Positions 1-64,000 of a DNA stretch of 64,000 nt are shown here, one piece after another (within the stretch, counting starts at the first letter, position 1; every line of letters begins with the position of its first letter). Where the stretch lies: contig JAUWSG010000001.1 in the NCBI GenBank assembly GCA_030610155.1, positions 24,240 through 88,239 of the forward strand, written 5' to 3'. The notes beneath the pieces are model-generated. The model ran no database searches. It was not told where the DNA came from and worked only from the letters and a program-made list of their open reading frames with translations. The translations under genes were made by a program, and so were the position numbers. Source of the stretch: Gammaproteobacteria bacterium (lineage in GTDB: Bacteria > Pseudomonadota > Gammaproteobacteria > SG8-11).

Positions 1-148
1 CACTACGATGAAAGTTTGGGTCCATCAATGTCGGCATTGCAATCAAAAACTGGTTTTTCAATGATAAAAACTGCGTGTCTTTTTCATCCATCCGGTATGC
101 CATCCTGGTATCAGATCAGTGGGCGTTTAACACGCCTGTAAGTTCCTG

Positions 149-1063
149 TTATTTTACCTCAGTTTTAACACTGCCACCCGGAAGAAATTTCCATGTTCTG
201 GTAATGTGCAATATATCTGTTTCCTGTCGAATATTTTCCGGAAACTGCGGATAGGGTGCGGCAATTCTGACAATATTGATCGCGGCATCATCCAGAATTT
301 TATAGCCTGAGGACCGGCGAACGGTAATATCGGCGATCGTGCCATTTGAATACAGCGCAACATCCAGCAACAGATCACCGTAGAGCTGTTTACGCCTGGC
401 TTCTCCGGGGAAATTCAGCTCACCGACATGCTCAATTGTTTTTGTCCATTCTGCAATATAACGAGCATATTTATACTGTTTGGTGCGTGCATGAATAAAT
501 TTCTGACGTGGTTTTTTGGCAAAAGCCTGGACTTGTTTATCCAGCTGAGCGCTTAATTTTGCTATTTCCTGACTGCGTGCTAACAACTCAGGTGTCATCA
601 GTGTGTCAATTTCGGGGGTCTCTTGCGGGTCTTTTTCTTGCGAAAAGATCTTCATATCCGCTTCCTGTGCCGTTAACACTTCTTCATTTATCTGTTGTGG
701 CTTCGGCATTTCTTCCATTTTAGGCATAGACATGGGTGAAGCACTGTCATCTGCCGTCGAGAAAAGAGCGGGCGAGTCCGTCGTGGGCAGGGCTTTTTCA
801 TCCTGATTTCCGCCCGCCTCCTGATTTGCTTGAGCCAGAAAATCAGCATCTTCCGGCTCTTTTTCTGATTCAGTCGGCACCAGCGTAATATCCAGTGTCG
901 GTGCCATGGTTTTATTTGGATTAAATTCTTCCATGCCGAAACTGACGCCGAGAATAACAATGGCGTTAAATACGACCGATAAAAACAGTGTGAAACCAAA
1001 TCGATCTGTCGATGAGACCTCCGGCCCCATCGAACGTCTTGCTCTTGCGGTGGCAGCCGTCAT
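149..1063 (-). CDS. TonB C-terminal domain family protein with an N-terminal membrane anchor
   Basis: Single TM helix (FGFTLFLSVVFNAIVILGVSFG) and an acidic Pro/Glu-rich linker. The C-terminus (YGDLLLDVALYSNGTIADITVRRSSGYKILDDAAINIVRIAAPYP) matches the TonB_C consensus G.V.V...G.V....SSG...LD.AA. Confidence 0.6.
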   Translation of the reverse strand: MTAATARARRSMGPEVSSTDRFGFTLFLSVVFNAIVILGVSFGMEEFNPNKTMAPTLDITLVPTESEKEPEDADFLAQANQEAGGNQDEKALPTTDSPALFSTADDSASPMSMPKMEEMPKPQQINEEVLTAQEADMKIFSQEKDPQETPEIDTLMTPELLARSQEIAKLSAQLDKQVQAFAKKPRQKFIHARTKQYKYARYIAEWTKTIEHVGELNFPGEARRKQLYGDLLLDVALYSNGTIADITVRRSSGYKILDDAAINIVRIAAPYPQFPENIRQETDILHITRTWKFLPGGSVKTEVK

Positions 1064-1602
1064 CAGCGCCTGGCCTCAAGCTCTGGCAAAACAGCCATTG
1101 CAACTATGCCGCTAATTGCGCCGAAAATCAGTGATGTTGTCGCCAAAATCGGCAATAATGTCAATAATGCCTCGTGCTGAATAAACAATGAATAAGCGAC
1201 ATAGAATTGCACACTGATATGAGTCATCGCGCCCATGACAGAATAACCAATGGCGCCTGGCGCCCAGGCCGGAAATACCTGCGACAGACTCGAAGCCAAT
1301 GTCAGCATAAGCAAGGTCGCAACCGCGCCACTGAGACTTAATATAAATGTTGGTGACATAAAGGTGCCAAGCAACAAGCTGCCAATCAACACCCGTAATA
1401 ACGTCACCCATATAGCCATTTTCAAGCCATACTGGCATAACACAATAATCGTGACGATATTCGCAAGTCCAGGTTTGAATCCGGGAAAAGGACTGGGCAA
1501 TGCGCTTTCTAATAGATGTATGCTGATCGCCAGCGCAGTCAGCCAGGCAATCATATGATCATCCCGGGTGGTCCTGACAACTGTATTTGCTGTAATGTTC
1601 AT
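1063..1602 (-). CDS. Gx transporter family membrane protein (ECF-S-like, usually clustered with ApbE)
   Basis: Polytopic hydrophobic protein of about 5 TM helices. It sits in the conserved order apbE, NusG-domain-II protein, Gx transporter, with a 1-nt overlap to the neighbouring gene. Confidence 0.5.
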   Translation of the reverse strand: MNITANTVVRTTRDDHMIAWLTALAISIHLLESALPSPFPGFKPGLANIVTIIVLCQYGLKMAIWVTLLRVLIGSLLLGTFMSPTFILSLSGAVATLLMLTLASSLSQVFPAWAPGAIGYSVMGAMTHISVQFYVAYSLFIQHEALLTLLPILATTSLIFGAISGIVAMAVLPELEARR

Positions 1603-1683
1603 AACTTATTGAATATATAGGTATTATTAAGCTGTTTTATTAACTGTCGCGCCAGCCCCCCGGTCTTTAATCGGCAGATTACG

Positions 1684-2079
1684 CTAAAAATTGACCGTAT
1701 CAAAATGACTATTTTGACCTTCAATTGAGACACTAATGCGATTTGGCAGGCAAGCAATAAGCTCTCCACTGAGGCTGGCCCATCCCTGGTGAATACATAA
1801 TTTATTTTCACAGGGAGAACTCAAAAATCGCACCCGACCACCTTCTATTTGCAGTCGACTATTACCCAGTTGACCTTCTATCGTGACTTCCCGGTTTTGT
1901 AACAGCGATAATTTTTCAACCGCACCGCCCTTGGCGACAATATGAATATATTCACCTGCATGACTGGCGACGCGCCAAAACACCACATATAAAATGACCA
2001 GAAATACCAAGGCCATGGCCAGAACGAAAACATCACCTTTTGTCATTTGATTTATAAATGTCTTAGCCACCACGATCAT
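1684..2079 (-). CDS. NusG domain II-containing membrane-anchored protein
   Basis: N-terminal TM segment then a small beta-rich domain. The stop overlaps the apbE start by 4 nt, the typical position in the ApbE/Gx-transporter cluster. The true start may be the internal Met (MTKGDVFVLA). Confidence 0.45.
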   Translation of the reverse strand: MIVVAKTFINQMTKGDVFVLAMALVFLVILYVVFWRVASHAGEYIHIVAKGGAVEKLSLLQNREVTIEGQLGNSRLQIEGGRVRFLSSPCENKLCIHQGWASLSGELIACLPNRISVSIEGQNSHFDTVNF

Positions 2080-3176
2080 AAGGGTGGACTCAATTTAATA
2101 TCAGGCGATTCATCCAGTTCGAATTTGATACGTTTGGCCATGGCCGGGTTCATGTGTATCTTCATATCTTGATCAATCAACATCACCCATTTGAGGCCCA
2201 TCGACTTTGCGATGTCATACCATTGCGCAGGCCCGGCAATAAACAAGGCTGTTGCGGCCGCATCCGCAACGGCTGCATCATGATCAATAACAGTCACCGA
2301 GACGACACCTTCAGCCGGGTAGCCGGTTCGAGGATCAAGTATATGATGATAACGTTTTCCCTGGTATTCAAAGAAACGTTCATAATCACCGGAAGTAAAG
2401 ATGCTTTCATCTTTGATAATTTCCAGCGAAGCAATCATGCCTTCCTGCCTTGGGTGACGAATACCAATATGCCAGTTACGGTCACCGCGCTTGCCTATTG
2501 CGCGTAAATCTCCACCCGCATTAATGATCGCGTTATTGATGCCCATCTCGCGCAACTTACCAATCGCCAGATCAATGCCATAACCTTTTGCAATCGCGCC
2601 AAAGTCCAGCTCCAGTGCAGTATTATCACTACGAATGGATATACCCTCGAGGTGCAAATTATCCATTGTTGGATTTTGTGCCAACAAATCAGCAATCGCC
2701 TTTGGATCAGGTAATTCACGAGGGGCCTTGTTTTCCTGACTATTGTTTCCCAGGCTCTGGTTTTCCTGGTTAAAGTCCCAAAGTTGAATTAATTTTCCAA
2801 TCGCCGGATTAAACAACTTGTTACTTTGGTCGGAAAGTTTTCTGGCTTTCACCAACATAGGCAACACGGATGGTGAACCCGTAAATGCCAGTTTGCTTGG
2901 AAACAATTTGTTCATTCTCCCCAGAGAACCTCGCGCCCTGGGACTCCATACACGATGCAAAAATTTAAAGTCTTCCGCCAGCTCAGCCGTGGCCTGTTTT
3001 GCCTTTTCTGGTTGCTCACCCCAGATACTGATTTCCACGATGGTGCCAAATACAAAAAGTTGTTCTTTATAGACAGTATCCCGGGTACTGTCGCAGGCAC
3101 TAACAAAAACACAAACAAGAACAATGCAACAAGCGGCATAGAAACGGGATCGAGAATTATTTTTATACAGCTGCAT
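2076..3176 (-). CDS. apbE: FAD:protein FMN transferase ApbE (lipoprotein)
   Basis: Lipobox (VCVFVSAC-D). The ApbE family is recognised by eye from the C-terminal part (e.g. AIAKGYGIDLA, RYHHILDPRTGYP, TALFIAG). Confidence 0.8.
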   Translation of the reverse strand: MQLYKNNSRSRFYAACCIVLVCVFVSACDSTRDTVYKEQLFVFGTIVEISIWGEQPEKAKQATAELAEDFKFLHRVWSPRARGSLGRMNKLFPSKLAFTGSPSVLPMLVKARKLSDQSNKLFNPAIGKLIQLWDFNQENQSLGNNSQENKAPRELPDPKAIADLLAQNPTMDNLHLEGISIRSDNTALELDFGAIAKGYGIDLAIGKLREMGINNAIINAGGDLRAIGKRGDRNWHIGIRHPRQEGMIASLEIIKDESIFTSGDYERFFEYQGKRYHHILDPRTGYPAEGVVSVTVIDHDAAVADAAATALFIAGPAQWYDIAKSMGLKWVMLIDQDMKIHMNPAMAKRIKFELDESPDIKLSPPL

Positions 3177-4134
3177 TCAACTTTAACTTGCTTTCAATAC
3201 AATCCAGCAATTCACCACTTATGTTCAATGAATACAGCGCATCCAACTCACGAATACAGGTGGGACTGGTGACGTTTATTTCTGTCAAATAATCGCCAAT
3301 GACATCAATGCCGACAAACATAAGACCTTTTTCCTTTAACGCCGGGCCAAGCTGCGCACAAATCCACTTATCGCGCTCGGTTAACGCCATGCCTTTACCT
3401 TTTCCGCCCGCGGCCAGATTACCGCGTGTTTCGCCCTTGGCTGGAATACGCGCCAGGGCATAAGGCACAGGCTCGCCATCGATGAGTAAAATGCGTTTGT
3501 CGCCCTGGCTTATTTCCGGGATAAATTGTTGCACGATAGTAAAGTCAGATGCGTGGTCGGTCAGTGTTTCAATCACCACACTGATGTTGGGATCATTTTT
3601 TTGCAGCCTGAATATTGATTTACCGCCCATACCACCCGGCGGCTTGAGAATAATATCCTTATATTTGTTTAAAAATGCCCTTATATGCTCTGCCTGGCGT
3701 GTCACCAACGTAGGTGGGGAACATTGTGGAAACCAGCCGGTAAATATTTTTTCATTTGCATCTCGCAAACTCTGGGGTTTATTAACAACCAGCACCCCCT
3801 GGCGTTCTGCATATTCCAATAGATACGTTGTGTAAATATATTCCATATCAAATGGGGGATCTAATCTCATTAACACCACATCTAAATCACTAACTGGCGC
3901 AGTTAAAGTTTCCTTTATGTTAAACCACTTGTTAGCGTCATCATAAACGTCCAGCCTGGCCATAGACGCATAGGTGCGGCCATCCTGTAAAAACAGGTCA
4001 CCTTGTTGCATATAATGCAGCTCCCAGCCACGCCGACTCGCTTCGAGCAGCATGGCAAAAGAACTGTCCTTTTTTATGTTAATGGACTCGATCGGGTCCA
4101 TCACAATGCCTAGTTTGATTGTCATACTATTCAA
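3163..4134 (-). CDS. gshB: Glutathione synthetase
   Basis: N-terminus (MIKLGIVMDPIESINIKKDSSFAMLLEA) and the ATP-grasp region are typical of GshB. gshB is divergent from pilG, as in Pseudomonas. Confidence 0.9.
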   Translation of the reverse strand: MNSMTIKLGIVMDPIESINIKKDSSFAMLLEASRRGWELHYMQQGDLFLQDGRTYASMARLDVYDDANKWFNIKETLTAPVSDLDVVLMRLDPPFDMEYIYTTYLLEYAERQGVLVVNKPQSLRDANEKIFTGWFPQCSPPTLVTRQAEHIRAFLNKYKDIILKPPGGMGGKSIFRLQKNDPNISVVIETLTDHASDFTIVQQFIPEISQGDKRILLIDGEPVPYALARIPAKGETRGNLAAGGKGKGMALTERDKWICAQLGPALKEKGLMFVGIDVIGDYLTEINVTSPTCIRELDALYSLNISGELLDCIESKLKLNAAV

Positions 4135-4614
4135 ATGTTTTTAAAGTTACTTGTTACGCCATTTAACTATAATTAAGTTGTTTAATTTTCTTTTAAAAAA
4201 TTAAGAGGATATTGCTATATAATTAAATATCTAATACTAATGTTCTAATTAACAAAGCCGATACATTCCCTGAAGTCATTGATGTATATCCACGTTTTGC
4301 ATGCTTTAATGGAATATACGTTAATAATGTGCTAAATAAAATGAATGGTAAAATTTATAAGCACAAGAACAAGTTAGGGCAACATTTAGTGCGACTAACC
4401 CAACAAGTTTTATACCTGTTGAGGAAATATAAACGCATCGCGCAGGCTTTAATGTGTAGAAAACATTACCTGCCTATGTGATGACTGAAAACTCATTGTG
4501 ACATAGAAATAGTATTATAAATTAATATCTTATTTGAATTTCAAATAAAACTATACAGTCCAGAAACTCGCCATTTATCGAGTTCAGAGGCCAAAATTTC
4601 GAGGTTGTAACTTA

Positions 4615-4998
4615 GTGAGTGAAGACTTAACAGGCACCAAGGTAATGGTCATCGACGACAGTAAAACCATACGCCGAACTGCTGAAACATTATTGAAAAA
4701 AGCAGGCTGTGACGTGGTAACTGCAACAGATGGGTTTGAGGCATTGTCTAAAATCACAGACAATCAGCCTGACATTATATTTATCGATATTATGATGCCC
4801 CGTCTGGATGGTTATCAAACGTGTGCATTAATTAAACGCAACCAGAATTACAAATCAACGCCTGTCATCCTGCTGACAAGTAAAGATGGTCTGTTTGACC
4901 GGGCACGTGGCCGTATCGTCGGATCAGACCAATATCTGACAAAACCGTTTACCAAAGAAGAACTTTTAGGTGCGATAAAAGAATTTGTAACTAAATGA
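4615..4998 (+). CDS. pilG: Twitching-motility response regulator (CheY-like)
   Basis: Single REC domain (KVMVIDDSKTIRRTAETLLKKAG...DIMMPRLDGY...LTSKDG...KPF). GTG start with an upstream GAGG. First gene of the pilGHIJK order. Confidence 0.85.
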   Translation: MSEDLTGTKVMVIDDSKTIRRTAETLLKKAGCDVVTATDGFEALSKITDNQPDIIFIDIMMPRLDGYQTCALIKRNQNYKSTPVILLTSKDGLFDRARGRIVGSDQYLTKPFTKEELLGAIKEFVTK

Positions 4999-5081
4999 AA
5001 ATTAATATTTTTTTCGACTATATTTAAGTGTTACAGACCAAATATATTTTTAAGTTTTACAGACCGAATAGGAGAGGCTAA

Positions 5082-5447
5082 ATGGCAACCGTTTTGATTG
5101 TTGATGATTCACCGACAGAAATTCATGTTTTAAAAACGATGCTCGAAAAAAATGGATTTGATGTAATTACGGCCAGCAGCGGTGAAGAAGGTGTCGCGAC
5201 GTCTAAAGAGGCGAAGCCTAACCTTATTTTAATGGATATTGTCATGCCGGGCCTTAATGGCTTTCAGGCAACACGACAAATCACCACGGATTCCGAAACA
5301 TCACATATCCCTGTCATTATTGTGACGACAAAAAACCAGGAAACTGACCGGGTTTGGGGTCTGCGCCAGGGCGCCAAAGACTATCTGACCAAGCCAGTAG
5401 CGGAAGAAGAGCTGATCACCAAAGTGAATGCGGCGATAAACGGGTAA
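5082..5447 (+). CDS. pilH: Twitching-motility response regulator (CheY-like)
   Basis: REC domain (TVLIVDDSPTE...MDIVMPGLNGF...KPV). GGAGAGG RBS 5 nt upstream of the ATG. Confidence 0.85.
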   Translation: MATVLIVDDSPTEIHVLKTMLEKNGFDVITASSGEEGVATSKEAKPNLILMDIVMPGLNGFQATRQITTDSETSHIPVIIVTTKNQETDRVWGLRQGAKDYLTKPVAEEELITKVNAAING

Positions 5448-5452
5448 GCTTA

Positions 5453-5995
5453 ATGCCACAATCCATACAATCCCCTTTTGAGCTTCTGCTGGACATTGAG
5501 CGCCGCGGCATAAAACATGCGGCGGGTCTGCCACAGCAGGAAGAAGTCACCCGACCCTGGTCAGGCATCGGGTTTAAAATTGGTGATTTACACCTGGTAT
5601 CTGCTGTTGGTGACGTAAACGAAATATTACATTTTCCACAAGTTACAGCAATCCCGGGCACCAAACCCTGGGTAAAAGGCATGGCCAACATTCGCGGCAA
5701 TCTTATCCCCATTATTGACCTCAATGGATACCTTGGGCATTCCTCCACCCACTTGAACAGCAACAGTCGTGTTCTGATTATAAACAATGCCGATTTATGG
5801 GCCGGCCTGCTGGTCGACAAGGTATTGGGGCTCAAGCATTTTTATGATGAAGAACAGGTCGACGAAAAGCCCGAGACAGAAGACAGCCTGGTTCAGTATT
5901 TATCAGGTGGATATGAACAAAACAAAGATAATTGGTACGTTTTTAGCATGAAATCATTAGCAGAAAAACCGGACTTTTATCAAGTCTCAATGTAA
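5453..5995 (+). CDS. pilI: CheW-like coupling protein
   Basis: CheW domain. Start placed at the internal ATG (MPQSIQSPFELLLD) just after the pilH stop; the longer ORF-track extension overlaps pilH. Confidence 0.75.
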   Translation: MPQSIQSPFELLLDIERRGIKHAAGLPQQEEVTRPWSGIGFKIGDLHLVSAVGDVNEILHFPQVTAIPGTKPWVKGMANIRGNLIPIIDLNGYLGHSSTHLNSNSRVLIINNADLWAGLLVDKVLGLKHFYDEEQVDEKPETEDSLVQYLSGGYEQNKDNWYVFSMKSLAEKPDFYQVSM

Positions 5996-6092
5996 CTTAT
6001 TAAAATAACTATAAATATTAGAATTTTAGAACACTATCCTTTTTTCACTGAATTAATAGAGTCAAAAATTTAACGCGCCAGGAGCCTGAAAG

Positions 6093-8123
6093 ATGAATAT
6101 AAGTGGGTCTGATTTAACAAAAAGACTATTTGCGGATAAGCAGCTATCGATACTGGGAGCTGGGCTGGTTATTACGTTTATCGCGATGTCTGCCATCCTC
6201 TTCTACACCGGACAAAAGAACACGCATGATAAACAATACATCGGTCTGACGGGTGAGCTGCGCGTACTTTCGCAAAACCTTGTGAAAAATGCCAGTGAGG
6301 CTTCTTCTGCACGTGTCACCGCATTTCCCTTATTAAAAGAATCCCGTGATAATTTCGACGCGACACTGGATAAACTGCAAAATGGCGATCCTGCATCCGG
6401 ACTTCCCGCTTCCAGTGCTGAAATATCCGCTCAGTTAACCGCCGTCGTCGATCGCTGGAACACTTTTCGCGGAAATGCGGATGATATATTCCAGGCGGAA
6501 GGCACAATCCGACAACTCAGTGAGTTCGTTAACCACATTAACAACACCATGCCCAACCTGCTGGCGTTATCTGATGAAGTTGTTGGCATCATGATTGAAA
6601 TTGGCTCCAATGCACAACAAGTTTACATTGCCAGTCGGCAGCTCATGCTTAGTCAACGTATGTCTTTCAATGTAAACAAGATTTTACAAGGTGGCCAGGG
6701 CGCTGCAACGGCTGCAGACCGGTTCGGCCGTGACGCCGCATTATTTGGCCGGGTACTGGCAGCCATGCTTAAAGGCAACCGCGCCATGAGTATTAAGCGT
6801 ATCAGTGATCCGGATGCCCGTGACAAACTGGAAGAAGTAGCAGAATCATTTGCCGAGGTAAGTGAATTAGTCGGCCGTATCCTGGAAAAAACACCTGAAT
6901 TGTTTAAAGCGCAGGAAGCTGCGAACAACATGTTCACCAATAGTGAAGACCTGCTTTTAGAAACCACCGACTTGATGACCGGTTATGGTTCACTGGCGCA
7001 AACTCGAATAGTTAAAGAGGTATATGGTTATGCACTGGGTGGCGTGGTACTCATACTGTTAGGGTGGTTAGGTTATGCACTGGTAAGCGGTGCTAAATCA
7101 CGTCAGGATGAAGCAGAACAAACCAGTCAAGCCAATCAGGAAGCCATTCTTCAGCTTCTCGAAGAAATTGCTGATCTCGCTGACGGTGACCTGACCAAAC
7201 ACGCAACCGTATCAGAAAGTTTCACCGGCGCCATCGCAGACGCCATGAACTTTGCGATCGACGCGTTGCGCCAGCTTGTTACCACCATTAATGAAACCAC
7301 GGTGCAGGTATCTTCGGCGGCACAGGAAACACAGGCAACGGCCATGCATCTTGCCGAAGCCAGTGATCACCAGGCCCAGCAAATTACAGCAGTGAGTGCG
7401 GCGGTGAATGAAATGGCCGCTTCTATTGAACAAGTATCCAATAACGCATCCTCATCAACCGAAGTTGCGCAACGCGCGGTATCTATCGCGAACAAAGGTT
7501 CAGAAGCAGTGCAGGATACGATCAAGGGTATGGATTCTATCCGTGAAAACATCCAGGAAACATCAAAACGAATTAAACGACTCGGCGAAAGCTCACAGGA
7601 AATTGGTGACATCATCGAACTCATTAATGACATTGCTGATCAAACCAACATTCTCGCATTAAACGCCGCTATTCAGGCGGCTATGGCGGGAGACGCCGGT
7701 CGAGGTTTCGCGGTTGTTGCGGATGAAGTACAACGACTCGCTGAACGCTCCACTGATGCAACAAAACAGATTGAAGGCCTGGTAAGAACCATTCAAACAG
7801 ATACCAAAGAAGCGGTTGCTTCAATGGAACAAAGTACATCTGGTGTGGTACAGGGTGCGAAGCTGGCACAACGTGCGGGTGAAGCGCTGGAAGAAATTGA
7901 AACTGTGTCCACCAACCTGGCAGAAATTATTCAAAACATTACTGATGCTGCGCAACAACAATCTACTGCGGCAACAAGTATTTCAGAAACCATGAATGTT
8001 ATTCAGGAAGTAACGACACAAACATCTGCTGGTACAAGTGAAACAGCAACATCCATTGGTAATCTGGCTGAACTTGCTAATGAACTGAGAAAGTCAGTCG
8101 CAGGTTTTGCACTGCCTAACTAA
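6093..8123 (+). CDS. pilJ: Methyl-accepting chemotaxis protein of the Pil-Chp system
   Basis: N-terminal TM, periplasmic domain, second TM, HAMP, and the MCP signalling domain with the conserved hairpin ([40 protein letters not shown]). Confidence 0.85.
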
Positions 8124-8289
8124 CGATAGCTACCCCACGACAAAGGACTAACATCGAACATAACGCTAACGAATAGCATAAATTTGGTGAGAGAGTGTCT
8201 TTGTCGGGGGACGTTTATCAAAGGTACAAAGAACTGCTCTTTGGATTATTGTGTTATTAATATGAAGCGAATAAAAATGGTGTTATTGA

Positions 8290-9210
8290 ATGGTTACTGT
8301 AGCTAACAGCTTATTGACTCAGTCCGAAACATATAGTGAGTACAATGCCTCTACAATGAACGATAAACAGTTCGCAAGATGGGTAGAGCTGTTGGAGTTA
8401 CGTATTGGTGTTCGTGCCTCCGCACTGCGTAAAACATTTCTCACCAATGCCCTTGATATTCGACTACAGACCCTTGGGCTACAGAATTACAATGAGTATG
8501 ATGATTACCTGCATTCCGGTAATCAAGGTGAAATAGAGTGGTTTGAGTTAATTGATCTGCTCACCATCAGAGAAACAAGGTTCTTCAGACATAACAGCTC
8601 ACTGGAACTACTGCAGGATTATGCATTAAATAAACTTTCACAGTTTAAAAACGTTGGTCAGCAATCCCTTAAGGCCTGGAGTGTCGGTTGTGCAACAGGT
8701 GAAGAAGCCTATACCCTTGCGATTATTCTGGACCAGACCATCAAGAGTGCCGGGGATAAATCCTGTTATTTCAGTGTCATGGCCAGTGACATCAGCCACT
8801 CTGCACTAAATGCCGGAAGAAAAGGTACTTACTCCTCAAAACAATTGAATAAAATGGATGAAAAACTCATCCAGCAGCATTTTACTGCACTCGGCAATAA
8901 TCAATATCAAATTTCCGGGCAATTGAAAATCAGAGTGTGTTTTAACAAAGTGAATGTTCTGGATATCAGCCAAAAAAACATAGGACAGATGGACATTATT
9001 TTTTGCCAGAATCTACTCTATTATTTTGAGCATGACACCCGCATCAAAATATTGAACAAATTAACAGAATACCTGGCTACAGATGGCATTTTGATACTCG
9101 GGCCAGGTGACATTTTCCAGTGGGATAATCCCGACATGGCTTTAGTCAAAGGCGATAATACTTTGGCTTATCGCAAATCTGCCTCGATCAACCCAGGAAC
9201 AAATAAATGA
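8290..9210 (+). CDS. pilK: CheR-type MCP methyltransferase
   Basis: CheR N-terminal helical domain followed by a SAM-dependent methyltransferase fold (WSVGCATGEEAYTLAIIL). Overlaps chpA by 4 nt (ATGA). Confidence 0.75.
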   Translation: MVTVANSLLTQSETYSEYNASTMNDKQFARWVELLELRIGVRASALRKTFLTNALDIRLQTLGLQNYNEYDDYLHSGNQGEIEWFELIDLLTIRETRFFRHNSSLELLQDYALNKLSQFKNVGQQSLKAWSVGCATGEEAYTLAIILDQTIKSAGDKSCYFSVMASDISHSALNAGRKGTYSSKQLNKMDEKLIQQHFTALGNNQYQISGQLKIRVCFNKVNVLDISQKNIGQMDIIFCQNLLYYFEHDTRIKILNKLTEYLATDGILILGPGDIFQWDNPDMALVKGDNTLAYRKSASINPGTNK

Positions 9211-12200
9211 ATGCGCGCAGTGATCAAGATACAAATATAGGCTGGATTAAATCTGAGCTTGACGAAACACTTTCTCTTGCCCGTCAGGCACTGGAAGTTT
9301 ATGTTGAAAATCCAAACGATGAAGCTCAGCTGCGCTTTGTCTCAACACATATGCATCAAATTGTTGGCACACTGCAATTAGTCGAGTTATACGGTGCATC
9401 TTTGCTGGCAGAAGAAACAGAACTGGTTGTTAATGACCTTATCGAGGGTAAAATTAAACAACTTGATGATGCATATGAAGTTGTTATGCGTGCAATACTT
9501 CAATTACCTACCTATCTTGATCATATACAACAGGGGTTCAAAGACAACCCGGTTAATTTGCTTCCTATATTGAATGACTTACGTACGACACGCGGCCAGC
9601 AACTATTATCAGAACACGCGTTTTTTTCTCCAGACCTGGATGTTTTGCCAGATGCGCAGGCAGCATCTGCTCCCCATAGCACTGAAGAACTGCCTCTTTT
9701 TGCGAAAAAACTGCGTCCCTTGTATCAGACAGGTCTGGTTGGCCTGTTTCGCAATAAAGATGTGCAGAAAAATCTGAAACTGTTGGCAACAGTAATAAAG
9801 CAGTTAGAAAACTCTGTTGCTACCGACAAGGCCAAACAATTATTTTGGGTATGTGGAGGCATAATTGAAGGCTTATATAATAAGGGACTTGAAGCCAACA
9901 TTTCTCTCAAATCACTGCTCGGCCAGGTTGATCGCCTGATTAAAACATTAATAGATGGTGGCGAGCAGGCACTCAGTGAAGCAATAACTAAAGAGTTACT
10001 CAAGAACCTTCTTTATTATGTTGCACAAACAGAAGCAAAAGGGGCCCGCGTCAACGAGCTGAAAAAGGCTTTTAATCTAAACAAAATATTACCTGCTGGT
10101 GATGCTAAGTCTGCTGAAGCACATGAACAAATGACTGGATTTGGGGCAGATGTTATCAAAAATGTCTCAAAAGCTATTAAAGAAGATATGTTAAGCATCA
10201 AAGATAGCCTGGATTTATTTGTCCGCTCGGATGACAGTCCACTATCTGATCTTGAACCAATGTGTGAAAAACTGCGTTCTGTTGCGGATACATTGGGTTT
10301 GCTGGGTATGGGTAAACTGCGCAAATTAATCAAGGAACAGGAACAGGTCGTTAACAACATCATGAATAGTGATGGAGACCTTGACGATTCAGTGATAATG
10401 GGAATTGCCAGTGCCTTGCTGTTTGTTGAATCTTCCATAAATGACCTGCGTCTTGCTAATATTGAAGACGATCAGGATCAAGATCAGATTCAGGATACAA
10501 AATTATTACCTGATTCTGAATATAATCAGCTTGTTGATCTTACTATCACCGAAGCAAAATCAGTATTAGCCAGGGTAAAAGATGCCTTTATCGCATTTGC
10601 CGCTGACAACACTAACTATGAGTTACTTGAAGGCACACCGGATTTAATTAATGAAATAAAAGGCGCATTTGTCATCGTTTCATTCGGGCGCGCGGCAGAT
10701 CTGATTAACTCCTGTAATAAATATATAACTGAAAAATTACTCGCTAACAAATCAACACCGGAAAAAGACGAGCTGGATGCGCTTGCTGATGTTATATCGG
10801 GTATTGAATACTTTCTTGAAAATTTTGCGCAAGACAGCAACGGCGCAAGAAAATCACTGGACATAGCACAAGAAAGCCTGATCAAACTTGGATTCCCGCC
10901 AGAACATGTTGAACCCGTTTCAGATGATGGAGCATCACAGACTGTCGATAAAATTGATCTGGAAAGCCTTGAAAACATGCCGGCACCAGAAAAAGCAGAA
11001 CCACCTGTAGAGACACAATCAGAGGCCCCTGCTGAAAAGGCAGAGATCAGCTTCATTGAAGAAGAAGAAGATGAAGGTCCCGACGAGGAAATTCTGGAAA
11101 TCTTTCTGGAAGAGGCTGAAGAAGAATTCGCATCAATTACGGAACAATTAGTTAACTGGGAAGCAAATCTCAGTGATGACAATGCCCTTGCGTCCTTGCG
11201 ACGCTCTTACCATACCCTCAAAGGCAGTGGCAGAATTGTCGGTGCACTCGAGATAGGTGAGTTCGCCTGGGCAATCGAAAGCATGCTTAATCGGGTCATC
11301 GATAAAGCAATAGAAGCAACGCCCGTTTTATTTACCCTGATGAAACAGGCCAAAGATGTCCTTCCTGAACTTATCGACCAGGTCAGAGGTAAAGGTGCCC
11401 CCGCATCTGACATACAAACTATTGCAGACAATGCACACAAACTGACAAAAGGTGAAGATATTGATCTCGACGCAACGCCAGCTGCGGCTAAACCTGCTGA
11501 TGTTGCAGCCGTTGTTTCAGAACAAGGCGAATCAAAAGCAGCCGCCTATGATCCTGTACTGGTTGAAATATTTACCAATGAAACAGCAACACATATCTCG
11601 GCAATCAGGCAATTTATCGCTCAATGCCAGGAGAATGGATTGCCCTGCAAAGTCAATAATGATTTGATCCGTGCGCTCCATACACTACATGGCAGTGCGC
11701 ACATGGCCAATGTACATGATATTGCTGATCTGTCAGACCAACTGGAAAAATATGCAAAACTGGTTCTGGAAAACCAGACTGAAATTAGCGAAGACGTCAT
11801 CACTTTATTGCTCGATAGTGTAAATGCTATCGAAGCAATGATAGGAAACTTGTCTGAAGGCAACGCTGCAATTGAGAACAAAGATGGCTTAATCGATCGA
11901 TCAGCCGCACTATATAACGCTGAACTTTCGGTGCAAAAAGAACGTCTTGGCGGGGCAGACCAGGATACTGAATCTGAGACTACAATAGACGAAGAGCTGA
12001 TCAAAATATATCTATTGGAAGCTGACGAAATTTTGGAACAAACAAACGCTGTCATTTCAGGCTGGAGTCAATCACCTGAACTGACTGATGAACTACGTCG
12101 GCACATGCATACCTTGAAAGGCGGCGCAAAAATCGCCAATCTCCCCGATATTGCTGATGTCAGTGACCATCTTGAAAATGTATTAAACAAATTTGTAGAC

Positions 12201-15200
12201 CAACAAATTACTGTCTCTGAAAAACTGACTGAGACCGTTGAACAGGCCCATCAATGGCTTATCGATGCGTTTGATCTGAAACGTAGTGGCACACCCGCAA
12301 CACAATCTCTCGTTCTGGCCAAGGTGGAATTACTAAAGCAATTCGAAAGACTGCTGGCCGGCTTTACCGGAGACGAAACCGAAACTGTTCAGCAAACCGA
12401 TTTGTCTATTGCTGACACAGAACTCGAGATGCTAGGTACAGATGAAGAGCTGGTATTAATATTTGTAAATGAAGCACAGGAAATTTTATCCAATACGCAG
12501 GAAATATTGTCTCAATTACCTCAACAACTGGATAACCTGAAACTCACAGAAGATTTACAGCGCGCCATGCATATGCTTAAAGGCGGTGCCCGTATGGCAA
12601 AAATAACCCCGATTGGTGACATTGCTCAAAACATCGAAGCAATATTAATGATGGTTATTGAGGGTGCGCTACAACTCAACCAGAACATGCTTCAAAGTAT
12701 ACAAACAGCGACTAACTGGACAGCTGAAGCGATAGAGTCTCTAAAAAACAACCAGCCTGCGTCGGCAAATGATGCGCTTATTACGGAGTTACAAGCGCAC
12801 ACACAAACACCTCCAGCACTGGATGATGGTTTAGAAGACGTTACAGTTGAAGAGATAAGTCTTGAGCTTGATGCTGATGAGACATCTGGACTTACACTCG
12901 ATGAAACAGACATAGCGCCTGAAGAAAAAATTGAACTTACCGATTTTGATTCAAGCTGGGAAACGGAAGAATCGGAAGAAGATAGCTATGATGATGACCT
13001 TGCAGATATCTTTCTTGAAGAAGCAGCTGAAATTCTGCATACGATGGATGATTTACTCAATCAATGGTCTGGAGACCCGGAAAATAGTGAAGTACTCCAG
13101 GAAGTTTTACGGGCATTACACACTCTCAAGGGCGGCGCCCGCATGGCAAATATTGCGCCAATCGGAGACCTGACCCATAGTATTGAAACTGTTTTGGAAA
13201 AAATTACCGGCGGTCATCTGACAGCCACTCAAGAACTTGTTGCGGTCGTTCACACGGCTTATGACTGGTTAAGCACTGCACTCGACAATATCCGCCGAAG
13301 TGAGCCATTATCGTCTGTTGAACACCTGATAGATGAAATTGAAATATCTGTTGGTCTTAAACAGCGTGAGGAAGTGGCTGACGTCGTAGAGACAATAGAG
13401 ACAACTGAAGAAGCTCAAACAATCACGCCGGAAACATCAACAGGGGATGAGCAATCCGACAGATTATCCGCCGTCTTTGCTGTAGAAAATCTGGATGAAG
13501 CAGAAATATCTGACTTTGAGATGGCCGAGTTTACTGAAGAACAGAAAGCGGAGAAAGCAGAAAAACAGTCTTCTCAAACATCAAAAGAACAGGTTAAAGT
13601 TTCTGCAGAATTACTGGATCTCCTGATCAACAATGCCGGTGAAGTCACAATCTACAGATCACGCGTTGACCAGCAGTTAAGTGCAATTGGATATAACCTG
13701 ACTGAATTCGATCAGACCATCGCCCGAATCGGTGAACAGCTTAGAAAATTCGAAATCGAAGCAGAAGCGCAGATTCTTTTCAGATACGAAAGTAACGCAG
13801 GGGCCGATGAGGATTTTGATCCACTGGAGCTTGACCGGTTCTCAAACATGCAACAGTTGTCCAGATCTCTAGTGGAAAGTATGGGCGATTTACGCAGTAT
13901 TAAAGGTTTACTGGAAAATTACACGCGAGAATCTGAAATCCTGTTGTTACAACAGTCTCGTGTTAGCTCGGAATTACAGGAAGGTCTGGTTCGTACCCGC
14001 CTGGTACCTTTCACCAATGCCGTTCCAAGACTAAGACGTATCGTCAGACAAACGGCAAAAGAGCTGGACAAACAGGCTGACTTTAAAATACAGGGCGCCG
14101 AAGGTGAAATGGATCGGACCGTTCTGGACAGGGTGGTCCCGGCACTGGAACATATGTTACGTAACGCAATAGGCCACGGTATCGAATTACCCGAGGATCG
14201 TCTGGCAGCAAACAAACCGGAAACCGGTCGTATTTTGCTTAACTTCCACCAGGAAGGCCCAAAAATTATCATTCGAATCCAGGATGATGGCGCGGGCATG
14301 AATCTGGAAGCTATCCGTAAAAAGGCAATTGAACGGGGCCTCATGACCCATGATTCAGACCTGACTGATAACGAAGTTATGCAGTTTGTACTTGAATCAG
14401 GATTTAGTACCGCAGAAAAGGTCACACAAATCTCCGGTCGTGGAGTGGGCATGGATGTCGTCAATACGGAAATTAAACAAGTTAACGGCACCCTTCATAT
14501 TGATACAAAAGAAGGCAAAGGCTCTATATTTACCATCCAGTTACCATTAACTGTTTCGGCAAACCAGGCTCTGCTCATTGAAACAGGTGAAGAGCAATAT
14601 GCCCTCCCACTGTCTTCTGTCGATGGTGTTATACGAGTGTCCGGCAAGGAATTAGCAAAATTATATGATGAAGACAAACCCATCTACCAGTATGGTGGCA
14701 GAAAATACGGGTTTTTTCATCTCGGTACGATACTGGGTGTTGCCAAACCACAATTGCCTGAACCTGGCGAAAAAGTGCCACTTATATTGGCCCGCGCGGG
14801 TGACCATTCTGTTGCGTTGCTGGTTGAACGAATTGTCGGTCGACAGGAAATTGTAATCAAATCCGTTGGCCCACAAATCAGCACAGTCAACGGCATATCA
14901 GGCGCGACAATTATGGGTGATGGCCGTGTTGCACTGATTATCGATATTTCCTCACTGATACGTGAAGGTATGGCTCATTTTGCCAAGGTTGAAGTCGAAA
15001 GGGAAAGAATAGAAGCTGAAAAAGCAGCAGCAGCTTCTGCAATCCCAACGGTTATGATTGTGGATGACTCAATTACTGTGCGTAAAGTGACAGAACGACT
15101 GCTCAAACGACACAACTACCAGTTTATGACGGCTAAAGATGGTATAGATGCACTTGATAAACTCCAGGACCAGATACCGGATGTAATGTTACTCGATATC

Positions 15201-15413
15201 GAAATGCCACGTATGGACGGTTTTGAACTTGCAACAGCGATGAGAAATGATGATCGTCTGAAAGATATACCTATCATCATGATTACTTCCCGAACAGGGG
15301 ACAAGCATCGCGATCGAGCAACAAAAATCGGTGTGAATGCTTACCTGGGTAAACCATTCCAGGAAACTGAACTTCTTGAAAATATTGAGTCTTTACTAAA
15401 TTCAAGTGAATGA
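9207..15413 (+). CDS. chpA: Multi-Hpt hybrid histidine kinase ChpA (CheA-like) with CheW and C-terminal REC domains
   Basis: Five canonical Hpt motifs (HTLKGSG, HTLHGSA, HTLKGGA, HMLKGGA, HTLKGGA) plus an N-terminal variant and two His-less Hpt-like modules. Also a CheA dimerisation/HATPase core (GRGVGMDVV), a CheW domain and a terminal REC (VMIVDDSITVRK...DIEMPRMDGF). Confidence 0.9.
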   Translation: MNARSDQDTNIGWIKSELDETLSLARQALEVYVENPNDEAQLRFVSTHMHQIVGTLQLVELYGASLLAEETELVVNDLIEGKIKQLDDAYEVVMRAILQLPTYLDHIQQGFKDNPVNLLPILNDLRTTRGQQLLSEHAFFSPDLDVLPDAQAASAPHSTEELPLFAKKLRPLYQTGLVGLFRNKDVQKNLKLLATVIKQLENSVATDKAKQLFWVCGGIIEGLYNKGLEANISLKSLLGQVDRLIKTLIDGGEQALSEAITKELLKNLLYYVAQTEAKGARVNELKKAFNLNKILPAGDAKSAEAHEQMTGFGADVIKNVSKAIKEDMLSIKDSLDLFVRSDDSPLSDLEPMCEKLRSVADTLGLLGMGKLRKLIKEQEQVVNNIMNSDGDLDDSVIMGIASALLFVESSINDLRLANIEDDQDQDQIQDTKLLPDSEYNQLVDLTITEAKSVLARVKDAFIAFAADNTNYELLEGTPDLINEIKGAFVIVSFGRAADLINSCNKYITEKLLANKSTPEKDELDALADVISGIEYFLENFAQDSNGARKSLDIAQESLIKLGFPPEHVEPVSDDGASQTVDKIDLESLENMPAPEKAEPPVETQSEAPAEKAEISFIEEEEDEGPDEEILEIFLEEAEEEFASITEQLVNWEANLSDDNALASLRRSYHTLKGSGRIVGALEIGEFAWAIESMLNRVIDKAIEATPVLFTLMKQAKDVLPELIDQVRGKGAPASDIQTIADNAHKLTKGEDIDLDATPAAAKPADVAAVVSEQGESKAAAYDPVLVEIFTNETATHISAIRQFIAQCQENGLPCKVNNDLIRALHTLHGSAHMANVHDIADLSDQLEKYAKLVLENQTEISEDVITLLLDSVNAIEAMIGNLSEGNAAIENKDGLIDRSAALYNAELSVQKERLGGADQDTESETTIDEELIKIYLLEADEILEQTNAVISGWSQSPELTDELRRHMHTLKGGAKIANLPDIADVSDHLENVLNKFVDQQITVSEKLTETVEQAHQWLIDAFDLKRSGTPATQSLVLAKVELLKQFERLLAGFTGDETETVQQTDLSIADTELEMLGTDEELVLIFVNEAQEILSNTQEILSQLPQQLDNLKLTEDLQRAMHMLKGGARMAKITPIGDIAQNIEAILMMVIEGALQLNQNMLQSIQTATNWTAEAIESLKNNQPASANDALITELQAHTQTPPALDDGLEDVTVEEISLELDADETSGLTLDETDIAPEEKIELTDFDSSWETEESEEDSYDDDLADIFLEEAAEILHTMDDLLNQWSGDPENSEVLQEVLRALHTLKGGARMANIAPIGDLTHSIETVLEKITGGHLTATQELVAVVHTAYDWLSTALDNIRRSEPLSSVEHLIDEIEISVGLKQREEVADVVETIETTEEAQTITPETSTGDEQSDRLSAVFAVENLDEAEISDFEMAEFTEEQKAEKAEKQSSQTSKEQVKVSAELLDLLINNAGEVTIYRSRVDQQLSAIGYNLTEFDQTIARIGEQLRKFEIEAEAQILFRYESNAGADEDFDPLELDRFSNMQQLSRSLVESMGDLRSIKGLLENYTRESEILLLQQSRVSSELQEGLVRTRLVPFTNAVPRLRRIVRQTAKELDKQADFKIQGAEGEMDRTVLDRVVPALEHMLRNAIGHGIELPEDRLAANKPETGRILLNFHQEGPKIIIRIQDDGAGMNLEAIRKKAIERGLMTHDSDLTDNEVMQFVLESGFSTAEKVTQISGRGVGMDVVNTEIKQVNGTLHIDTKEGKGSIFTIQLPLTVSANQALLIETGEEQYALPLSSVDGVIRVSGKELAKLYDEDKPIYQYGGRKYGFFHLGTILGVAKPQLPEPGEKVPLILARAGDHSVALLVERIVGRQEIVIKSVGPQISTVNGISGATIMGDGRVALIIDISSLIREGMAHFAKVEVERERIEAEKAAAASAIPTVMIVDDSITVRKVTERLLKRHNYQFMTAKDGIDALDKLQDQIPDVMLLDIEMPRMDGFELATAMRNDDRLKDIPIIMITSRTGDKHRDRATKIGVNAYLGKPFQETELLENIESLLNSSE

Positions 15414-16632
15414 CAACAACGATAACAACAAGCTTCTCCGTGTTGCAATCATACATACTTCAAACCATAAACCGGAAGAGTTGCAAACGGCACTTAAAAC
15501 GCACGATATAGAGATCGTTGCGGTTGCTGAACTGTCCACCCAATGCTTGCAGGAAATCGATCCAGATAACACAGATGCCATCCTGGTTGATTTGTATGAA
15601 AATGCAGAACAGGAACTTGATATTCTGGAATCCCTACTTGAAGAATCCACCCTGCCACTTTTATTTAATGACAATGCAACAACCCAGTTTAATATTTCTA
15701 TTTCCAGTCCTGACTGGAGCGACAAACTTGCGTCCAAGTTACGCTCTCTGGCTGAAAAATCCTTAAGGAACAAACCGGTTGTTGAAGAACTTATAGCTGA
15801 AGAAAATATAGTTGAAGAACTTATTTTTGAAGAACATGTTGCTAATGAACCTGTTGCAGATATACCTGTTGAAGAACCACCCGCTGCAGAAATACCCATC
15901 CTGGAAACACCGCTTGAGCCACCGGTAGAGATACAGGATTTGCCCGTAGTAAAGCAAACTGACCCGGGAACACCCAACAGGATAACGCCTGCCAGACAAA
16001 CAGCAGCTGAATTACAAATAGAGTCATATCCTGAACCCGACACACAAACACATGCCGATCAAATCACCAGTGCAGAAAAAATATGGGTATTGGGTGCCTC
16101 TCTGGGTGGACCTATGGCGGTTAGAGATTTTCTTTCTTGCCTGCCAGAAAATTTACCTATTGCATTTGTACTCGCTCAACATATCGGAGCCAGTCATATT
16201 GAGCTATTGGGCGAACAACTTAATCGGGCCACAACATTTAATGTCATGACAGCAAAACCCGGGCACATAATACAGAATCAGGAAGTTATTTTGGCGCCCA
16301 TAGAAGAGAAAATCATTTTAAACCAATCGGGTGCCATCAGCATTGAACCTCTCTCTGGTCATTCCATTTACACACCGTCAATTGATGATGTAATGACTGA
16401 TGTGGCAAATAATTACGGTCCAAATATCGGCACAATAATTTTCAGCGGAATGGGAAATGATGGTGAAGAAGGTTGCCAGGTGATCAGCGAGAAAGGCGGT
16501 GTCGTCTGGGCCCAGGAACCGGATAGTTGCGTCATTAGCAGTATGCCCGACTGTGCACGCAACACAGGCTGTGTCACGAGTAGTGGCACCCCTGAAGAAC
16601 TGGCCATTGCGCTAGTGGAATACCTGATTTAA
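15406..16632 (+). CDS. chpB: CheB-like methylesterase with N-terminal REC domain
   Basis: The REC-like N-terminus is followed by a long acidic Pro-rich linker, then the CheB catalytic domain (WVLGASLGGPMAV...HIGASH...FSGMGNDG). Start overlaps the chpA stop. Confidence 0.8.
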   Translation: MNDNNDNNKLLRVAIIHTSNHKPEELQTALKTHDIEIVAVAELSTQCLQEIDPDNTDAILVDLYENAEQELDILESLLEESTLPLLFNDNATTQFNISISSPDWSDKLASKLRSLAEKSLRNKPVVEELIAEENIVEELIFEEHVANEPVADIPVEEPPAAEIPILETPLEPPVEIQDLPVVKQTDPGTPNRITPARQTAAELQIESYPEPDTQTHADQITSAEKIWVLGASLGGPMAVRDFLSCLPENLPIAFVLAQHIGASHIELLGEQLNRATTFNVMTAKPGHIIQNQEVILAPIEEKIILNQSGAISIEPLSGHSIYTPSIDDVMTDVANNYGPNIGTIIFSGMGNDGEEGCQVISEKGGVVWAQEPDSCVISSMPDCARNTGCVTSSGTPEELAIALVEYLI

Positions 16633-16712
16633 TTGCCTTAATAAACAGTGCTCTAGTGACAGAGATAATTACGATTAACTTATTAACCCTTTACACATAA
16701 AGGAACCTGATT

Positions 16713-17189
16713 ATGGTACAGAAAACAACATACATACATAGCCAGATTTTAAGCCTCGAAGGTGACCCGATAATATTGCCTAATACTGCGGTAGCCGAAA
16801 TTATTAACTACAGTGACCCCACACCTGTCGACAATTCGCCTGAATGGATATTGGGCACAATGGAATGGCGCGGAATCAGAATTCCGTTGATGTCACTAGA
16901 AGCTGCGATGGGAAAAAATATGCCGGCTACATCCTCGAGCAATCACATAGCCATCTTGAACAGCATTTCAGACGATGATTCTTTGAATTTCTATGCAATA
17001 GTGACCGGTGCTTTGCCGAGGCTAGTCAACCTGGATGAAAAGAAAATTACCGCCGCAGCAAATGATGACAGTGAAGAGCTGGTATTGAGTAATGTGCTGG
17101 TAAACAAATCAGCCGCCATCATTCCTGATCTGAACGCAATTGAAGATATGGTCAAAAGCACCGGCCTGAAAAATTCCCGGATCAGTTGA
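16713..17189 (+). CDS. chpC: CheW-like protein
   Basis: Small CheW-domain protein with an AAAGGAA RBS. Last gene of the operon before a strong terminator. Confidence 0.7.
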   Translation: MVQKTTYIHSQILSLEGDPIILPNTAVAEIINYSDPTPVDNSPEWILGTMEWRGIRIPLMSLEAAMGKNMPATSSSNHIAILNSISDDDSLNFYAIVTGALPRLVNLDEKKITAAANDDSEELVLSNVLVNKSAAIIPDLNAIEDMVKSTGLKNSRIS

Positions 17190-17207
17190 GCGCCTTTTAA
17201 ACATACG

Positions 17208-17372
17208 TTTTCACCGCAAAGGCGCAAAGTACGCAAAGGAATTCATTTAACTTATAAAAGCTAGTAAGCGACTAATCAGATAAGCCAGGATTCACCATAA
17301 CTGTGAATCCTGGCTTTTTTAATTATTAATATTTAATGTTTCTTTGCGCTCTTTGCGCCTTTGCGGTGAAAT
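17208..17372. repeat. ~33-bp imperfect inverted repeats flanking the chpC terminator (small palindromic intergenic element)
   Basis: Left arm gttttcaccgcaaaggcgcaaagtacgcaaagg (17208-17240). Right arm tctttgcgctctttgcgcctttgcggtgaa (17341-17370). The arms are reverse complements with 2-3 mismatches. Confidence 0.5.
17283..17321 (+). terminator. Rho-independent terminator of the pil-chp operon
   Basis: Perfect 13-bp stem (agccaggattcac / gtgaatcctggct) with a 7-nt loop, followed by TTTTTT. Confidence 0.75.
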
Positions 17373-17385
17373 AATGTTTCCATGC

Positions 17386-18762
17386 TTAAGCGGTCGCGTT
17401 TGATATCCCCTGGTAAGCGACTTCTGATATCGTGCGAATTTGTTCTGCGGTTATAACATAAGGCGGCATAAAATAGATCACATTACCCAATGGCCTTAAC
17501 AACACACCCTGATCCAACGCGAATTTATATACATCAATGCCACGTCTTTCCTGCCAGGGATAAGGAAGCCTGTTTTTTTTATCTTTGACCATCTCCAGTG
17601 CCAATATCATGCCTGTTTGTCGTACTTCGGCAACATGCGGGTGATCCCAAAATATTTCCGTCTCCGCTTTCATTGTTTTTGCCAACTCAATATTTTTATC
17701 CAGAACATTGTCATGTTCAAAAATATCCAGTGTGGCATTAGCTGCTGCGCAAGCCAGCGTATTTCCTGTATAACTGTGTGAATGCAGGAATGCCGACATA
17801 TTCACATAGTCATCATAAAACGCCTGGTAAATTTCATCACTACACATGACGGCGGACAAGGGCATATATCCACCTGTTATGCCTTTGGACAAACACATAA
17901 TATCAGGTGATATATCGCCGTGTTCACAGGCAAACATTTTACCTGTGCGCCCAAAACCAACCGCTATTTCGTCTGCAATTAACAAAATATCATGTCGGTC
18001 ACAGGCATCCCGAAGCATTTTTAAATAGACCGGGTGATACATACGCATATTACCCGCACATTGGACCAGGGGTTCAATGATGACAGCACATATGTCACGG
18101 GAATGTTCTGACAATACCTGCTCCATATGACTAAACATCTTTATCGAATGATCTTCCCAGGACTCACCCTCTTCACGGAAATAACAATCTGGCGATGCGA
18201 CAGTTATCACATCCATCAACAAAGGCCCGTATGTTTGTTTATATAACGCGACATCACCTACAGCCAATGCACCCAGTGTTTCGCCATGATAGCTATTGCT
18301 CAATGAAACAAACTTTGTGCGTGTCCCCGCAGAAGACCCGCTATTTTTATTCAGCCCCTTATTTTTATTCAACCAATAGTGAAAACTCATTTTTAGTGCT
18401 GCCTCAACTGCCGACGAACCGTTATCGGCAAAAAAACATTTATTCAGGCCAGGCGGTGTTTTTTCTACCAACCGTTCTGCCAGGCTGACGGCAGGTTCAT
18501 GGGTAAAACCTGCCAATAAGGTATGTTCAAGCTGGTCCAGTTGCTGCTTGATCGCTTCATTTATTATCGGGTTGGCGTGACCAAACAAATTTACCCACCA
18601 GGAACTGATCGCATCAAGATAACGCCGGCCATCATAATCTTCCAGCCACACACCCTCGCCTTTTTTTATGGGGATCAATGCCAGACTTTCATGGTCTTTC
18701 ATTTGGCTACAGGGGTGCCACAAGACCGATAAATCACGATTTATAAAATCAGAATTTGCCAT
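17386..18762 (-). CDS. bioA: Adenosylmethionine-8-amino-7-oxononanoate aminotransferase
   Basis: Class III PLP aminotransferase with BioA-specific N- and C-termini (WHPCSQMKDHE...; PLGNVIYFMPPYVIT). Confidence 0.9.
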   Translation of the reverse strand: MANSDFINRDLSVLWHPCSQMKDHESLALIPIKKGEGVWLEDYDGRRYLDAISSWWVNLFGHANPIINEAIKQQLDQLEHTLLAGFTHEPAVSLAERLVEKTPPGLNKCFFADNGSSAVEAALKMSFHYWLNKNKGLNKNSGSSAGTRTKFVSLSNSYHGETLGALAVGDVALYKQTYGPLLMDVITVASPDCYFREEGESWEDHSIKMFSHMEQVLSEHSRDICAVIIEPLVQCAGNMRMYHPVYLKMLRDACDRHDILLIADEIAVGFGRTGKMFACEHGDISPDIMCLSKGITGGYMPLSAVMCSDEIYQAFYDDYVNMSAFLHSHSYTGNTLACAAANATLDIFEHDNVLDKNIELAKTMKAETEIFWDHPHVAEVRQTGMILALEMVKDKKNRLPYPWQERRGIDVYKFALDQGVLLRPLGNVIYFMPPYVITAEQIRTISEVAYQGISNATA

Positions 18763-18768
18763 GTGCTA

Positions 18769-20901
18769 TCAGGCCTCCCAATATCGCGCAGACTGACCCA
18801 CCCACCGTTCAATCAAGGACTGCACTGCGATCGGGTGTTCATGCAACAGTTGTTCCGCGGCCTGTCTTACCTTCGGCAACATATACTCATCGCGCGGGAG
18901 ATCGGCTATCTTGAATTGCATTAAACCCGACTGTTGTGTGCCGAATACTTCACCCGGGCCACGCAGTGCAAGGTCTTCTCTCGCTATTTCAAAACCATCA
19001 TTTGTATTACGCATGATACTTAACCGTTTATACGCCACTTTTGATAATGGCGCTTTATACAAAAATATACAACTACTCTCCTGGCGACCACGGCCAATGC
19101 GTCCACGTAACTGGTGCAACTGCGATAAACCCAGTCTTTCGGAGTTTTCAATGACCATCAATGACGCATTCGGCACATCAACACCCACTTCAATTACAGT
19201 TGTGGCGACCAGAATATCGAGATTATTTTGTTTATATTGTTTCATGACGATTTCTTTTTCATCCGGTTTCAATCGGCCATGAATTAGCCCTATACGCAAA
19301 TCCGGTAAAGCTGCACTCAATATTGTCGCTGTCTCGACAGCGGCCTGGCATTGTAAAACTTCCGATTCATCAATCAACGGACAAACCCAATAGGCTTGCC
19401 TGCCTTCACGACAGGCTTCACGAATTCTGGATAAAATATCATCGCGTCGCTCATCAGGCAGAACAACTGAATTAACAGGCGATCGTCCAGGCGGCATTTC
19501 GTCCACTATAGAACAATCCAGATCCGCATAGATAGACATGGCCAATGTTCGCGGAATAGGTGTTGCTGACATGATTAACTGATGTGGATAAAGGCCATTT
19601 CGAACACCTTTATTCAAAAGCGTCAGACGTTGCGTAACACCAAAACGGTGCTGTTCATCAACCACTATATAAGCCAGCCTGTCAAAATTCACTTCATCCT
19701 GAAACACTGCATGAGTGCCGATGATAATTTTCACCTGTCCGGATTGTATTTTTTCCAGAATATCTACACGCCTGTTACCCTTAATTTTCCCGGTTATACA
19801 AACAGCTTCCAGACCCAGCTGGCTTGCCAGGGGCTGAATATTATTAAAATGTTGTTCTGCCAGTATTTCTGTCGGCGCCATGATCACGACCTGCAAACCC
19901 TCAGATGCAACATAAAATGCGCTGTAAACCGCGATCATTGTTTTGCCACAACCTACATCACCCTGAACCAGACGTTGCATTGGATAGTCCTTACCCAGAT
20001 CATCCATTACCTCCGCAATACATCTTTTTTGAGCGCCGGTTAGCGCATAGGGCAGGATCTTATCCAGCCGTGCTGATGTCCGATCTTGACTACTAATTGC
20101 CAATGCCTTGTTTTTTTGGATTTTTTTCTTTAACTGACGCATGCACAAATGACGAGCCAGTAATTCTTCAAATACCAGTCGTTGTTGTGAAGCGTGGTTG
20201 CCAGCCAATAATTCTGTAACAGGTGCATCAGGCGGAGGACGATGCAGAAAATTAATCGCACTCACTAATGACATCACATCAATATCATCAGGCATGGAAT
20301 CTGTTAACCAGTCATCCAGCAATTCAGTGTTATTCTCTAAATATGCCAATGCCTGTTCTGAAATAGCCCGTAAGGACCGTTGTTGCAAACCTTCAGTGGC
20401 GGGATAAACAGGCGTCAGACATTCTTCAGCTTGCAATGGCGCGCCCGGATCACTGTATTGGTATTCCGGGTGTATCATCTCCAGACCAGAAAATCGTGAA
20501 CGGCCGAACTGACCGGTAGCGCGTACTTCTCCAAAACAGCGGATACAGGTGCCTTCACTTAGCGCAGCTTTTTGGCTGGCGGAAAAATGAAAAAATCGCA
20601 ATTTCAAACTGCCGGTATCATCGGCTATAGTACATAACAATGAACGTCGCTTACCAAACTGTAGTTTAGTCGCACTTACTATCCCCTGGACAACAACTTC
20701 ACTACCAGGCTGCAAACCCGCTATCGGCACAATCTGTGTCCGATCCTGATACCGATGTGGCAAATGAAACAATACATCACGTATAGTATATATTCCAAGA
20801 CGGGAAAGACGTTGAGCAACTTGCGGCCCAACACCTTTGAGCCTGGTCACACAAATGTCCTTTTTTTCTACTATGGGTAGCTTATCAGAATTAGAAGACA
20901 T
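18769..20901 (-). CDS. recG: ATP-dependent DNA helicase RecG
   Basis: Wedge domain, DEAD-like helicase motifs (GDVGCGKT, DEQHRFG) and a helicase C-terminal domain. Start trimmed to the internal Met (MSSNSDK) so that it no longer overlaps ridA. Confidence 0.9.
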   Translation of the reverse strand: MSSNSDKLPIVEKKDICVTRLKGVGPQVAQRLSRLGIYTIRDVLFHLPHRYQDRTQIVPIAGLQPGSEVVVQGIVSATKLQFGKRRSLLCTIADDTGSLKLRFFHFSASQKAALSEGTCIRCFGEVRATGQFGRSRFSGLEMIHPEYQYSDPGAPLQAEECLTPVYPATEGLQQRSLRAISEQALAYLENNTELLDDWLTDSMPDDIDVMSLVSAINFLHRPPPDAPVTELLAGNHASQQRLVFEELLARHLCMRQLKKKIQKNKALAISSQDRTSARLDKILPYALTGAQKRCIAEVMDDLGKDYPMQRLVQGDVGCGKTMIAVYSAFYVASEGLQVVIMAPTEILAEQHFNNIQPLASQLGLEAVCITGKIKGNRRVDILEKIQSGQVKIIIGTHAVFQDEVNFDRLAYIVVDEQHRFGVTQRLTLLNKGVRNGLYPHQLIMSATPIPRTLAMSIYADLDCSIVDEMPPGRSPVNSVVLPDERRDDILSRIREACREGRQAYWVCPLIDESEVLQCQAAVETATILSAALPDLRIGLIHGRLKPDEKEIVMKQYKQNNLDILVATTVIEVGVDVPNASLMVIENSERLGLSQLHQLRGRIGRGRQESSCIFLYKAPLSKVAYKRLSIMRNTNDGFEIAREDLALRGPGEVFGTQQSGLMQFKIADLPRDEYMLPKVRQAAEQLLHEHPIAVQSLIERWVGQSARYWEA

Positions 20902-20938
20902 TCGATTGGATACAGTAGTGACAGGCAAGATACAGGGC

Positions 20939-21325
20939 TTACCTGGATAAATCCATGATGGCATCCATTTCCACTGCAGACCCCTTTGGCAGAGAGGCCA
21001 CACCAATCGCAGCACGGGCTGGATAAGGTTCCTGAAAATAGTTCGCCATCACTTCATTAATTATCGGAAAATTATTCATATCTGTTAAAAAAATATTTAA
21101 TTTAACGACATCTGCTAAAGAGCCACCGGCTGCCTCTGCAACTGCTTTCAAGTTATCAAACACCCTGCAAATCTGGGCATTGATATCCGCATCAATCAAA
21201 ACCATCGTTTCAGGATCCAATGGAATCTGACCGGAAAGATAAACTGTATTATTGACCTTGACCGCCTGAGAATATGTACCAATAGCTTGCGGAGCATTAT
21301 CTGTTTTAATAATTTCTCTTCCCAC
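20939..21325 (-). CDS. ridA: RidA/YjgF family reactive-intermediate deaminase
   Basis: 128 aa with [13 protein letters not shown] and a conserved C-terminus ([22 protein letters not shown]). Confidence 0.8.
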
Positions 21326-21386
21326 CTTATCACTCCTTTAACTAACAATAACTAAATTAAATATTCGCTAAACGCTTTAGTGTGGC

Positions 21387-23618
21387 TTATCTTTTTACCC
21401 GCATAATTCGCGTCACCTGCTCCAGGGATTTTAAACGGCGCATTATGTTAGCCAGATGTTTTCTACCCTGCACCTGAATTGTAAAAGTTATAGTACTAAA
21501 CTTTCCTTCTTTTTCTTCAATATTAACATTATCAATATTCGAACCCATATCAGCGATAATCGCAGCCGCAGTGGCCAATACGCCGCGCTGATTAACGACA
21601 TCAATTCGGATATCGACAGGAAAATCACCTGTCGTATTCGGCTCCCAGCGTACATCTATCCAGTTTTCAGGTGTTTTTCTGTATTCAACTACATTCTTAC
21701 AAGAATGGGTATGCACGACAATACCCTTACCTGTGGTCACGAAGCCAAGAATTGGATCCCCCGGTATTGGTCGACAACATTTAGCAAATGTCATCACCAT
21801 GCCTTCTGTGCCAGTAATCATTAAAGGACGCGAAGATTTTTTTTCGCCTTTCAGAAAAGACGGAACATAACGATCCAGCACATGACGTAACTTACCCTGA
21901 CGCTTGGCTTGTGATTTTCTTGATATAATTTTCTGGTCTTCTTCCTCAGCAATACTGATTAACTGTTGCGCGACTAAATATGCTGCCCGATTACCCAAAC
22001 CAATTTCCTCAAGCAAATCATCCTTATCATCAAAATTATATACTTTAACAACCCTTTCTATAGTTATCTGCGAGATATCATCCAGAGTAGTTGAAAATGT
22101 TGTTAATGCCTTGACCAACAGGCGTTCGCCAAGTTCGATGGCTTCCTTGCGTTGTAAATTTTTTAAATAATGCCTTATGTTTGACCTTGCTTTTCCGGTC
22201 ACAATAAAATCAAGCCATAACGGATTGGGTCGAGCACCCGGTGCAGTGATGATTTCAACAGTTTGTCCATTTAATAACTCAGTTCGCAACGGCATTAGTC
22301 GACGGTTTATTTTTGCTGCGACACAGGTATTTCCAACGTCTGTATGCACTGCATAGGCAAAATCAACCGCCGTTGTCCCTCTTAACAATTCCTTTATTTC
22401 ACCTTGTGGTGTAAACACATAAACAACATCAGGGAAAAGATCAATTTTAACATTCTCCAGAAATTCAATTGAATTACCCGCATTTTGCTGCATTTCCAGC
22501 ACATTCCGTAACCATTGGCGCGTACGATCCTGTGTCATGCCGCCATGACCATCGCCCGTTTTATATAACCAATGCGCGGCAATACCCACTTCAGCAACAC
22601 GTTCCATATCTTTTGATCTAATTTGAACTTCGATAGGCACACCATAGGGTCCGAATAAAACCGTGTGCAGTGATTGATAACCATTGGTTTTGGGAATTGC
22701 GATATAATCCTTGAATTTTCCCGGCACTGGCTTATATAAATTATGAACAACACCCAGTGCGTGATAGCAGGATTCAACCTTGTCCACAATAATTCTAAAT
22801 GCATAAACATCAAATACTTCGGAAAAAGGCAAACTCTTGTCTTTCATTTTTTTATAGAGGCTAAACAAGTGCTTTTCCCGACCTGAAACGCGCACTTTAA
22901 TTCCATCCTGTTTTAAACGTTCCTCAATCGATTCCTCTATTCCCTGAACAATTTCTTTTCGATTGCCGCGTCCTTTTTTAACAGCCTCATCAAGTATCCG
23001 GTAACGCATTGGATATAGAATAGAAAATCCCTGATTTTCATATTCGTTACGTATATTGTTCATTCCCAGGCGATAGGCAATGGGCGCATAGATATCCAGC
23101 GTCTCGCGCGCAATACGTTTTTGTTTATCCGGGCGCATCACGCCCAGAGTACGCATGTTGTGAAGTCGGTCCGCCAGCTTTACCAGAATGACACGTATAT
23201 CATCTGCCATGGCGAGAATCATTTTCTGGAAATTTTCAGCTTGCGCCTCTGCATGACTTTCTATTTTTACTTTAGCGAGCTTGCTTACACCATCAACCAG
23301 ACCAGCAACTTCTTCACCAAATTCCTTTTCCAACTGGTCCTTCGCGGTAGGTGTATCTTCAATGACATCATGCAAGATTGCCGCAATGATACTTTTCTGA
23401 TCCATACGCATTTCGGCAAGAATGCGGGCAACAGCCAGAGGATGATAAATATAGGGCTCACCGCTCATACGGCGCTGTCCTTCATGCGCGTCAGCACTAA
23501 AAAGATAGGCCCGATAAACTTCAGCGACCTGGTCATGCTCAAGGTATTTTTCCAGCATGTCACACAAATCGCCGATCAAAAATACGGGTGATACGTTTTT
23601 TTCAATCGCTTTTAGCAA
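21387..23618 (-). CDS. spoT: Bifunctional (p)ppGpp synthetase/hydrolase
   Basis: HD hydrolase domain (HPLAVARILAEM...HDVIEDT), RelA/SpoT synthetase domain, TGS and ACT domains. Lies in rpoZ-spoT-recG synteny. Confidence 0.85.
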   Translation of the reverse strand: MLKAIEKNVSPVFLIGDLCDMLEKYLEHDQVAEVYRAYLFSADAHEGQRRMSGEPYIYHPLAVARILAEMRMDQKSIIAAILHDVIEDTPTAKDQLEKEFGEEVAGLVDGVSKLAKVKIESHAEAQAENFQKMILAMADDIRVILVKLADRLHNMRTLGVMRPDKQKRIARETLDIYAPIAYRLGMNNIRNEYENQGFSILYPMRYRILDEAVKKGRGNRKEIVQGIEESIEERLKQDGIKVRVSGREKHLFSLYKKMKDKSLPFSEVFDVYAFRIIVDKVESCYHALGVVHNLYKPVPGKFKDYIAIPKTNGYQSLHTVLFGPYGVPIEVQIRSKDMERVAEVGIAAHWLYKTGDGHGGMTQDRTRQWLRNVLEMQQNAGNSIEFLENVKIDLFPDVVYVFTPQGEIKELLRGTTAVDFAYAVHTDVGNTCVAAKINRRLMPLRTELLNGQTVEIITAPGARPNPLWLDFIVTGKARSNIRHYLKNLQRKEAIELGERLLVKALTTFSTTLDDISQITIERVVKVYNFDDKDDLLEEIGLGNRAAYLVAQQLISIAEEEDQKIISRKSQAKRQGKLRHVLDRYVPSFLKGEKKSSRPLMITGTEGMVMTFAKCCRPIPGDPILGFVTTGKGIVVHTHSCKNVVEYRKTPENWIDVRWEPNTTGDFPVDIRIDVVNQRGVLATAAAIIADMGSNIDNVNIEEKEGKFSTITFTIQVQGRKHLANIMRRLKSLEQVTRIMRVKR

Positions 23619-23919
23619 AATAGATTCACAATTAATAAGTTATTGAGGCAAATAACAAATGTAATCTCTCTGGCCCATCATTCTCACAGGCTCAGGAAAG
23701 CCCAGGATTTCCTCAAATCAGATTACTGCACAACTAACCAATTTTCAAAGACTTTACCGCCATTTTGGACAGCAATTCGAAGGCGCGGCAATACGGGCAA
23801 AGCCGATTGCCGGTTTGATGCCATTCCGTCAGGAAGATAAGGGAATATCAGCGAGTTACAGGATTTACAGCAGCGTGTCTCAGCATCAAGTGCAGACACA
23901 CGCGAGACATGGGCCGGGC

Positions 23920-24447
23920 TTATGTTTCTGATGAAGTATCAGGTTTGGACTCAGACTCTTCGGAAGAGGCTGATTCAGCACCCTGGTCAGCTTCCGCTGT
24001 AGTTGAATCTGGCGTTGAATCTGGCGTTGAATCTGTAGCTGAATCTGGCGATGCTGACTCAGAAGTTATTGACTCACTAGCAGACACCGCTGTTGGCTGC
24101 AACGAGCTTGCTTCTACCGGTGCCGTTTCAAGCACGGCTACTTCACTACTCTCAGCAGCACTTCCCGCCGCCGCCGCCGCAGCCGCAATATTCGCATCAT
24201 CAGCCGCAGCCAATAAGTCCTCGAGAGTTTCTTCTTTTGGTTCTTCTTTCTTTTCATCAAGGATGCTGCGATCGACCAGGCCTTCAGATATTTCACGAAG
24301 GGCAACAACCGTTGCTTTATCATTTTCCCATTCAACCATAGGTTCTTTACCCATCGTTAATTGTCGGGCACGTTTTGCAGAAACAAGCACTAATTGAAAT
24401 CGATTATCAACATTATCCAGACAATCTTCTACTGTGACTCGTGCCAT
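23920..24447 (-). CDS. rpoZ: RNA polymerase omega subunit with a long acidic Ser/Thr/Pro/Ala-rich C-terminal extension
   Basis: N-terminal 80 aa are canonical RpoZ ([30 protein letters not shown]). The remaining ~95 aa are low-complexity (poly-Ala, TPDSTPDS repeats). Confidence 0.8.
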
Positions 24448-24555
24448 GATAAAAATACTCCTGAGAATTTAAAGCAAATTAAATTATTTAAAGGCCAGCC
24501 AGCGCAGAAAAACAGCGGGTCAGACCGGCAGACAAGTTTACAAAAAAACAGGGCG

Positions 24556-25212
24556 TTATGCTAATAAATCCGTGATTAATCCGTCAATTCTCTTCGATTG
24601 GGGCCCAAAAGCCAGCTGATTTGCCCGTATAATAGTTTTCAAATCAAATAAGGCCTCTTCAAACACGTCATTTACAAGCAAATAGTCAAATTCATCAAAA
24701 TGCGCAATTTCCTCTACCGCCCCCTGCATGCGTCTGGTAATGACCTCTTCACTGTCCTGCCCACGGGCATGAAGACGCTCAGAAAGTGCCGATCTGGACG
24801 GCGGTAAAATAAATATACCAATGCATTGCTGTTTAGATGAAGGCGGAAAGGCATTTCTCACCTGACGGGCGCCTTGCCAGTCTATCTCCAGTATGATGTC
24901 TTTGCCTTTTTTTAGCCTTTGTTCCACTTTTTCTCGTGAAGTACCATAAAAATTGTCAAATACCTGCGCGTATTCGAGAAACTGCTCCTTATTAACCATC
25001 TCCAGAAAGTTGTTTTTATCGATATAATAATAATCAACCCCTTCGACTTCGCCTTCACGCTTTGGGCGAGTGGTATATGACACCGCCACTTCGATATCTT
25101 TGCTGTCACTCAGCAATGCTTTAAGCAGGCTGGTTTTACCTGCCCCCGAGGGGGCCGCAATGACATATAAATTACCTGTACCGGCTTTATTTGCTGTTAT
25201 TTGTTCTGACAT
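24556..25212 (-). CDS. gmk: Guanylate kinase
   Basis: P-loop GAGKTSL plus guanylate kinase motifs (YTTRPKREGEVEGVDYYYI). Confidence 0.9.
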   Translation of the reverse strand: MSEQITANKAGTGNLYVIAAPSGAGKTSLLKALLSDSKDIEVAVSYTTRPKREGEVEGVDYYYIDKNNFLEMVNKEQFLEYAQVFDNFYGTSREKVEQRLKKGKDIILEIDWQGARQVRNAFPPSSKQQCIGIFILPPSRSALSERLHARGQDSEEVITRRMQGAVEEIAHFDEFDYLLVNDVFEEALFDLKTIIRANQLAFGPQSKRIDGLITDLLA

Positions 25213-25233
25213 AACTCGTTGCTCGTGTTGATT

Positions 25234-26100
25234 TTATTCAATATTTTGTATTTGTTCGCGCATTTGCTCAATAAAAACCTTGAGATCCACTGATGCCCGT
25301 GATGTATCCACATCAACTGATTTTGACCCCAGTGTATTGGCTTCACGATTCAACTCCTGCATCAGGAAATCCAGTCGGCGTCCTACGGGCTCATTACTGT
25401 CCACCAGGCGCTGCACTTCCTGTAAATGAGCATCGAGTCGATCCATCTCTTCATCAACATCCAGTTTTTGAATCAACATCACCAATTCCTGCTCCAACCT
25501 TGATTGATCCACCTGCACCTGCAGCTCTTCCAGGCGACTCATCAAGCGCTGGCGGCGACGTTCAATAATTTCCGGAATCACCCCCCGAACCCTGTCAACC
25601 ACCTCTTTGACACCGTTACACCGCTGCTCGATCATTGCCTTGATTTTCTCACCTTCACCCTGGCGCATCGACACCAGATCTGATAATGTTATAGATAACA
25701 ATGACATAGCATGCTCTCTCATGGTGTCCGTTTCGGCTTCTACACCGATTAACATCCCCGGCCACTTTAATACATCCATTGAATTGATAGGCGATGGATT
25801 GTACAAAAGTCCATCAATATCACGACTGGCATGAATCAATTTTTTAGCAAATTCTTCATTAAAGACAATCTCTTCTCCCATGTCAGAACTCGACATGAAG
25901 CGTAAATTACATTCAATTTTGCCACGATTAAGTTTATTGGCTATTTCTGCCTTGATTTTTGGTTCCAAAACACGAAATTCATCCGGTAATCGAGTCGCAA
26001 TTTCCAGATAACGATGGTTTACCGAGCGGATTTCCCACACCAGCCGCCCCCATTTTTCCTGTTGCTCCTGGCGAGCAAAAGCCGTCATGCTACGAATCAT
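25234..26100 (-). CDS. yicC: YicC family stress-induced protein
   Basis: MIRSMTAFAR...WEIRSVNHRYLE N-terminus and a DUF1732-like C-terminus. Conserved neighbour of gmk. Confidence 0.8.
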   Translation of the reverse strand: MIRSMTAFARQEQQEKWGRLVWEIRSVNHRYLEIATRLPDEFRVLEPKIKAEIANKLNRGKIECNLRFMSSSDMGEEIVFNEEFAKKLIHASRDIDGLLYNPSPINSMDVLKWPGMLIGVEAETDTMREHAMSLLSITLSDLVSMRQGEGEKIKAMIEQRCNGVKEVVDRVRGVIPEIIERRRQRLMSRLEELQVQVDQSRLEQELVMLIQKLDVDEEMDRLDAHLQEVQRLVDSNEPVGRRLDFLMQELNREANTLGSKSVDVDTSRASVDLKVFIEQMREQIQNIE

Positions 26101-26167
26101 GTCTTTCTCCAGTAAATGAAAATTATTCCTGTCGGCATATTAATCTTTAATAGCCCGGGAGGAAACC

Positions 26168-26258
26168 ATACATCGCTCCGGACATCGCTTCACACATCCA
26201 TGTACAAATCGCTCCGGACGTCCTGTCCTCTCGCGAAATAAGTACATCCATGTACAAA
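26168..26258. promoter_or_regulatory. Direct-repeat motif pair in the yicC/kinase divergent promoter region
   Basis: tcgctccggacRtc occurs twice (26172 and 26209) and acatccatgtacaaa occurs twice (26194 and 26243). Confidence 0.3.
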
Positions 26259-26303
26259 ACCTATATTCCCTGTATATTATATGTAATTTAAGTCTGATGC
26301 TCA

Positions 26304-27260
26304 GTGGCCGATTTAAAAATTGTAATGAGTAAGGTAAAAAATAAGCTGCCAAACGGTACCGTCATCGATAACTACATCATCGAAAAAATGCTCGGTGGTG
26401 GTGGCTTCAGTATTGTTTATCTGGCCACTGATAATCATTCCAAAACAAAATCCGTCATCAAAGAATATATGCCGAGTAAAATTGCTCGTCGTGTTGATGG
26501 ACTTAAAATCGAAGCGACTGAAGATAGTCACCAGGATGCACTTGTCGCCGGTCGAAAATCCTTTTTTAAGGAAGCCAGCATCCTGGCCAAACTTCACCAC
26601 CCTAATATTGTCCACGTAACGAATTTTTTTCAGGCCAATGGCACCGTTTATATGGTGATGGATTATGAAGAAGGCGCAAATCTGCAATCCTATATAAAAT
26701 CCCGGGGCAGACTCAGTGAAACCTTTATCAGGACCGTTTTCCCACAATTGCTTACCGGACTGGATGCCATTCATTCCAGTGGCCTGCTTCATTTAGACAT
26801 CAAACCAGGCAATATTCATTTAAGACCCGGTGGCAGGCCTTTATTATTTGATTTCGGCGCGGTTCACCAGATGAGCGCCACCCGGCAGAACCAGGAAAGC
26901 CAGGTCGTCACCCCCGGATTTTCTCCGGTCGAACAATACAATATAAAAGGTTATGTCGGCCCATGGACAGATATATATGCCATCGGTGCAACCATGCGTG
27001 CCTGTATAGAAGGTGTGTCACCACCTGCTGCAAACACCCGACTGGAAAAAGACAAAATGCGGCCTGCAACCGTCGCATTCAAAAAACGTTACTCTGCACC
27101 ACTACTTGAAGCAATCGACTGGGCAATGGAAATCGATCCCGAGTTACGGCCGCAAAAAGTGAGCGATTATCTCAAAATATTTGATATTGAATATTCACTA
27201 CAAGAAGAGCCAGAAACAGCATTAGACAAATTTGTTAGCACTTTCCCGTGGGTTAAATAA
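26304..27260 (+). CDS. Hanks-type serine/threonine protein kinase (kinase domain only)
   Basis: Gly-rich loop LGGGGFSIVYLA, catalytic loop HLDIKPGNIHL, DFG and APE-like motifs. No TM or sensor domain. Confidence 0.8.
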   Translation: MADLKIVMSKVKNKLPNGTVIDNYIIEKMLGGGGFSIVYLATDNHSKTKSVIKEYMPSKIARRVDGLKIEATEDSHQDALVAGRKSFFKEASILAKLHHPNIVHVTNFFQANGTVYMVMDYEEGANLQSYIKSRGRLSETFIRTVFPQLLTGLDAIHSSGLLHLDIKPGNIHLRPGGRPLLFDFGAVHQMSATRQNQESQVVTPGFSPVEQYNIKGYVGPWTDIYAIGATMRACIEGVSPPAANTRLEKDKMRPATVAFKKRYSAPLLEAIDWAMEIDPELRPQKVSDYLKIFDIEYSLQEEPETALDKFVSTFPWVK

Positions 27261-27266
27261 GATAAA

Positions 27267-28136
27267 ATGAAATACGAAATTGGTAAAACCAACCGTCTGG
27301 GTAATCGCACAACTAATCAGGACCGGTTTGCAGTACTGGAACGTCCGGAAGCCGTTCTATTGATACTTGCAGATGGCATGGGCGGACATAAAGGAGGTGA
27401 GCTGGCTGCCAACACATTTGTTTTGAAAATGACTGAAGTGTTTAATGATACGGCTTTACCTATTAAAGATCCGCATAAATTTTTTACCTACGCATTTGAA
27501 TATGCTCATTTGTCTGTCATCGAAACCGGTAAACAACAAGAACCCCCTCTGATACCACGTAGTACGGGGGTTGCCTGTCTGGTACAAAACGGCACAGCAT
27601 GGTGGGCACATGCGGGAGATAGTCGACTCTATTTAATCAGAGAAAATAAATTATTTAGCCGAACACACGATCATTCAATTGTCGAAGAACTGATAAAAAA
27701 AGGAAAATTGACGGAAAAAGAGCGTTTGAACCATCCGAAAAGTAATCAGGTCACCCGCTGTGTCGGCGGTGTTAAAAAATCAATTAAACCTGATTTTTCA
27801 CCTGCAACCACATTACATCCTGGCGACACCCTCTTACTTTCCACCGATGGCTTATGGGGATCTTTATCAGAAGATGAAATGATAAAACACTTTAGCAATC
27901 ACTCTAAAGTGGATGTTGCATTGGACCGCATGAGTGAACACGCAGAAAACATAAGTTATCCTAACAGTGATAACATCACGGCCGTCGCGCTGCACTTGAT
28001 TTCAAATGATAACACTGTCCCTGTTACAAAAAATGCGGTACAAAATTCAAAAAACAATGATACAAAACAAGCAGACCTGGTGCTTGATGAAATCCAGCAA
28101 GCGCTTCAAAAAATTGAGAAAGACCTGAAAATATAG
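27267..28136 (+). CDS. PP2C-family Ser/Thr phosphatase
   Basis: PPM motifs (ILADGMGGHKGGELAA, STDGLWG). Lies 6 nt downstream of the kinase gene. Confidence 0.8.
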   Translation: MKYEIGKTNRLGNRTTNQDRFAVLERPEAVLLILADGMGGHKGGELAANTFVLKMTEVFNDTALPIKDPHKFFTYAFEYAHLSVIETGKQQEPPLIPRSTGVACLVQNGTAWWAHAGDSRLYLIRENKLFSRTHDHSIVEELIKKGKLTEKERLNHPKSNQVTRCVGGVKKSIKPDFSPATTLHPGDTLLLSTDGLWGSLSEDEMIKHFSNHSKVDVALDRMSEHAENISYPNSDNITAVALHLISNDNTVPVTKNAVQNSKNNDTKQADLVLDEIQQALQKIEKDLKI

Positions 28137-28151
28137 CCGGCCTTTTAATCG

Positions 28152-28826
28152 TTACAATAAACCGCGCTCGGCAAATGAAACACAATGTGCATTGCCAACA
28201 ATCACATGATCCAGCACACGTATATCCACCAGGGCCAACGCTTTTTTCAAGCGCACGGTAATCAGCTCATCCGCTTTACTGGGTTCTGCAATACCCGAAG
28301 GGTGGTTATGTGTAAAGATGACCGCTGCCGCATTAAGACGCAAAGCCTGTTTAACCACCTCGCGCGGATGAACACTGGCGCCATCTATCGTACCGCGAAA
28401 TAATTCTTCAAAACAAATGATGCCATGGCGGTTATCAAGAAACAGGCAGGCAAATACTTCATGCTCATAATCCCGTAAACGTGATGTCAGATAAGCTTGT
28501 GTTTTTTTCGGGCTGGACAATACTTCTGATTGCGCCAGCACTTCATACAAATGTCGTTTACCCATCTCCAACACGGCCTGTAATTGGGCATATTTTGCCT
28601 TGCCCAGGCCGGCGCTTGAGCAAAATGTCTCAAGATCAGTCTTTAACAGAGCGCGCAGGCTACCATGCTCATTGATCAGATCCCGCGACAGATCCACTGC
28701 TGTTCTTCCACGTACACCGGTGCGCAGGAAAATGGCCAGCAGTTCAGCATCCGATAAAGCAGATGCGCCCTGTATTAATAGCTTTTCGCGTGGCCTTTCA
28801 CTTAGAGGCCAGTCTGTAATTGGCAT
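28152..28826 (-). CDS. radC: RadC/UPF0758 JAB-domain protein
   Basis: Helix-hairpin-helix N-terminus and a JAMM-like motif (HNHPSG...SKADELIT). Confidence 0.85.
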
Positions 28827-29553
28827 GTTGGTAATATTTTAAATCCTGGAAATGACCAATATAAAGACGTGACGCTTACCTGCCACATACAACGCCTTAA
28901 CTGGCGCAAATGAACCAGGCTGCAATAAACTGAGCCAGATACAGATTCAAGACCTTCCCGGCTCGTTGATTAAATCAAAGACTTAGCACACGGTATCGCC
29001 TGCCTGTCATCCCTGCATTGACGACAAAAAGCCGTTCTATCCTCGTCTATTCGTGTTGAAAACACCCTCCCACACATAATTTCTTCGCCTTATATTCTTT
29101 GCCATTCTCAAGCTTCTACATACCATAACTTATTGTTATATAAGAATAATATACCGCTATTTTGGTTTTAAGCACATTGTTCCCAAATAAGCTGTTTTTT
29201 TGCGTCTTTTTTCTACTGATTGCATTTATTTATAATTATCAATAAAAACAACATCTTATTAATTTTTCTCTCTAAAAATCGCAACCTCCAATAATGCTCT
29301 GACGACTATTTTAATCAGTAAAAATTATATAAATAACAGCGTGTTGAGCAGTTTTTATATAAAGACAGCGCAAATTAAGCCGATTAATAGTTAATGACAC
29401 CCCTAAATCAAAAAAATGAGAACAGCGACACAGTAAAAAAAACCTGCAAAGCATTAAGCCCGAAAAATTTACGCTGAATGATCAGCTGCAAGTTAAGTAA
29501 AGAATTTATTAATTAAAAGCAAAGCAACAAAACGACAAAAGGAGCAATTCAAA

Positions 29554-30048
29554 ATGTTTTTAAAAAGACCCCAGTATCTAACGTTGTTGGTATTAGTGTT
29601 TTTATCCGCCACTGCATGGGCAAAACCCAAAGTGGAACTGACGATGACTTCAGAAAAAGAAGTCGTCGAAAAAAATAACGGCGTGGAAACTGTAAAGCGT
29701 GTCCCCGCAACTGACATCGAATCAGGTCAGGTGCTGATTTATACCATGAAGTATTCCAATACGGGTGATGAAGCCGCTACCAACGTGGTTGTCGACAATC
29801 CTATCCCCAAAGAAACCGTATACGAGCTGGACAGTGCAAAAGGTGCTGGCAGTGAAATCAAGTTTTCCATAAACGGCGGTAAAAACTACAAGCAGCCAAG
29901 CCTGTTGACCTATGAAATCAAGGGACCGGATGGCAAGCCAGTCAGAAAAAAAGCCTCTCCGGAACAGTACACGCATGTGCGCTGGATCATCGCCACAGTG
30001 CCACCGGGTGGCAGCGGGGAATTGAGTTACCGCGTCAGAGTGAAATAA
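29554..30048 (+). CDS. Secreted single-DUF11-domain protein (putative abundant structural subunit)
   Basis: Signal peptide (LLVLVFLSATAWA). DUF11 repeat signature GQVLIYTMKYSNTGDEAATNVVVDNPIPKETVY. Strong AAAGGAG RBS. Confidence 0.7.
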   Translation: MFLKRPQYLTLLVLVFLSATAWAKPKVELTMTSEKEVVEKNNGVETVKRVPATDIESGQVLIYTMKYSNTGDEAATNVVVDNPIPKETVYELDSAKGAGSEIKFSINGGKNYKQPSLLTYEIKGPDGKPVRKKASPEQYTHVRWIIATVPPGGSGELSYRVRVK

Positions 30049-30065
30049 ATTCGCAGAAATTAACC

Positions 30066-30090
30066 AGCCCCGAAGGGGCTTTTGTCGTTT
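30066..30090 (+). terminator. Rho-independent terminator/attenuator after the small DUF11 gene
   Basis: agccccgaaggggct hairpin (6-bp stem, GAA loop) followed by tttgtcgttt. Confidence 0.6.
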
Positions 30091-30302
30091 AAAAAATTAA
30101 GGAATCAAAACATGCCATCACCAAATTACGCAGCACATAAAAGAGTTCACAACCGATTAATTGTCTACGCCAGGGCGGGCCCTGAACCTCCTAATGAAGT
30201 ACGGCAACGGTCTAAATGTCAATTATCTCAGGGACCACCGCCATGAAGAATTTAAACAACGAAATACATAAACCATTAATGAAAACCATGAGGCAAGAAA
30301 TC

Positions 30303-31568
30303 ATGAAAAAGCAAAGTAACAGGCCCTCGGGCTTATTGAAAAAGGCGACAGGTGTTGCAGCAGGATTTATCCTGTTAGCCACCCTGTTGCCGGGGACTGC
30401 AGCGGCAACAACCGCAGCCAATGCAGTGATTACCAACACCGCGACCGTCAATTATGACGATACCGGCGGCAATCCTCAAACCGCATTGACCGCGTCAGTC
30501 GATGTGACGGTCAATCTGGTGACCGCTCACCCGACGCTGAGCGCGCCGGTTGATGCAACAACATCATCAGGCGTATTCCTGAATTATACGTACACTATCA
30601 TCAACAATTCCAATGGTCCGGATACGTATAATCTGACATCGGCCGCTGTACTTGGAGCAAACGTTACCAGTCAGACCGCTGTATTCCGTGATCCATCGGA
30701 TTCAATCGATATTACAGGGGTTACAATTGGTGCCACTTCTGTTGCGGTTGCCGCTCTTGCGGGTGCAACGGTCATTACAGTACCGAATGATGGTGTCTCT
30801 GATGCCTCTGTTAATGGTATCGCGGCCGGTGATGCTGTATTTATTGCTGGTACAGTAGATGTTGTTGCTTCTGTTGTTGATAATGCGACGGGTACTTCAA
30901 CGATTACATTGACGACGGGTCTCGCGGCCAATGCCTCTGTAGGTGATCAGATTGGAGGATTGACGACATTCATCCTTAAGACCACACCGATTGCTACTGT
31001 CAATGGCAGCACGTATGACATCACGATAACGGCTAATGATGGCGCCACCGCAGGTGCTGCTCCCATAGATGTAACCACCACTACGGTGCTGGTTATCAGT
31101 CTGACAGTCACCAAATATGTGGCGAATGTGACAGCGGCGGTTGTCGGTGGTACGCCATTTCCAGCGGTAGGGACACTGAATACCGGTCTGGGTGCAGGTG
31201 GCATCGTCTATTACGCCACCGGCGTTACCGGTAACCCGGGTGAGGTACTGGAATACGTCATTGTAATTTCCAATGGCGCAGGTGCAGCGACGGCATCGGA
31301 CATTGTCATCAGTGATCCGATACCAAACTTCACCTCCCTGACCAGCAATATCGCGCTGGACCCCGGCACAACTGTCTGGAGTGACGTGGCAATAACGCCC
31401 GACAATGGTGACTTCGCCGAATCAGATGGCACATCGGTGTTTATCTATGCCGGTGATGGCACTGCGGCTGGTGAAGGTGTTGACAACGTCGGTGCTCCCG
31501 GTACGGGTGGCAGGCTGGCTGCCGGTGCCACTACCATTGGCGCCTTCCAGGTAACCATTACCCCGTAA
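30303..31568 (+). CDS. Secreted Thr/Ala/Val/Gly-rich protein with two DUF11-like domains
   Basis: Start taken at MKKQSNRPSGLLKKATGVAAGFILLATLLPGTAAA (signal peptide); the ORF track begins at 30216. DUF11-like signatures FLNYTYTIINNSNGPDTYNLT and GEVLEYVIVISNGAGAATASDIVISDPIP. No Cys and almost no basic residues. Confidence 0.65.
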   Translation: MKKQSNRPSGLLKKATGVAAGFILLATLLPGTAAATTAANAVITNTATVNYDDTGGNPQTALTASVDVTVNLVTAHPTLSAPVDATTSSGVFLNYTYTIINNSNGPDTYNLTSAAVLGANVTSQTAVFRDPSDSIDITGVTIGATSVAVAALAGATVITVPNDGVSDASVNGIAAGDAVFIAGTVDVVASVVDNATGTSTITLTTGLAANASVGDQIGGLTTFILKTTPIATVNGSTYDITITANDGATAGAAPIDVTTTTVLVISLTVTKYVANVTAAVVGGTPFPAVGTLNTGLGAGGIVYYATGVTGNPGEVLEYVIVISNGAGAATASDIVISDPIPNFTSLTSNIALDPGTTVWSDVAITPDNGDFAESDGTSVFIYAGDGTAAGEGVDNVGAPGTGGRLAAGATTIGAFQVTITP

Positions 31569-31575
31569 GGTTGTC

Positions 31576-34500
31576 ATGCTGAACCTGCTGCACAACATTC
31601 AGCAAAGCCCCGGCAATGGACTTCGTTCCATTGCCGGCGCTACTGCGTGTCTGTGTGGTTTGTTCTTACAAAAACTGTTACAAGCGATGTCGATGAAAAT
31701 TCTTTCATCGACCATCGCCCCCAGTCATTTCCGACGTGAGATGACTGCGGCCGATGAAAACGCTTTTGGTTATTTATCACCTCTGGCAGGGGCCATGATG
31801 CTATCCGTCATGTTGATGCTGCCAGCAGCATCACATGCTGTCATCATTAACAACACTGTGACGGTCAATAATAATTTTGGCCCGCTTACAGCATCAACCG
31901 ATGTCGTCTCTATTTTCAATACACCATCGACGATTGAACTACTGCAATACACACCTGTATCGGTGACCGGTTCCAGCATAGTGTCTGTGCTGACAACATC
32001 CTACAGCACCACAGGATTACCAGCAGGCCCATTTGCAGCATCATCAAATCCCGTTGCCATTGATACCACTCCGATCACCGTACTGGGTAGCCTTGATTTT
32101 CTTCAGGCCACTTCCTACAAGTCAGGCGAACCCGTATTCATTCGTGTGACAGATGCGGACCAGAACAATAATCCACTGACAAGTGACACAGTTGTTGTCA
32201 CGGTCACAACGTCCAGCTCGGGTGACAGCGTCATATTACAATTGACCGAGACCGGGCCTAACACAGGTGTGTTTGTCGGCTATATCCAGTCATCGAATGC
32301 TGCCGTTGCAGTGAATGATGATGTAATTTCGGTTGGCACGAATGAAACACTGACCGTCAGTTATGTCGATGTATTTGACGGTACTGACACCAGTGCCGCC
32401 GGTATCCTGGTTGATCCCTTCGGTATACTGTTCAGTACCGCTGACGGCTCACCTGTAAATGGTGCAAGTGTGACCATGATTGATGTTGCAACGGGTCTGC
32501 CGGCAACCATTTTTGGTGACGATGGCGTGAGTATATTTCCGGCTACGGTGACATCCGGCGGTGTCGCAACAGACAGTGGTGGTAATACCTATAACTTCCC
32601 GCCAGGTAATTATCGTTTCCCGTTTGTCGTCCCTGGCAGTTATCGTCTGGATGTCATACCACCGGCTGGATTTAATGGTCCTTCAACGATACCAACGGCC
32701 ACCATTCAAGCATTACCGGGCGCACCTTTTTCAATTGTCACAGGATCACGAAGTGAAAATTTTATTGTGAACCCCGGCCCGGCATTACACATTGACTACC
32801 CGCTGGATGCTTCTCCCTCCGGTTTGTTTATTACCAAACAGGCCATGAAGAACCGCGTTGCCATTGGTGAATTCCTGCAATACAAGCTTGATGTAAGTAA
32901 CGCCGGTGCAATTGCACTGAACGGCACAAGTATTGTCGATGTTCTGCCTGTCGGTTTCCGCTACGAGCCGGGTTCAACGCGCATTGACGCTGTGACCGCA
33001 CCGGATCCGCTGGTGTCGCCTGATGGACGGACACTAACATTTACCATTGGCGCACTGACGGCCAGCAGTGCCATTGATTTACGCTATGTGGCTGCCATCA
33101 CTCCGGGGGCAAAAGAAGGTAATGCCGTCAATATGGCCAGCGGAACAGCCAATGGCGGGGTGACATCAAACATGGCCAGTGCGTCCGTACTGGTCGTTGA
33201 CGATATGATGGACTCGCGCAGCCATTTGCTGGGAAGAGTCATCGCCGGTGGCTGTGATGCCGCTTTTGGAGAAAGCGGAGCCGTCAGCCTGCAACTGCAA
33301 AGCCAGATTGCTAAAGACAGCATTGACTATACCGCAACGCTGAATGTTGAAGTGGTCACGGTGAACAATCTCTTCGTTGTGGTGAACTTACCCGGTGCAC
33401 TTGAATACGTTAATGGCAGTGCAAAACAGAACGGCGCCCGAATTGATGATCCGGTCGTGAGTGGTAGTCAACTACGATTCGCGCTTGGTGAAGCACAGCA
33501 GGGTTCTTCATCAAGAATGACATTCAGCACCCGCACCAGAGCCAACGCCTTCGGCGAGTTTTCCATTCGTGCTTATGGCGAGTTTGATGACCCGGCCGCA
33601 GTAAAAATGCAGCAACCAGGCAAACTAAGAACCCCGGTTGCAATAAACAAAATAAAAGATTTCTCACGCATATTCCGCCTGCGATTTGGCTCGCTGTCAG
33701 CCACTCTCAAACCAGACGACCTGCAAGACATTAATGAATTCGTAACAAGCCTGGAAGACCTGTCCATTCGCCGCATCCTTATTGTTGGCCATACGGACAA
33801 ACAACCTATCAGGGCAAGAAGCCGTTCAATCTTCGCAAGTAATGAAGCCCTCTCCCTGGCGCGCGCAGGCTCGGTCAGAAAACATTTACAAAAAACACTA
33901 CGGGATAAAAACATTAAAATTGACATACTGGGCATGGGGGCCAATAAACAACTGCAATATTCTGACAGAATACTGCCTGAACAGTCATCTGCTGGAAATC
34001 AACTGTTGCTCAATCGCCGGGTTGAAGTCCAGGTGGAGCTCGACCATCAATTCTCAAAGTCACGCTTTATCGTCTCGCGGCATGACAGCGGCGCCCACTC
34101 TGTCAAAACAACCGGACCCAGAGGCAAATTATCCGAGCCTGGTCTGGCAGGTGATATACCCGGCGTGCAAAACATACGTCTTTATCTGGAAGATGGCCGC
34201 TTTGTCGATACCGACGAAAACGGCATGTATCACTTTGAAGGCCTGCGGCCTGGCACCCATGTGGTCCAGCTCGACCTCACCAGCGTTCCTGAGGGTATGG
34301 AAGTATTTTCTTGTGAAAAGAACACCCGGTTTGCCGGCACACCGCATTCACAATTTGTTGATATGCAGGGTGGCACACTATGGCGGGCCGACTTTTACTT
34401 ACGTTATAAACCAACTGCAGCAAACACGGGAAATGTGGGTATTCAGCTAACCAGTGATCTGATTCAGATGACCGGCGACATGAAAAATAGCAATGTGCAA

Positions 34501-37500
34501 TACAGGGCAAAATTAACAGGAAAAGGTGTCACGATGCTGAATCGCCGCCTTGTTGTTGATCTCCCTGATGGTGCTCAATATGTTCCCCTGAGCGCCCTGT
34601 TTAATAACAAACCAGCCAGCGTTGAAATCAACGGTAACAACCAACTGATAATCAAACTAGGTGACAGTGACACACAAACATGGAAAAACGATCTGACATT
34701 CAATGTTGATCAAGTGAAACTGTCAGAAGGTGAGTTCAATGCGATTGCGGTGCTGTTGTTCGAAACGGCAAACGGAAGATCACATCAATCACCGATAGTT
34801 GAAAACATACTGGTGAGCAAAACAGAAAGCCTGCGTAAACTGATTTTCCTGGGACACTACCAGGGCCAAAAGACCAGACTTCCGCAGCAGGAAATAAAAC
34901 GACTTGAAGGTGCAATTGATTACATGCGCGGTAAAAAGATCCGGCTGATAGAAGTCATTGCACGTACCATTATGAATCCGAATGACGCGCAAAATAAAAA
35001 AATCAGGCCCGAAAACAAAGCCCTTGCAGAGGCGCGTGCGAACAAGCTTGGCACATACATAGCCCGTTCACTAGGGCTGCATAATAAGCAGGTGAAACGT
35101 ACTGGTGTGGTGTCTGAACAAACCAATGAAAAAAATACCACACTTAAAGACCCTTCAGTCCAGTTTGTCGAAATACTTGTGACCTTATCCGAAAAACAAG
35201 CGCAACAAAGAATACATATAGGCCAATCCGATAGCGGCCTGTTAACCAGCGCCGTCGTTGGCGCAACACCAACGGTGAAAAACAACAAGGCCAAACCAAT
35301 CACTGTTTACAACAACCAGGATGGCATACAGGACATCATCGAGCAACAACGCATCGGACACCGAATCATGCCTGTTAGAGCATTACTTGATTCCAGATTA
35401 AAACCTGTTCTGAAGATCGATGGCAAGACCGTTAACGAAGACCGTATCGCAATGAAAATTCCGGACAAGGAAACCGGCAAAACATTTTATAGTTATATCG
35501 GTGTAGATCTTGGCAAGGCAGGCAAGCATGTCCTGAGCTTCACAGGCATAGGGCCCTTTGGTAACGCCCGATTTAAACAAAACATCAACATTGTCCGCAC
35601 GGGTGAAGTACATGACATTCGTGTTATCGAAACAAGTGGCAATATTGCAGATGGTAAATCGCCTGTCAGAGTAGAACTACAGTTACTGGATAAGGTCGGC
35701 GAAACTATTCACACGCAAACCAATCTAAAGATTGAATCCGGCGACCTGCGACCATATGACGATAAAGACTTACTGCCCGAGTTGCGCCGGGACACTGATA
35801 TTATCAGTGTTGATGCGGATGGCTATGTCCAGTTTGCACCTGTCACAAGCAGCGGAATCTACAATATCACACTAAGCTATAATGAGCGTTCGGTCGATAT
35901 ACCGATATATATCAAACCGCATTACCGTGAATGGATCATGGTGGGTCTGGCAGAAGGCACGCTGGGACATAAAAATCTGTCTGGCAATATGCAAAACCTT
36001 GAAGCTGCCGACATCGATGATAATTATTTCCAGGACGGCCGACTTGCCTTTTTCGCAAAAGGCAAGATAAAAGGCGAGTACCTGCTAACGATTTCATTCG
36101 ACAGCGAAAGAGAAACACCGGAACAGGGTAATGGGCTATTCGGCACTATCGACCCGAACAAGTATTATACATTATACGGTGATGCCACGACTGTACGCTA
36201 TGATGCGCCGAGTACAGAAAAATTATTCCTCAGAATTGAAAGCGATAATTTTTATGCGATGTTCGGTGATTACAACACCGACCTTAGCGTCACCGAACTG
36301 GGTCGTTACAACCGAAGCCTGACAGGCCTCAAGACAGAATATCAGGATGGAAAAGTCAGTGTCACAGCATTTGCGACACAAACCGAACAAGCCTTTATCA
36401 AGGATGAACTGCGTGGTGACGGCACATCAGGCCTGTATCGTTTGTCACGTCAGAACATCGTGCTCAACAGTGAAAAAATTACCATAGAAATACGTGATCG
36501 CTTCCAGAGTCAGAACGTACTGGAATCACAACAGCTCAGAAGGTATATCGATTATACGTTTGATCCAGTTGACGGCACTGTTTATTTCAGAGAACCCATC
36601 TATAGCCGCGATGAAAACTTCAACCCGATCTATATCGTGATAGATTACGAATCTAACTCCGGTGGCGATGAATCGCTGACAGCTGGTGGCCGTGTCGCTT
36701 TCAGGCCTTCTGATTCAGGCACTGAGCTGGGTGCCACAATAATCCATGAAGGCACACCGGGTGCTGAAGCAGATTTACTGGCTGCTGACGCCACCTACAA
36801 TCTCAACAGCAATACAAACCTTAAAGCAGAAATCGCAACTACAAGACGGGAAACATCCAGCGGCGATGTTAAAGGCTCAGCTTTTATAGCCGAAGTGCTA
36901 ACCCGCACCAACAAGCTTGATAGCACGGTCTATATACGACGACAGGATGGCGAGTTTGGTCTTGGGCAACAAAAAGGTAGTGAAACCGGTACACAAAAAT
37001 TCGGCGCAGGTGGCAGTTACCAGCTCCGTAAAAACACAAGCATCAATGCTGAAGTGTTCCGTCAGGAAAACCTGGGAACAGATGCCACACGCGACGTGGT
37101 AGAAGGCAGCGTTGAATTCAGACGCAATAAGTACGACTTCTCAACCGGCCTGCGTTTTGCGAAGGACGAAGATAGTGCCGGTGGTACAAATGAGTCAAGC
37201 TTGTTGACTGGTTCCGCAAGGCGTGCATTCATGAATGACAGACTGAATCTGAACGCAAGTGCTGAAGTGTCCATTGATAATGCTGCAAACCCGGACTACC
37301 CAAATCGCTTGATAGCCGGTGCCGAGTATCAACTCAGGGCAAACACCCAATTGTTTGTCTCACAGGAATTCACCTTTGGTGAAAACCAGGACAGCAATAC
37401 AACAAGGATAGGCCTGAAAGCAACTCCGTGGCGTAATGCCACCTTGTCCACCAGCATAGAAGGGCAGCATGGTGAATATGGTCCGCGTGTATTTTCCAAT

Positions 37501-38379
37501 ATAGGCCTGACCCAGGGTGTGCAGATCAACCAGTTCCTGAGCCTTGATTTCGGTATCGAAAATGTCAACACCCTGCGTCATCCGGGTGATGTACCATTCA
37601 ATGTGAATGTACCGCCTGCTTCGGGTACAGTGGCGAATGACTTTACTGCCGTCACTATCGGCGCAAACTACACGAAACGAAGCTGGTCCTTTACATCCCG
37701 TGGAGAATGGCGTGACGGCGACCAGGAAAACAAACGCGGATTACTTATAGGTTTTTACCGTAATCATGCACCGGGACTTGGTTTTTCCTCAAGCTTGCGA
37801 CATTTTGATACTGAGCGAAGCAATGGCACGGAAAACATAACAACAAACCTGAATTTTTCATTGGCATACAGGCCTCTGGCCAGCCAATGGATTATCCTGG
37901 ATCGCATCCAATATGCCAATGAATCCGAGCGCATGGCTAACGGTACGACCAGAACCAGAAAACTGATCAATAATCTGAATGCCAATTATTTATACGACCG
38001 CAATAACCAGGTCTCATTAATGCACGGCATCAAGTATGTCATTGATAATTTTGATGGCATTGAATATAGCGGCATGACCAATCTTTTTGGGATCGAGTAT
38101 CGACATAACCTGGGTCATCGCTGGGATATAGGTACACAGGCCAGCATACGAATGTCTGATGTCGGTGATAGTCATCGTTATTCATATGGTGTTTCTGTTG
38201 GCCACACCCTTGCCAAAAATCTCTGGCTTAGCATTGGCTACAATGTTGAAGGTTTCTCCGATGATGATTTCTCCCTGGCCAACTACACGGCATCTGGCGT
38301 GTTCGCAAAAATCCGCTTCAGCTTTGACCATTTAACCGCACGACAAACCATGGCCTGGTGGGAAAAACGTAAGCAATAG
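31576..38379 (+). CDS. Giant (2267 aa) multidomain outer-membrane protein: DUF11 domain, CarboxypepD_reg-like folds, two OmpA-like domains and a C-terminal beta-barrel-like region
   Basis: DUF11 signature GEFLQYKLDVSNAGAIALNGTSIVDVLPVGF. OmpA C-like motifs (LIVGHTD...LSLARAGSV...NRRVEVQVE) and a second degenerate copy. MYHFEGLRPGTHVV resembles a carboxypeptidase-regulatory fold. The last ~900 aa show alternating hydrophobic/aromatic beta-strand patterning (LWLSIGYNVEGF, KIRFSF). The start codon is uncertain. Confidence 0.75.
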   Translation: MLNLLHNIQQSPGNGLRSIAGATACLCGLFLQKLLQAMSMKILSSTIAPSHFRREMTAADENAFGYLSPLAGAMMLSVMLMLPAASHAVIINNTVTVNNNFGPLTASTDVVSIFNTPSTIELLQYTPVSVTGSSIVSVLTTSYSTTGLPAGPFAASSNPVAIDTTPITVLGSLDFLQATSYKSGEPVFIRVTDADQNNNPLTSDTVVVTVTTSSSGDSVILQLTETGPNTGVFVGYIQSSNAAVAVNDDVISVGTNETLTVSYVDVFDGTDTSAAGILVDPFGILFSTADGSPVNGASVTMIDVATGLPATIFGDDGVSIFPATVTSGGVATDSGGNTYNFPPGNYRFPFVVPGSYRLDVIPPAGFNGPSTIPTATIQALPGAPFSIVTGSRSENFIVNPGPALHIDYPLDASPSGLFITKQAMKNRVAIGEFLQYKLDVSNAGAIALNGTSIVDVLPVGFRYEPGSTRIDAVTAPDPLVSPDGRTLTFTIGALTASSAIDLRYVAAITPGAKEGNAVNMASGTANGGVTSNMASASVLVVDDMMDSRSHLLGRVIAGGCDAAFGESGAVSLQLQSQIAKDSIDYTATLNVEVVTVNNLFVVVNLPGALEYVNGSAKQNGARIDDPVVSGSQLRFALGEAQQGSSSRMTFSTRTRANAFGEFSIRAYGEFDDPAAVKMQQPGKLRTPVAINKIKDFSRIFRLRFGSLSATLKPDDLQDINEFVTSLEDLSIRRILIVGHTDKQPIRARSRSIFASNEALSLARAGSVRKHLQKTLRDKNIKIDILGMGANKQLQYSDRILPEQSSAGNQLLLNRRVEVQVELDHQFSKSRFIVSRHDSGAHSVKTTGPRGKLSEPGLAGDIPGVQNIRLYLEDGRFVDTDENGMYHFEGLRPGTHVVQLDLTSVPEGMEVFSCEKNTRFAGTPHSQFVDMQGGTLWRADFYLRYKPTAANTGNVGIQLTSDLIQMTGDMKNSNVQYRAKLTGKGVTMLNRRLVVDLPDGAQYVPLSALFNNKPASVEINGNNQLIIKLGDSDTQTWKNDLTFNVDQVKLSEGEFNAIAVLLFETANGRSHQSPIVENILVSKTESLRKLIFLGHYQGQKTRLPQQEIKRLEGAIDYMRGKKIRLIEVIARTIMNPNDAQNKKIRPENKALAEARANKLGTYIARSLGLHNKQVKRTGVVSEQTNEKNTTLKDPSVQFVEILVTLSEKQAQQRIHIGQSDSGLLTSAVVGATPTVKNNKAKPITVYNNQDGIQDIIEQQRIGHRIMPVRALLDSRLKPVLKIDGKTVNEDRIAMKIPDKETGKTFYSYIGVDLGKAGKHVLSFTGIGPFGNARFKQNINIVRTGEVHDIRVIETSGNIADGKSPVRVELQLLDKVGETIHTQTNLKIESGDLRPYDDKDLLPELRRDTDIISVDADGYVQFAPVTSSGIYNITLSYNERSVDIPIYIKPHYREWIMVGLAEGTLGHKNLSGNMQNLEAADIDDNYFQDGRLAFFAKGKIKGEYLLTISFDSERETPEQGNGLFGTIDPNKYYTLYGDATTVRYDAPSTEKLFLRIESDNFYAMFGDYNTDLSVTELGRYNRSLTGLKTEYQDGKVSVTAFATQTEQAFIKDELRGDGTSGLYRLSRQNIVLNSEKITIEIRDRFQSQNVLESQQLRRYIDYTFDPVDGTVYFREPIYSRDENFNPIYIVIDYESNSGGDESLTAGGRVAFRPSDSGTELGATIIHEGTPGAEADLLAADATYNLNSNTNLKAEIATTRRETSSGDVKGSAFIAEVLTRTNKLDSTVYIRRQDGEFGLGQQKGSETGTQKFGAGGSYQLRKNTSINAEVFRQENLGTDATRDVVEGSVEFRRNKYDFSTGLRFAKDEDSAGGTNESSLLTGSARRAFMNDRLNLNASAEVSIDNAANPDYPNRLIAGAEYQLRANTQLFVSQEFTFGENQDSNTTRIGLKATPWRNATLSTSIEGQHGEYGPRVFSNIGLTQGVQINQFLSLDFGIENVNTLRHPGDVPFNVNVPPASGTVANDFTAVTIGANYTKRSWSFTSRGEWRDGDQENKRGLLIGFYRNHAPGLGFSSSLRHFDTERSNGTENITTNLNFSLAYRPLASQWIILDRIQYANESERMANGTTRTRKLINNLNANYLYDRNNQVSLMHGIKYVIDNFDGIEYSGMTNLFGIEYRHNLGHRWDIGTQASIRMSDVGDSHRYSYGVSVGHTLAKNLWLSIGYNVEGFSDDDFSLANYTASGVFAKIRFSFDHLTARQTMAWWEKRKQ

Positions 38380-38480
38380 ACTATCAAAGGCATATAGTAG
38401 TCATCTACATTTCTACAAAACCGATCCCTGGCGGATAAACTTAACAGAACAATGACTTGAAGTATCAAACTGGTCATATT

Positions 38481-38509
38481 TTGGTTCTGATGGCGTTGGC
38501 AGGTATAAT
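38481..38509 (+). promoter_or_regulatory. Candidate sigma70 promoter for coaBC
   Basis: TTGGTT, a 17-bp spacer, then a perfect TATAAT, about 95 nt upstream of the coaBC ATG. Confidence 0.3.
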
Positions 38510-38603
38510 GGCCAACAATGAAACTGTGGGTTTTAGCTGTTGTCAAAACGGTTCTCTAACCTGCAAAATAGAACACTCATATAGATAGGACATTCTTCAG
38601 TTA

Positions 38604-39827
38604 ATGAGTAATTTGACCAATAAACGAATCGTGCTGGGTGTGTGCGGCAGTATTGCGGCCTATAAAAGTGCAGACCTGGTTCGGCGCCTCAAAGAAATGG
38701 GTGCAGAAGTACGTGTTGTCATGACACAATCTGCGGGTGAATTTATTACCGCATTAACCTTGCAAACCCTCAGTCACAACCCGGTACATCAATATTTACT
38801 CGATTGTGATTCTGAATCCAATATGAGCCACATTGAATTGGCACGTTGGGCTGATATTGTATTAATCGCCCCCTGCAGCGCCAACTTCATGAGTAAACTG
38901 GCCCAGGGTATGGCGGACGATTTGTTATCGACCGTTTGTCTGGCGACACGGGCGCCCATCGTTTACGTGCCTGCAATGAACAACGTCATGTGGGAAAACA
39001 AAGCCACCCGGGAAAATGTAATAACACTACAAAAACGCGGCTTTGTTCGCTTTGGTCCCGCCAGCGGTGACCAGGCCTGCGGCGAGACCGGCCTTGGCCG
39101 TATGCTGGAACCTGTTCAGATAAGCAATCAACTCATTGAACTATTCCAACCTGGTTTACTGCAAGATAAAAACATCATGATCACCGCCGGTCCAACCCAG
39201 GAAGACATCGACCCGGTTCGGTTTATCAGCAATCGCAGCTCTGGCAAGATGGGCTTTGCTATTGCACAAGCCGCCAGGGAAGCTGGCGCGAACGTCACGC
39301 TTGTCTGTGGACCGGTCAAGCTGACAACACCGCAAGGTGTAAATCGCCTGGATGTAAGAACCGCGGATGAAATGAAATCTGTGGTCATGGAAAATATAAA
39401 CACCACCGATATTTTTATTTCTGCAGCCGCAGTGGCTGATTATCGACCTGAAACCGTTGCAACAAAAAAAATCAAAAAGGCAGCATCCAAACTGGATTTA
39501 AAACTGATACGTAACCCTGATATTCTGTCCCTTGTGACCAACGAACCAGTCCCACCCTTTACTGTTGGCTTCGCAGCAGAAACAGACAATGTACGGGAAA
39601 ATGCGCTGGCCAAGTTAAATTCCAAATCACTGGATATGATAGCCGCCAACGAAGTAGGTAAAGAGCAGGGTGGTTTTGACAGCAATGAAAATGCACTCAG
39701 CATATACTGGCAGAATGGCGAACAACAACTCCCCATGGCCAACAAAAATACGATCGCGCGCCAATTAATGACCATCATCACCGAAAAATTTCGGGAAAAG
39801 TCTTCAGCGAATAACGCGCTGATCTAG
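38604..39827 (+). CDS. coaBC: Bifunctional phosphopantothenoylcysteine decarboxylase/synthetase
   Basis: Flavoprotein N-domain ([14 protein letters not shown]) and a DFP C-domain ([25 protein letters not shown]). Confidence 0.9.
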
Positions 39828-39860
39828 TTCAAAACAACATCAAGACCGGAAGACAAAACC

Positions 39861-40050
39861 TTTTACCACGGGGCGCACGGGGAAAAGATTTTTTAATAAA
39901 AACAGTGTTTACCACGGAGGTCACGGAGAAAAGGCATGATTGTTTCCCTCTCCCTTTGGGAGAAGGAACTTAAAACAAAAAAGGTTTTCTCCGTGACCTC
40001 CGTGGTAAAAAGCCTTCTTAATGTCTTTTCCCCGTGCGCCCCGTGTTAAA
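39861..40050. repeat. Nested palindromic repeat element (four ~25-bp units, arranged as two direct then two inverted) between convergent coaBC and the SDR gene
   Basis: tttaccacggggcgcacggggaaaag (39861) and tttaccacggaggtcacggagaaaag (39908). Their reverse complements are ttttctccgtgacctccgtggtaaa (39986) and cttttccccgtgcgccccgtg (40025). Confidence 0.55.
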
Positions 40051-40072
40051 CCTGGTCTTGATCTTCCGTATT

Positions 40073-40966
40073 TCAGACCTGAACACAAGCCGCCAGCCCC
40101 GCATGCAAATTTGGGTATAACAACTTGATGCCCAGCTCCTTGAGCATTTTTGTATTATCTATTCTTCTTGATTCAGACAAATAGGACAACATTTCCGGGC
40201 TCATCACGCGCTGGGCTTCCTGCCAGCTGATTTCAGGTGGCAAGGGTAAATTCAATGCCCTGGCGGTTTCAGTAAAATATTGAGCCATCGTGCCTGGCTG
40301 TCCATCGCTGACATTGTAAATTGGTGCAGGCTTATTTTTTTCGCCAGCAGCAACACAGATACGCGCCAGGTCATCTTCATGTATACGATTAGTAAATGAA
40401 TTATGGTCTTTTACCACAGACCGTCCCTGCTTTATACGTGCTACCGGTAATCGATCACAACCATAAATACCCGGTACTCTTAATATCACCCGCTCGGCAT
40501 TGGTCCGCTTGCAATAACTTTTCAGTTGCTGTTCAGCATCGAGTCGTCGTCGACTACGGTCAGCAGATGGTTTAACGGCATCGTCCTCTGTCACCCAGGC
40601 ACCATCACAGTTACCGTAAACACCACTGGTGCTGATATAAATGATACGTTGCGGCACATTATCCTGCATAGCTGCAAGATAATTTCCAATACGTGTATCG
40701 ATAACACCCTGATCAGGCGGCGGGGCAAAATAATAAATTAACGCTTTATGACTATTCAGGTTTTTTAAACTCGACGGATCATCAAGATCAGCTATCAGAG
40801 TGCGCATACCAGAGCCCTGCAGACTCTCTGTATATTTATCGTTGCGGATTAAGCAGTAAACGTCCGGTCGTTTTGCCAACCATAACTTTGCAACACGACA
40901 TCCAATGTCGCCACAACCAGCAATAAGAATTGAATTATAAGTATCAGGCATGCCCAGTAAATACAA
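40073..40966 (-). CDS. NAD-dependent epimerase/dehydratase (SDR family)
   Basis: Rossmann motif ILIAGCGDIGCRV and an extended SDR catalytic region (YISTSGVYG...). Confidence 0.65.
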   Translation of the reverse strand: MYLLGMPDTYNSILIAGCGDIGCRVAKLWLAKRPDVYCLIRNDKYTESLQGSGMRTLIADLDDPSSLKNLNSHKALIYYFAPPPDQGVIDTRIGNYLAAMQDNVPQRIIYISTSGVYGNCDGAWVTEDDAVKPSADRSRRRLDAEQQLKSYCKRTNAERVILRVPGIYGCDRLPVARIKQGRSVVKDHNSFTNRIHEDDLARICVAAGEKNKPAPIYNVSDGQPGTMAQYFTETARALNLPLPPEISWQEAQRVMSPEMLSYLSESRRIDNTKMLKELGIKLLYPNLHAGLAACVQV

Positions 40967-41020
40967 AGAGCGGGTTAAGTATAATCTCGGGGTAATTGCG
41001 GACTATCGATGAACAACCGT

Positions 41021-42298
41021 TCACGTATTTATAATCGTTAAACGTTGTGGTGCCTCTGCTTCATCTGCGTCAGTATGTTTTGGCAATGTTAAATCCAGTA
41101 GCTCAACAGACTTGCCCAGGCCCTGCTGATATAAATCCAATGCTTTTTCTTTCTCTCCCAGCCTTTCCAGTAATTGAGCCAGAATATAATAGGCTTCCGG
41201 TCGGCCATCATGATGAATGCTGACGTCAAGATACTCTTTTGCTTTGCCCCACAGTTGATTACGCAAACAGATTCGACCAAGCGTTAACATCAGATCAGGC
41301 TCCTTATCATGATTAGTAAGCCAGGCTTCTGCGTGCTTTAATTGCAACGCCGCATTTGCACCATTGATATGGCCAAACATATATACAAGTTCCGTGTCCC
41401 ATGATTTGTTAATCGCATTATTTAACAGGGATTCCGCCGGTTCACTACTATTTTTATCTACAAGTTGCTGACAGTAAGCCATGATGAGTTTTTTATGTGC
41501 CCGGTATTCTTTCGGTACACCTTCCCAGGCTTTTAATACAACGCCGACATCATCCGCATGACCAGCTTTTATAAGAAGTTCATAATGGCATTCAATCGTA
41601 AGTGGATACAACTCATCATCTGCCATCACTTTTTTCTTGCGTAAGTCAGACAACAAGTCCCGCAATTTTTCCCAATATTCCTGTTTTTTGTAAAGCCGGA
41701 CCAACAACAGCATGACAGAATTGTTTTTCGGCACCACTTTCCTTAATTCCTCAAGCAAGGTCATAGACTGGTCGAATTGTCCCTGGAGTAATTGTAACTC
41801 GGCCTGCATTACTGTCACCGCGACACCAGCAGACCCCGACTTTTTTTGTGTCCCGGTAATCTTCTGTGCCTGTTGTAAATAAGCATCACGCTTTTTATAT
41901 TCGGCAGAATTATGCGCTGCACGAGCAGCGGCAAGATAATTTAATATAGGTGTCTGACTATCATCGACAAACTTAATCAGGGTGCGTTCAGCTTCTTTCC
42001 ACTTTCCTTCAGCCAGGGCCAACAAACCCCTGGACAAACCATCATTTGCTTTGGCACATTTACGCGTTGCCCGCCAGCCCCGGGCGCGTCCAGGAATGTC
42101 CTTCAAGCCAACCAAAAATCGGATCGTGTAATATAGTGCGGTAAATGCTGCTGCAATAAGTATGATCAATAACACGGCGGACATTTCGATCGACCACTGA
42201 CCATAGGCCAACATGACATAACCAGAATCATCCTTGGTAAATAACGCCACACTCACGGCAGCCGTTAATGCAAGCAAAATGGAAATCAGCCATTTCAT
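41021..42298 (-). CDS. hemY: HemY-type heme-biosynthesis-associated TPR membrane protein
   Basis: HemY_N-like N-terminus with two TM segments, then TPR repeats. Fourth gene of the hemCDXY order. Confidence 0.75.
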   Translation of the reverse strand: MKWLISILLALTAAVSVALFTKDDSGYVMLAYGQWSIEMSAVLLIILIAAAFTALYYTIRFLVGLKDIPGRARGWRATRKCAKANDGLSRGLLALAEGKWKEAERTLIKFVDDSQTPILNYLAAARAAHNSAEYKKRDAYLQQAQKITGTQKKSGSAGVAVTVMQAELQLLQGQFDQSMTLLEELRKVVPKNNSVMLLLVRLYKKQEYWEKLRDLLSDLRKKKVMADDELYPLTIECHYELLIKAGHADDVGVVLKAWEGVPKEYRAHKKLIMAYCQQLVDKNSSEPAESLLNNAINKSWDTELVYMFGHINGANAALQLKHAEAWLTNHDKEPDLMLTLGRICLRNQLWGKAKEYLDVSIHHDGRPEAYYILAQLLERLGEKEKALDLYQQGLGKSVELLDLTLPKHTDADEAEAPQRLTIINT

Positions 42299-43698
42299 TC
42301 TGTCTTATCTCCGGCTGTTGCAGCAGGCGTCTGCCCGGTTTCCTGTTTATCCTGGGTTTGTGAAGCAGTTTTTGGAGCAGTTTGAGGAACAGCTTGCTTG
42401 CTGGCACTCACCTCTTTTTGTTTAGCCGGTTTTTTAGTTGCGGCTTTGTCTTTCAAAAACTGGCCTGACTGTGATGACCCTTTACTGTCTTTATATTGCC
42501 TTACTGCCCTGAGCGAACGACTAATATCGGGCAACTGTGGTGTCAGGTTGGTATTTTTAATTCTGGCAATAGTCGATTCAAAATTCTTGTACGCTGCCGT
42601 CTCATGGTCAAAATAGCCGTTTATCCATTTTTCAGCTACCTCCAGACTGGTTTTCAAGTTTTTTTCATCGCCTGTCAATAAGGCAAGCCGCCCGGTTTCA
42701 AGTTTCAAAATAAGATTCTGATAAAGAAAGTGTCGCTGTTCCGGGGCCAATAATGCATCTACCGGCTTATCATTTTTACGGATAACCACCAGAGATTTTA
42801 TATCTTTCCACACCGCATCCATCACGCCTGACATATCTTCAGCCTGAGACGTCGCCTCTTCGGTGGAAGAAAACGAATGTTCAAATTGCTCCTGACGCTG
42901 TTTTACAATCAGAGGAAGTTGTTCAGCCGTCGATGCAAGACTGGCAAGTTCAAATGCCATACCAGTAATGTCCGGCATTTCAACAGAACGTAAAGCATTT
43001 ATCTCTTTTGCTATTTCCCTGCGCACATTCAGTACGCCAGGATCACCAACCTGTTTCAGACGCTGATCGGCTGCTGTTAATGCTGAAATCGCAGTGCCTA
43101 TATCCTGCGCCAACGATAAACGATGACTGGCAACGGTCAACAAAGACTCGGCCTCGGCAATAATCCATAAAGTTGACGTCCTGCCCATTCGATCGCTAAT
43201 GGCCGTGGTTGAATCAGTTAAATTTCTGATTTCATCACGTATGCGTTTTTGTTGTTGTGCGTTGTCTGCCTGAGCCGTATTAAGTTTTGCTTCCAGGTTG
43301 CGACTTTCAGCCGCGACTTGCTGAACCTGAGTATCTGCGTGCTGCCTTAATTGTGTCAGTGCGGATTCAAGTGCAACGATTTTTTCTTTTGATTGTAACC
43401 ATATCCAATAAGCTGAACCACCGACACCCAGTGCCAGTAACACCGCAACGATCGCAATCCAGGATACAAAAGAAGACTTACCTGTCGACGAGGAAGATTT
43501 TCCTGATACTGCTTTGTTATGTTTTTCTTTTTTGGCTGCCTTTTTGTTTTTAGTAGACAAGGGGTCTTTAGTGGATAAGGGATCTTTTGCAGACGAGGAC
43601 TTTTCAGCCTCCTTTTCCTTGTTTGCATTTGCATCATCAACAGGCACAACTTCAGACCCGGTTTCTTTATCAGATCCTGCTTTTACATCTTTTGCCAT
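42295..43698 (-). CDS. hemX: HemX-like membrane protein
   Basis: Lys-rich N-terminus with a KDPLSTKDPLSTK repeat, one TM segment and a coiled-coil region. Sits between hemD and hemY. Confidence 0.65.
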   Translation of the reverse strand: MAKDVKAGSDKETGSEVVPVDDANANKEKEAEKSSSAKDPLSTKDPLSTKNKKAAKKEKHNKAVSGKSSSSTGKSSFVSWIAIVAVLLALGVGGSAYWIWLQSKEKIVALESALTQLRQHADTQVQQVAAESRNLEAKLNTAQADNAQQQKRIRDEIRNLTDSTTAISDRMGRTSTLWIIAEAESLLTVASHRLSLAQDIGTAISALTAADQRLKQVGDPGVLNVRREIAKEINALRSVEMPDITGMAFELASLASTAEQLPLIVKQRQEQFEHSFSSTEEATSQAEDMSGVMDAVWKDIKSLVVIRKNDKPVDALLAPEQRHFLYQNLILKLETGRLALLTGDEKNLKTSLEVAEKWINGYFDHETAAYKNFESTIARIKNTNLTPQLPDISRSLRAVRQYKDSKGSSQSGQFLKDKAATKKPAKQKEVSASKQAVPQTAPKTASQTQDKQETGQTPAATAGDKTE

Positions 43699-43818
43699 AA
43701 AATCAATCTCTTTCAGTTGTTGATTCTGGATACGCTTATCCCGTAGAAAGTATAATGCTGATCCCGGATTTATAACAGTGGCATGTGTTTTTCCCTTTAA
43801 GCTTTACTCTGTTCCCTG

Positions 43819-44598
43819 TCACCTTTCCCCTGCTCCTTTCAACCCGGCAAGTACCTCCATCACCGCCTGATCACTGGCCGTTATGGCAATTAGAGCTTGT
43901 TTGCTAAAACCTGATTGTTGCGCAAGTTTTAATGTTCGCTCACTGATAACAACAAGCTGACTGTCGTGCAAATAAGTTTGACCTGCCTTGCCCACCATCT
44001 CCTGCAGATTGCGTAATCCCTGATTGCTCATCACGACGATGGCGTCAATATCATTATTTTGCCAATGATTCATCAGATTTGAAACATCAATATCAGGTTT
44101 GACCCGTTGGTAACATTCGGCATATTCAACACTTGCACCTCGCGATCTTAAGGTGTCCGCCAGCAATTCCCGACCACCATCACCGCGGAATATAATGATT
44201 TTCTTTCCCGCGACATTGTTCATTTCTTCAACAGCCAATAAGGCTTCACTGTTAAATTTGTTTTTCGGATGAATATCCGCCTGGTGACCGACATTTGCTA
44301 ACGCCCTGGCGGTTGCATCGCCCACCACGGCAAGTTGTAACCTTGTCGGTAAACCACCTGCTGCCTGAACGAATTTCATGCCGGTCGTCACCGCATTGGC
44401 ACTGATGAAGATGGCAATATCAAACTCATCCAGTCGATTCAGTTGTGCCATTAGTGGCCCCGGATCCGCGGGTGCCGCAATTTCAATAACGGGAAACAAA
44501 ACAGCCGTCCCGCCATTGGCAGTAATCAAATCTGTCAACACCTGTGCCTGAAGGCGAGGTCGAGTAATGACAACAGTCAGACCTGACAGATCAGGCAT
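43819..44598 (-). CDS. hemD: Uroporphyrinogen-III synthase
   Basis: HEM4 fold. Overlaps the hemC stop by 8 nt. Confidence 0.75.
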
Positions 44599-45532
44599 TC
44601 TTATAAACGTCTTTGAGAATCACATCTGCACCGCGTGACAACAAATCATCCGCCAGTGCCGTGCCCATTGTTTGTGCATCCTCAGGCTTGCCGCGAATTT
44701 CACCGCGTACAACTTCCGAACCATCTGGTTTGCCCACCAGTCCACGCATATACAGTTCATCCCCCTCAAGAATGGCATAACCGCCAATCGGAACCTGGCA
44801 GCCACCCTCGAGACGGGTATTCATCGCGCGCTCTGCCATGACACAAATACGTGTTTGTGGATGATTCAATATACTGATTAATTCATTAATGGCCTTGTCG
44901 TCGGAACGGCACTCAATGCCCACCGCGCCCTGACCAATTGCCGGTAAACTGACGGTTGAATCGATGGCTTGTTTAATACGCTCATCAAAACCCAACCGTA
45001 TTAAACCCGCTGCGGCAAGAATAATGGCATCATATTGCCCATCATCCAGTTTTTTCAAACGTGTATTCACATTACCGCGTAAATCAAGAATTTTCAGATC
45101 AGGACGGATGGCCTTGAGTTGTGTCTGGCGACGCAGACTGGACGTGCCCACTCGTGCCCCCTGGGGTAAAGATTCAAGCGAAGCAAAATGGTTTGAAACA
45201 AATGCATCCCGGGGATCTTCGCGTTCGCAAATGACACTCAAATGCAGGCCTTCAGGTAACTCAACCGGCACATCTTTCATCGAATGCACGGCGATATCCA
45301 CTTCATCACGCAACATGCCCTGTTCCAGTTCTTTTACGAACAAACCCTTGCCGCCGACTTTCGCCAATGGGGTGTCGAGAATCTTGTCGCCCTGGGTCAC
45401 CATTTTGACCAGTTCAACTTGTAAATCCGGGTAATGCTGAATCAGTGAATCTCTAACAAATTCTGCCTGCCAAAGTGCCAGGGGGCTTTTCCGTGTCGCA
45501 ATCCGTAATATCTTGGGTAATGTCATATTCAC
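44591..45532 (-). CDS. hemC: Hydroxymethylbilane synthase (porphobilinogen deaminase)
   Basis: [18 protein letters not shown]...VHSMKDVP...GALAIEC-like motifs. Confidence 0.9.
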
Positions 45533-45786
45533 ACTCTATTAATGTAAAATCCGCTATGCTATGCCGCACAAACAGCCTGAACAAGCTATAAATACGAGAT
45601 ATTACACGATTTTTCCGCTATCAAAGGCAAATCACCTGTTAAATCGATAATTTAACATCGTAATAAGGGGGCTGTTTTGGTAAAATTTCGACCGTTTTAC
45701 ATATTACAAACCAGTCTTTTTTTAAAGGGATTGCTCAAGTCACGCCCTGTTGGAATATAAAAAGCTACTTAAACAAGGAACTAAGC

Positions 45787-46791
45787 ATGCATATTGGTAC
45801 GACAATTACCCAGTTTATAATTGAAGAACAACGCAAATTAACCGCCACAGGTGATTTCACCTCCTTACTCAATGATGTTGTTACTGCTTGTAAGGTTATT
45901 TCCAAAGACGTAGATCGGGGTGCATTAGTCGGTATCCTTGGTAGCGCTGAAAGTGAAAATATTCAGGGTGAAACCCAAAAGAAACTCGACCTGATTACCA
46001 ACGATGTCATGATCAAATCAAACGAATGGGCAGGTCATTTAGCCGCCATGGCGTCAGAGGAAATGGAGGATGTTTATCCTATCCCACCGCAATACCCAAA
46101 AGGAAAATACCTGCTGGTTTTTGATCCACTGGATGGTTCTTCCAATATCGATGTCAACATCTCTGTGGGCACCATTTTCTCAATCTTGCGTTGCCCGGAT
46201 GGTGTGGAAAATCCAACCGCTGAAGATTTTCTGCAAGAAGGCACCAAACAGGTGTGTGCCGGATTTGCACTATATGGCCCATCAACCATCATGGTCTTAA
46301 CAACCGGCAATGGCGTAAATGGGTTTACACTCGACAAAACCATTGGTGAATTTGTACTTACCCATGCCAATATGACGATACCTGAAGATACCAGTGAATT
46401 TTCTATCAATACCTCCAATGATCGATTCTGGGAAGCACCGGTCAAACGTTATGTCGATGAATGCCTGGCAGGTGAAACAGGCGTAAGAGGGCGTAACTTT
46501 AATATGCGTTGGGTCGCCTCAATGGTCGCTGAAGTCTATCGTATCCTGACTCGCGGCGGCATTTTCATGTACCCCAAGGACACCAAGGATCCGTCAAAAG
46601 CCGGTAAGTTACGCCTGATGTATGAAGCCAACCCGATGTCATTCATTGTCGAACAGGCAGGTGGACTTAGTCATACAGGTGTAGAACGCATTATGGATAT
46701 CAAACCCAATGAGCTTCATCAACGAGTGCCTGTTCTTCTGGGCTCTAAAAATGAAGTTGAGCGCCTGGTTGCTTATCACCAGGAACAGTAA
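45787..46791 (+). CDS. fbp: Fructose-1,6-bisphosphatase class 1
   Basis: FBPase motifs ([21 protein letters not shown]). Confidence 0.9.
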
Positions 46792-46814
46792 GCGTTTCAA
46801 CAGTACATACAAAA

Positions 46815-46841
46815 AGGGGAGCAATGCTCCCCTTTTTTTTA
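46815..46841. terminator. Bidirectional rho-independent terminator between fbp and gyrB
   Basis: aggggagcaatgctcccct hairpin flanked by AAAAA on one side and TTTTTTTTT on the other. Confidence 0.7.
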
Positions 46842-46890
46842 CCTCATGTTTACCTGAAATCTAAATACCTCACAATATATAAGAAAAATA

Positions 46891-49317
<2,427 letters not shown>

Positions 49318-49369
49318 TCACCTTAATAAATGTCATGCCTGAATTTGCCATCCCCGTGAAAAATACGGG

Positions 49370-50449
49370 CTAAGCGACCTCTTTAATCGTCCCTTGTTTC
49401 ACGTGGAACATCTTTTTATCACGAATTCCATCCATGTCAACCAGACTTTGTTCCGTCATTGTGATGAAGACTTGCGTGCCTAGATTATCCAAAGCTTGTA
49501 ATAATTTAGCTCTATTTTTTTGATCCAGTTCGGACGCCAGATCATCAACCAGAACCGGGCAATTTTTACCTGTCCTCTCCTTTAACAAAGCCACCTGTGC
49601 CAATTTCAACGCCGTTATAATTAATTTTTGTTGGCCGCGCGAAGCGAACTCCAACGCTGGCTGTCCCGCAATCTTGATATCGATATCTGAACGATGCGGT
49701 CCACAGTGGGTATATCCGGATGCCTTGTCTCGCTCAAGAGAAAGATTCAAGGCATCAGAATAGATTTGTTCTTTTGGCCACCCGGGCCGGTATTCAATCG
49801 ATAACGTGTTCATATCAAAAACCTCGCGACCGATTTTCTCAAAAATAGGGGCAAGCTGCTGTAAATAACCACAACGATAGTGATTGATTACATCGGCTTT
49901 TTCAATTAATCCTTCGTCCCAGGCCCGCACTATGCCATTCGTAACAAAGTGTCGTAACGCGGCATTTCGCTGTTTCAGGATATGAAAATAATCTTTCCAG
50001 GCCTGAAGAAACCGATGTTCCACGTGAAACACACCCCAATCGAGATAATGTCGCCGAAACTTTGGGCCTAACTCCAGAATACGATGACTTTCAGGATTAA
50101 TAATTTGCAATGGCAAAGTCAGACTTAACTCGGACCGTTTTCGCAACATTCTATTATCCAGTTTTATTTGCAACTCCTTCCTGCTGCGCCTGATCGCCAC
50201 TGGCATCACCCTATCGGATTGTTGGCCAATTTGGCCAAATACCGTTAATTCATCCTGTTGGTGATTTATTATTTTTTTAGGGTTTGATGTACGGAACGAT
50301 TTCGCAAACCCAAGTAAATAGATAGCCTCCAGCAAACTGGTCTTTCCACTGGCATTTGGACCCACAATGAGATTGAATCTCGGGGACGGCTTGATCTCAA
50401 CATCTTTGAGGTTTCTAAGGTTGTTAACTGACAGTTTCAATAAACTCAT
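49370..50449 (-). CDS. recF: DNA replication and repair protein RecF
   Basis: Walker A (GPNASGKTSLLEA) and SMC-like signature motifs. Confidence 0.9.
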   Translation of the reverse strand: MSLLKLSVNNLRNLKDVEIKPSPRFNLIVGPNASGKTSLLEAIYLLGFAKSFRTSNPKKIINHQQDELTVFGQIGQQSDRVMPVAIRRSRKELQIKLDNRMLRKRSELSLTLPLQIINPESHRILELGPKFRRHYLDWGVFHVEHRFLQAWKDYFHILKQRNAALRHFVTNGIVRAWDEGLIEKADVINHYRCGYLQQLAPIFEKIGREVFDMNTLSIEYRPGWPKEQIYSDALNLSLERDKASGYTHCGPHRSDIDIKIAGQPALEFASRGQQKLIITALKLAQVALLKERTGKNCPVLVDDLASELDQKNRAKLLQALDNLGTQVFITMTEQSLVDMDGIRDKKMFHVKQGTIKEVA

Positions 50450-50578
50450 TGCACACCAACAGTTTGATGTCTCTTATAAGCCGGGTTTTTGATTAAAAAA
50501 CTGGCCTGCATGTCTCTGTGAAACAATTTTACAAAAAACCGCTCAACGCTTATTTTTACATTGTCTAAGGTGATAAAA

Positions 50579-51685
50579 CTAAAGCCTCATTGGCATAACA
50601 ACATATTTACACGTTTCGTCATCTTTAGGCTGCACCAGGCAACTACTATTGGAATCCGAAAAACCAAGTTGAACTTCATTTGTGGGTATTGCTGATAAAG
50701 CATCAATAATGTAATTCACATTAAAACCGATCTCCAGATCATCGCCATCGTAATCAACATCGATTATTTCTTCTGCTTCTTCCAGTTCAGGGTTATTTGC
50801 CAACGCTTTAATTTCCCCTGTTTTTAATTGTATGCGTATACCCCGGTATTTCTCATTCGATAAGATCGATGCCCTGGTCAGCGCTTGTTTTAATGTTTCA
50901 CGATCTGAATAAACGATTTTATCCACATTTTGAGGTAATACACGCGCATAATCAGGAAAACGCCCATCAACCAGTTTTGATGTAAATACAATATCCTCGA
51001 ATTCAACCCGAATATGATTTGTCCCCAGGCTAATCGCGACATTTTCATCATTATCATTCAGTAATCGATGAAGTTCGATGACCCCTTTACGCGGCACAAT
51101 AACATTTTTTACGTCACTGATTTCTGCACTGACTTCGGTATCACATAAAGATAATCGGTGACCATCAGTGGCGACAGCACGTAATTTATTCGCGGAAACT
51201 TCGAGTAACAGACCATTTAGATAATAACGTACATCCTGTTGTGCCATTGCAAACTGTGTTCGAGCAATCACCGTCTTTAAATTATTCTGTGAAATGGTAA
51301 TTTCTAGTGGATTTTTCAATTTTTCAGTTGCAGGAAAATCACTCACTGGCAAAGTTGACAGAATAAACCGACTTTTCCCCGATTTTAGCGTCACTTTATC
51401 GCCTTTTAGCGTCATTTCCACCATTGCACCCTCAGGCAGGGTACGACATATATCTAACAACTTTCGTGCGGGAATAGTGATTTCACCTGGTTCTGCGACC
51501 TCATCAAGCTGAATACTTGAATTTAGCTCCACCTCAAGATCGGTTGTCGTCATCGATAAAATACTTTCGTCATCAATGGTGAGTAATATGTTTGATAATA
51601 TTGGTAACGTTTGACGACGTTCAACAACACCACTGACAATATTTAATGGTTTGAGTATCGATTCTCTTTGTATTTTAAACTTCAT
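50579..51685 (-). CDS. dnaN: DNA polymerase III beta sliding clamp
   Basis: MKFKIQRESILKPLNIVSGVVE N-terminus. 368 aa, three-domain clamp. Confidence 0.9.
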   Translation of the reverse strand: MKFKIQRESILKPLNIVSGVVERRQTLPILSNILLTIDDESILSMTTTDLEVELNSSIQLDEVAEPGEITIPARKLLDICRTLPEGAMVEMTLKGDKVTLKSGKSRFILSTLPVSDFPATEKLKNPLEITISQNNLKTVIARTQFAMAQQDVRYYLNGLLLEVSANKLRAVATDGHRLSLCDTEVSAEISDVKNVIVPRKGVIELHRLLNDNDENVAISLGTNHIRVEFEDIVFTSKLVDGRFPDYARVLPQNVDKIVYSDRETLKQALTRASILSNEKYRGIRIQLKTGEIKALANNPELEEAEEIIDVDYDGDDLEIGFNVNYIIDALSAIPTNEVQLGFSDSNSSCLVQPKDDETCKYVVMPMRL

Positions 51686-51930
51686 GTTTATCCCTTCCCG
51701 TTTCCCGATAACGCATTATTTTTTAATTAAAAAATATATTTCTTTTATTATTATTATTACTATTACACATTAAAATGTCTGTGGATAAGTCTATTTATTA
51801 TATATTATTCAATAACTAACAAATCATTTTGTTCATGTATATTCCGTTAGTTCAAGTCTGATACTTTATGTATCAAATGTGGATAACTATTCATTAACGT
51901 GTTGATAATAGCTTATCCACAATTTATCGA
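51686..51930. promoter_or_regulatory. AT-rich dnaA-dnaN intergenic region with three perfect DnaA boxes (dnaN promoter and/or candidate oriC)
   Basis: TGTGGATAA at 51780-51788 and at 51878-51886; TTATCCACA at 51913-51921. Flanking sequence is almost pure A/T, including (tta)n. Confidence 0.5.
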
Positions 51931-53301
51931 CTATGTTGTTAACATACGTAAAAGATTAGAAAAGTCTTCCGCAATACGTGCATCTGACTCCTTGAGTTCC
52001 TTAATTTTTCGGCATCCATGCAGCACCGTTGTATGGTCACGGCCACCGAAGGCGTCACCAATTTCTGGCAGGCTGTGGTTCGTGAGTTCTTTGGCCAGTG
52101 CCATCGCTAATTGCCTGGGTCGAGCAATGGATCGAGTGCGTTTTTTTGCCGTCAGATCTGAAACGCGGATTTTATAATATTGAGCCACTGTTTTCATGAT
52201 ATTTTCAATCGAAACCAGTCTGTCCTGTAAGCTTATTAAATCTTTGAGCGATTCTTTGGTGAAATCAAGTGTAATCGGGCTGCCAGTAAAGTGTGAGTTT
52301 GCAATAACACGACGTAAGGCACCTTCTAACTCTCTGATATTAGAACGAATTCTTTTCGCTATAAAAAAAGCGACTTCATGGGGCATGTCTACTCCGAGCT
52401 GAGCGGCCTTGCTCATCAAGATGGCGACCCGGGTTTCCAGTTCAGGGGGTTCAATGGCGACGGTCAAACCCCAGCCGAAGCGTGATTTTAATCTTTCTTC
52501 CAGGCCGCTGACTTCCTTGGGATAACGATCACAGGTCAGGACTATTTGTTGCTGGCCTTCCAGAAGTGCATTAAAAGTATGGAAAAACTCTTCCTGCGAG
52601 CGTTCTTTTCTGGCAAAAAACTGGATATCATCAATAAGCAAGGCGTTTACCGAACGGTAATAACGTTTAAAATCGTCGATGGCATTATGTTGCAACGCTT
52701 TGACCATATCCTGAACAAAGCGTTCTGAATGTAGATAAACCACCTTGGCATCAGGGTTATTTTTAATAATCAAATTGCCGATGGCGTGCATCAGATGTGT
52801 TTTACCAAGACCGACACCGCCGTAAATAAATAAGGGGTTATAGGCGCCCCCGGGGTTTCCGGCAATTTGTTGTGAGGCTGCCTTGGCCAGCTGATTTGAC
52901 TTACCTTCTACAAAATTGTCGAAAACATGGTCTTTATTGATATTGCTGACATATTTGACGTTTGTGTTTGGCTGATCGTTTTTGCGTTGGAATAGATGAT
53001 TCTTGTCAGGTGGTATGGAGATGGTTTGTCCGATGTTACTGTTTTGTATCGTTTTGTGGGTGCTGCCAATTTTAATACTCACATTCGGAATGGCACCATC
53101 GCTGACGGTATCTGCTAATTCATTGATCCTGATGATAAGTTTGTCTTGCACCCAATCAAGGACAAATTGATTCGGGGCTAATAGCTGGATGGTGGAATCT
53201 TCTTCAACTGCTTGTAATGGCATGACCCAGGCGTTGAAATCCTGAGAAGTGAGCTCATTTTCCAGGCGAGCAACACATTTTTGCCATATTGAAGACTGCA
53301 C
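51931..53301 (-). CDS. dnaA: Chromosomal replication initiator DnaA
   Basis: AAA+ Walker A ([10 protein letters not shown]), sensor motifs and a C-terminal DNA-binding domain. Confidence 0.9.
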
Positions 53302-53366
53302 TAAATTTGACCCCTGTACACCGTGGAATTCTGGAAGATTTTGCAGTTTATACCCGATAGAGAAAC

Positions 53367-53375
53367 TTATCCACA
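53367..53375. promoter_or_regulatory. DnaA box (TTATCCACA) upstream of dnaA, in the dnaA/rpmH divergent region
   Basis: Perfect consensus 9-mer, 66 nt upstream of the dnaA start. Confidence 0.5.
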
Positions 53376-53405
53376 GAACAATATTAAATTATTTTAGAGG
53401 CTTTT

Positions 53406-53435
53406 ATTGACATAAGGGCACCATTCGAAGTATCG
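53406..53435 (+). promoter_or_regulatory. Candidate rpmH promoter
   Basis: Perfect -35 TTGACA, then an 18-bp spacer to TATCGT, about 100 nt upstream of rpmH. Confidence 0.3.
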
Positions 53436-53533
53436 TTCTCGGTTTTTCCGGCGATGAATTAGCCGCTTGAAAATTCAAAAGCTTAGGCCTATTTTCAGGT
53501 ATTTTTTAGTTAAACAAACATCAGGTCAATACG

Positions 53534-53668
53534 ATGAAAAGAACGTTTCAACCCAGCAATCTCAAACGTAAGCGTACCCACGGATTTCGTGCTCGAATGG
53601 CGACAAAAGCGGGCCGTAGAATCATTAATGCACGACGTGCAAAAGGCCGGCACGAATTAAGCGCCTGA
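53534..53668 (+). CDS. rpmH: 50S ribosomal protein L34
   Basis: [44 protein letters not shown] is near-universal L34. Below the ORF-track length cutoff; found by eye. Confidence 0.9.
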
Positions 53669-53782
53669 TTTTTGTGTGGTTTGTAGTGCATAGTGGTTTT
53701 AAAACCGACTCAAAGTAATTATTTAAAGTCCGTAACTGGTGCTTGAATCTGATTTGGGTTTACTAATCTATTGAAGATTTAA

Positions 53783-54193
53783 GTGCGTCATTCCAACATT
53801 CTATTGAATCCAGGGCCTGTGGATTTGGACTCTGAATCAAAACGATTATCTCGCCTGGACAAGCTTGTAAAAGCAAGTGAATTCCAGCGAGTGTTCAAAC
53901 AGGGAAACTTAAAATCGCATGACAAGGGCTTCGTGGTATTGGCCCTGGAAAATGATCTGGGATTTGCGCGTTTAGGTTTTACAGTAGCGAAAAAAAACGT
54001 GGCGTCCTCGGTGGCAAGAAACCGAATTAAGCGGTTGATTCGGGAAAGTTTCCGACATCATAAAAATAATTTAAAAAATCTGGATGTTGTGGTTATAGTG
54101 CGTCGCGGTACGGATAAGTTAGATAATCAGGGGTTAAGCTCAGCCCTGGAAAAACACTGGCAAAGATTGGCAAAACTTTATTTGGCGCAGTAA
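53783..54193 (+). CDS. rnpA: Ribonuclease P protein component
   Basis: FTVAKKNVASSVARNRIKRLIRESFR matches the RnpA RNR motif region. The true start may be a downstream GTG/TTG. Confidence 0.8.
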   Translation: MRHSNILLNPGPVDLDSESKRLSRLDKLVKASEFQRVFKQGNLKSHDKGFVVLALENDLGFARLGFTVAKKNVASSVARNRIKRLIRESFRHHKNNLKNLDVVVIVRRGTDKLDNQGLSSALEKHWQRLAKLYLAQ

Positions 54194-54213
54194 GTAGAAG
54201 GTTCAGCGGAAAA

Positions 54214-54522
54214 ATGAAAAAAATTCTGATCTGGTTCATTCAACTATATCGATATTGTCTCAGCCCATTTTTAGGGCAGCATTGCCGGTTTTATCCCAGC
54301 TGTTCCAAATATGCCCAGGATGCATTACATCAACATGGTGCAATGCAGGGGAGTTGGCTGGCGGTCAAACGCCTGTCACGTTGCCATCCCTGGAATGAAG
54401 GTGGGGTGGACCTGGTACCGGAAAACTTGTCTTCAGATGTGCAATCTGAGTCAACCTCCGAGCTGGCGCACGAATTGAGCCCGAACCATCAACATAATCA
54501 TCATCAGAACAAGCAGCGATAA
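54214..54522 (+). CDS. yidD: Membrane protein insertion efficiency factor YidD, with a His-rich C-terminal tail
   Basis: YRYCLSPFLGQHCRFYPSCSKYAQDAL...CHPWNEGGVD is the YidD signature. Confidence 0.75.
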   Translation: MKKILIWFIQLYRYCLSPFLGQHCRFYPSCSKYAQDALHQHGAMQGSWLAVKRLSRCHPWNEGGVDLVPENLSSDVQSESTSELAHELSPNHQHNHHQNKQR

Positions 54523-54531
54523 AAACGTCAC

Positions 54532-56235
54532 ATGGACAATCAAAAATTAATCCTGTTTTTAGGTCTTTCATTAGTCGTCATGATGCTCTTTCAGTCATGG
54601 GAAGAACAAAATACACAACCGAAGACACCTGTTACACAAACGAGCCCGACAACGGATACTCCGTCTGTTGATGGTGCCGAGTTGGCCGCTGTCCCGGCTG
54701 ATGCCCCTGGCGGGGTGACATCATCAGAAATTCCACAGGATATACCTGCTGCAACTTCATCGGCAGTCAAGGAAATGCCGCAAACTGAAACCAGTCCGGT
54801 TAAAAGTGGTAAACGAATTCATGTGCAAACAGATTTGCTGGATGTGGAAATCGATACTGTCGGCGGTGATTTGCGCAAAGTCAGTTTGCTTGCCTACCCG
54901 GTAGCCGTTGATAAACTGGATGATCCCTTTCTATTACTGAATGATATTTTGCCACGTTATTTTGTTACCCAGACCGGGTTGATTTCAAAACAGGGTTCGG
55001 CGCCGGGTCATCGTGATGTTTATGATGTTGAACAAACCGAATACAAGCTGGCGGATGGCAGTGATGAAATCAAGGTTACACTGAACTGGTCTGGTGCGGA
55101 AGGTATGTCCGTATCAAAGATTTATACTTTCCGCCGGGACGATTATGTTATTGACGTTGATTACGTTGTCAGTAATAACGGTGGCATGGAATGGAAAGGT
55201 TATTTATATCGCCAGTTACAACGCACCGAAGTGGCGGAAGCGGGCCAATCAAAACTGATCTACACCTTTATGGGTGGTGTTGTCTCCACGACATTTGATA
55301 AGTATGAAAAAATCACATTTGACGAAATGGCGGAATGGAAACCGCAACAAAGTTATATCGAAGGGGGTTGGGTGGCAATGTTACAGCATTATTTCCTGGC
55401 TGCCATTATTCCTTCCAGCGAACAGCTCAACCATTTCTACACAAAAGCAATTGACGATACGCGATTTATTATTGGTATGACCTCGCAGGAAAAAATCGTC
55501 AATGCGGGACAAATGTCAAATATCCTGACCCAGTTCTACATTGGCCCAAAAGACCAGTATCGCATGGAAGAAGCAGTAAAAGACCTGGATCGTACTGTTG
55601 ATTATGGTGTGTTGTGGGTGCTCGCCAAACCTATTTTTACTTTGCTGAATTATATACACGGTATTGTAGGTAACTGGGGCTGGTCCATCATTATATTGAC
55701 CCTGTTAATCAAACTGGTGTTTTATAAATTATCAGAAGCCAGTTTCAAGTCAATGGCGCGCATGCGTCGTTTCCAGCCAAAAATTGCGGACCTTCGTGAG
55801 CGTTATGGTTCTGACAAGCAGCGTATGAGTCAGGCGCTGATGGCACTGTACAAGAAAGAAAAAATAAATCCCCTGGGCGGTTGTTTACCGATGCTGGTAC
55901 AGATCCCGGTGTTTATTTCACTGTATTGGGTATTGCTGGAAAGCGTAGAACTCAGACAAGCTGATTTTATTTTCTGGTTTAATGATCTTTCCACCAAAGA
56001 TCCTTATTACGTCTTGCCCCTCCTTATGGGCATCACGATGTTTGTTCAGCAAAAGCTGAATCCCGCACCGATGGATCCGGTACAACAAAAAGTCATGATG
56101 GCCTTGCCCTTTATATTCACCGCCTTTTTTGCATTTTTCCCATCCGGGCTGGTGTTATACTGGATTACGAATAACTTACTGACCATTAGTCAGCAGTATT
56201 ACATATTGCGTAAATATGAAAAAACAGGGGCCTGA
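54532..56235 (+). CDS. yidC: Membrane protein insertase YidC
   Basis: N-terminal TM, large periplasmic domain, and a conserved 5-TM core (WGWSIIILTLLIKLVFYKLS...GCLPMLVQIPVFISLYWVL). Confidence 0.9.
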   Translation: MDNQKLILFLGLSLVVMMLFQSWEEQNTQPKTPVTQTSPTTDTPSVDGAELAAVPADAPGGVTSSEIPQDIPAATSSAVKEMPQTETSPVKSGKRIHVQTDLLDVEIDTVGGDLRKVSLLAYPVAVDKLDDPFLLLNDILPRYFVTQTGLISKQGSAPGHRDVYDVEQTEYKLADGSDEIKVTLNWSGAEGMSVSKIYTFRRDDYVIDVDYVVSNNGGMEWKGYLYRQLQRTEVAEAGQSKLIYTFMGGVVSTTFDKYEKITFDEMAEWKPQQSYIEGGWVAMLQHYFLAAIIPSSEQLNHFYTKAIDDTRFIIGMTSQEKIVNAGQMSNILTQFYIGPKDQYRMEEAVKDLDRTVDYGVLWVLAKPIFTLLNYIHGIVGNWGWSIIILTLLIKLVFYKLSEASFKSMARMRRFQPKIADLRERYGSDKQRMSQALMALYKKEKINPLGGCLPMLVQIPVFISLYWVLLESVELRQADFIFWFNDLSTKDPYYVLPLLMGITMFVQQKLNPAPMDPVQQKVMMALPFIFTAFFAFFPSGLVLYWITNNLLTISQQYYILRKYEKTGA

Positions 56236-56277
56236 AACAGAGGCGCTATGCTCTGATAAAGGTTCCTTCATTTCGTT

Positions 56278-57624
56278 ATGACGACAGATACAATAGCGGC
56301 AATTGCAACACCGCCCGGTAAAGGGGGTGTCGGCATTGTGCGTGTATCTGGCCCGCTTGTTCCGCAAATCTGTCTGGCAATACTTCAAAAACAACCCAAA
56401 GCCAGGGTGGCAAGTTTTGCCTCTTTCATCGACAGTGATTTGAATGTGATCGACTCCGGTCTGGCTCTGTATTTTCCCGCGCCTCACTCCTTTACCGGGG
56501 AAGATGTATTGGAACTACAGGGGCACGGCGGGCCGGTTGTGATGGATTTATTGCTAAAACGTGTACTTGAATTAAAGGCCCGCCTGGCGCGCCCGGGCGA
56601 ATTTTCTGAACGGGCATTTTTGAACAACAAAATTGATCTTGCTGAAGCGGAAGCAATTGCTGATTTAATAGACAGCTCATCTGCACAAGCCGCAAAACTG
56701 GCCGTGCGTTCATTACAGGGTGAGTTTTCAAAACATGTTAATGAGCTCAAAGACCGACTTGTGACGATCAGAACCTATGTTGAAGCGGCCATCGATTTTC
56801 CGGAAGAAGAAGTGGATTTCCTCTCGGACGAGAAATTAGTATCAGACATACAAGCGCTTATTAGTGACCTGAATACGACACTGGCCAGTGCGAAATATGG
56901 CAGTTTGATGAGAGAAGGACGTACGGTCGTCATCACCGGGCAACCTAATGTTGGAAAATCGACCCTGTTAAACCGGTTAACCGGTAAAGACACCGCTATA
57001 GTGACAGATATACCGGGTACAACTCGGGATGTATTGCGCGCTGAGATTGTTATCGACGGATTACCCATCCATATCATTGATACTGCCGGCTTGCGAGAAA
57101 GTAATGATAAGATTGAGATTGAGGGTATTAAACGTACCTGGCATGAATTGGAAAATTGTGATCAAGTGATGCTGATCATTGATGACCAGCAAGGGTTGAA
57201 TCAGGCGGAACAGGCACTGATAAGTCGTTTACCGGAGAATACGGATAAATTAATAATACGTAACAAGATCGATTTGACCCGGCATTCACCTGAAATCATA
57301 AATAGTAATTTCGGCACAGAAATTTTAATATCGGCAAAACAGGACCAGGGCATCGATTTACTGCAGCAGCAACTGAGTAAATGTCTGAGTAATCAGGATG
57401 CCGGAGAGGGCAATTTTATGGCGCGCCGCCGCCATGTTGATGCCCTGGAACGTACAGCACAGTCAGTTTCTGCTGGCCTGAAGCAACTGGTTGATTATGG
57501 TGCGGGTGAATTGCTTGCAGCAGAACTGCATCAGGCACAGGAACAGTTGTCCATGATTACGGGTGAATTTACAACGGAAGATTTATTGGGAAGTATTTTT
57601 TCAAATTTCTGTATTGGTAAATGA
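56278..57624 (+). CDS. mnmE: tRNA modification GTPase MnmE
   Basis: DTIAAIATPPGKGGVGIVRVSG N-terminus, G-domain GQPNVGKSTLLN, and a C-terminal CIGK. Confidence 0.9.
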   Translation: MTTDTIAAIATPPGKGGVGIVRVSGPLVPQICLAILQKQPKARVASFASFIDSDLNVIDSGLALYFPAPHSFTGEDVLELQGHGGPVVMDLLLKRVLELKARLARPGEFSERAFLNNKIDLAEAEAIADLIDSSSAQAAKLAVRSLQGEFSKHVNELKDRLVTIRTYVEAAIDFPEEEVDFLSDEKLVSDIQALISDLNTTLASAKYGSLMREGRTVVITGQPNVGKSTLLNRLTGKDTAIVTDIPGTTRDVLRAEIVIDGLPIHIIDTAGLRESNDKIEIEGIKRTWHELENCDQVMLIIDDQQGLNQAEQALISRLPENTDKLIIRNKIDLTRHSPEIINSNFGTEILISAKQDQGIDLLQQQLSKCLSNQDAGEGNFMARRRHVDALERTAQSVSAGLKQLVDYGAGELLAAELHQAQEQLSMITGEFTTEDLLGSIFSNFCIGK

Positions 57625-57633
57625 GAATAACAC

Positions 57634-59898
57634 GTGAGATTAAAATCTCCTGCGCAACAAAAAAGTGTTCTCCGCATGTTTATATGGGCGATGCCTGTAG
57701 TCATGTTCTCTGCCAATGTGCTAGCCGAAACTAATAGTAAAAATTGTCAGGGCATGCGCCCGCCACATGTATTACCCCAACTCGAAACGCCTTTAGATTT
57801 AAAGCCTGATACTACTTATGTGCTGGCAGATGAAGTCAATGCAAAGGACAAGAATGTTTATTCATTTAGTGGCGATGTAAGATTATTCAAAGATGATATA
57901 TCGTTATTTTCCAACCAGGTAACCTATAAGGAATCAGAAGCGAGTATAGATGCAACAGGGGATGTCAGCCTGGTAAAAGATGGTGCGCATTTTTTCAGTC
58001 GCCATTTGTTTTATCAGACAGAAATGGATAAAGGACAATTAGAAGATGTGGAATTTGTTTTAAATAAAGAACATGCGCGAGGTAAGGCTGGACACATAGA
58101 AATTGTCAACGACCACGTTACCGAATTATATGCGTCGAGTTTCACCACTTGTGAAGAGGACAAGCCCGCATGGCAGTTACATGCAAGTCATTTGAGCCTG
58201 GATACGCAGGAAAATGTCGGTATCGCAAAAAACACCTGGATTGAATTTATGCGTGTGCCGATCTTTTATATGTCTTATATGAGTTTTCCATTAAAAGGCA
58301 GAAAAACAGGGTTTTTACCGCCAACGATTGGTGGTTCAAGTCAACTGGGGACAGAAATCAGTGTGCCCTATTATTTTAATATTGCACCAAATCGTGACGC
58401 GACGCTGGTGTTTAATAATTTTTCTGACCGTGGCCAACGGCTGGATGGTGAGTTCAGGTTTCTGAATAAATATGACCAGGGACAGATCAATGCGGAATAT
58501 TTACCGGACGATGATGTTATTAAAGAAGACAGAAAATATATCGCTTTCGCACACAGTTCGTCTTATTTACCGCGCCTGACAACTAAAATTGATTTCAGAC
58601 AGGTGTCTGATGATGATTATTTTACAGATTTTGGTAATAAATTAAGTACTACCAGTATTAGTCATCTGGAAAGAAAAGCAGAAGCGAGTTACCGTGGTGA
58701 CAATTGGTCATTAAGGGCCAGTGTACTTGATTTTCAGACCCTGGAAGAGAGTATCCCTGACAGTTCCCGCCCCTATAAAAAATTACCTGAACTGAATTTT
58801 TTCGCCAGTGCACCGCGGGAATATTATTATATGCGACCGGAAATTAAAGCTGATTATGTCCAGTTCAAGCGTAATGGTCGTGTTTCCGGCGGCAGGCTGG
58901 ATATCCAGCCAAGCCTGAGTATGCCATTCAGGGGTGGCCCCGGATTTTTTATTCCCAAAGTGGCCTTGCGCCATACCGCGTATTCTCTGGAGAACCAGGC
59001 TGCTGGCGCAGATGATTCACCAACCCGGACATTACCTGTTTATAGCCTCGACAGTGGTCTTGTATTTGAACGAGATTCACAGATTGGGAAAAGAAAGTTT
59101 ATCCAGACGCTTGAACCGCGTTTGTTTTATTTAAATGTACCGTTTGAAGACCAATCTAACCTGGTGATTGATGAAAATGGCTCTGTGAGCGTTTTTGATA
59201 CTGCTAACTCGAACCAAAGCTTTGCCCAATTATTTGCAGAAAACCGTTTTACCGGTGCAGACCGTGTGGGTGATGCAAATCAGCTAAGTTTCGCCTTGAC
59301 GACACGATTCCTTGACCAGTCATCAGGCGTTGAGAATTTCTCCGCGAGTATCGGGCGGACTTATTTTTATGAAGACAGGCTTGTGACCTTGCCCGGCCAG
59401 CTCCCCCAGACCAATAAAAAATCTGATATTTATGCTGAATTACGCAGTAAACCATTACCCTCGATGAATATAAACGCTAGAATACAGTGGAATAGCCAGG
59501 CCAGTGAAACCAGGAATGGCAACTTTCAATTCCAATATATTGTGCCAAATTCACAAATTCTGAATCTGGGCTATATATTTGATCGCAATGATTTAGGCGA
59601 TATTGTCAGGCAAGAAACAGACATCTCCCTGTTATGGCCAATTAACCATAACTGGAGCTTTATTGGCCGGCGCAATTATAATTTGCTGGAAAATCGTGAA
59701 GAAGAGAGACTCGCGGGCATTGAGTATGACAGTTGTTGTTGGGCATTTCGGATTGTCAGCCGGCGGCATTTTGCCGGTGACCAGCTTGGTAACAGCCGGT
59801 CAACAATGTTTGAATTGGAACTTAAAGGACTTTCTTCGATCGGAAAAGATGTGAAATCACTTTTACAGAATAATCAATACGGTATTTCCGGGTATTAA
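57634..59898 (+). CDS. lptD: LPS-assembly outer membrane protein LptD
   Basis: Signal peptide on a GTG start. OstA N-domain then a large beta-barrel (FYMSYMSFPLKGRKTGFLPP). Lies in lptD-surA-pdxA-rsmA synteny. Confidence 0.85.
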   Translation: MRLKSPAQQKSVLRMFIWAMPVVMFSANVLAETNSKNCQGMRPPHVLPQLETPLDLKPDTTYVLADEVNAKDKNVYSFSGDVRLFKDDISLFSNQVTYKESEASIDATGDVSLVKDGAHFFSRHLFYQTEMDKGQLEDVEFVLNKEHARGKAGHIEIVNDHVTELYASSFTTCEEDKPAWQLHASHLSLDTQENVGIAKNTWIEFMRVPIFYMSYMSFPLKGRKTGFLPPTIGGSSQLGTEISVPYYFNIAPNRDATLVFNNFSDRGQRLDGEFRFLNKYDQGQINAEYLPDDDVIKEDRKYIAFAHSSSYLPRLTTKIDFRQVSDDDYFTDFGNKLSTTSISHLERKAEASYRGDNWSLRASVLDFQTLEESIPDSSRPYKKLPELNFFASAPREYYYMRPEIKADYVQFKRNGRVSGGRLDIQPSLSMPFRGGPGFFIPKVALRHTAYSLENQAAGADDSPTRTLPVYSLDSGLVFERDSQIGKRKFIQTLEPRLFYLNVPFEDQSNLVIDENGSVSVFDTANSNQSFAQLFAENRFTGADRVGDANQLSFALTTRFLDQSSGVENFSASIGRTYFYEDRLVTLPGQLPQTNKKSDIYAELRSKPLPSMNINARIQWNSQASETRNGNFQFQYIVPNSQILNLGYIFDRNDLGDIVRQETDISLLWPINHNWSFIGRRNYNLLENREEERLAGIEYDSCCWAFRIVSRRHFAGDQLGNSRSTMFELELKGLSSIGKDVKSLLQNNQYGISGY

Positions 59899-59915
59899 TA
59901 GAGGTAAATAGTTAG

Positions 59916-61220
59916 ATGTTTTTTTTCAGAGTGAAATTCAGGTTCAATATAATATGCGGTTTTATATTGCTGTTGCTGTGTTCGGGTGATGTTTTTGCCA
60001 GATCAGAATCGATTGATAAAATCATAACGGTTGTTAACGACGACATCATAACTCAAAATGAGTTATCCGCAGAAATCAATTTCATAATAAAACAACTGCG
60101 GCAACAAAACAGGCCGATACCGAGAGAATCTGTATTAAAAGAGAAAATGCTCGAGCGTTTGATTCAAAAACGCCTGCAATTACAATTGGCCGAAAAAGCA
60201 CATATAAATATAGCAGATGAAACCCTGGATAATGCTATTTTAAATATTGCTTCGCAAAACAACATGAGTTTGACGCAATTTCGTGACGCGCTGGAAAGTG
60301 ATGGTTATGCATATGCCACGTATAGAAATATCATTCGCGATGAAATTACTATCAATCAGTTAAGACAACGACAGGTGGTCAATCGCATCAAGGTGACAGA
60401 ACAGGAAACACAGGATTTCCTCTCAAACAAGGCATTACAGGGTAATCATAATGATGAATACCGGGTGGCCCATATTCTTATAGAAGTACCGGAAGCCGCT
60501 TCTTCGGATCAAGTGCAACAGGCCAAACAAAAAGCGCAAGCGGTACTGGATGAACTTGTTAATGGCGAGGATTTTTCACAGCTGGCAGCGGCTGCCTCCG
60601 ATGGTCAGAAAGCCCTGGAAGGGGGAGACCTCGGCTGGAGGAAATTAGGGCAATTACCTGTGCTGTTTTCAAATGTTGTCACCACTATGGAGATCAATGG
60701 CGTTAGTACCTTGATCAGAAGTCCAAGTGGTTTTCATATTATCAAATTAACGGATAAACGGGCCAATGTAAAAAAACAAATTATTGTACAAACCAAAGCC
60801 CGGCATATTCTTGTGAAAGTTGATGAACTTACAACAGACTATGATGCCAGGCAAAAACTGGAACAATTGAAACGTAGAATTGATCTGGGTGATAGTTTTG
60901 AAGAAGTTGCCAGATCAAACTCCGACGATCCTGGATCAGCTGCCAATGGCGGTTCGCTTGGTTGGGTCAGTCCGGGTGTCATGGTGCCGCAGTTTGAAAA
61001 GCAAATGGACAAACTGGATATTGGCCAGATGAGCGAACCTTTTAAAACACAATTTGGCTGGCATATCATTCATGTGCAGGAGCGTCGCGATTACGACAAT
61101 ACAGAAGAATTCAATATCATGAGCGCAAAAAGGCAAATCCGCGAACGTAAAATAGAAGAAGAAACCCAAAATTGGCTACGCCGTCTGCGGGATGAAGCCT
61201 ACGTTGAAATACGAATCTAA
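59916..61220 (+). CDS. surA: Periplasmic chaperone/PPIase SurA
   Basis: SurA N-domain plus two parvulin domains (GGDLGW..., GGSLGWVSPG...). Confidence 0.85.
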   Translation: MFFFRVKFRFNIICGFILLLLCSGDVFARSESIDKIITVVNDDIITQNELSAEINFIIKQLRQQNRPIPRESVLKEKMLERLIQKRLQLQLAEKAHINIADETLDNAILNIASQNNMSLTQFRDALESDGYAYATYRNIIRDEITINQLRQRQVVNRIKVTEQETQDFLSNKALQGNHNDEYRVAHILIEVPEAASSDQVQQAKQKAQAVLDELVNGEDFSQLAAAASDGQKALEGGDLGWRKLGQLPVLFSNVVTTMEINGVSTLIRSPSGFHIIKLTDKRANVKKQIIVQTKARHILVKVDELTTDYDARQKLEQLKRRIDLGDSFEEVARSNSDDPGSAANGGSLGWVSPGVMVPQFEKQMDKLDIGQMSEPFKTQFGWHIIHVQERRDYDNTEEFNIMSAKRQIRERKIEEETQNWLRRLRDEAYVEIRI

Positions 61221-62220
61221 GACTGATATTAAAATCAGGTTAATAGTCACAACCGGTGAGCCCGCAGGGATCGGGCCGGACTTGTGTATCAATCTATCGC
61301 AACAGGCATTACCGTTTGAATGGGTCGTTGTAGCAGATCCTGATTTAATCGCCGAACGGGCCCGACAGTTACAACTCCCTGTGCAATTAACAGCGTTTGA
61401 GCCTTCGCAACAAGCTCGATGCAATGCTCCGGGTGAAATTAAAATACAGGCGGTCAAACTTGCCAATCAAGCCACCGCCGGTGAGTTAGACCCTGAAAAT
61501 ACCCGTTATGTTCTGGAAACGATTAAACAGGCTGTGCAATACTGTCAGCAAGATGCAGATGCAGGGCTGGTGACGGGTCCGGTTCATAAAGGCATTATTA
61601 ATCAAGCCGGTTTTCCTTTTACTGGTCATACAGAATACATCGCTGAGCTTACCCAAAGTCCACTGCCTGTCATGATGTTGCTCACGCCCGGACTTCGTGT
61701 TGCCCTGGTCACCACCCATCTACCATTACACCAGGTAAGCCAGGCTATTACGCCTTCCTTGCTGGAGAAAGTTATCAAAGTTTTGTACCGGGATCTGGTA
61801 TCTCGTTTTAATATCGCTGATCCGGTTATATATGTTTGCGGACTGAATCCGCACGCCGGTGAAAATGGACATCTGGGAACGGAAGAACTGGAAACCATTA
61901 TACCTGTAATAGAAAAATTAAAATCGCAACAGATCAAGCTGATTGGTCCCTTACCAGCCGACACGATTTTTTCTCCTGCTAATCTCGAGCATGCCGATGT
62001 GGTTTTGGCGATGTATCATGACCAGGGTTTGCCAGTATTAAAATACAAGGGATTTGGCGAAGCAGTGAATGTCACACTGGGCTTACCAATAGTGCGAACT
62101 TCTGTTGATCATGGTACGGCACTTGAGCTTGCCGGCACCGGGCGTATCAATACCGGTAGCATGAAATTTGCTATGCAAACCGCGATCGACATGCTTGATA
62201 ATAGTCAACCACGGTCCTGA
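61192..62220 (+). CDS. pdxA: 4-hydroxythreonine-4-phosphate dehydrogenase
   Basis: TTGEPAGIGPDL, GPVHKGIINQAGFPFTGHTE and GLNPHAGENGHLGTEE motifs. Overlaps surA by 29 nt, so the start may be slightly downstream. Confidence 0.85.
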   Translation: MKPTLKYESKTDIKIRLIVTTGEPAGIGPDLCINLSQQALPFEWVVVADPDLIAERARQLQLPVQLTAFEPSQQARCNAPGEIKIQAVKLANQATAGELDPENTRYVLETIKQAVQYCQQDADAGLVTGPVHKGIINQAGFPFTGHTEYIAELTQSPLPVMMLLTPGLRVALVTTHLPLHQVSQAITPSLLEKVIKVLYRDLVSRFNIADPVIYVCGLNPHAGENGHLGTEELETIIPVIEKLKSQQIKLIGPLPADTIFSPANLEHADVVLAMYHDQGLPVLKYKGFGEAVNVTLGLPIVRTSVDHGTALELAGTGRINTGSMKFAMQTAIDMLDNSQPRS

Positions 62221-62237
62221 TAGAGTAATTTAATACG

Positions 62238-63041
62238 ATGAAACATCAAGCACGAAAACGATTCGGCCAGAATTTTTTAACTGACACACATGTTGTAGAT
62301 GACATTATTGCGGCATTCCATCCTGTAGCGGGCCAGCATGTAGTAGAAGTCGGCCCCGGACTTGGTGTGTTAACTGCCCGGTTGTTGCCTATATTAAAAA
62401 AACTGGACGTGATTGAACTCGATCGTGATCTTGTGCCCAAACTGAAAGCAAATTGTCTGGCAGTTTGTCAGCATGAAGATGATTTGCAAATTTACAATGA
62501 AGATGTGTTGAAATTCGATTTTAGTAAATTGGTACAGGACGAGCAGCCATTAAGAATAATCGGTAACCTGCCCTATAATATTTCGACCCCGCTGATATTT
62601 TATTTGCTGGAACAGAGCATAAAAATTCAGGACATGCTATTTATGTTGCAAAAAGAAGTCGTTGATCGAATGGGCTCTGCACCTGGCAGTAAACAATATG
62701 GTCGCTTGAGTGTTATGACGCAATATTATTGTGAGGTTCACAAGTTATTTGATGTTGATGCGTCAGCTTTTTCACCGCCACCAAAAGTGCTGTCTTCTAT
62801 AGTACAGTTGTTACCTTACCGTGAATTGCCAATAAAAGCGCATGATGAGCAGTTGCTGAAAACAATCGTCACACAAGCATTTTCCCAACGGCGTAAAACC
62901 TTACGCAACAGCTTAAAGGATGTTATAGAGATAAAGGCACTGACTGAATTAGGCATCGACCCGGCTGTGCGTGCTGAACAATTAAGTGTTGAGCAATTTG
63001 TGAAAATCAGCAATTTGGTGAAAAATAACGTTGGAGAGTAA
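62238..63041 (+). CDS. rsmA: 16S rRNA (adenine1518/1519-N6)-dimethyltransferase
   Basis: RFGQNFL...VVEVGPGLGVLT...IIGNLPYNISTP motifs. Confidence 0.9.
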   Translation: MKHQARKRFGQNFLTDTHVVDDIIAAFHPVAGQHVVEVGPGLGVLTARLLPILKKLDVIELDRDLVPKLKANCLAVCQHEDDLQIYNEDVLKFDFSKLVQDEQPLRIIGNLPYNISTPLIFYLLEQSIKIQDMLFMLQKEVVDRMGSAPGSKQYGRLSVMTQYYCEVHKLFDVDASAFSPPPKVLSSIVQLLPYRELPIKAHDEQLLKTIVTQAFSQRRKTLRNSLKDVIEIKALTELGIDPAVRAEQLSVEQFVKISNLVKNNVGE

Positions 63042-63062
63042 TAATTTTGTTATATTGCCAGG

Positions 63063-63962
63063 ATGTTAAACATGAGACCAATATTATTCCTGGCAGGCTT
63101 GTTGTCTTTTCAATTATCTCATGCCCAGGAACTTGATCCTCGCTCCTACATCAATTTACCTATTGGACAGAACTTTATTGGTCTGGTTTATGCCTATACC
63201 GATGGTGATGTTTATACCTCACCTGATGTGCCAATAGAGGACCTCACTTTACGCGTTGATGGACAAGCGTTGCTCTATGCCCGTACCTTTGGTTTATTTG
63301 GCCAATCGGCAAAATTTGATATGTCCGTCGGACATGCCTGTGCTTCTGGTAAAGCGGTCTTTGAGGGAGAGAATGTCAGCAGAGGTTTTTGTGGAATAAC
63401 GGATACAAAAGTGCGCCTGAATTATAATTTTCATGGCGCACCCGCATTAACATTAAAAGAATTTGCCAGCCATAAAAAAGAGATTGTCATGGGCGCCAGT
63501 TTACAGATTAATATTCCGACAGGCGAATACGATACTGACTTTGTTTTTAATATTGGCTCTAATCGCTGGTATTTCAGGCCGGAAATTGGTATTTCAATCC
63601 CGTTAAATAAATGGGAGTTCGATTTTTCTGTTGGGGGTAAGTTTTTTTCTGATAATGATGAGCTGAAAAAAACCTCTACTCTCGCGCAGGATCCTATTTA
63701 TAATTTTCAAATGCATATTGTATATGACATCAAACGTGGTCAGTGGATAGCCTTGAATGCTAATTATTTTCAAGGTGGAGATACGTTTGTTGATGGGGAA
63801 AAGACATCAATAACGAGAGGAAACGAGCGTTTGGGCATCACCTATAGTTATGCTATTAATGCCCGCCATAGTCTCAAGTTATTGGCTAATACCGGCGTAA
63901 CAACGCGCCTGGGTAATGACTCAAATGCTTACGGCATCGGCTGGGTATATCGTTGGGAGTAG
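63063..63962 (+). CDS. Putative outer-membrane beta-barrel protein
   Basis: Signal peptide (LFLAGLLSFQLSHA) followed by amphipathic beta-strand periodicity. It occupies the position where apaG/apaH would be expected. Confidence 0.45.
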   Translation: MLNMRPILFLAGLLSFQLSHAQELDPRSYINLPIGQNFIGLVYAYTDGDVYTSPDVPIEDLTLRVDGQALLYARTFGLFGQSAKFDMSVGHACASGKAVFEGENVSRGFCGITDTKVRLNYNFHGAPALTLKEFASHKKEIVMGASLQINIPTGEYDTDFVFNIGSNRWYFRPEIGISIPLNKWEFDFSVGGKFFSDNDELKKTSTLAQDPIYNFQMHIVYDIKRGQWIALNANYFQGGDTFVDGEKTSITRGNERLGITYSYAINARHSLKLLANTGVTTRLGNDSNAYGIGWVYRWE

Positions 63963-64000
63963 TTGTCTTATTAGTTGGCAGCAATCTTATTACAGCACTA

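Follow-up and report, generated by a model that had tools for sequence, protein, structure and literature searches.

A conserved three-gene module between radC and coaBC may encode a cell-envelope fibre assembled from split Ig-like domains

In chaperone-usher pili (Fim, Pap), as proposed for the three-gene module reported here, Sec-exported, incomplete Ig-like subunits are completed by the N-terminal strand of the next subunit, in the order cap, connector, base, and the operon also contains the gene for a large outer-membrane barrel. Sortase-assembled Gram-positive pili (SpaA, BcpA, RrgB) share the CnaA/CnaB-type Ig domains, the Lys-Asn/Asp isopeptide chemistry and the possibility of covalently joined subunits, and BcpA, RrgB and SpaD are among the structural neighbours of the gene 2 model. 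However, their subunits are linked by a sortase-made Thr-Lys bond, whereas the module has neither sortase nor LPXTG, belongs to a diderm host and would form its proposed link spontaneously in a reconstituted domain. Archaeal thread filaments (Saci_0406; PMC9715654) likewise rely on donor-strand complementation for which no chaperone or usher is known, show apparent inter-subunit isopeptide bonds and have a cap-like partner gene adjoining that of the main subunit, but they are archaeal, homopolymeric and microns long, have a different fold and no outer-membrane barrel, and their bond, formed by an N-terminal amine and an Asn, connects subunit n with subunit n+2. CLIPPER/DUF11 fibrillar adhesins (for example Acinetobacter silvestris B9T28_05395; PMC12617251) belong to the same domain family, but are single polypeptides of tandem complete domains with intramolecular bonds, and lack a giant C-terminal barrel, split domains and partner genes.

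Type V secretion systems (classical and inverse autotransporters) place an exported Ig-like array and its own C-terminal barrel on one polypeptide, and a passenger outside with a linker through the pore is also the topology proposed for the module. Their barrels have 12 or 16 strands, unlike the at least 32 of the module, which further differs in its periplasmic OmpA-like modules between passenger and barrel and its additional subunits in trans; Pfam detected no autotransporter, POTRA or intimin domain in the module proteins. SnoopTag/SnoopCatcher and SpyTag/SpyCatcher are CnaA/CnaB-type domains split into a strand bearing a single reactive residue and a truncated domain that supplies the Lys and catalytic acid, which bond covalently and spontaneously upon reconstitution. 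They were engineered in the laboratory, whereas the split in the module would be natural and serve assembly, its reactivity being putative from sequence. A previous sequence-only reading of this DNA held that the locus fits no classical architecture, and membership tests for chaperone-usher, sortase, type IV, type V and curli systems indeed all came out negative.

The window (the whole 64,000-nucleotide stretch of gammaproteobacterial DNA that was analysed) carries radC and coaBC with start codons 9,778 bp apart, and the gap of ∼9.8 kb (28827-38603) holds an AT-rich region and three co-oriented genes (Table 1). Pfam, NCBIfam and the ORF list confirmed the coordinates and gene calls of the sequence-only reading, as well as its ∼9.7-kb separation and AT-rich leader. 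It had also claimed that the block interrupts a usual radC|coaBC adjacency, and the two genes are divergent neighbours, with a gap of 65-197 bp, in three of five distant gammaproteobacterial relatives. We propose, with moderate confidence, that the block is a conserved operon whose three products, by sharing split Ig-like domains, build a cell-envelope fibre of the short fibrillar adhesin type.

Table 1. Features of the radC-coaBC interval and its flanking genes (window positions).
Feature	Coordinates	Strand	Evidence
radC, left flank, divergent from insert	28152..28826	-	Pfam RadC 2.2e-45 and UPF0758_N; NCBIfam NF000642 2.8e-82
AT-rich non-coding region 5' of gene 1, 727 bp	28827..29553	.	GC 0.349
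Gene 1, 164 aa	29554..30048	+	PF01345 29.6 bits; TIGR01451 34.3 bits
Terminator-like GC hairpin and T-run just 3' of gene 1, lineage-specific	30066..30090	+	AGCCCCGAAGGGGCT TTTGTCGTTT
44-codon leader ORF MPSPNYAAHKRVHNRLIVYARAGPEPPNEVRQRSKCQLSQGPPP-stop, RAGP codons 30172-30183, terminal GPPP-stop	30112..30246	+	own AGGA Shine-Dalgarno
Gene 2, 421 aa	30303..31568	+	ATG at 30303
Gene 3, 2267 aa	31576..38379	+	
Gene 3 pre-signal extension (GNGLRSIAG motif), then signal peptide	31576..31839	+	open frame, conserved motif in 13/13 loci
Gene 3 mature N-terminal beta-hairpin VIINNTVTVNNN...TASTDVVSI (N93), proposed donor for gene 2 C-terminal domain	31840..31950	+	fusions P0021, P0022, P0081
Complete CLIPPER/DUF11 domain, gene 3 res 418-536	32827..33183	+	PF01345 HMM positions 3-112 of 114, 28.3 bits
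OmpA-like peptidoglycan-binding domain 1, gene 3 res 704-828, NRRVEV motif	33685..34059	+	PF00691 54.9 bits
SdrD_B / CarboxypepD_reg-like beta-sandwich, weak match, gene 3	34159..34305	+	PF17210 22.3 bits, below cut-off
OmpA-like domain 2, degenerate, gene 3	34882..35145	+	PF00691 18.9 bits, E 0.0019, excised segment
Ig-like beta-sandwich domains 5' of barrel, gene 3 res ∼1258-1460	35347..35955	+	AF2 model residues 78-280, pLDDT ∼80-90
Most conserved part of gene 3 family, beta-rich, res ∼1489-1683	36040..36624	+	50-sequence alignment; AF2 strands, model residues 309-491
C-terminal outer-membrane beta-barrel, 32 consecutive long strands, gene 3 res ∼1684-2248	36625..38319	+	AF2 model
coaBC, right flank	38604..39827	+	TIGR00521 8.4e-142; Pfam Flavoprotein and DFP

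A recently acquired mobile island would account for the broken adjacency, for cassette neighbourhoods that differ in other genomes and for a second lineage with a different insert at the same radC-coaBC site. The composition check, also suggested by the sequence-only reading, did reveal a deviation of the insert from its flanks, but only a mild one (GC 0.472 vs 0.439; GC3 0.475-0.53 vs 0.36-0.49), and the higher GC is largely accounted for by the abundance of Thr, Ala, Gly and Val in the proteins. As that reading had stated, integrase, transposase, tRNA and clear flanking repeats are absent, judged from the window ORFs, a tRNA scan and a repeat search, and the block gave no Rfam matches; the faint similarity it saw between the two ends was not recovered as a repeat, many chance pairs scoring equally well. 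Moreover, an ENA relative (L001) carries the same insert at the same site, with protein identities to the window of 93% (gene 3), 87% (gene 1) and 83% (gene 2), the corresponding figure for radC and coaBC being 91%. The block is thus not recent but old and vertically inherited in this lineage, and we regard recent acquisition as quite improbable.

Nor is the block a one-off island, since the module is found in many unrelated contexts and phyla. The trio of a small CLIPPER protein, a ∼400-aa protein and a ∼2000-aa OmpA protein recurs at unrelated genomic sites. Its sequence distribution, which reaches from Gammaproteobacteria to Geobacter across many genomic contexts, marks it as a conserved module with strict gene order and co-occurrence. 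The C-terminal barrel alone retrieved 1,226 cluster representatives at E ≤ 1e-30. A literature search found no paper on the three-gene module, which is widespread but unstudied.

Each of the three proteins carries a Sec-type signal peptide. Gene 1, whose signal peptide ends at an invariant A23, encodes a secreted single CLIPPER/DUF11-like (CnaA-like) domain without its last two strands: hhalign across 44 loci placed residues 15-140 on positions 5-102 of the 142-position complete CLIPPER profile (probability 95.6%), and all homologues terminate in ...F.V.VK-stop. Its candidate isopeptide residues are K48 (at least 90% conserved) and D81, and the K-to-D spacing of 33 residues is the same as that of K715-D748 in the CLIPPER crystal structure (PMC12617251).

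The longest gene 2 ORF opens at 30216, while the 421-aa form has its own GAGG Shine-Dalgarno and corresponds to the public annotation (P0121). The secreted product, in which Thr, Ala, Gly and Val are abundant, consists of an N-terminal beta-hairpin (residues 36-75), a middle Ig-like domain and a C-terminal CLIPPER-like domain (residues ∼262-421) that stops ahead of its last hairpin. Homologues share a constant C-terminus, ...F(Q/R)VTI..-stop, which contains the matching F.VTI strand; the hhalign alignment of this tail was ambiguous. Across 51 homologues (mean identity 38%), K271 and D338 never vary, and conservation of N45 is 90% or higher. The best structural matches of the gene 2 model were isopeptide-type adhesins and pilins (SSA1632, AgI/II, PrgB, BcpA, RrgB and 9IFR).

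In gene 3, the predicted signal peptide cleavage site follows A88, with M56 (nt 31741) a possible alternative start, and distant homologues carry the pre-signal motif as ..PG(L/I)RAG.PA... OmpA-like domain 1 gave TssL, MotB and PomB-type matches. For the SdrD_B / CarboxypepD_reg-like beta-sandwich, homologues carry PF13620 and PF17210. The most conserved, beta-rich part of the family could, from the AF2 model, be a plug or additional barrel strands. No specific structural relative of the barrel was found, PapC/FimD being no closer than unrelated barrels. The secreted subunits and giant outer-membrane protein described by the sequence-only reading are supported by these results, the subunits being Ig-like.

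Once mature, the gene 2 and gene 3 proteins begin with a segment that resembles the missing Asn-bearing hairpin, 'I.N(T)A.V ... S.DV.V', and these donor motifs lie directly 3' of the signal peptides across families. We propose that the gene 3 hairpin completes the gene 2 domain and the gene 2 hairpin completes gene 1, so that donor-hairpin complementation without a chaperone would give the chain cap(1)<-connector(2)<-base(3), which two gene 2 copies at some loci would lengthen. Isopeptide-forming CLIPPER domains have a Lys/Asp/Asn triad, which each junction would rebuild (K48/D81 of gene 1 with N45 of gene 2; K271/D338 of gene 2 with N93 of gene 3); the junction may therefore lock covalently through a Lys-Asn isopeptide, as in SnoopTag/SnoopCatcher. 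In some Geobacter-type gene 3 proteins the donor Asn is replaced by Asp or Ser.

Natural gene2::gene3 fusions (P0021, P0022, P0081) argue for this joining, as in them the gene 3 hairpin covalently continues the gene 2-type domain right after its last strand ('...LLFQVQAN-PPGPGS-VITNTATLNFG...TRTASSLQLMQYAP' in P0022; '...LYQVNVNN-PVQGDK-IVNSAQLSS...' in P0081); the loci of P0022 and P0081 have the order gene1 - gene2 - fusion. Profile tests were mixed: gene 1 alone scored 30.4 bits against the Pfam model (HMM positions 5-56), 40.7 bits (5-104) with the gene 2 hairpin and 33.1 bits with a shuffled hairpin, whereas the gene 3 hairpin did not raise the score of the gene 2 C-terminal domain (15.1 vs 18.5 bits) and a donor profile scored barely above controls (62.4 vs 60.4 reversed and 58.7 shuffled).

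This weakness would be expected if the three were co-expressed but structurally independent envelope proteins that share no strands between subunits, each DUF11-like protein folding by itself, with the gene 2 C-terminal domain closed by its own N-terminal hairpin and gene 3 being no more than a large outer-membrane protein of the OmpA family. AF2 modelled the gene 2 monomer as compact (pTM 0.77) with a confidently placed N-terminal hairpin (pLDDT >90), which may thus pack in cis, and many CLIPPER domains lack isopeptide bonds (PMC12617251). Against such independence, the fusions retain their own N-terminal hairpin besides that of gene 3, so the former cannot be the cis partner; gene 1 ends without a hairpin of its own, and gene order and co-occurrence are strict. 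We therefore consider independent folding unlikely.

The distribution of acceptors and donors also bears on the subunit roles. The sequence-only reading likened genes 1, 2 and 3 to a major subunit, a minor or tip subunit and an outer-membrane platform; as a pilus, this would make gene 1 the polymerising subunit and gene 3 usher-like. Gene 1 is indeed the most conserved protein of the module (∼50% identical between Geobacter and the window), with the best Shine-Dalgarno, a strong AAGGAG 5' of its ATG, and a terminator-like hairpin behind it, as is common for major pilin genes. However, lacking a donor strand, it cannot chain with itself; no chaperone is present, the barrel resembles PapC/FimD no more than it does unrelated barrels, and the fusions imply 1:1 stoichiometry. 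The hairpin itself satisfies strict criteria in only four of 84 loci (0.08 in shuffles), similar ones occurring in L001, L005 and L004. These roles look wrong, and a pilus of this kind is very unlikely. An acceptor without donor suits gene 1 as a distal cap, both together suit gene 2 as a connector, and a donor only suits gene 3 as the base, assignments that we propose from the sequences.

In the proposed fibre, the base would be anchored to peptidoglycan through the OmpA-like domains of gene 3, and the barrel would probably give the folded chain passage to the surface, an autotransporter-like topology with periplasmic domains inserted ahead of the barrel. The position of the OmpA-like domains between N-terminal array and barrel would equally suit a structure lying wholly in the periplasm, in which the same chain would serve as an outer membrane-peptidoglycan tether or scaffold, like OmpA, SlpA or OmpM, with no surface fibre. 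We give this arrangement an appreciable but minor probability, given that so large a barrel is superfluous for an anchor, that CLIPPER and CnaA-like domains are typically found in extracellular stalks (PMC12617251) and that about ten or more serial Ig-size domains would, we infer, exceed the width of the periplasm.

Between genes 1 and 2 lies a conserved leader ORF that the sequence-only reading had overlooked; its SecM-type RAGP motif is new in this analysis. RAGP is the arrest core of SecM and YwcI, and proteomes avoid it (PMC12992588, PMC10987492). As in SecM/ApdP/YwcI-type (RAPP-like) arrest peptides, the ORF is upstream, just 5' of secreted-protein genes, with its own Shine-Dalgarno, the identical R-A-G-P core and a Pro-rich sequence after it. 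In contrast to them, it has only 44 codons and the motif at residues 21-24, so that the nascent chain would still be within the exit tunnel, and it has no signal or transmembrane segment, which makes pulling-force release unlikely; the homology is in the motif only, the arrest is putative from sequence, and the genes downstream code for structural components of the envelope and not for Sec or YidC. No Pfam family matched the ORF.

RAGP occurs in 24 of 83 loci, 24-fold above the 0.97 expected from shuffles, and in no other window ORF of at least 100 aa. It lies 16-20 residues downstream of Met in otherwise unrelated leader families, and the ORF is fixed at 44 codons in nine loci of three sub-lineages, with conserved Shine-Dalgarno and GPPP-stop. 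We regard it as a candidate leader that would arrest ribosomes ahead of gene 2 and may act on gene 3 as well. RAG(P)-type nascent-peptide elements would then precede both genes, as a separate uORF for gene 2 and as the in-frame pre-signal extension for gene 3, and would probably pause ribosomes, tuning how much gene 2 and gene 3 product is made compared with gene 1. A weaker but still credible explanation is that the ORF encodes a small protein serving some other purpose, or that the motif reflects a nucleic-acid constraint: AGGGCCGGCCCT, by which the motif is most often encoded, is a palindrome and gives reverse-frame matches, RAGP by itself is often not enough for arrest, stalling by RAPP-like motifs being mostly absent without a suitable N-terminal context (PMC10987492), and the RAGP leader is missing from about two thirds of the 83 loci. 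Neither an RNA switch nor a conserved RNA structure joining the leader to the gene 2 ribosome-binding site was found. Yet all four residues are retained through every synonymous codon while the palindrome is not, which, with the motif position and the conserved ORF features, favours a stalling leader.

Gene 1, by comparison, is served by a strong Shine-Dalgarno of its own, with the terminator-like hairpin following in this lineage. The 727-bp region presumably contains the promoter; within it, sigma-70-like matches were at chance level and the sigma-54 consensus was absent. In a two-row alignment of this region with L001, mean column identity was 89% and the printed consensus was the window row, meaning that the window and L001 are ∼78% identical there.

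Three co-oriented genes (genes 1 to 3) occupy the interval between radC and coaBC, and the gene map that the sequence-only reading had drawn for them was reproduced by ORF listing and translation. The insert holds only these genes and a short leader ORF between genes 1 and 2. As had been noted before, it contains no integrase or transposase ORF; across the whole window there is no tRNA and no Rfam match. The longest ORF for gene 2 starts at 30216; the 421-aa form is that of the public annotation (P0121, 100% identical), and its ATG has its own GAGG Shine-Dalgarno sequence, which is kept in relatives.

Features of the radC-coaBC interval and of the gene-3 product (positions are nucleotides of the window, or residues where marked res)
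Feature	Position	Strand	Size	Remarks
radC	28152-28826	minus		Pfam RadC 2e-45; NCBIfam 2.8e-82
Stretch upstream of gene 1			727 bp	GC 0.349
Gene 1	29554-30048	plus	164 aa	
Terminator-like hairpin	30066-30090			between genes 1 and 2
Leader ORF	30112-30246		44 codons	after the terminator-like hairpin; MPSPNYAAHKRVHNRLIVYARAGPEPPNEVRQRSKCQLSQGPPP-stop
Gene 2	ATG 30303	plus	421 aa	
Gene 3	31576-38379	plus	2267 aa	
coaBC	38604-39827	plus		TIGR00521 8e-142
Gene-3 signal peptide				predicted cleavage after A88; conserved pre-signal extension upstream
Gene-3 complete CLIPPER domain	res 418-536			within N-terminal beta-domain array
Gene-3 OmpA-like domain 1	res 704-828			PF00691 54.9 bits; NRRVEV motif
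Gene-3 OmpA-like domain 2				degenerate; 18.9 bits
Gene-3 SdrD_B/CarboxypepD_reg-like domain				weak match

A scan of species representatives with CoaBC returned no near relative, the closest match being 56% identical. The expectation that radC and coaBC are divergent neighbours in relatives held in three of the five nearest genomes, with spacers of ∼197 bp in a Lamellibrachia endosymbiont, 185 bp in Pseudohongiella and 65 bp in a Legionellales MAG; in one of the five, radC was not found near coaBC. The same three genes do lie between radC and coaBC on an ENA metagenome contig (L001), with protein identities to the window of 91% for RadC, 87% for gene 1, 83% for gene 2, 93% for gene 3 and 91% for CoaBC. 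As the insert is shared at a divergence like that of its flanks, the block is as old as the split of these two organisms. The proposal of an insertion was thus right in outline, but the event is old rather than a recent mobile island. A mobile genomic island was also rejected on the lack of an integrase or transposase, tRNA and direct repeats, and on composition, which deviates only mildly (GC 0.472 in the insert vs 0.439; GC3 0.475-0.53 vs 0.36-0.49), with part of the shift accounted for by the Thr/Ala/Gly/Val-rich proteins. No flanking repeats rise above chance, and the faint similarity once suspected between the two ends, an 18-mer pair, could not be recovered, many chance pairs being stronger. 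We regard the insert as an accessory block; the radC-coaBC intergenic site has been occupied more than once and appears to take up accessory genes repeatedly. In a Woeseiaceae MAG (locus L009, 726-5186) it carries a different 4.5-kb insert encoding a prolyl-oligopeptidase-family S9 peptidase and PD40/TolB-like propeller proteins with PD40 repeats.

Full-length homologues of gene 3, ∼1,900-2,500 aa long, number in the hundreds; among their hosts are Geobacter sp. AOG1, Geomobilimonas luticola, Desulfuromonadales, Desulfurivibrionaceae and many gammaproteobacterial MAGs. Although the neighbourhoods are unrelated, the gene order is repeated in them, with a CLIPPER protein of ∼160 aa, a protein of ∼400 aa without a Pfam match and a giant OmpA-family protein. 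Scanning metagenomes with a gene-1 profile yielded 80 further loci, and among 85 loci no other gene (chaperone, peptidase or sortase) was consistently linked. Two gene-2 paralogues precede gene 3 in many loci; about 25 paralogue-bearing loci have gaps of 1,300-1,800 nt, and at least three proteins have the second paralogue joined to gene 3, e.g., L104 5001-11963 (P0081) and L105 5001-12704 (P0022). These variants indicate that the number of connector modules is variable. DUF11 has been renamed CLIPPER, a CnaA-like Ig domain whose crystal structure contains a Lys715-Asn806 isopeptide bond with Asp748 as catalyst (PMC12617251). This was the sole relevant work found, and our search of the literature on DUF11/OmpA in Geobacter, TIGR01451 and CLIPPER found no description of the three-gene system. 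A 1642-aa CLIPPER/DUF7933 repeat protein 3' of gene 3 in Geobacter sp. AOG1 (L002 15929-20857) was rejected as a core component, its N-terminus having no donor motif; it is therefore probably an independent adhesin or optional cargo.

Gene 1 encodes a signal peptide ending at an invariant A23 and one CLIPPER-like domain, which scores 29.6 bits against PF01345 (gathering score 24.6 bits) and 34.3 bits against TIGR01451, placing it in the CLIPPER/DUF11 family; the Geobacter and window proteins are about 50% identical. Gene 2 has no match in Pfam or NCBIfam, and its AlphaFold2 monomer (51 homologues) is confidently all-beta (pLDDT 88.5, pTM 0.77). Searches of PDB sequences with the three proteins and with profiles of their families were unproductive, yielding Pizza designer propellers, a weak match to PomB and GhpA (E 0.57). 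Gene 1 also has the highest GC3 of the three genes (0.53) and the most deviant codon usage, with a mean RSCU difference from flank genes of 0.55 whereas typical flank genes lie at 0.18-0.24; this could be due to high expression or just to the shortness of the gene. No sigma-54 promoter was detected 5' of gene 1, and a sigma-70 scan stayed at chance level. Response regulators of OmpR or sigma-54 type lie near the cassette in 11 loci, upstream of gene 1 in L030, L039, L044, L049, L060, L064, L087, L099 and others, with a further example at L005 20001-21422; the window has none. A terminator after gene 1 was rejected as a general feature, as strict criteria were passed by only 4 of 84 loci, all close relatives.

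In the isopeptide-forming subset of CLIPPER domains, a single chain supplies all nine strands and the whole triad of Lys, Asp/Glu and Asn; neither gene 1 nor gene 2 encodes such a complete domain. In a profile-profile alignment of gene 1 (44 loci) with the complete CLIPPER domain of the gene-3 family, residues 15-140 correspond to positions 5-102 of 142 (probability 95.6%), and gene 1 ends exactly where the Asn-bearing strand and the last strand of the template begin. Its terminus, YRVRVK in the window, follows the pattern '...F.V.VK-stop' in all homologues, and that of gene 2, FQVTITP in the window, has '...F(Q/R)VTI' within three residues of the stop in all homologues. Gene 1 has no Asn strand; the Asn lies instead on N-terminal hairpins of genes 2 and 3, whose mature proteins begin 'TTAANAVITNTATVNYDD...TASVDVTVNLV' and 'VIINNTVTVNNN...TASTDVVSI', respectively. 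Both N-termini match the pattern of the two missing strands, with 'I.N(T)A' or 'GD.IVN.A' in both families. Appending the real gene-2 hairpin to gene 1 raised the PF01345 score from 30.4 to 40.7 bits and extended the aligned HMM positions from 5-56 to 5-104, compared with 33.1 bits for a shuffled hairpin.

Natural fusions provide what we read as the strongest evidence for split domains. A gene-2-like protein is fused to gene 3 in P0021 and P0022 (2,567-2,569 aa) and in P0081 (2,320 aa), with the junction '...LLFQVQAN-PPGPGS-VITNTATLNFG...TRTASSLQLMQYAP', which places the last strand of gene 2, a short turn and the gene-3 hairpin inside one domain. These loci have the order gene 1, gene 2, fusion. 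The fusions retain a free N-terminal hairpin, so this hairpin is excluded as the partner in cis of the fused domain. Gene 1 would accordingly carry only an acceptor (a CLIPPER domain without its last two strands), gene 2 both a donor (the Asn-bearing hairpin) and an acceptor, and gene 3 only a donor. This tally predicts a linear chain 1<-2(<-2')<-3, in which gene 1 caps, gene 2 connects and gene 3 forms the base, each arrow denoting hairpin donation. The triad residues are also kept at the expected places (K271 and D338 of gene 2 are invariant and N45 is at least 90% conserved; K48 of gene 1 is at least 90% conserved, with D81 33 residues on, the K715-D748 spacing of the CLIPPER structure 9IFR), which makes an intermolecular Lys-Asn lock plausible.

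Other results count against split domains. In a profile test of the hairpin, the real sequence (62.4) scored barely above reversed (60.4) and shuffled (58.7) ones. Adding the gene-3 hairpin to the gene-2 domain gave no gain in Pfam score; adding gene 2's own hairpin gave a CLIPPER_2 match of 24.3 bits, and the alignment of the gene-2 tail with the CLIPPER profile is ambiguous. The gene-2 hairpin has pLDDT >90 in the AlphaFold2 monomer, so that packing in cis is possible. The donor Asn is replaced by Asp or Ser in some Geobacter-type gene-3 proteins. On balance, we consider head-to-tail complementation somewhat probable and the covalent Lys-Asn lock a tentative proposition, more doubtful than otherwise.

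The PF00691 match of gene 3, in two stretches, exceeds the gathering score of 27.2 bits, and its NRRV motif reads 'LLNRRVEVQVEL' in translation. The AlphaFold2 model of the C-terminus (pLDDT 73.6, pTM 0.55) shows Ig-like domains followed by 32 consecutive long strands. This barrel region (residues 1500-2267) matched 1,226 cluster representatives (50% identity) at E ≤ 1e-30 and 2,477 at E ≤ 1e-10, nearly all of them C-termini of 1,600-2,900-aa proteins. The OmpA-like domains must be periplasmic. In the simplest surface model, the protein would have an autotransporter-like topology, with the N-terminal array outside and a single pass through the pore, followed by the periplasmic OmpA-like and Ig modules and finally the wall of the barrel; folded Ig domains would be able to pass because the barrel is oversized. 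The main rival explanation shares the periplasmic OmpA-like domains and holds that the whole assembly is a periplasmic tether running from the outer membrane to peptidoglycan, instead of a surface fibre. We put surface exposure via the barrel at slightly under an even chance.

The leader ORF between genes 1 and 2, overlooked in the sequence-only reading, has its own AGGA Shine-Dalgarno sequence. At nine loci from three sub-lineages the ORF is exactly 44 codons long, with 'RAGP(E/D)PP' and 'QGPPP-stop', and its stop lies ∼56 nt from the gene-2 ATG. RAGP occurs in a forward frame within 450 nt 3' of gene 1 in 24 of 83 loci, compared with a mean of 0.97 and a maximum of 4 in shuffles; its background is about 1 per 38,000 residues in the ORFs of these loci and zero in the other ORFs of the window. 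It falls 16-20 residues past the Met in otherwise unrelated leader families (residues 21-24 in the window), and in Geobacter and a few others the leader continues in frame into gene 2. The RAGP codons vary through every synonymous form, which indicates selection on the peptide rather than on the GC-rich palindrome found in some versions. RAGP also occurs in much longer ORFs at L039 3121-4707 and L060 2825-3934, which contain repeated 'R(A/S)RDPDG' and 'RAAPLP'/'RAGPLP' units that may be duplicated leader elements.

SecM and YwcI have RAGP as their arrest core; proteomes strongly avoid RAPP-like motifs, which are found in uORFs of sec, yidC, TonB-receptor and copper genes (PMC12992588; PMC10987492; PMC10951299). 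The leader is a short upstream ORF whose R-A-(P/G)-P core is conserved, and so agrees in sequence with RAPP-like arrest peptides. Sec/YidC monitoring substrates have an N-terminal signal or transmembrane segment, a spacer that is long enough for pulling force to relieve arrest, and a sec or yidC gene downstream; the leader does not resemble them, as it has 44 residues without a hydrophobic segment and precedes a structural envelope gene. The proteome-wide uORF survey covered RAPP and RGPP only and skipped ORFs before 'hypothetical' genes (PMC12992588), and an earlier search included RAGP among its queries but was restricted to ORFs 5' of sec and yidC genes (PMC10987492); both designs would have missed this class. 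A RAPP-like motif alone often fails to stall ribosomes (PMC10987492). An RNA switch involving the leader and the gene-2 ribosome-binding site found no support, with single-sequence folding no better than shuffles (z +1.24) and almost no covariation in this region by RNAalifold. Since a 24-residue nascent chain would lie inside the exit tunnel without a signal sequence, pulling is unlikely to release it; more probable alternatives seem to be control through EF-P or the supply of proline, or a constitutive pause.

The gene-3 frame is open for 60-90 codons ahead of the signal-peptide core (window 31576-31839), as it is at loci L004, L005, L033, L039, L057, L058, L060, L061 and L083 and in proteins P0054, P0062, P0107 and P0384. 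The pre-signal peptide reads 'NIQQSPGNGLRSIAGATACL' in the window, with 'GNGLRSIAG', and 'MP..L...LC..LPG(L/I)RAG.PAG' in distant homologues, a core that resembles the gene-2 RAGP leader. With the leader and this peptide, each of the two downstream genes thus has a RAG-type element, which gene 1 lacks. Gene 3 could alternatively start at a conserved Met that immediately precedes the signal peptide (window M56, nt 31741).

The earlier suggestion of a surface fibre system of no known class gained support and was sharpened, the features of each classical system having been looked for. The operon has no gene for a PapD-like chaperone and no PapD_N/PapD_C Pfam match, and nothing corresponds to an usher (PF00577; a 24-strand barrel with a plug). 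Genes 1 and 2 lack LPXTG and the insert has no sortase ORF, and the 12- or 16-strand barrels of Type V secretion, with their Autotransporter, POTRA or IAT_beta Pfam domains, were not found. The system is thus a member of none of these. The truncated domain of gene 1 and the fusions support an analogy with subunit complementation in chaperone-usher pili, but the fold here is CLIPPER, not pilin. By analogy the system may be likened to the donor-strand-complemented fibres, namely chaperone-usher pili, type V pili and archaeal threads, the last of which have no known chaperone and show apparent inter-subunit isopeptide bonds (PMC9715654), with a domain chemistry as in sortase pili and CLIPPER adhesins. 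We class it as a probable further kind of strand-complemented envelope fibre. At the domain level it belongs to the CLIPPER and OmpA-like families. While its components are of known kinds, no description exists of the system as an operon, of the giant barrel family or of the RAGP leader family.

A more far-reaching reading combines split-Catcher subunits, self-locking junctions, an own pore and anchor, and RAGP arrest leaders into an unrecognised, widespread class of Gram-negative surface-fibre biogenesis. Each CLIPPER domain would be split over two polypeptides and rebuilt by hairpin donation without chaperone, usher or sortase, and the junction would lock itself by an intermolecular Lys-Asn isopeptide bond that forms spontaneously. 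For export, the base subunit would use a pore made by its own barrel, of at least 32 strands, and it would also bring an anchor to peptidoglycan; very short RAGP arrest leaders acting wholly in the exit tunnel would gate the output of the downstream subunits. We think it unlikely that this reading holds in full, and it is similarly improbable that the system is a categorically new, self-ligating assembly pathway. If the split-domain mechanism inferred above is right, fibres or adhesins of diderms can be assembled independently of chaperone-usher, sortase, type IV and type V machinery, and this route would be widespread among environmental Proteobacteria and Desulfobacterota. SpyTag/SnoopTag technology would have its biological counterpart in a natural split isopeptide domain, from which new orthogonal pairs of self-ligating proteins could be obtained. 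With at least 32 strands in one chain, the barrel would rank among the largest known and be a new model for the passage of folded proteins across the outer membrane. The RAGP leader would carry SecM-type arrest motifs over to structural envelope genes and, as a 44-residue peptide not releasable by pulling, would make the relief of such arrests testable.

Several homologues (P0005, P0009, P0011, P0130, P0141 and P0155, from GCA_975961635.1; locus L004) bear the name 'Kaarinaea lacus', a taxon assigned by NCBI taxonomy to the Nostocales cyanobacteria. Their contigs carry proteobacterial-type neighbours, e.g., SecB, GpsA and a sigma-54 regulator, and these homologues probably come from a co-cultured or contaminating bacterium in that assembly. 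Elsewhere in the window, a Pil-Chp-type chemosensory cluster (6093-15413) encodes a PilJ-like MCP, CheR and a ChpA-like kinase of 2068 aa that combines five Hpt domains with one CheW and one receiver domain. Directly next to radC are a Ser/Thr protein kinase of eukaryotic type and a PP2C phosphatase, both in the window (26304-28136) and in L001 (4775-6581).

What the first reader, a model, noticed from the sequence alone, without database searches (positions are those of the whole stretch)
31576..38379. 2267-aa protein combining a DUF11 domain, two OmpA-like peptidoglycan-binding domains and a ~900-aa C-terminal barrel-like region
Domain order, read by eye, is as follows. First comes a Thr/Ser/Val-rich N-terminal region of about 400 aa. 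Next are carboxypeptidase-regulatory-like beta-sandwiches (NYRFPFVVPGSYRLDV; MYHFEGLRPGTHVVQLD), then a DUF11 domain of about 60 aa. A canonical OmpA_C domain follows (GHTD...NRRVEVQVE), then a second degenerate OmpA-like domain (IRLIEVIARTIM...ALAEARANKLGTYI). The final ~900 aa are rich in alternating aromatic beta-strand patterns, ending near KIRFSF. Periplasmic peptidoglycan anchors embedded between a putative surface module and a giant barrel is an unusual topology. It could be a self-contained secretion and anchoring platform for the two small DUF11 proteins.
Basis: partly seen in the sequence, partly recalled or inferred. Interest (0 to 1): 0.75.

Follow-up and report, generated by a model that had tools for sequence, protein, structure and literature searches.

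The report
Giant barrel anchor of a strand-swapped fibre
The 2267-residue protein is real and belongs to a large unstudied family that combines a cell-wall anchor with a very large outer-membrane barrel, and its sequence and the two genes upstream suggest the three proteins plug into each other head-to-tail to form a surface fibre.

Summary

The protein is not a one-off. The barrel occurs in at least 1426 protein clusters and more than 590 species genomes. It almost always follows the same gene order: small DUF11 protein, then 0-3 mid-size Thr/Ala/Val-rich proteins, then the giant protein.

The new point is a consistent pattern of chain ends:
- The small and mid-size proteins all stop just before the last two strands of their C-terminal CLIPPER-like domain.
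- The mid-size and giant proteins all start, after the signal peptide, with a hairpin resembling those two strands.
- Lys and Asp are kept in 63 of 67 mid-size acceptor domains, and Asn in 63 of 67 of their donor hairpins.
- Three independent natural fusions join a mid-size C-terminus directly to a giant N-terminus.

Best reading: a donor-strand-complemented, possibly isopeptide-locked fibre, mounted on a wall-anchored giant barrel. All evidence is computational. Surface exposure, secretion and covalent linkage are untested.

The parts
29554..30048 (+). A164: a 164-aa secreted protein with signal peptide MFLK...ATAWA. It is a truncated CLIPPER/DUF11 acceptor domain with no donor hairpin, so it is proposed as the distal cap or tip, or alternatively as a reversible cap for donor strands.
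   Evidence: Pfam DUF11 scores 29.6 bits but covers only profile positions 5-56 of 114. About 60 homologues all stop right after '...G.V.F.VKVK'. Adding the B450 N-terminal hairpin raises the DUF11 score from 30.4 to 42.1 bits and extends coverage to 5-104. Controls scored 33.1-36.8. In the family consensus the catalytic Asp position is Asn, in 'NNPIP'.
30066..30080 (+). Terminator-like hairpin AGCCCC-GAA-GGGGCT followed by a T-run, 18 nt after the A164 stop codon. It may attenuate transcription.
   Evidence: Consensus scan. A similar hairpin was found in 5 of 61 loci, including the closest gammaproteobacterial relative L003. This is weak evidence.
30216..31568 (+). B450: a 450-aa secreted Thr/Ala/Val-rich protein, proposed as the shaft subunit. 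It has an N-terminal donor hairpin and a C-terminal truncated CLIPPER-like acceptor domain.
   Evidence: It has no Pfam hit. hhalign matches the C-terminal domain to the giant protein's complete CLIPPER domain at 96.5% probability. 67 homologues all end with '...YQVTI[NK]' and then the stop codon.
30423..30521 (+). B450 donor hairpin, aa 70-102: AVITNTATVNYDDTGGNPQTALTASVDVTVNLV, with Asn74.
   Evidence: The family consensus after the signal peptide is TAANT.I.N.A.V.Y......A.V.VTV.LV.A.P. The Asn is present in 63 of 67 homologues. The hairpin resembles the Asn strand plus last strand of a canonical CLIPPER domain.
31095..31565 (+). B450 C-terminal acceptor domain, aa 294-450. It has Lys300 in SLTVTKYV and Asp367 in VISDPIP, and lacks an Asn strand of its own.
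   Evidence: Lys and Asp occur together in 63 of 67 homologues.
31576..31740 (+). Conserved translated leader of the giant protein, aa 1-55, upstream of the signal peptide.
   Evidence: The protein-level motif GNGLRSIAG..ACL is conserved in homologues at 48-93% identity. A looser motif, I..L...L....G..AG, occurs in Geomonas and Smithella members. The ATG lies 8 nt after the B450 stop codon.
31741..31839 (+). Signal peptide region, aa 56-88, with hydrophobic core AMMLSVMLMLP. Cleavage is probably after ASHA.
   Evidence: Read from the sequence. It is helical in the AlphaFold2 model. Homologue alignments begin here. No signal-peptide predictor was available.
31840..31914 (+). Giant-protein donor hairpin, aa 89-113: VIINNTVTVNNNFGPLTASTDVVSI, with Asn93.
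   Evidence: A G[DT].I.N.A... motif follows the signal peptide across the family. pLDDT is about 47-62 here against 86 or more for the next domain. hhalign places it on CLIPPER columns 113-134, the Asn strand plus last strand, but weakly (E 0.0023). In three natural fusions this hairpin follows directly after a B-type C-terminus.
31912..32790 (+). Conserved N-terminal beta-sandwich domains, aa 113-290 (motifs RTPSxIEFLQYAP, TETGPNTGVF), followed by a CarboxypepD_reg-like domain, aa 291-405.
   Evidence: 40-50% identity across phyla. AlphaFold2 pLDDT is 86-94. CarboxypepD_reg scores 17.8 bits, below threshold.
32803..33210 (+). Complete CLIPPER/DUF11 domain, aa 410-545, with K421, D455 and N519.
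   Evidence: Pfam PF01345 scores 28.3 bits against a cut-off of 24.6. TIGR01451 scores 35.9 bits.
33277..34071 (+). Lineage-specific inserted module: a beta-sandwich (aa 568-690) plus the canonical OmpA-like domain 1 (aa 700-832, GHTD at 738, NRRVE at 813).
   Evidence: Typical family members of about 1950 aa lack this module. Pfam OmpA scores 54.9 bits. The Asp and Arg positions are retained.
34126..35205 (+). Ancestral module: a CarboxypepD_reg/SdrD_B-like domain (aa 851-920), a beta-sandwich (aa 930-1080) and the degenerate OmpA-like domain 2 (aa 1085-1210, ARTI in place of GHTD).
   Evidence: Relatives at about 50% identity (P0008, P0016) still have GHTD/NRRTE at this position.
35323..35925 (+). 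Two Ig-like (Big_1 / intimin D00-D0-like) beta-sandwich domains, aa 1250-1450.
   Evidence: AlphaFold2 pLDDT is about 80-90. Foldseek matches 6tqd, the intimin D00-D0 domains. Big_1 and Invasin_D3 hit weakly in homologues.
35926..38325 (+). Giant outer-membrane beta-barrel region, aa 1451-2250, ending in the beta-signal-like GVFAKIRFSF.
38326..38376 (+). C-terminal 17-aa tail after the last strand, predicted helical at low confidence.
   Evidence: The family consensus is FDQxSxRxAxxW.

Best explanation
The ORF encodes the base subunit of a three-part envelope fibre exported through Sec.

Its C-terminal 800 residues or so form a very large outer-membrane beta-barrel. The model shows roughly 32-40 strands. 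One intact OmpA-like domain ties the protein to peptidoglycan in the periplasm. A string of about ten beta-sandwich domains leads to a free two-strand hairpin at the mature N-terminus.

That hairpin is the missing end of a CLIPPER (DUF11, CnaA-like) domain. It is proposed to insert into the truncated C-terminal CLIPPER-like domain of B450. B450's own N-terminal hairpin would in turn complete A164 or another B450.

The result would be a head-to-tail chain, A164 - (B450)n - giant protein. The logic matches chaperone-usher pili: a tip with no donor strand, a shaft with both a donor and an acceptor, and a terminator with a donor only. Here the fold is different, no chaperone gene is present, and the terminator is fused to its own barrel and wall anchor.

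B-type acceptor domains keep the Lys and catalytic Asp, while the Asn sits on the incoming strand. The joint may therefore be locked by a spontaneous intermolecular Lys-Asn isopeptide bond.

Shown here: the domain content, a barrel-type fold for the C-terminal region, the family size, the synteny, the pattern of chain ends, the residue conservation and the fusions.

Inferred: strand insertion between chains, covalent locking, passage of the N-terminal part through the barrel, surface exposure, and an adhesive or structural role.
For: 1. The cluster is conserved. An A164 homologue, then 0-3 B450 homologues, then the giant protein, on the same strand and in the same order, occur in most of 80 loci. 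These come from Desulfobacterota, Gammaproteobacteria and Nitrospirota. The same cluster is present in a relative at 93% identity.
2. The chain ends follow one pattern. About 60 A homologues end at '...F.VKVK*'. 67 B homologues end at '...YQVTI[NK]*' and begin after the signal peptide with 'TAANT.I.N.A.V.Y...A.V.VTV'. Giant proteins begin with 'G[DT].I.N.A...'.
3. The triad is split between partners. Lys and Asp are present in 63 of 67 B acceptor domains, and Asn in 63 of 67 B donor hairpins. In the giant protein's own complete CLIPPER domain the same three residues sit in one chain.
4. There are three independent natural fusions: the L029 ORF, P0021/P0022, and P0081, which was seen on 14 contigs. 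Each joins a B-type C-terminal strand to the giant protein's donor hairpin through a linker of 3-7 residues. No leader or signal peptide lies between them.
5. Lys and Asn are lost together in L029 (K to Q, N to S) and in L031 (K to Q, N to T).
6. The Pfam DUF11 score of A164 rises from 30.4 to 42.1 bits with the B450 hairpin appended. Profile coverage extends from 5-56 to 5-104. Shuffled, reversed, unrelated and genuine-CLIPPER-end controls scored 33.1-36.8.
7. hhalign places the giant protein's hairpin on the Asn strand plus last strand of CLIPPER.
8. In the monomer model the hairpin has pLDDT of about 50-60, next to domains at 86 or more.
9. Larger 'acceptor-only' proteins of 511-1642 aa flank some clusters. 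They have the same abrupt C-terminal end and no donor motif, like alternative tip adhesins.
10. The barrel is supported, and the intact OmpA-1.
11. There are precedents for donor-strand exchange with an isopeptide lock: the archaeal thread (PMC9715654) and C. perfringens BsaA (10.1101/2024.11.04.621531). CLIPPER is an experimentally verified isopeptide domain (PMC12617251).
Against: - Strand insertion between chains is therefore inferred from sequence only.
- Pfam chimera tests for the B450 acceptor domain were inconclusive: 18.6 bits alone, no hit with the B450 donor, 13.7 with the giant donor and 15.3 with a reversed donor. The gain for A164 with the giant protein's hairpin (37.6 bits) is no better than the reversed control (36.6).
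- The hhalign placement of the hairpin is statistically weak (probability 12.6%). The B donor alignment matched only 5 columns.
- The A family lacks the catalytic Asp, so a covalent lock cannot apply at that joint.
- There are counter-examples to the joint loss of Lys and Asn. In L015 the giant donor has Ser while the B protein keeps Lys and Asp. In L008 and L014 the second B protein has Ser/Glu while the giant donor keeps Asn.
- About 20 loci have no detectable B homologue.
- There is no evidence on which side of the outer membrane any part lies.
- There is no experimental literature on any family member.
Confidence: 0.5

Rival explanations
1. Envelope tether only. The giant protein is a structural link between the outer membrane and peptidoglycan, in the manner of OmpA, OmpM or SlpA. 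Its beta-sandwich string stays in the periplasm. The N-terminal hairpins of B450 and the giant protein fold in cis. A164 and B450 are co-regulated secreted proteins that are not physically joined to it.
For: A wall-binding domain combined with a barrel in one chain is the defining layout of known tethers. The best Foldseek matches are SlpA structures. OmpA-1 is intact. Pfam and hhalign support for complementation is weak for B450 and for the giant protein's hairpin.
Against: This reading does not explain several observations. About 130 A and B homologues all stop exactly one strand short of the Asn strand. B acceptor domains keep Lys and Asp with no Asn strand of their own. The hairpin has low model confidence. 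Three independent fusions delete exactly the leader and signal peptide and splice a B C-terminus to the giant protein's N-terminus.
Confidence: 0.17
2. Usher-like pore. The barrel is mainly a secretion channel through which an A164/B450 polymer is exported and assembled. The giant protein's N-terminal region stays periplasmic and acts as the recruiting or chaperoning platform. The fibre is released, or held non-covalently.
Against: The Pfam Usher model does not hit any of 9 members at E <= 10. No PapD-like chaperone is present. The giant protein carries a donor hairpin itself and is found fused to B, which makes it a subunit of the chain rather than only a channel. Similarity to ushers is no greater than to TonB-dependent receptors or LptD.
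Confidence: 0.18
3. Self-exporting monomeric adhesin, type V-like. The N-terminal region is a passenger exported through the protein's own C-terminal barrel. A164 and B450 are unrelated neighbours or minor accessory factors.
For: The layout is an N-terminal beta-sandwich stalk, a C-terminal barrel, and a long conserved leader before the signal peptide, as in many large type V proteins. Intimin-like Ig domains lie next to the barrel.
Against: No autotransporter or inverse-autotransporter Pfam model hits. The barrel is far larger than 12-16 strands. Periplasmic OmpA domains lie between the supposed passenger and the barrel. Tight synteny and the fusions tie A164 and B450 to the protein.
Confidence: 0.1

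Closest known systems
Chaperone-usher pili (PapC/FimD ushers; Pap/Fim subunits with N-terminal extensions)
   Same: Sec-exported subunits have an incomplete beta-sandwich that is completed by the next subunit's N-terminal strand. The tip subunit has no donor strand, and the terminator has a donor but no usable acceptor. A large outer-membrane barrel sits at the base.
   Different: The subunit fold is CLIPPER/CnaA-like and lacks two strands, rather than an Ig-like pilin lacking one. No periplasmic chaperone gene is present. The Pfam Usher model does not hit. The barrel model has 32 or more strands against 24. The barrel, the wall anchor and the terminating donor strand are all in one polypeptide.
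Donor-strand 'exchange-and-lock' fibres: Sulfolobus thread Saci_0406 (PMC9715654) and Clostridium perfringens BsaA (10.1101/2024.11.04.621531)
   Same: An N-terminal strand inserts into the neighbouring subunit. A conserved triad is split between the partners and could form a spontaneous intermolecular isopeptide bond without a sortase.
   Different: Those are single-subunit fibres of an archaeon and a Gram-positive bacterium, built on other folds. BsaA uses Asn-Glu-Lys, and the thread links its N-terminal amine to an Asn. Neither has an outer-membrane or barrel component. Covalent bonding here is only inferred.
CLIPPER (DUF11) fibrillar adhesins, for example Acinetobacter silvestris B9T28_05395 (PMC12617251, PDB 9IFR)
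   Same: They have the same domain family, with Lys/Asp/Asn isopeptide chemistry, in a long beta-sandwich stalk of a Gram-negative bacterium, combined with an OmpA-like anchoring domain.
   Different: There the isopeptide is intramolecular within complete tandem domains of one chain. No split domains, separate subunits or giant C-terminal barrel were described.
Deinococcus SlpA and other tethers between peptidoglycan and the outer membrane (OmpA, OmpM)
   Same: A wall-binding domain and a very large barrel lie in one chain (30 strands in SlpA). SlpA structures are the best Foldseek matches to the model.
   Different: SlpA uses an SLH domain and a coiled coil, and it forms trimers. TM-scores are only 0.18-0.26. 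SlpA has no donor hairpin and no partner subunits.
SprA (type 9 secretion translocon, 36 strands) and LptD (26 strands)
   Same: They are single-chain barrels of exceptional size that pass large substrates. They rank among the top fold matches.
   Different: There is no sequence similarity, and no type 9 or Lpt partner genes are nearby. The fold match is generic, with TM <= 0.29.
Inverse autotransporters (intimin/invasin)
   Same: They have a periplasmic peptidoglycan-binding domain, a barrel and Big_1-type Ig domains next to the barrel. Intimin D00-D0 matches aa 1250-1450.
   Different: The order is reversed. The barrel is many times larger than 12 strands. The wall-binding domain is OmpA-like rather than LysM. 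The IAT_beta Pfam model does not hit.

Membership tests
OmpA-like peptidoglycan-binding domain (PF00691) | Profile match above Pfam's gathering score | tested here: met
   54.9 bits against a cut-off of 27.2, two stretches, best at aa 704-796.
OmpA-like peptidoglycan-binding domain (PF00691) | The Asp of G[HY]TD and the Arg of LSxxRA, which bind diaminopimelate. Positions follow E. coli OmpA D241/R256, and that sequence was recalled from memory. | tested here: met
   Domain 1 has GHTD (738), LSLARA and NRRVE (813).
OmpA-like peptidoglycan-binding domain (PF00691), second copy at aa 1085-1210 | The same Asp and Arg positions | tested here: not met
   It reads ARTI instead of GHTD, so the Asp is lost, and QFVE instead of NRRVE. 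The Arg of LAEARA is kept. The fold is retained in the AlphaFold2 model.
CLIPPER / DUF11 (PF01345), giant protein aa 418-536 | Full-length profile match, and Lys (first strand), Asp (catalytic) and Asn (penultimate strand) | tested here: met
   28.3 bits against 24.6, profile positions 3-112 of 114. K421, D455 and N519 are present. Bond formation was not tested.
CLIPPER / DUF11 (PF01345), A164 | Full-length profile match and the catalytic triad | tested here: not met
   The score is above threshold (29.6 bits) but covers only profile positions 5-56 of 114. The chain ends before the Asn strand. The family consensus has Asn at the catalytic Asp position.
CLIPPER / DUF11 (PF01345), B450 C-terminal domain | Profile match | tested here: inconclusive
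   There is no Pfam hit for the whole protein. The isolated domain scores 18.6 bits, below threshold. hhalign to the giant protein's CLIPPER domain gives 96.5% probability over 43 columns. Lys300 and Asp367 are conserved in 63 of 67 homologues.
Chaperone-usher pathway | Usher protein (PF00577) | tested here: not met
   No hit at E <= 10 in the window protein or in 8 family members.
Chaperone-usher pathway | Dedicated PapD-like periplasmic chaperone in the cluster | tested here: not met
   The neighbours are radC, coaBC, a Ser/Thr kinase and a PP2C phosphatase. No chaperone family appears in four other annotated loci.
Chaperone-usher pathway | Subunits with an incomplete fold completed by the next subunit's N-terminal strand | tested here: inconclusive
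   The pattern of chain ends, the fusions and the split triad support an analogous mechanism. No structural test was possible.
Classical (Va) and inverse (Ve) autotransporters | 12-strand autotransporter or IAT_beta barrel domain | tested here: not met
   No such Pfam hit, even at E <= 10. The model has 32 or more strands.
Sortase-assembled pili | C-terminal LPXTG-type sorting signal and a sortase gene | tested here: not met
   The A and B C-termini end at '...VKVK*' and '...YQVTIx*' with no sorting signal. No sortase appears in the annotated loci.
Single-chain giant outer-membrane barrel (SlpA / SprA / LptD class), fold level only | A closed transmembrane beta-barrel of more than 24 strands | tested here: inconclusive

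The most novel reading that the evidence does not exclude
This may be a widespread and so far unrecognised fibre-assembly pathway of diderm bacteria. It would need neither a chaperone nor a sortase. CLIPPER isopeptide domains are split between consecutive subunits, so that inserting a strand rebuilds the Lys/Asp/Asn site and locks the subunits covalently, as in a natural SpyTag/SpyCatcher relay. The last subunit would be fused to its own barrel of 30 or more strands, which serves as translocon, terminator and peptidoglycan-tied anchor at once.
Probability: 0.28. Interest if true: 0.9.

Novelty: new variant of a known kind. Interest (0 to 1): 0.72.

Why it matters
If the reading holds, a gene cluster present in hundreds of environmental species encodes a new way to build and anchor a surface fibre in bacteria with two membranes. 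These include Geobacter relatives, sulfate reducers, syntrophs, sulfur-oxidising and marine Gammaproteobacteria, and Nitrospira.

- It would extend donor-strand assembly beyond the chaperone-usher and type V pilus folds.
- It would bring spontaneous intermolecular isopeptide locking, so far seen in an archaeon and a Gram-positive bacterium, into Gram-negative bacteria.
- It would add a single-chain barrel in the size class of SprA and SlpA, whose passenger is its own N-terminus.

In practice it gives names and testable roles to three families that are now annotated only as 'OmpA family protein', 'TIGR01451 repeat protein' or hypothetical. Split CLIPPER pairs could also serve as new protein-ligation tags. 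Even the conservative reading matters: it defines a very large uncharacterised family of outer-membrane proteins, with at least 1426 clusters.

Tried and rejected
- **PDB sequence search of the whole protein.** It returned only designed 'Pizza' propellers, matched to a Gly/Thr-rich stretch, and PomB, matched to OmpA. Nothing matched the barrel. A chimeric A164-plus-donor query found nothing.
- **Relaxed Pfam scans of the barrel in 9 members.** Only sub-threshold porin-type hits appeared: Porin_4, OMP_b-brl, OmpA_membrane, BBP2 and DUF2490. There was no Usher, LptD, Bac_surface_Ag or autotransporter hit. Membership in those families is rejected.
- **NCBIfam.** Only OmpA-type and TIGR01451 hits were found, so no curated family covers the protein.
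- **Foldseek of the N-terminal model against PDB.** It gave generic multi-sandwich hits (alpha-2-macroglobulins, integrins, RrgB, SdrD) at TM <= 0.10 relative to the query, which is uninformative.
- **The afdb50 fold library** was unavailable.
- **Pfam chimera test for the B450 acceptor domain and for natural fusion junctions.** All scores were below threshold. The alignment extended across the junction only slightly: DUF7927 rose from 14.7 to 21.4 bits, and DUF11 from 11.4 to 12.8 bits.
- **Conservation of the hairpin after A164.** It was found in only 5 of 61 loci, so differential expression is not a family feature.
- **An isopeptide lock at the A164 joint.** This is rejected, because the catalytic Asp is Asn in the family consensus.
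- **Literature searches.** No paper was found on this family or cluster.
- **tRNA scan of the window.** None was found, so there is no integration-site clue.
- **'Kaarinaea lacus' as the source organism.** This is rejected as a guide. It is a cyanobacterium, and its homologues probably come from associated bacteria.

Full report
**1. Observation**

The window has one uninterrupted ORF from 31576 to 38379 on the + strand, 2267 codons long.

Pfam finds three things:
- OmpA: 54.9 bits against a cut-off of 27.2, two stretches, best at aa 704-796.
- DUF11: 28.3 bits against 24.6, aa 418-536. Recent Pfam releases call this family CLIPPER (PMC12617251).
- SdrD_B: a sub-threshold hit at aa 862-910.

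NCBIfam adds only OmpA-type models and TIGR01451. Nothing in Pfam, NCBIfam or the PDB sequences covers aa ~1250-2267.

The same family is precomputed for many homologues.

I aligned both OmpA-like segments with family members and with E. coli OmpA, whose sequence I recalled from memory. Copy 1 keeps GHTD, LSxARA and NRRVE. Copy 2 reads ARTI, LAEARA and QFVE, so the peptidoglycan-contacting Asp is gone. Relatives at about 50% identity still have GHTD in copy 2.

Typical family members are about 1950 aa and have a single such module. The window protein and its close relatives carry an extra inserted module (aa 568-850) that now holds the intact OmpA domain.

**2. The C-terminal region**

I modelled aa 1250-2267 with AlphaFold2 on a 51-sequence alignment. 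The result has mean pLDDT 75.5 and pTM 0.58.
- Two beta-sandwich domains occupy aa 1250-1450.
- About 8 further strands follow, interrupted by two disordered loops, and then a small beta region.
- Thirty-two consecutive long antiparallel strands run to aa ~2250 and end in GVFAKIRFSF. A 17-residue tail follows.

Foldseek ranks the largest single-chain barrels first: Deinococcus SlpA, SprA of the type 9 translocon, and LptD. It matches the two pre-barrel domains to intimin D00-D0. All TM-scores are 0.29 or lower for the barrel matches, so there is no close solved relative.

Relaxed Pfam scans of nine family members give only sub-threshold porin-type hits and no Usher, LptD or autotransporter hit.

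I could not inspect coordinates, however. Closure, the exact strand number and one barrel versus two remain unverified.

**3. How common it is**

- A full-length search returned more than 516 homologues of about 1900-2500 aa. Where sources name them at all, the names are only 'OmpA family protein', 'TIGR01451 repeat protein' or 'hypothetical protein'.
- phmmer with aa 1450-2267 against 1.84 billion cluster representatives found 3374 proteins at E <= 1e-3 and 1426 at E <= 1e-30. Among full-length hits the barrel lies at the C-terminus of proteins of 1600-2900 aa.
They come from Geobacter, Geomonas, Desulfosarcina, Smithella, Desulfuromonadales, Acidiferrobacterales, Pseudomonadales and Nitrospira.
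- No paper on the family turned up.

**4. Surroundings**

Upstream on the same strand lie two genes:
- A164 (29554..30048): it has a signal peptide, and its DUF11 hit covers only the first half of the profile.
- B450 (30216..31568): it has a signal peptide, is Thr/Ala/Val-rich and has no Pfam hit.

B450 stops 8 nt before the giant ORF starts. The cluster sits between radC and coaBC, and a metagenomic relative at 93% identity has the same arrangement.

Among the 80 related loci I fetched, most of those with enough upstream sequence show the same order: an A164 homologue, then 0-3 B450 homologues, then the giant gene. No chaperone, sortase or secretion-system gene is conserved around it.

**5. 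The pattern of chain ends**

This is the main new result.

A canonical CLIPPER domain ends with '...G.s.t.t..v.v', then '..G.itNtAtV', then '.....a...vtV'. The Asn strand carries the isopeptide Asn. I know this domain pattern from the family itself. The Lys/Asp/Asn triad is documented for PDB 9IFR in PMC12617251. The giant protein's own internal domain has this complete ending, '...DLRYVAAITPGAKEGNAVNMASGTANGGVTSNMASASVLV'.

By contrast:
- All of about 60 A164 homologues stop at '...G.V.F.VKVK*'.
- All 67 B450 homologues stop at '...YQVTI[NK]*'. Both stops fall exactly before the Asn strand.
- B450 homologues begin after the signal peptide with 'TAANT.I.N.A.V.Y......A.V.VTV.LV'.
- Giant proteins begin with 'G[DT].I.N.A........S..V....RTPS.IEFLQYAP'. 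Both openings look like the two missing strands.
- A164 has no such opening.

The residue counts fit. In B-type acceptor domains the first-strand Lys and the catalytic Asp occur together in 63 of 67 sequences. In B-type donor hairpins the Asn occurs in 63 of 67. The A family has Asn in place of the catalytic Asp.

**6. Tests of complementation**

(a) Natural fusions. Three independent natural fusions splice a B-type C-terminus straight onto the giant protein's donor hairpin, and the leader and signal peptide are deleted in each:
- L029: '...ILILYRATV-GNANQGN-QIVSSARF...VTVTVVNRTASVVEMFNYAP'
- P0021/P0022: '...LLFRVQA-NPPSPGD-IISNTATLNF...'
- P0081: '...LVLYQVNVN-NPVQGD-KIVNSAQL...'

P0081 occurs on 14 contigs, so it is not an assembly artefact. 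In these proteins the two halves form one contiguous chain in canonical CLIPPER order.

(b) Joint loss. In L029 the acceptor Lys is Gln and the donor Asn is Ser. In L031 the only B protein has Gln, and the giant donor has Thr at the Asn position. Counter-examples exist in L015 and in L008/L014.

(c) Pfam chimeras with A164. Appending the B450 hairpin to mature A164 raises the DUF11 score from 30.4 to 42.1 bits and extends coverage from profile positions 5-56 to 5-104. The controls were:
- two shuffled hairpins: 33.1 and 33.6 bits;
- an unrelated B450 segment: 33.5 bits;
- a reversed hairpin: 36.6 bits;
- the genuine end of the giant protein's CLIPPER domain: 36.8 bits.

The giant protein's own hairpin gives 37.6 bits, no better than the reversed control.

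(d) Pfam chimeras with the B450 acceptor domain, and with the fusion junctions. The same test was inconclusive.

(e) Profile-profile comparison. hhalign matches the A and B acceptor domains to the first half of the complete CLIPPER domain at 95-96% probability. It places the giant protein's hairpin on the Asn strand plus last strand, but weakly (E 0.0023, probability 12.6%). The B hairpin matched only 5 columns.

(f) Monomer model. In the AlphaFold2 model of aa 60-1250 (pLDDT 83), the hairpin has pLDDT of about 47-62. The next domains are at 86 or more.

(g) Larger acceptor-only proteins. Proteins of 511-1642 aa flank several clusters. They have varied N-terminal domains, no donor motif and the same abrupt ending, '...TLQYKV.VK*'. 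They look like alternative tip subunits.

**7. Interpretation**

The simplest account is a head-to-tail assembly in which each N-terminal hairpin completes the truncated domain of the subunit ahead of it:
- Tip: A164, or a larger acceptor-only protein.
- Shaft: one or more B450-type subunits.
- Base: the giant protein, fixed in the outer membrane by its barrel and to peptidoglycan by OmpA-1.

The logic matches chaperone-usher pili, which I know from the established literature; it is also summarised in PMC9715654. The fold differs, no chaperone is present, and the terminator, barrel and anchor are fused.

At B-type acceptor domains the rebuilt Lys/Asp/Asn site could lock the joint covalently. 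There are precedents in the archaeal thread (PMC9715654) and in BsaA (10.1101/2024.11.04.621531).

For the OmpA domains to be periplasmic and the N-terminus to be external, the chain would have to pass through the barrel. That is plausible for a barrel of this size, but nothing here shows it.

A164's role is ambiguous. It could be a distal cap, or a reversible periplasmic cap for donor strands. It lacks the catalytic Asp and is better conserved than B450. In this window a terminator-like hairpin follows it, though that hairpin is not conserved across the family.

**8. Rivals**

I considered three:
- a pure tether between the outer membrane and peptidoglycan, with the hairpins folding in cis;
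- an usher-like pore whose N-terminal region stays periplasmic;
- a type V-like monomeric adhesin.

The first and third fail to explain the abrupt chain ends, the split triad and the fusions. The second overlaps with the preferred model and differs mainly in whether the giant protein is itself the last subunit.

**9. Verdict**

The family is widespread and uncharacterised. The proposed mechanism is a new variant of donor-strand fibre assembly and rests on sequence patterns only. My confidence in the strand-complemented, barrel-anchored fibre is about 0.5, and lower for the covalent lock.

Noticed in passing
window 31576-31740 (aa 1-55 of the giant protein): A translated leader lies upstream of the signal peptide. 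It is conserved at the protein level (GNGLRSIAG..ACL) in homologues at 48-93% identity. A looser motif, I..L...L....G..AG, occurs in Geomonas and Smithella members. It recalls the extended signal peptides of very large type V proteins but does not match them.
   Followed up: partly
window 30066-30080: A terminator-like hairpin (AGCCCC-GAA-GGGGCT plus a T-run) sits 18 nt after the A164 stop codon. It might give A164 a higher transcript level than the downstream genes. A comparable hairpin was found in only 5 of 61 related loci, including the closest gammaproteobacterial relative, L003.
   Followed up: yes
window 5354-17189: This is a Pil-Chp-type chemosensory cluster. It comprises CheW, a PilJ-type receptor (6093-8123), CheR, a 2068-aa CheA with five Hpt domains and a receiver domain (9207-15413), CheB and a second CheW.
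   Followed up: partly
window 26304-28136: A eukaryotic-type Ser/Thr protein kinase and a PP2C phosphatase form a pair directly upstream of radC. The same pair sits beside the cluster in the relative at 93% identity (L083).
   Followed up: no
window 30001-34000: G+C is 0.50 here against 0.42-0.46 in the flanks. The region covers B450 and the N-terminal third of the giant gene. The rise may reflect Ala/Gly/Thr/Val-rich coding or a foreign origin. The cluster sits between radC and coaBC, which I recall being adjacent in many Gammaproteobacteria.
   Followed up: no
L081 15929-20857; L084 3501-5741 and 15837-17372 (-); L085 3456-6062; L086 1946-5761: Large proteins of 511-1642 aa lie next to related clusters. 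Where Pfam families are on record they are CLIPPER, CLIPPER_2 or DUF7933 (the L084 746-aa protein has only a faint P_proprotein hit). They have no donor motif and the same abrupt acceptor-type C-terminus ('...TLQYKV.VK*'). They may be alternative tip adhesins. None is present in the window.
   Followed up: partly
L029 6841-13063; P0021, P0022, P0081: These are natural fusions of a B450-type protein to the giant protein, with the leader and signal peptide removed. P0081 occurs on 14 contigs from several samples.
   Followed up: yes
P0005, P0009, P0011 (homologues at 50-60% identity): NCBI assigns these homologues to Kaarinaea lacus, a Nostocales cyanobacterium. Several diverged paralogues on separate contigs suggest they come from bacteria associated with the culture rather than from the cyanobacterium.
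   Followed up: partly
window aa 560 and aa 913 of the giant protein (about 33253 and 34312): Two Cys residues are invariant or nearly so across the family. In typical members they flank a CarboxypepD_reg-like domain about 60 residues apart. In the window protein the 290-aa extra module is inserted right after the first Cys. A disulfide between them would bridge the insertion.
   Followed up: no
L086 1-1484: A genuine Pfam Usher gene lies a few kilobases upstream of one related cluster. It belongs to a separate gene set, is not conserved elsewhere, and is probably coincidental.
   Followed up: no
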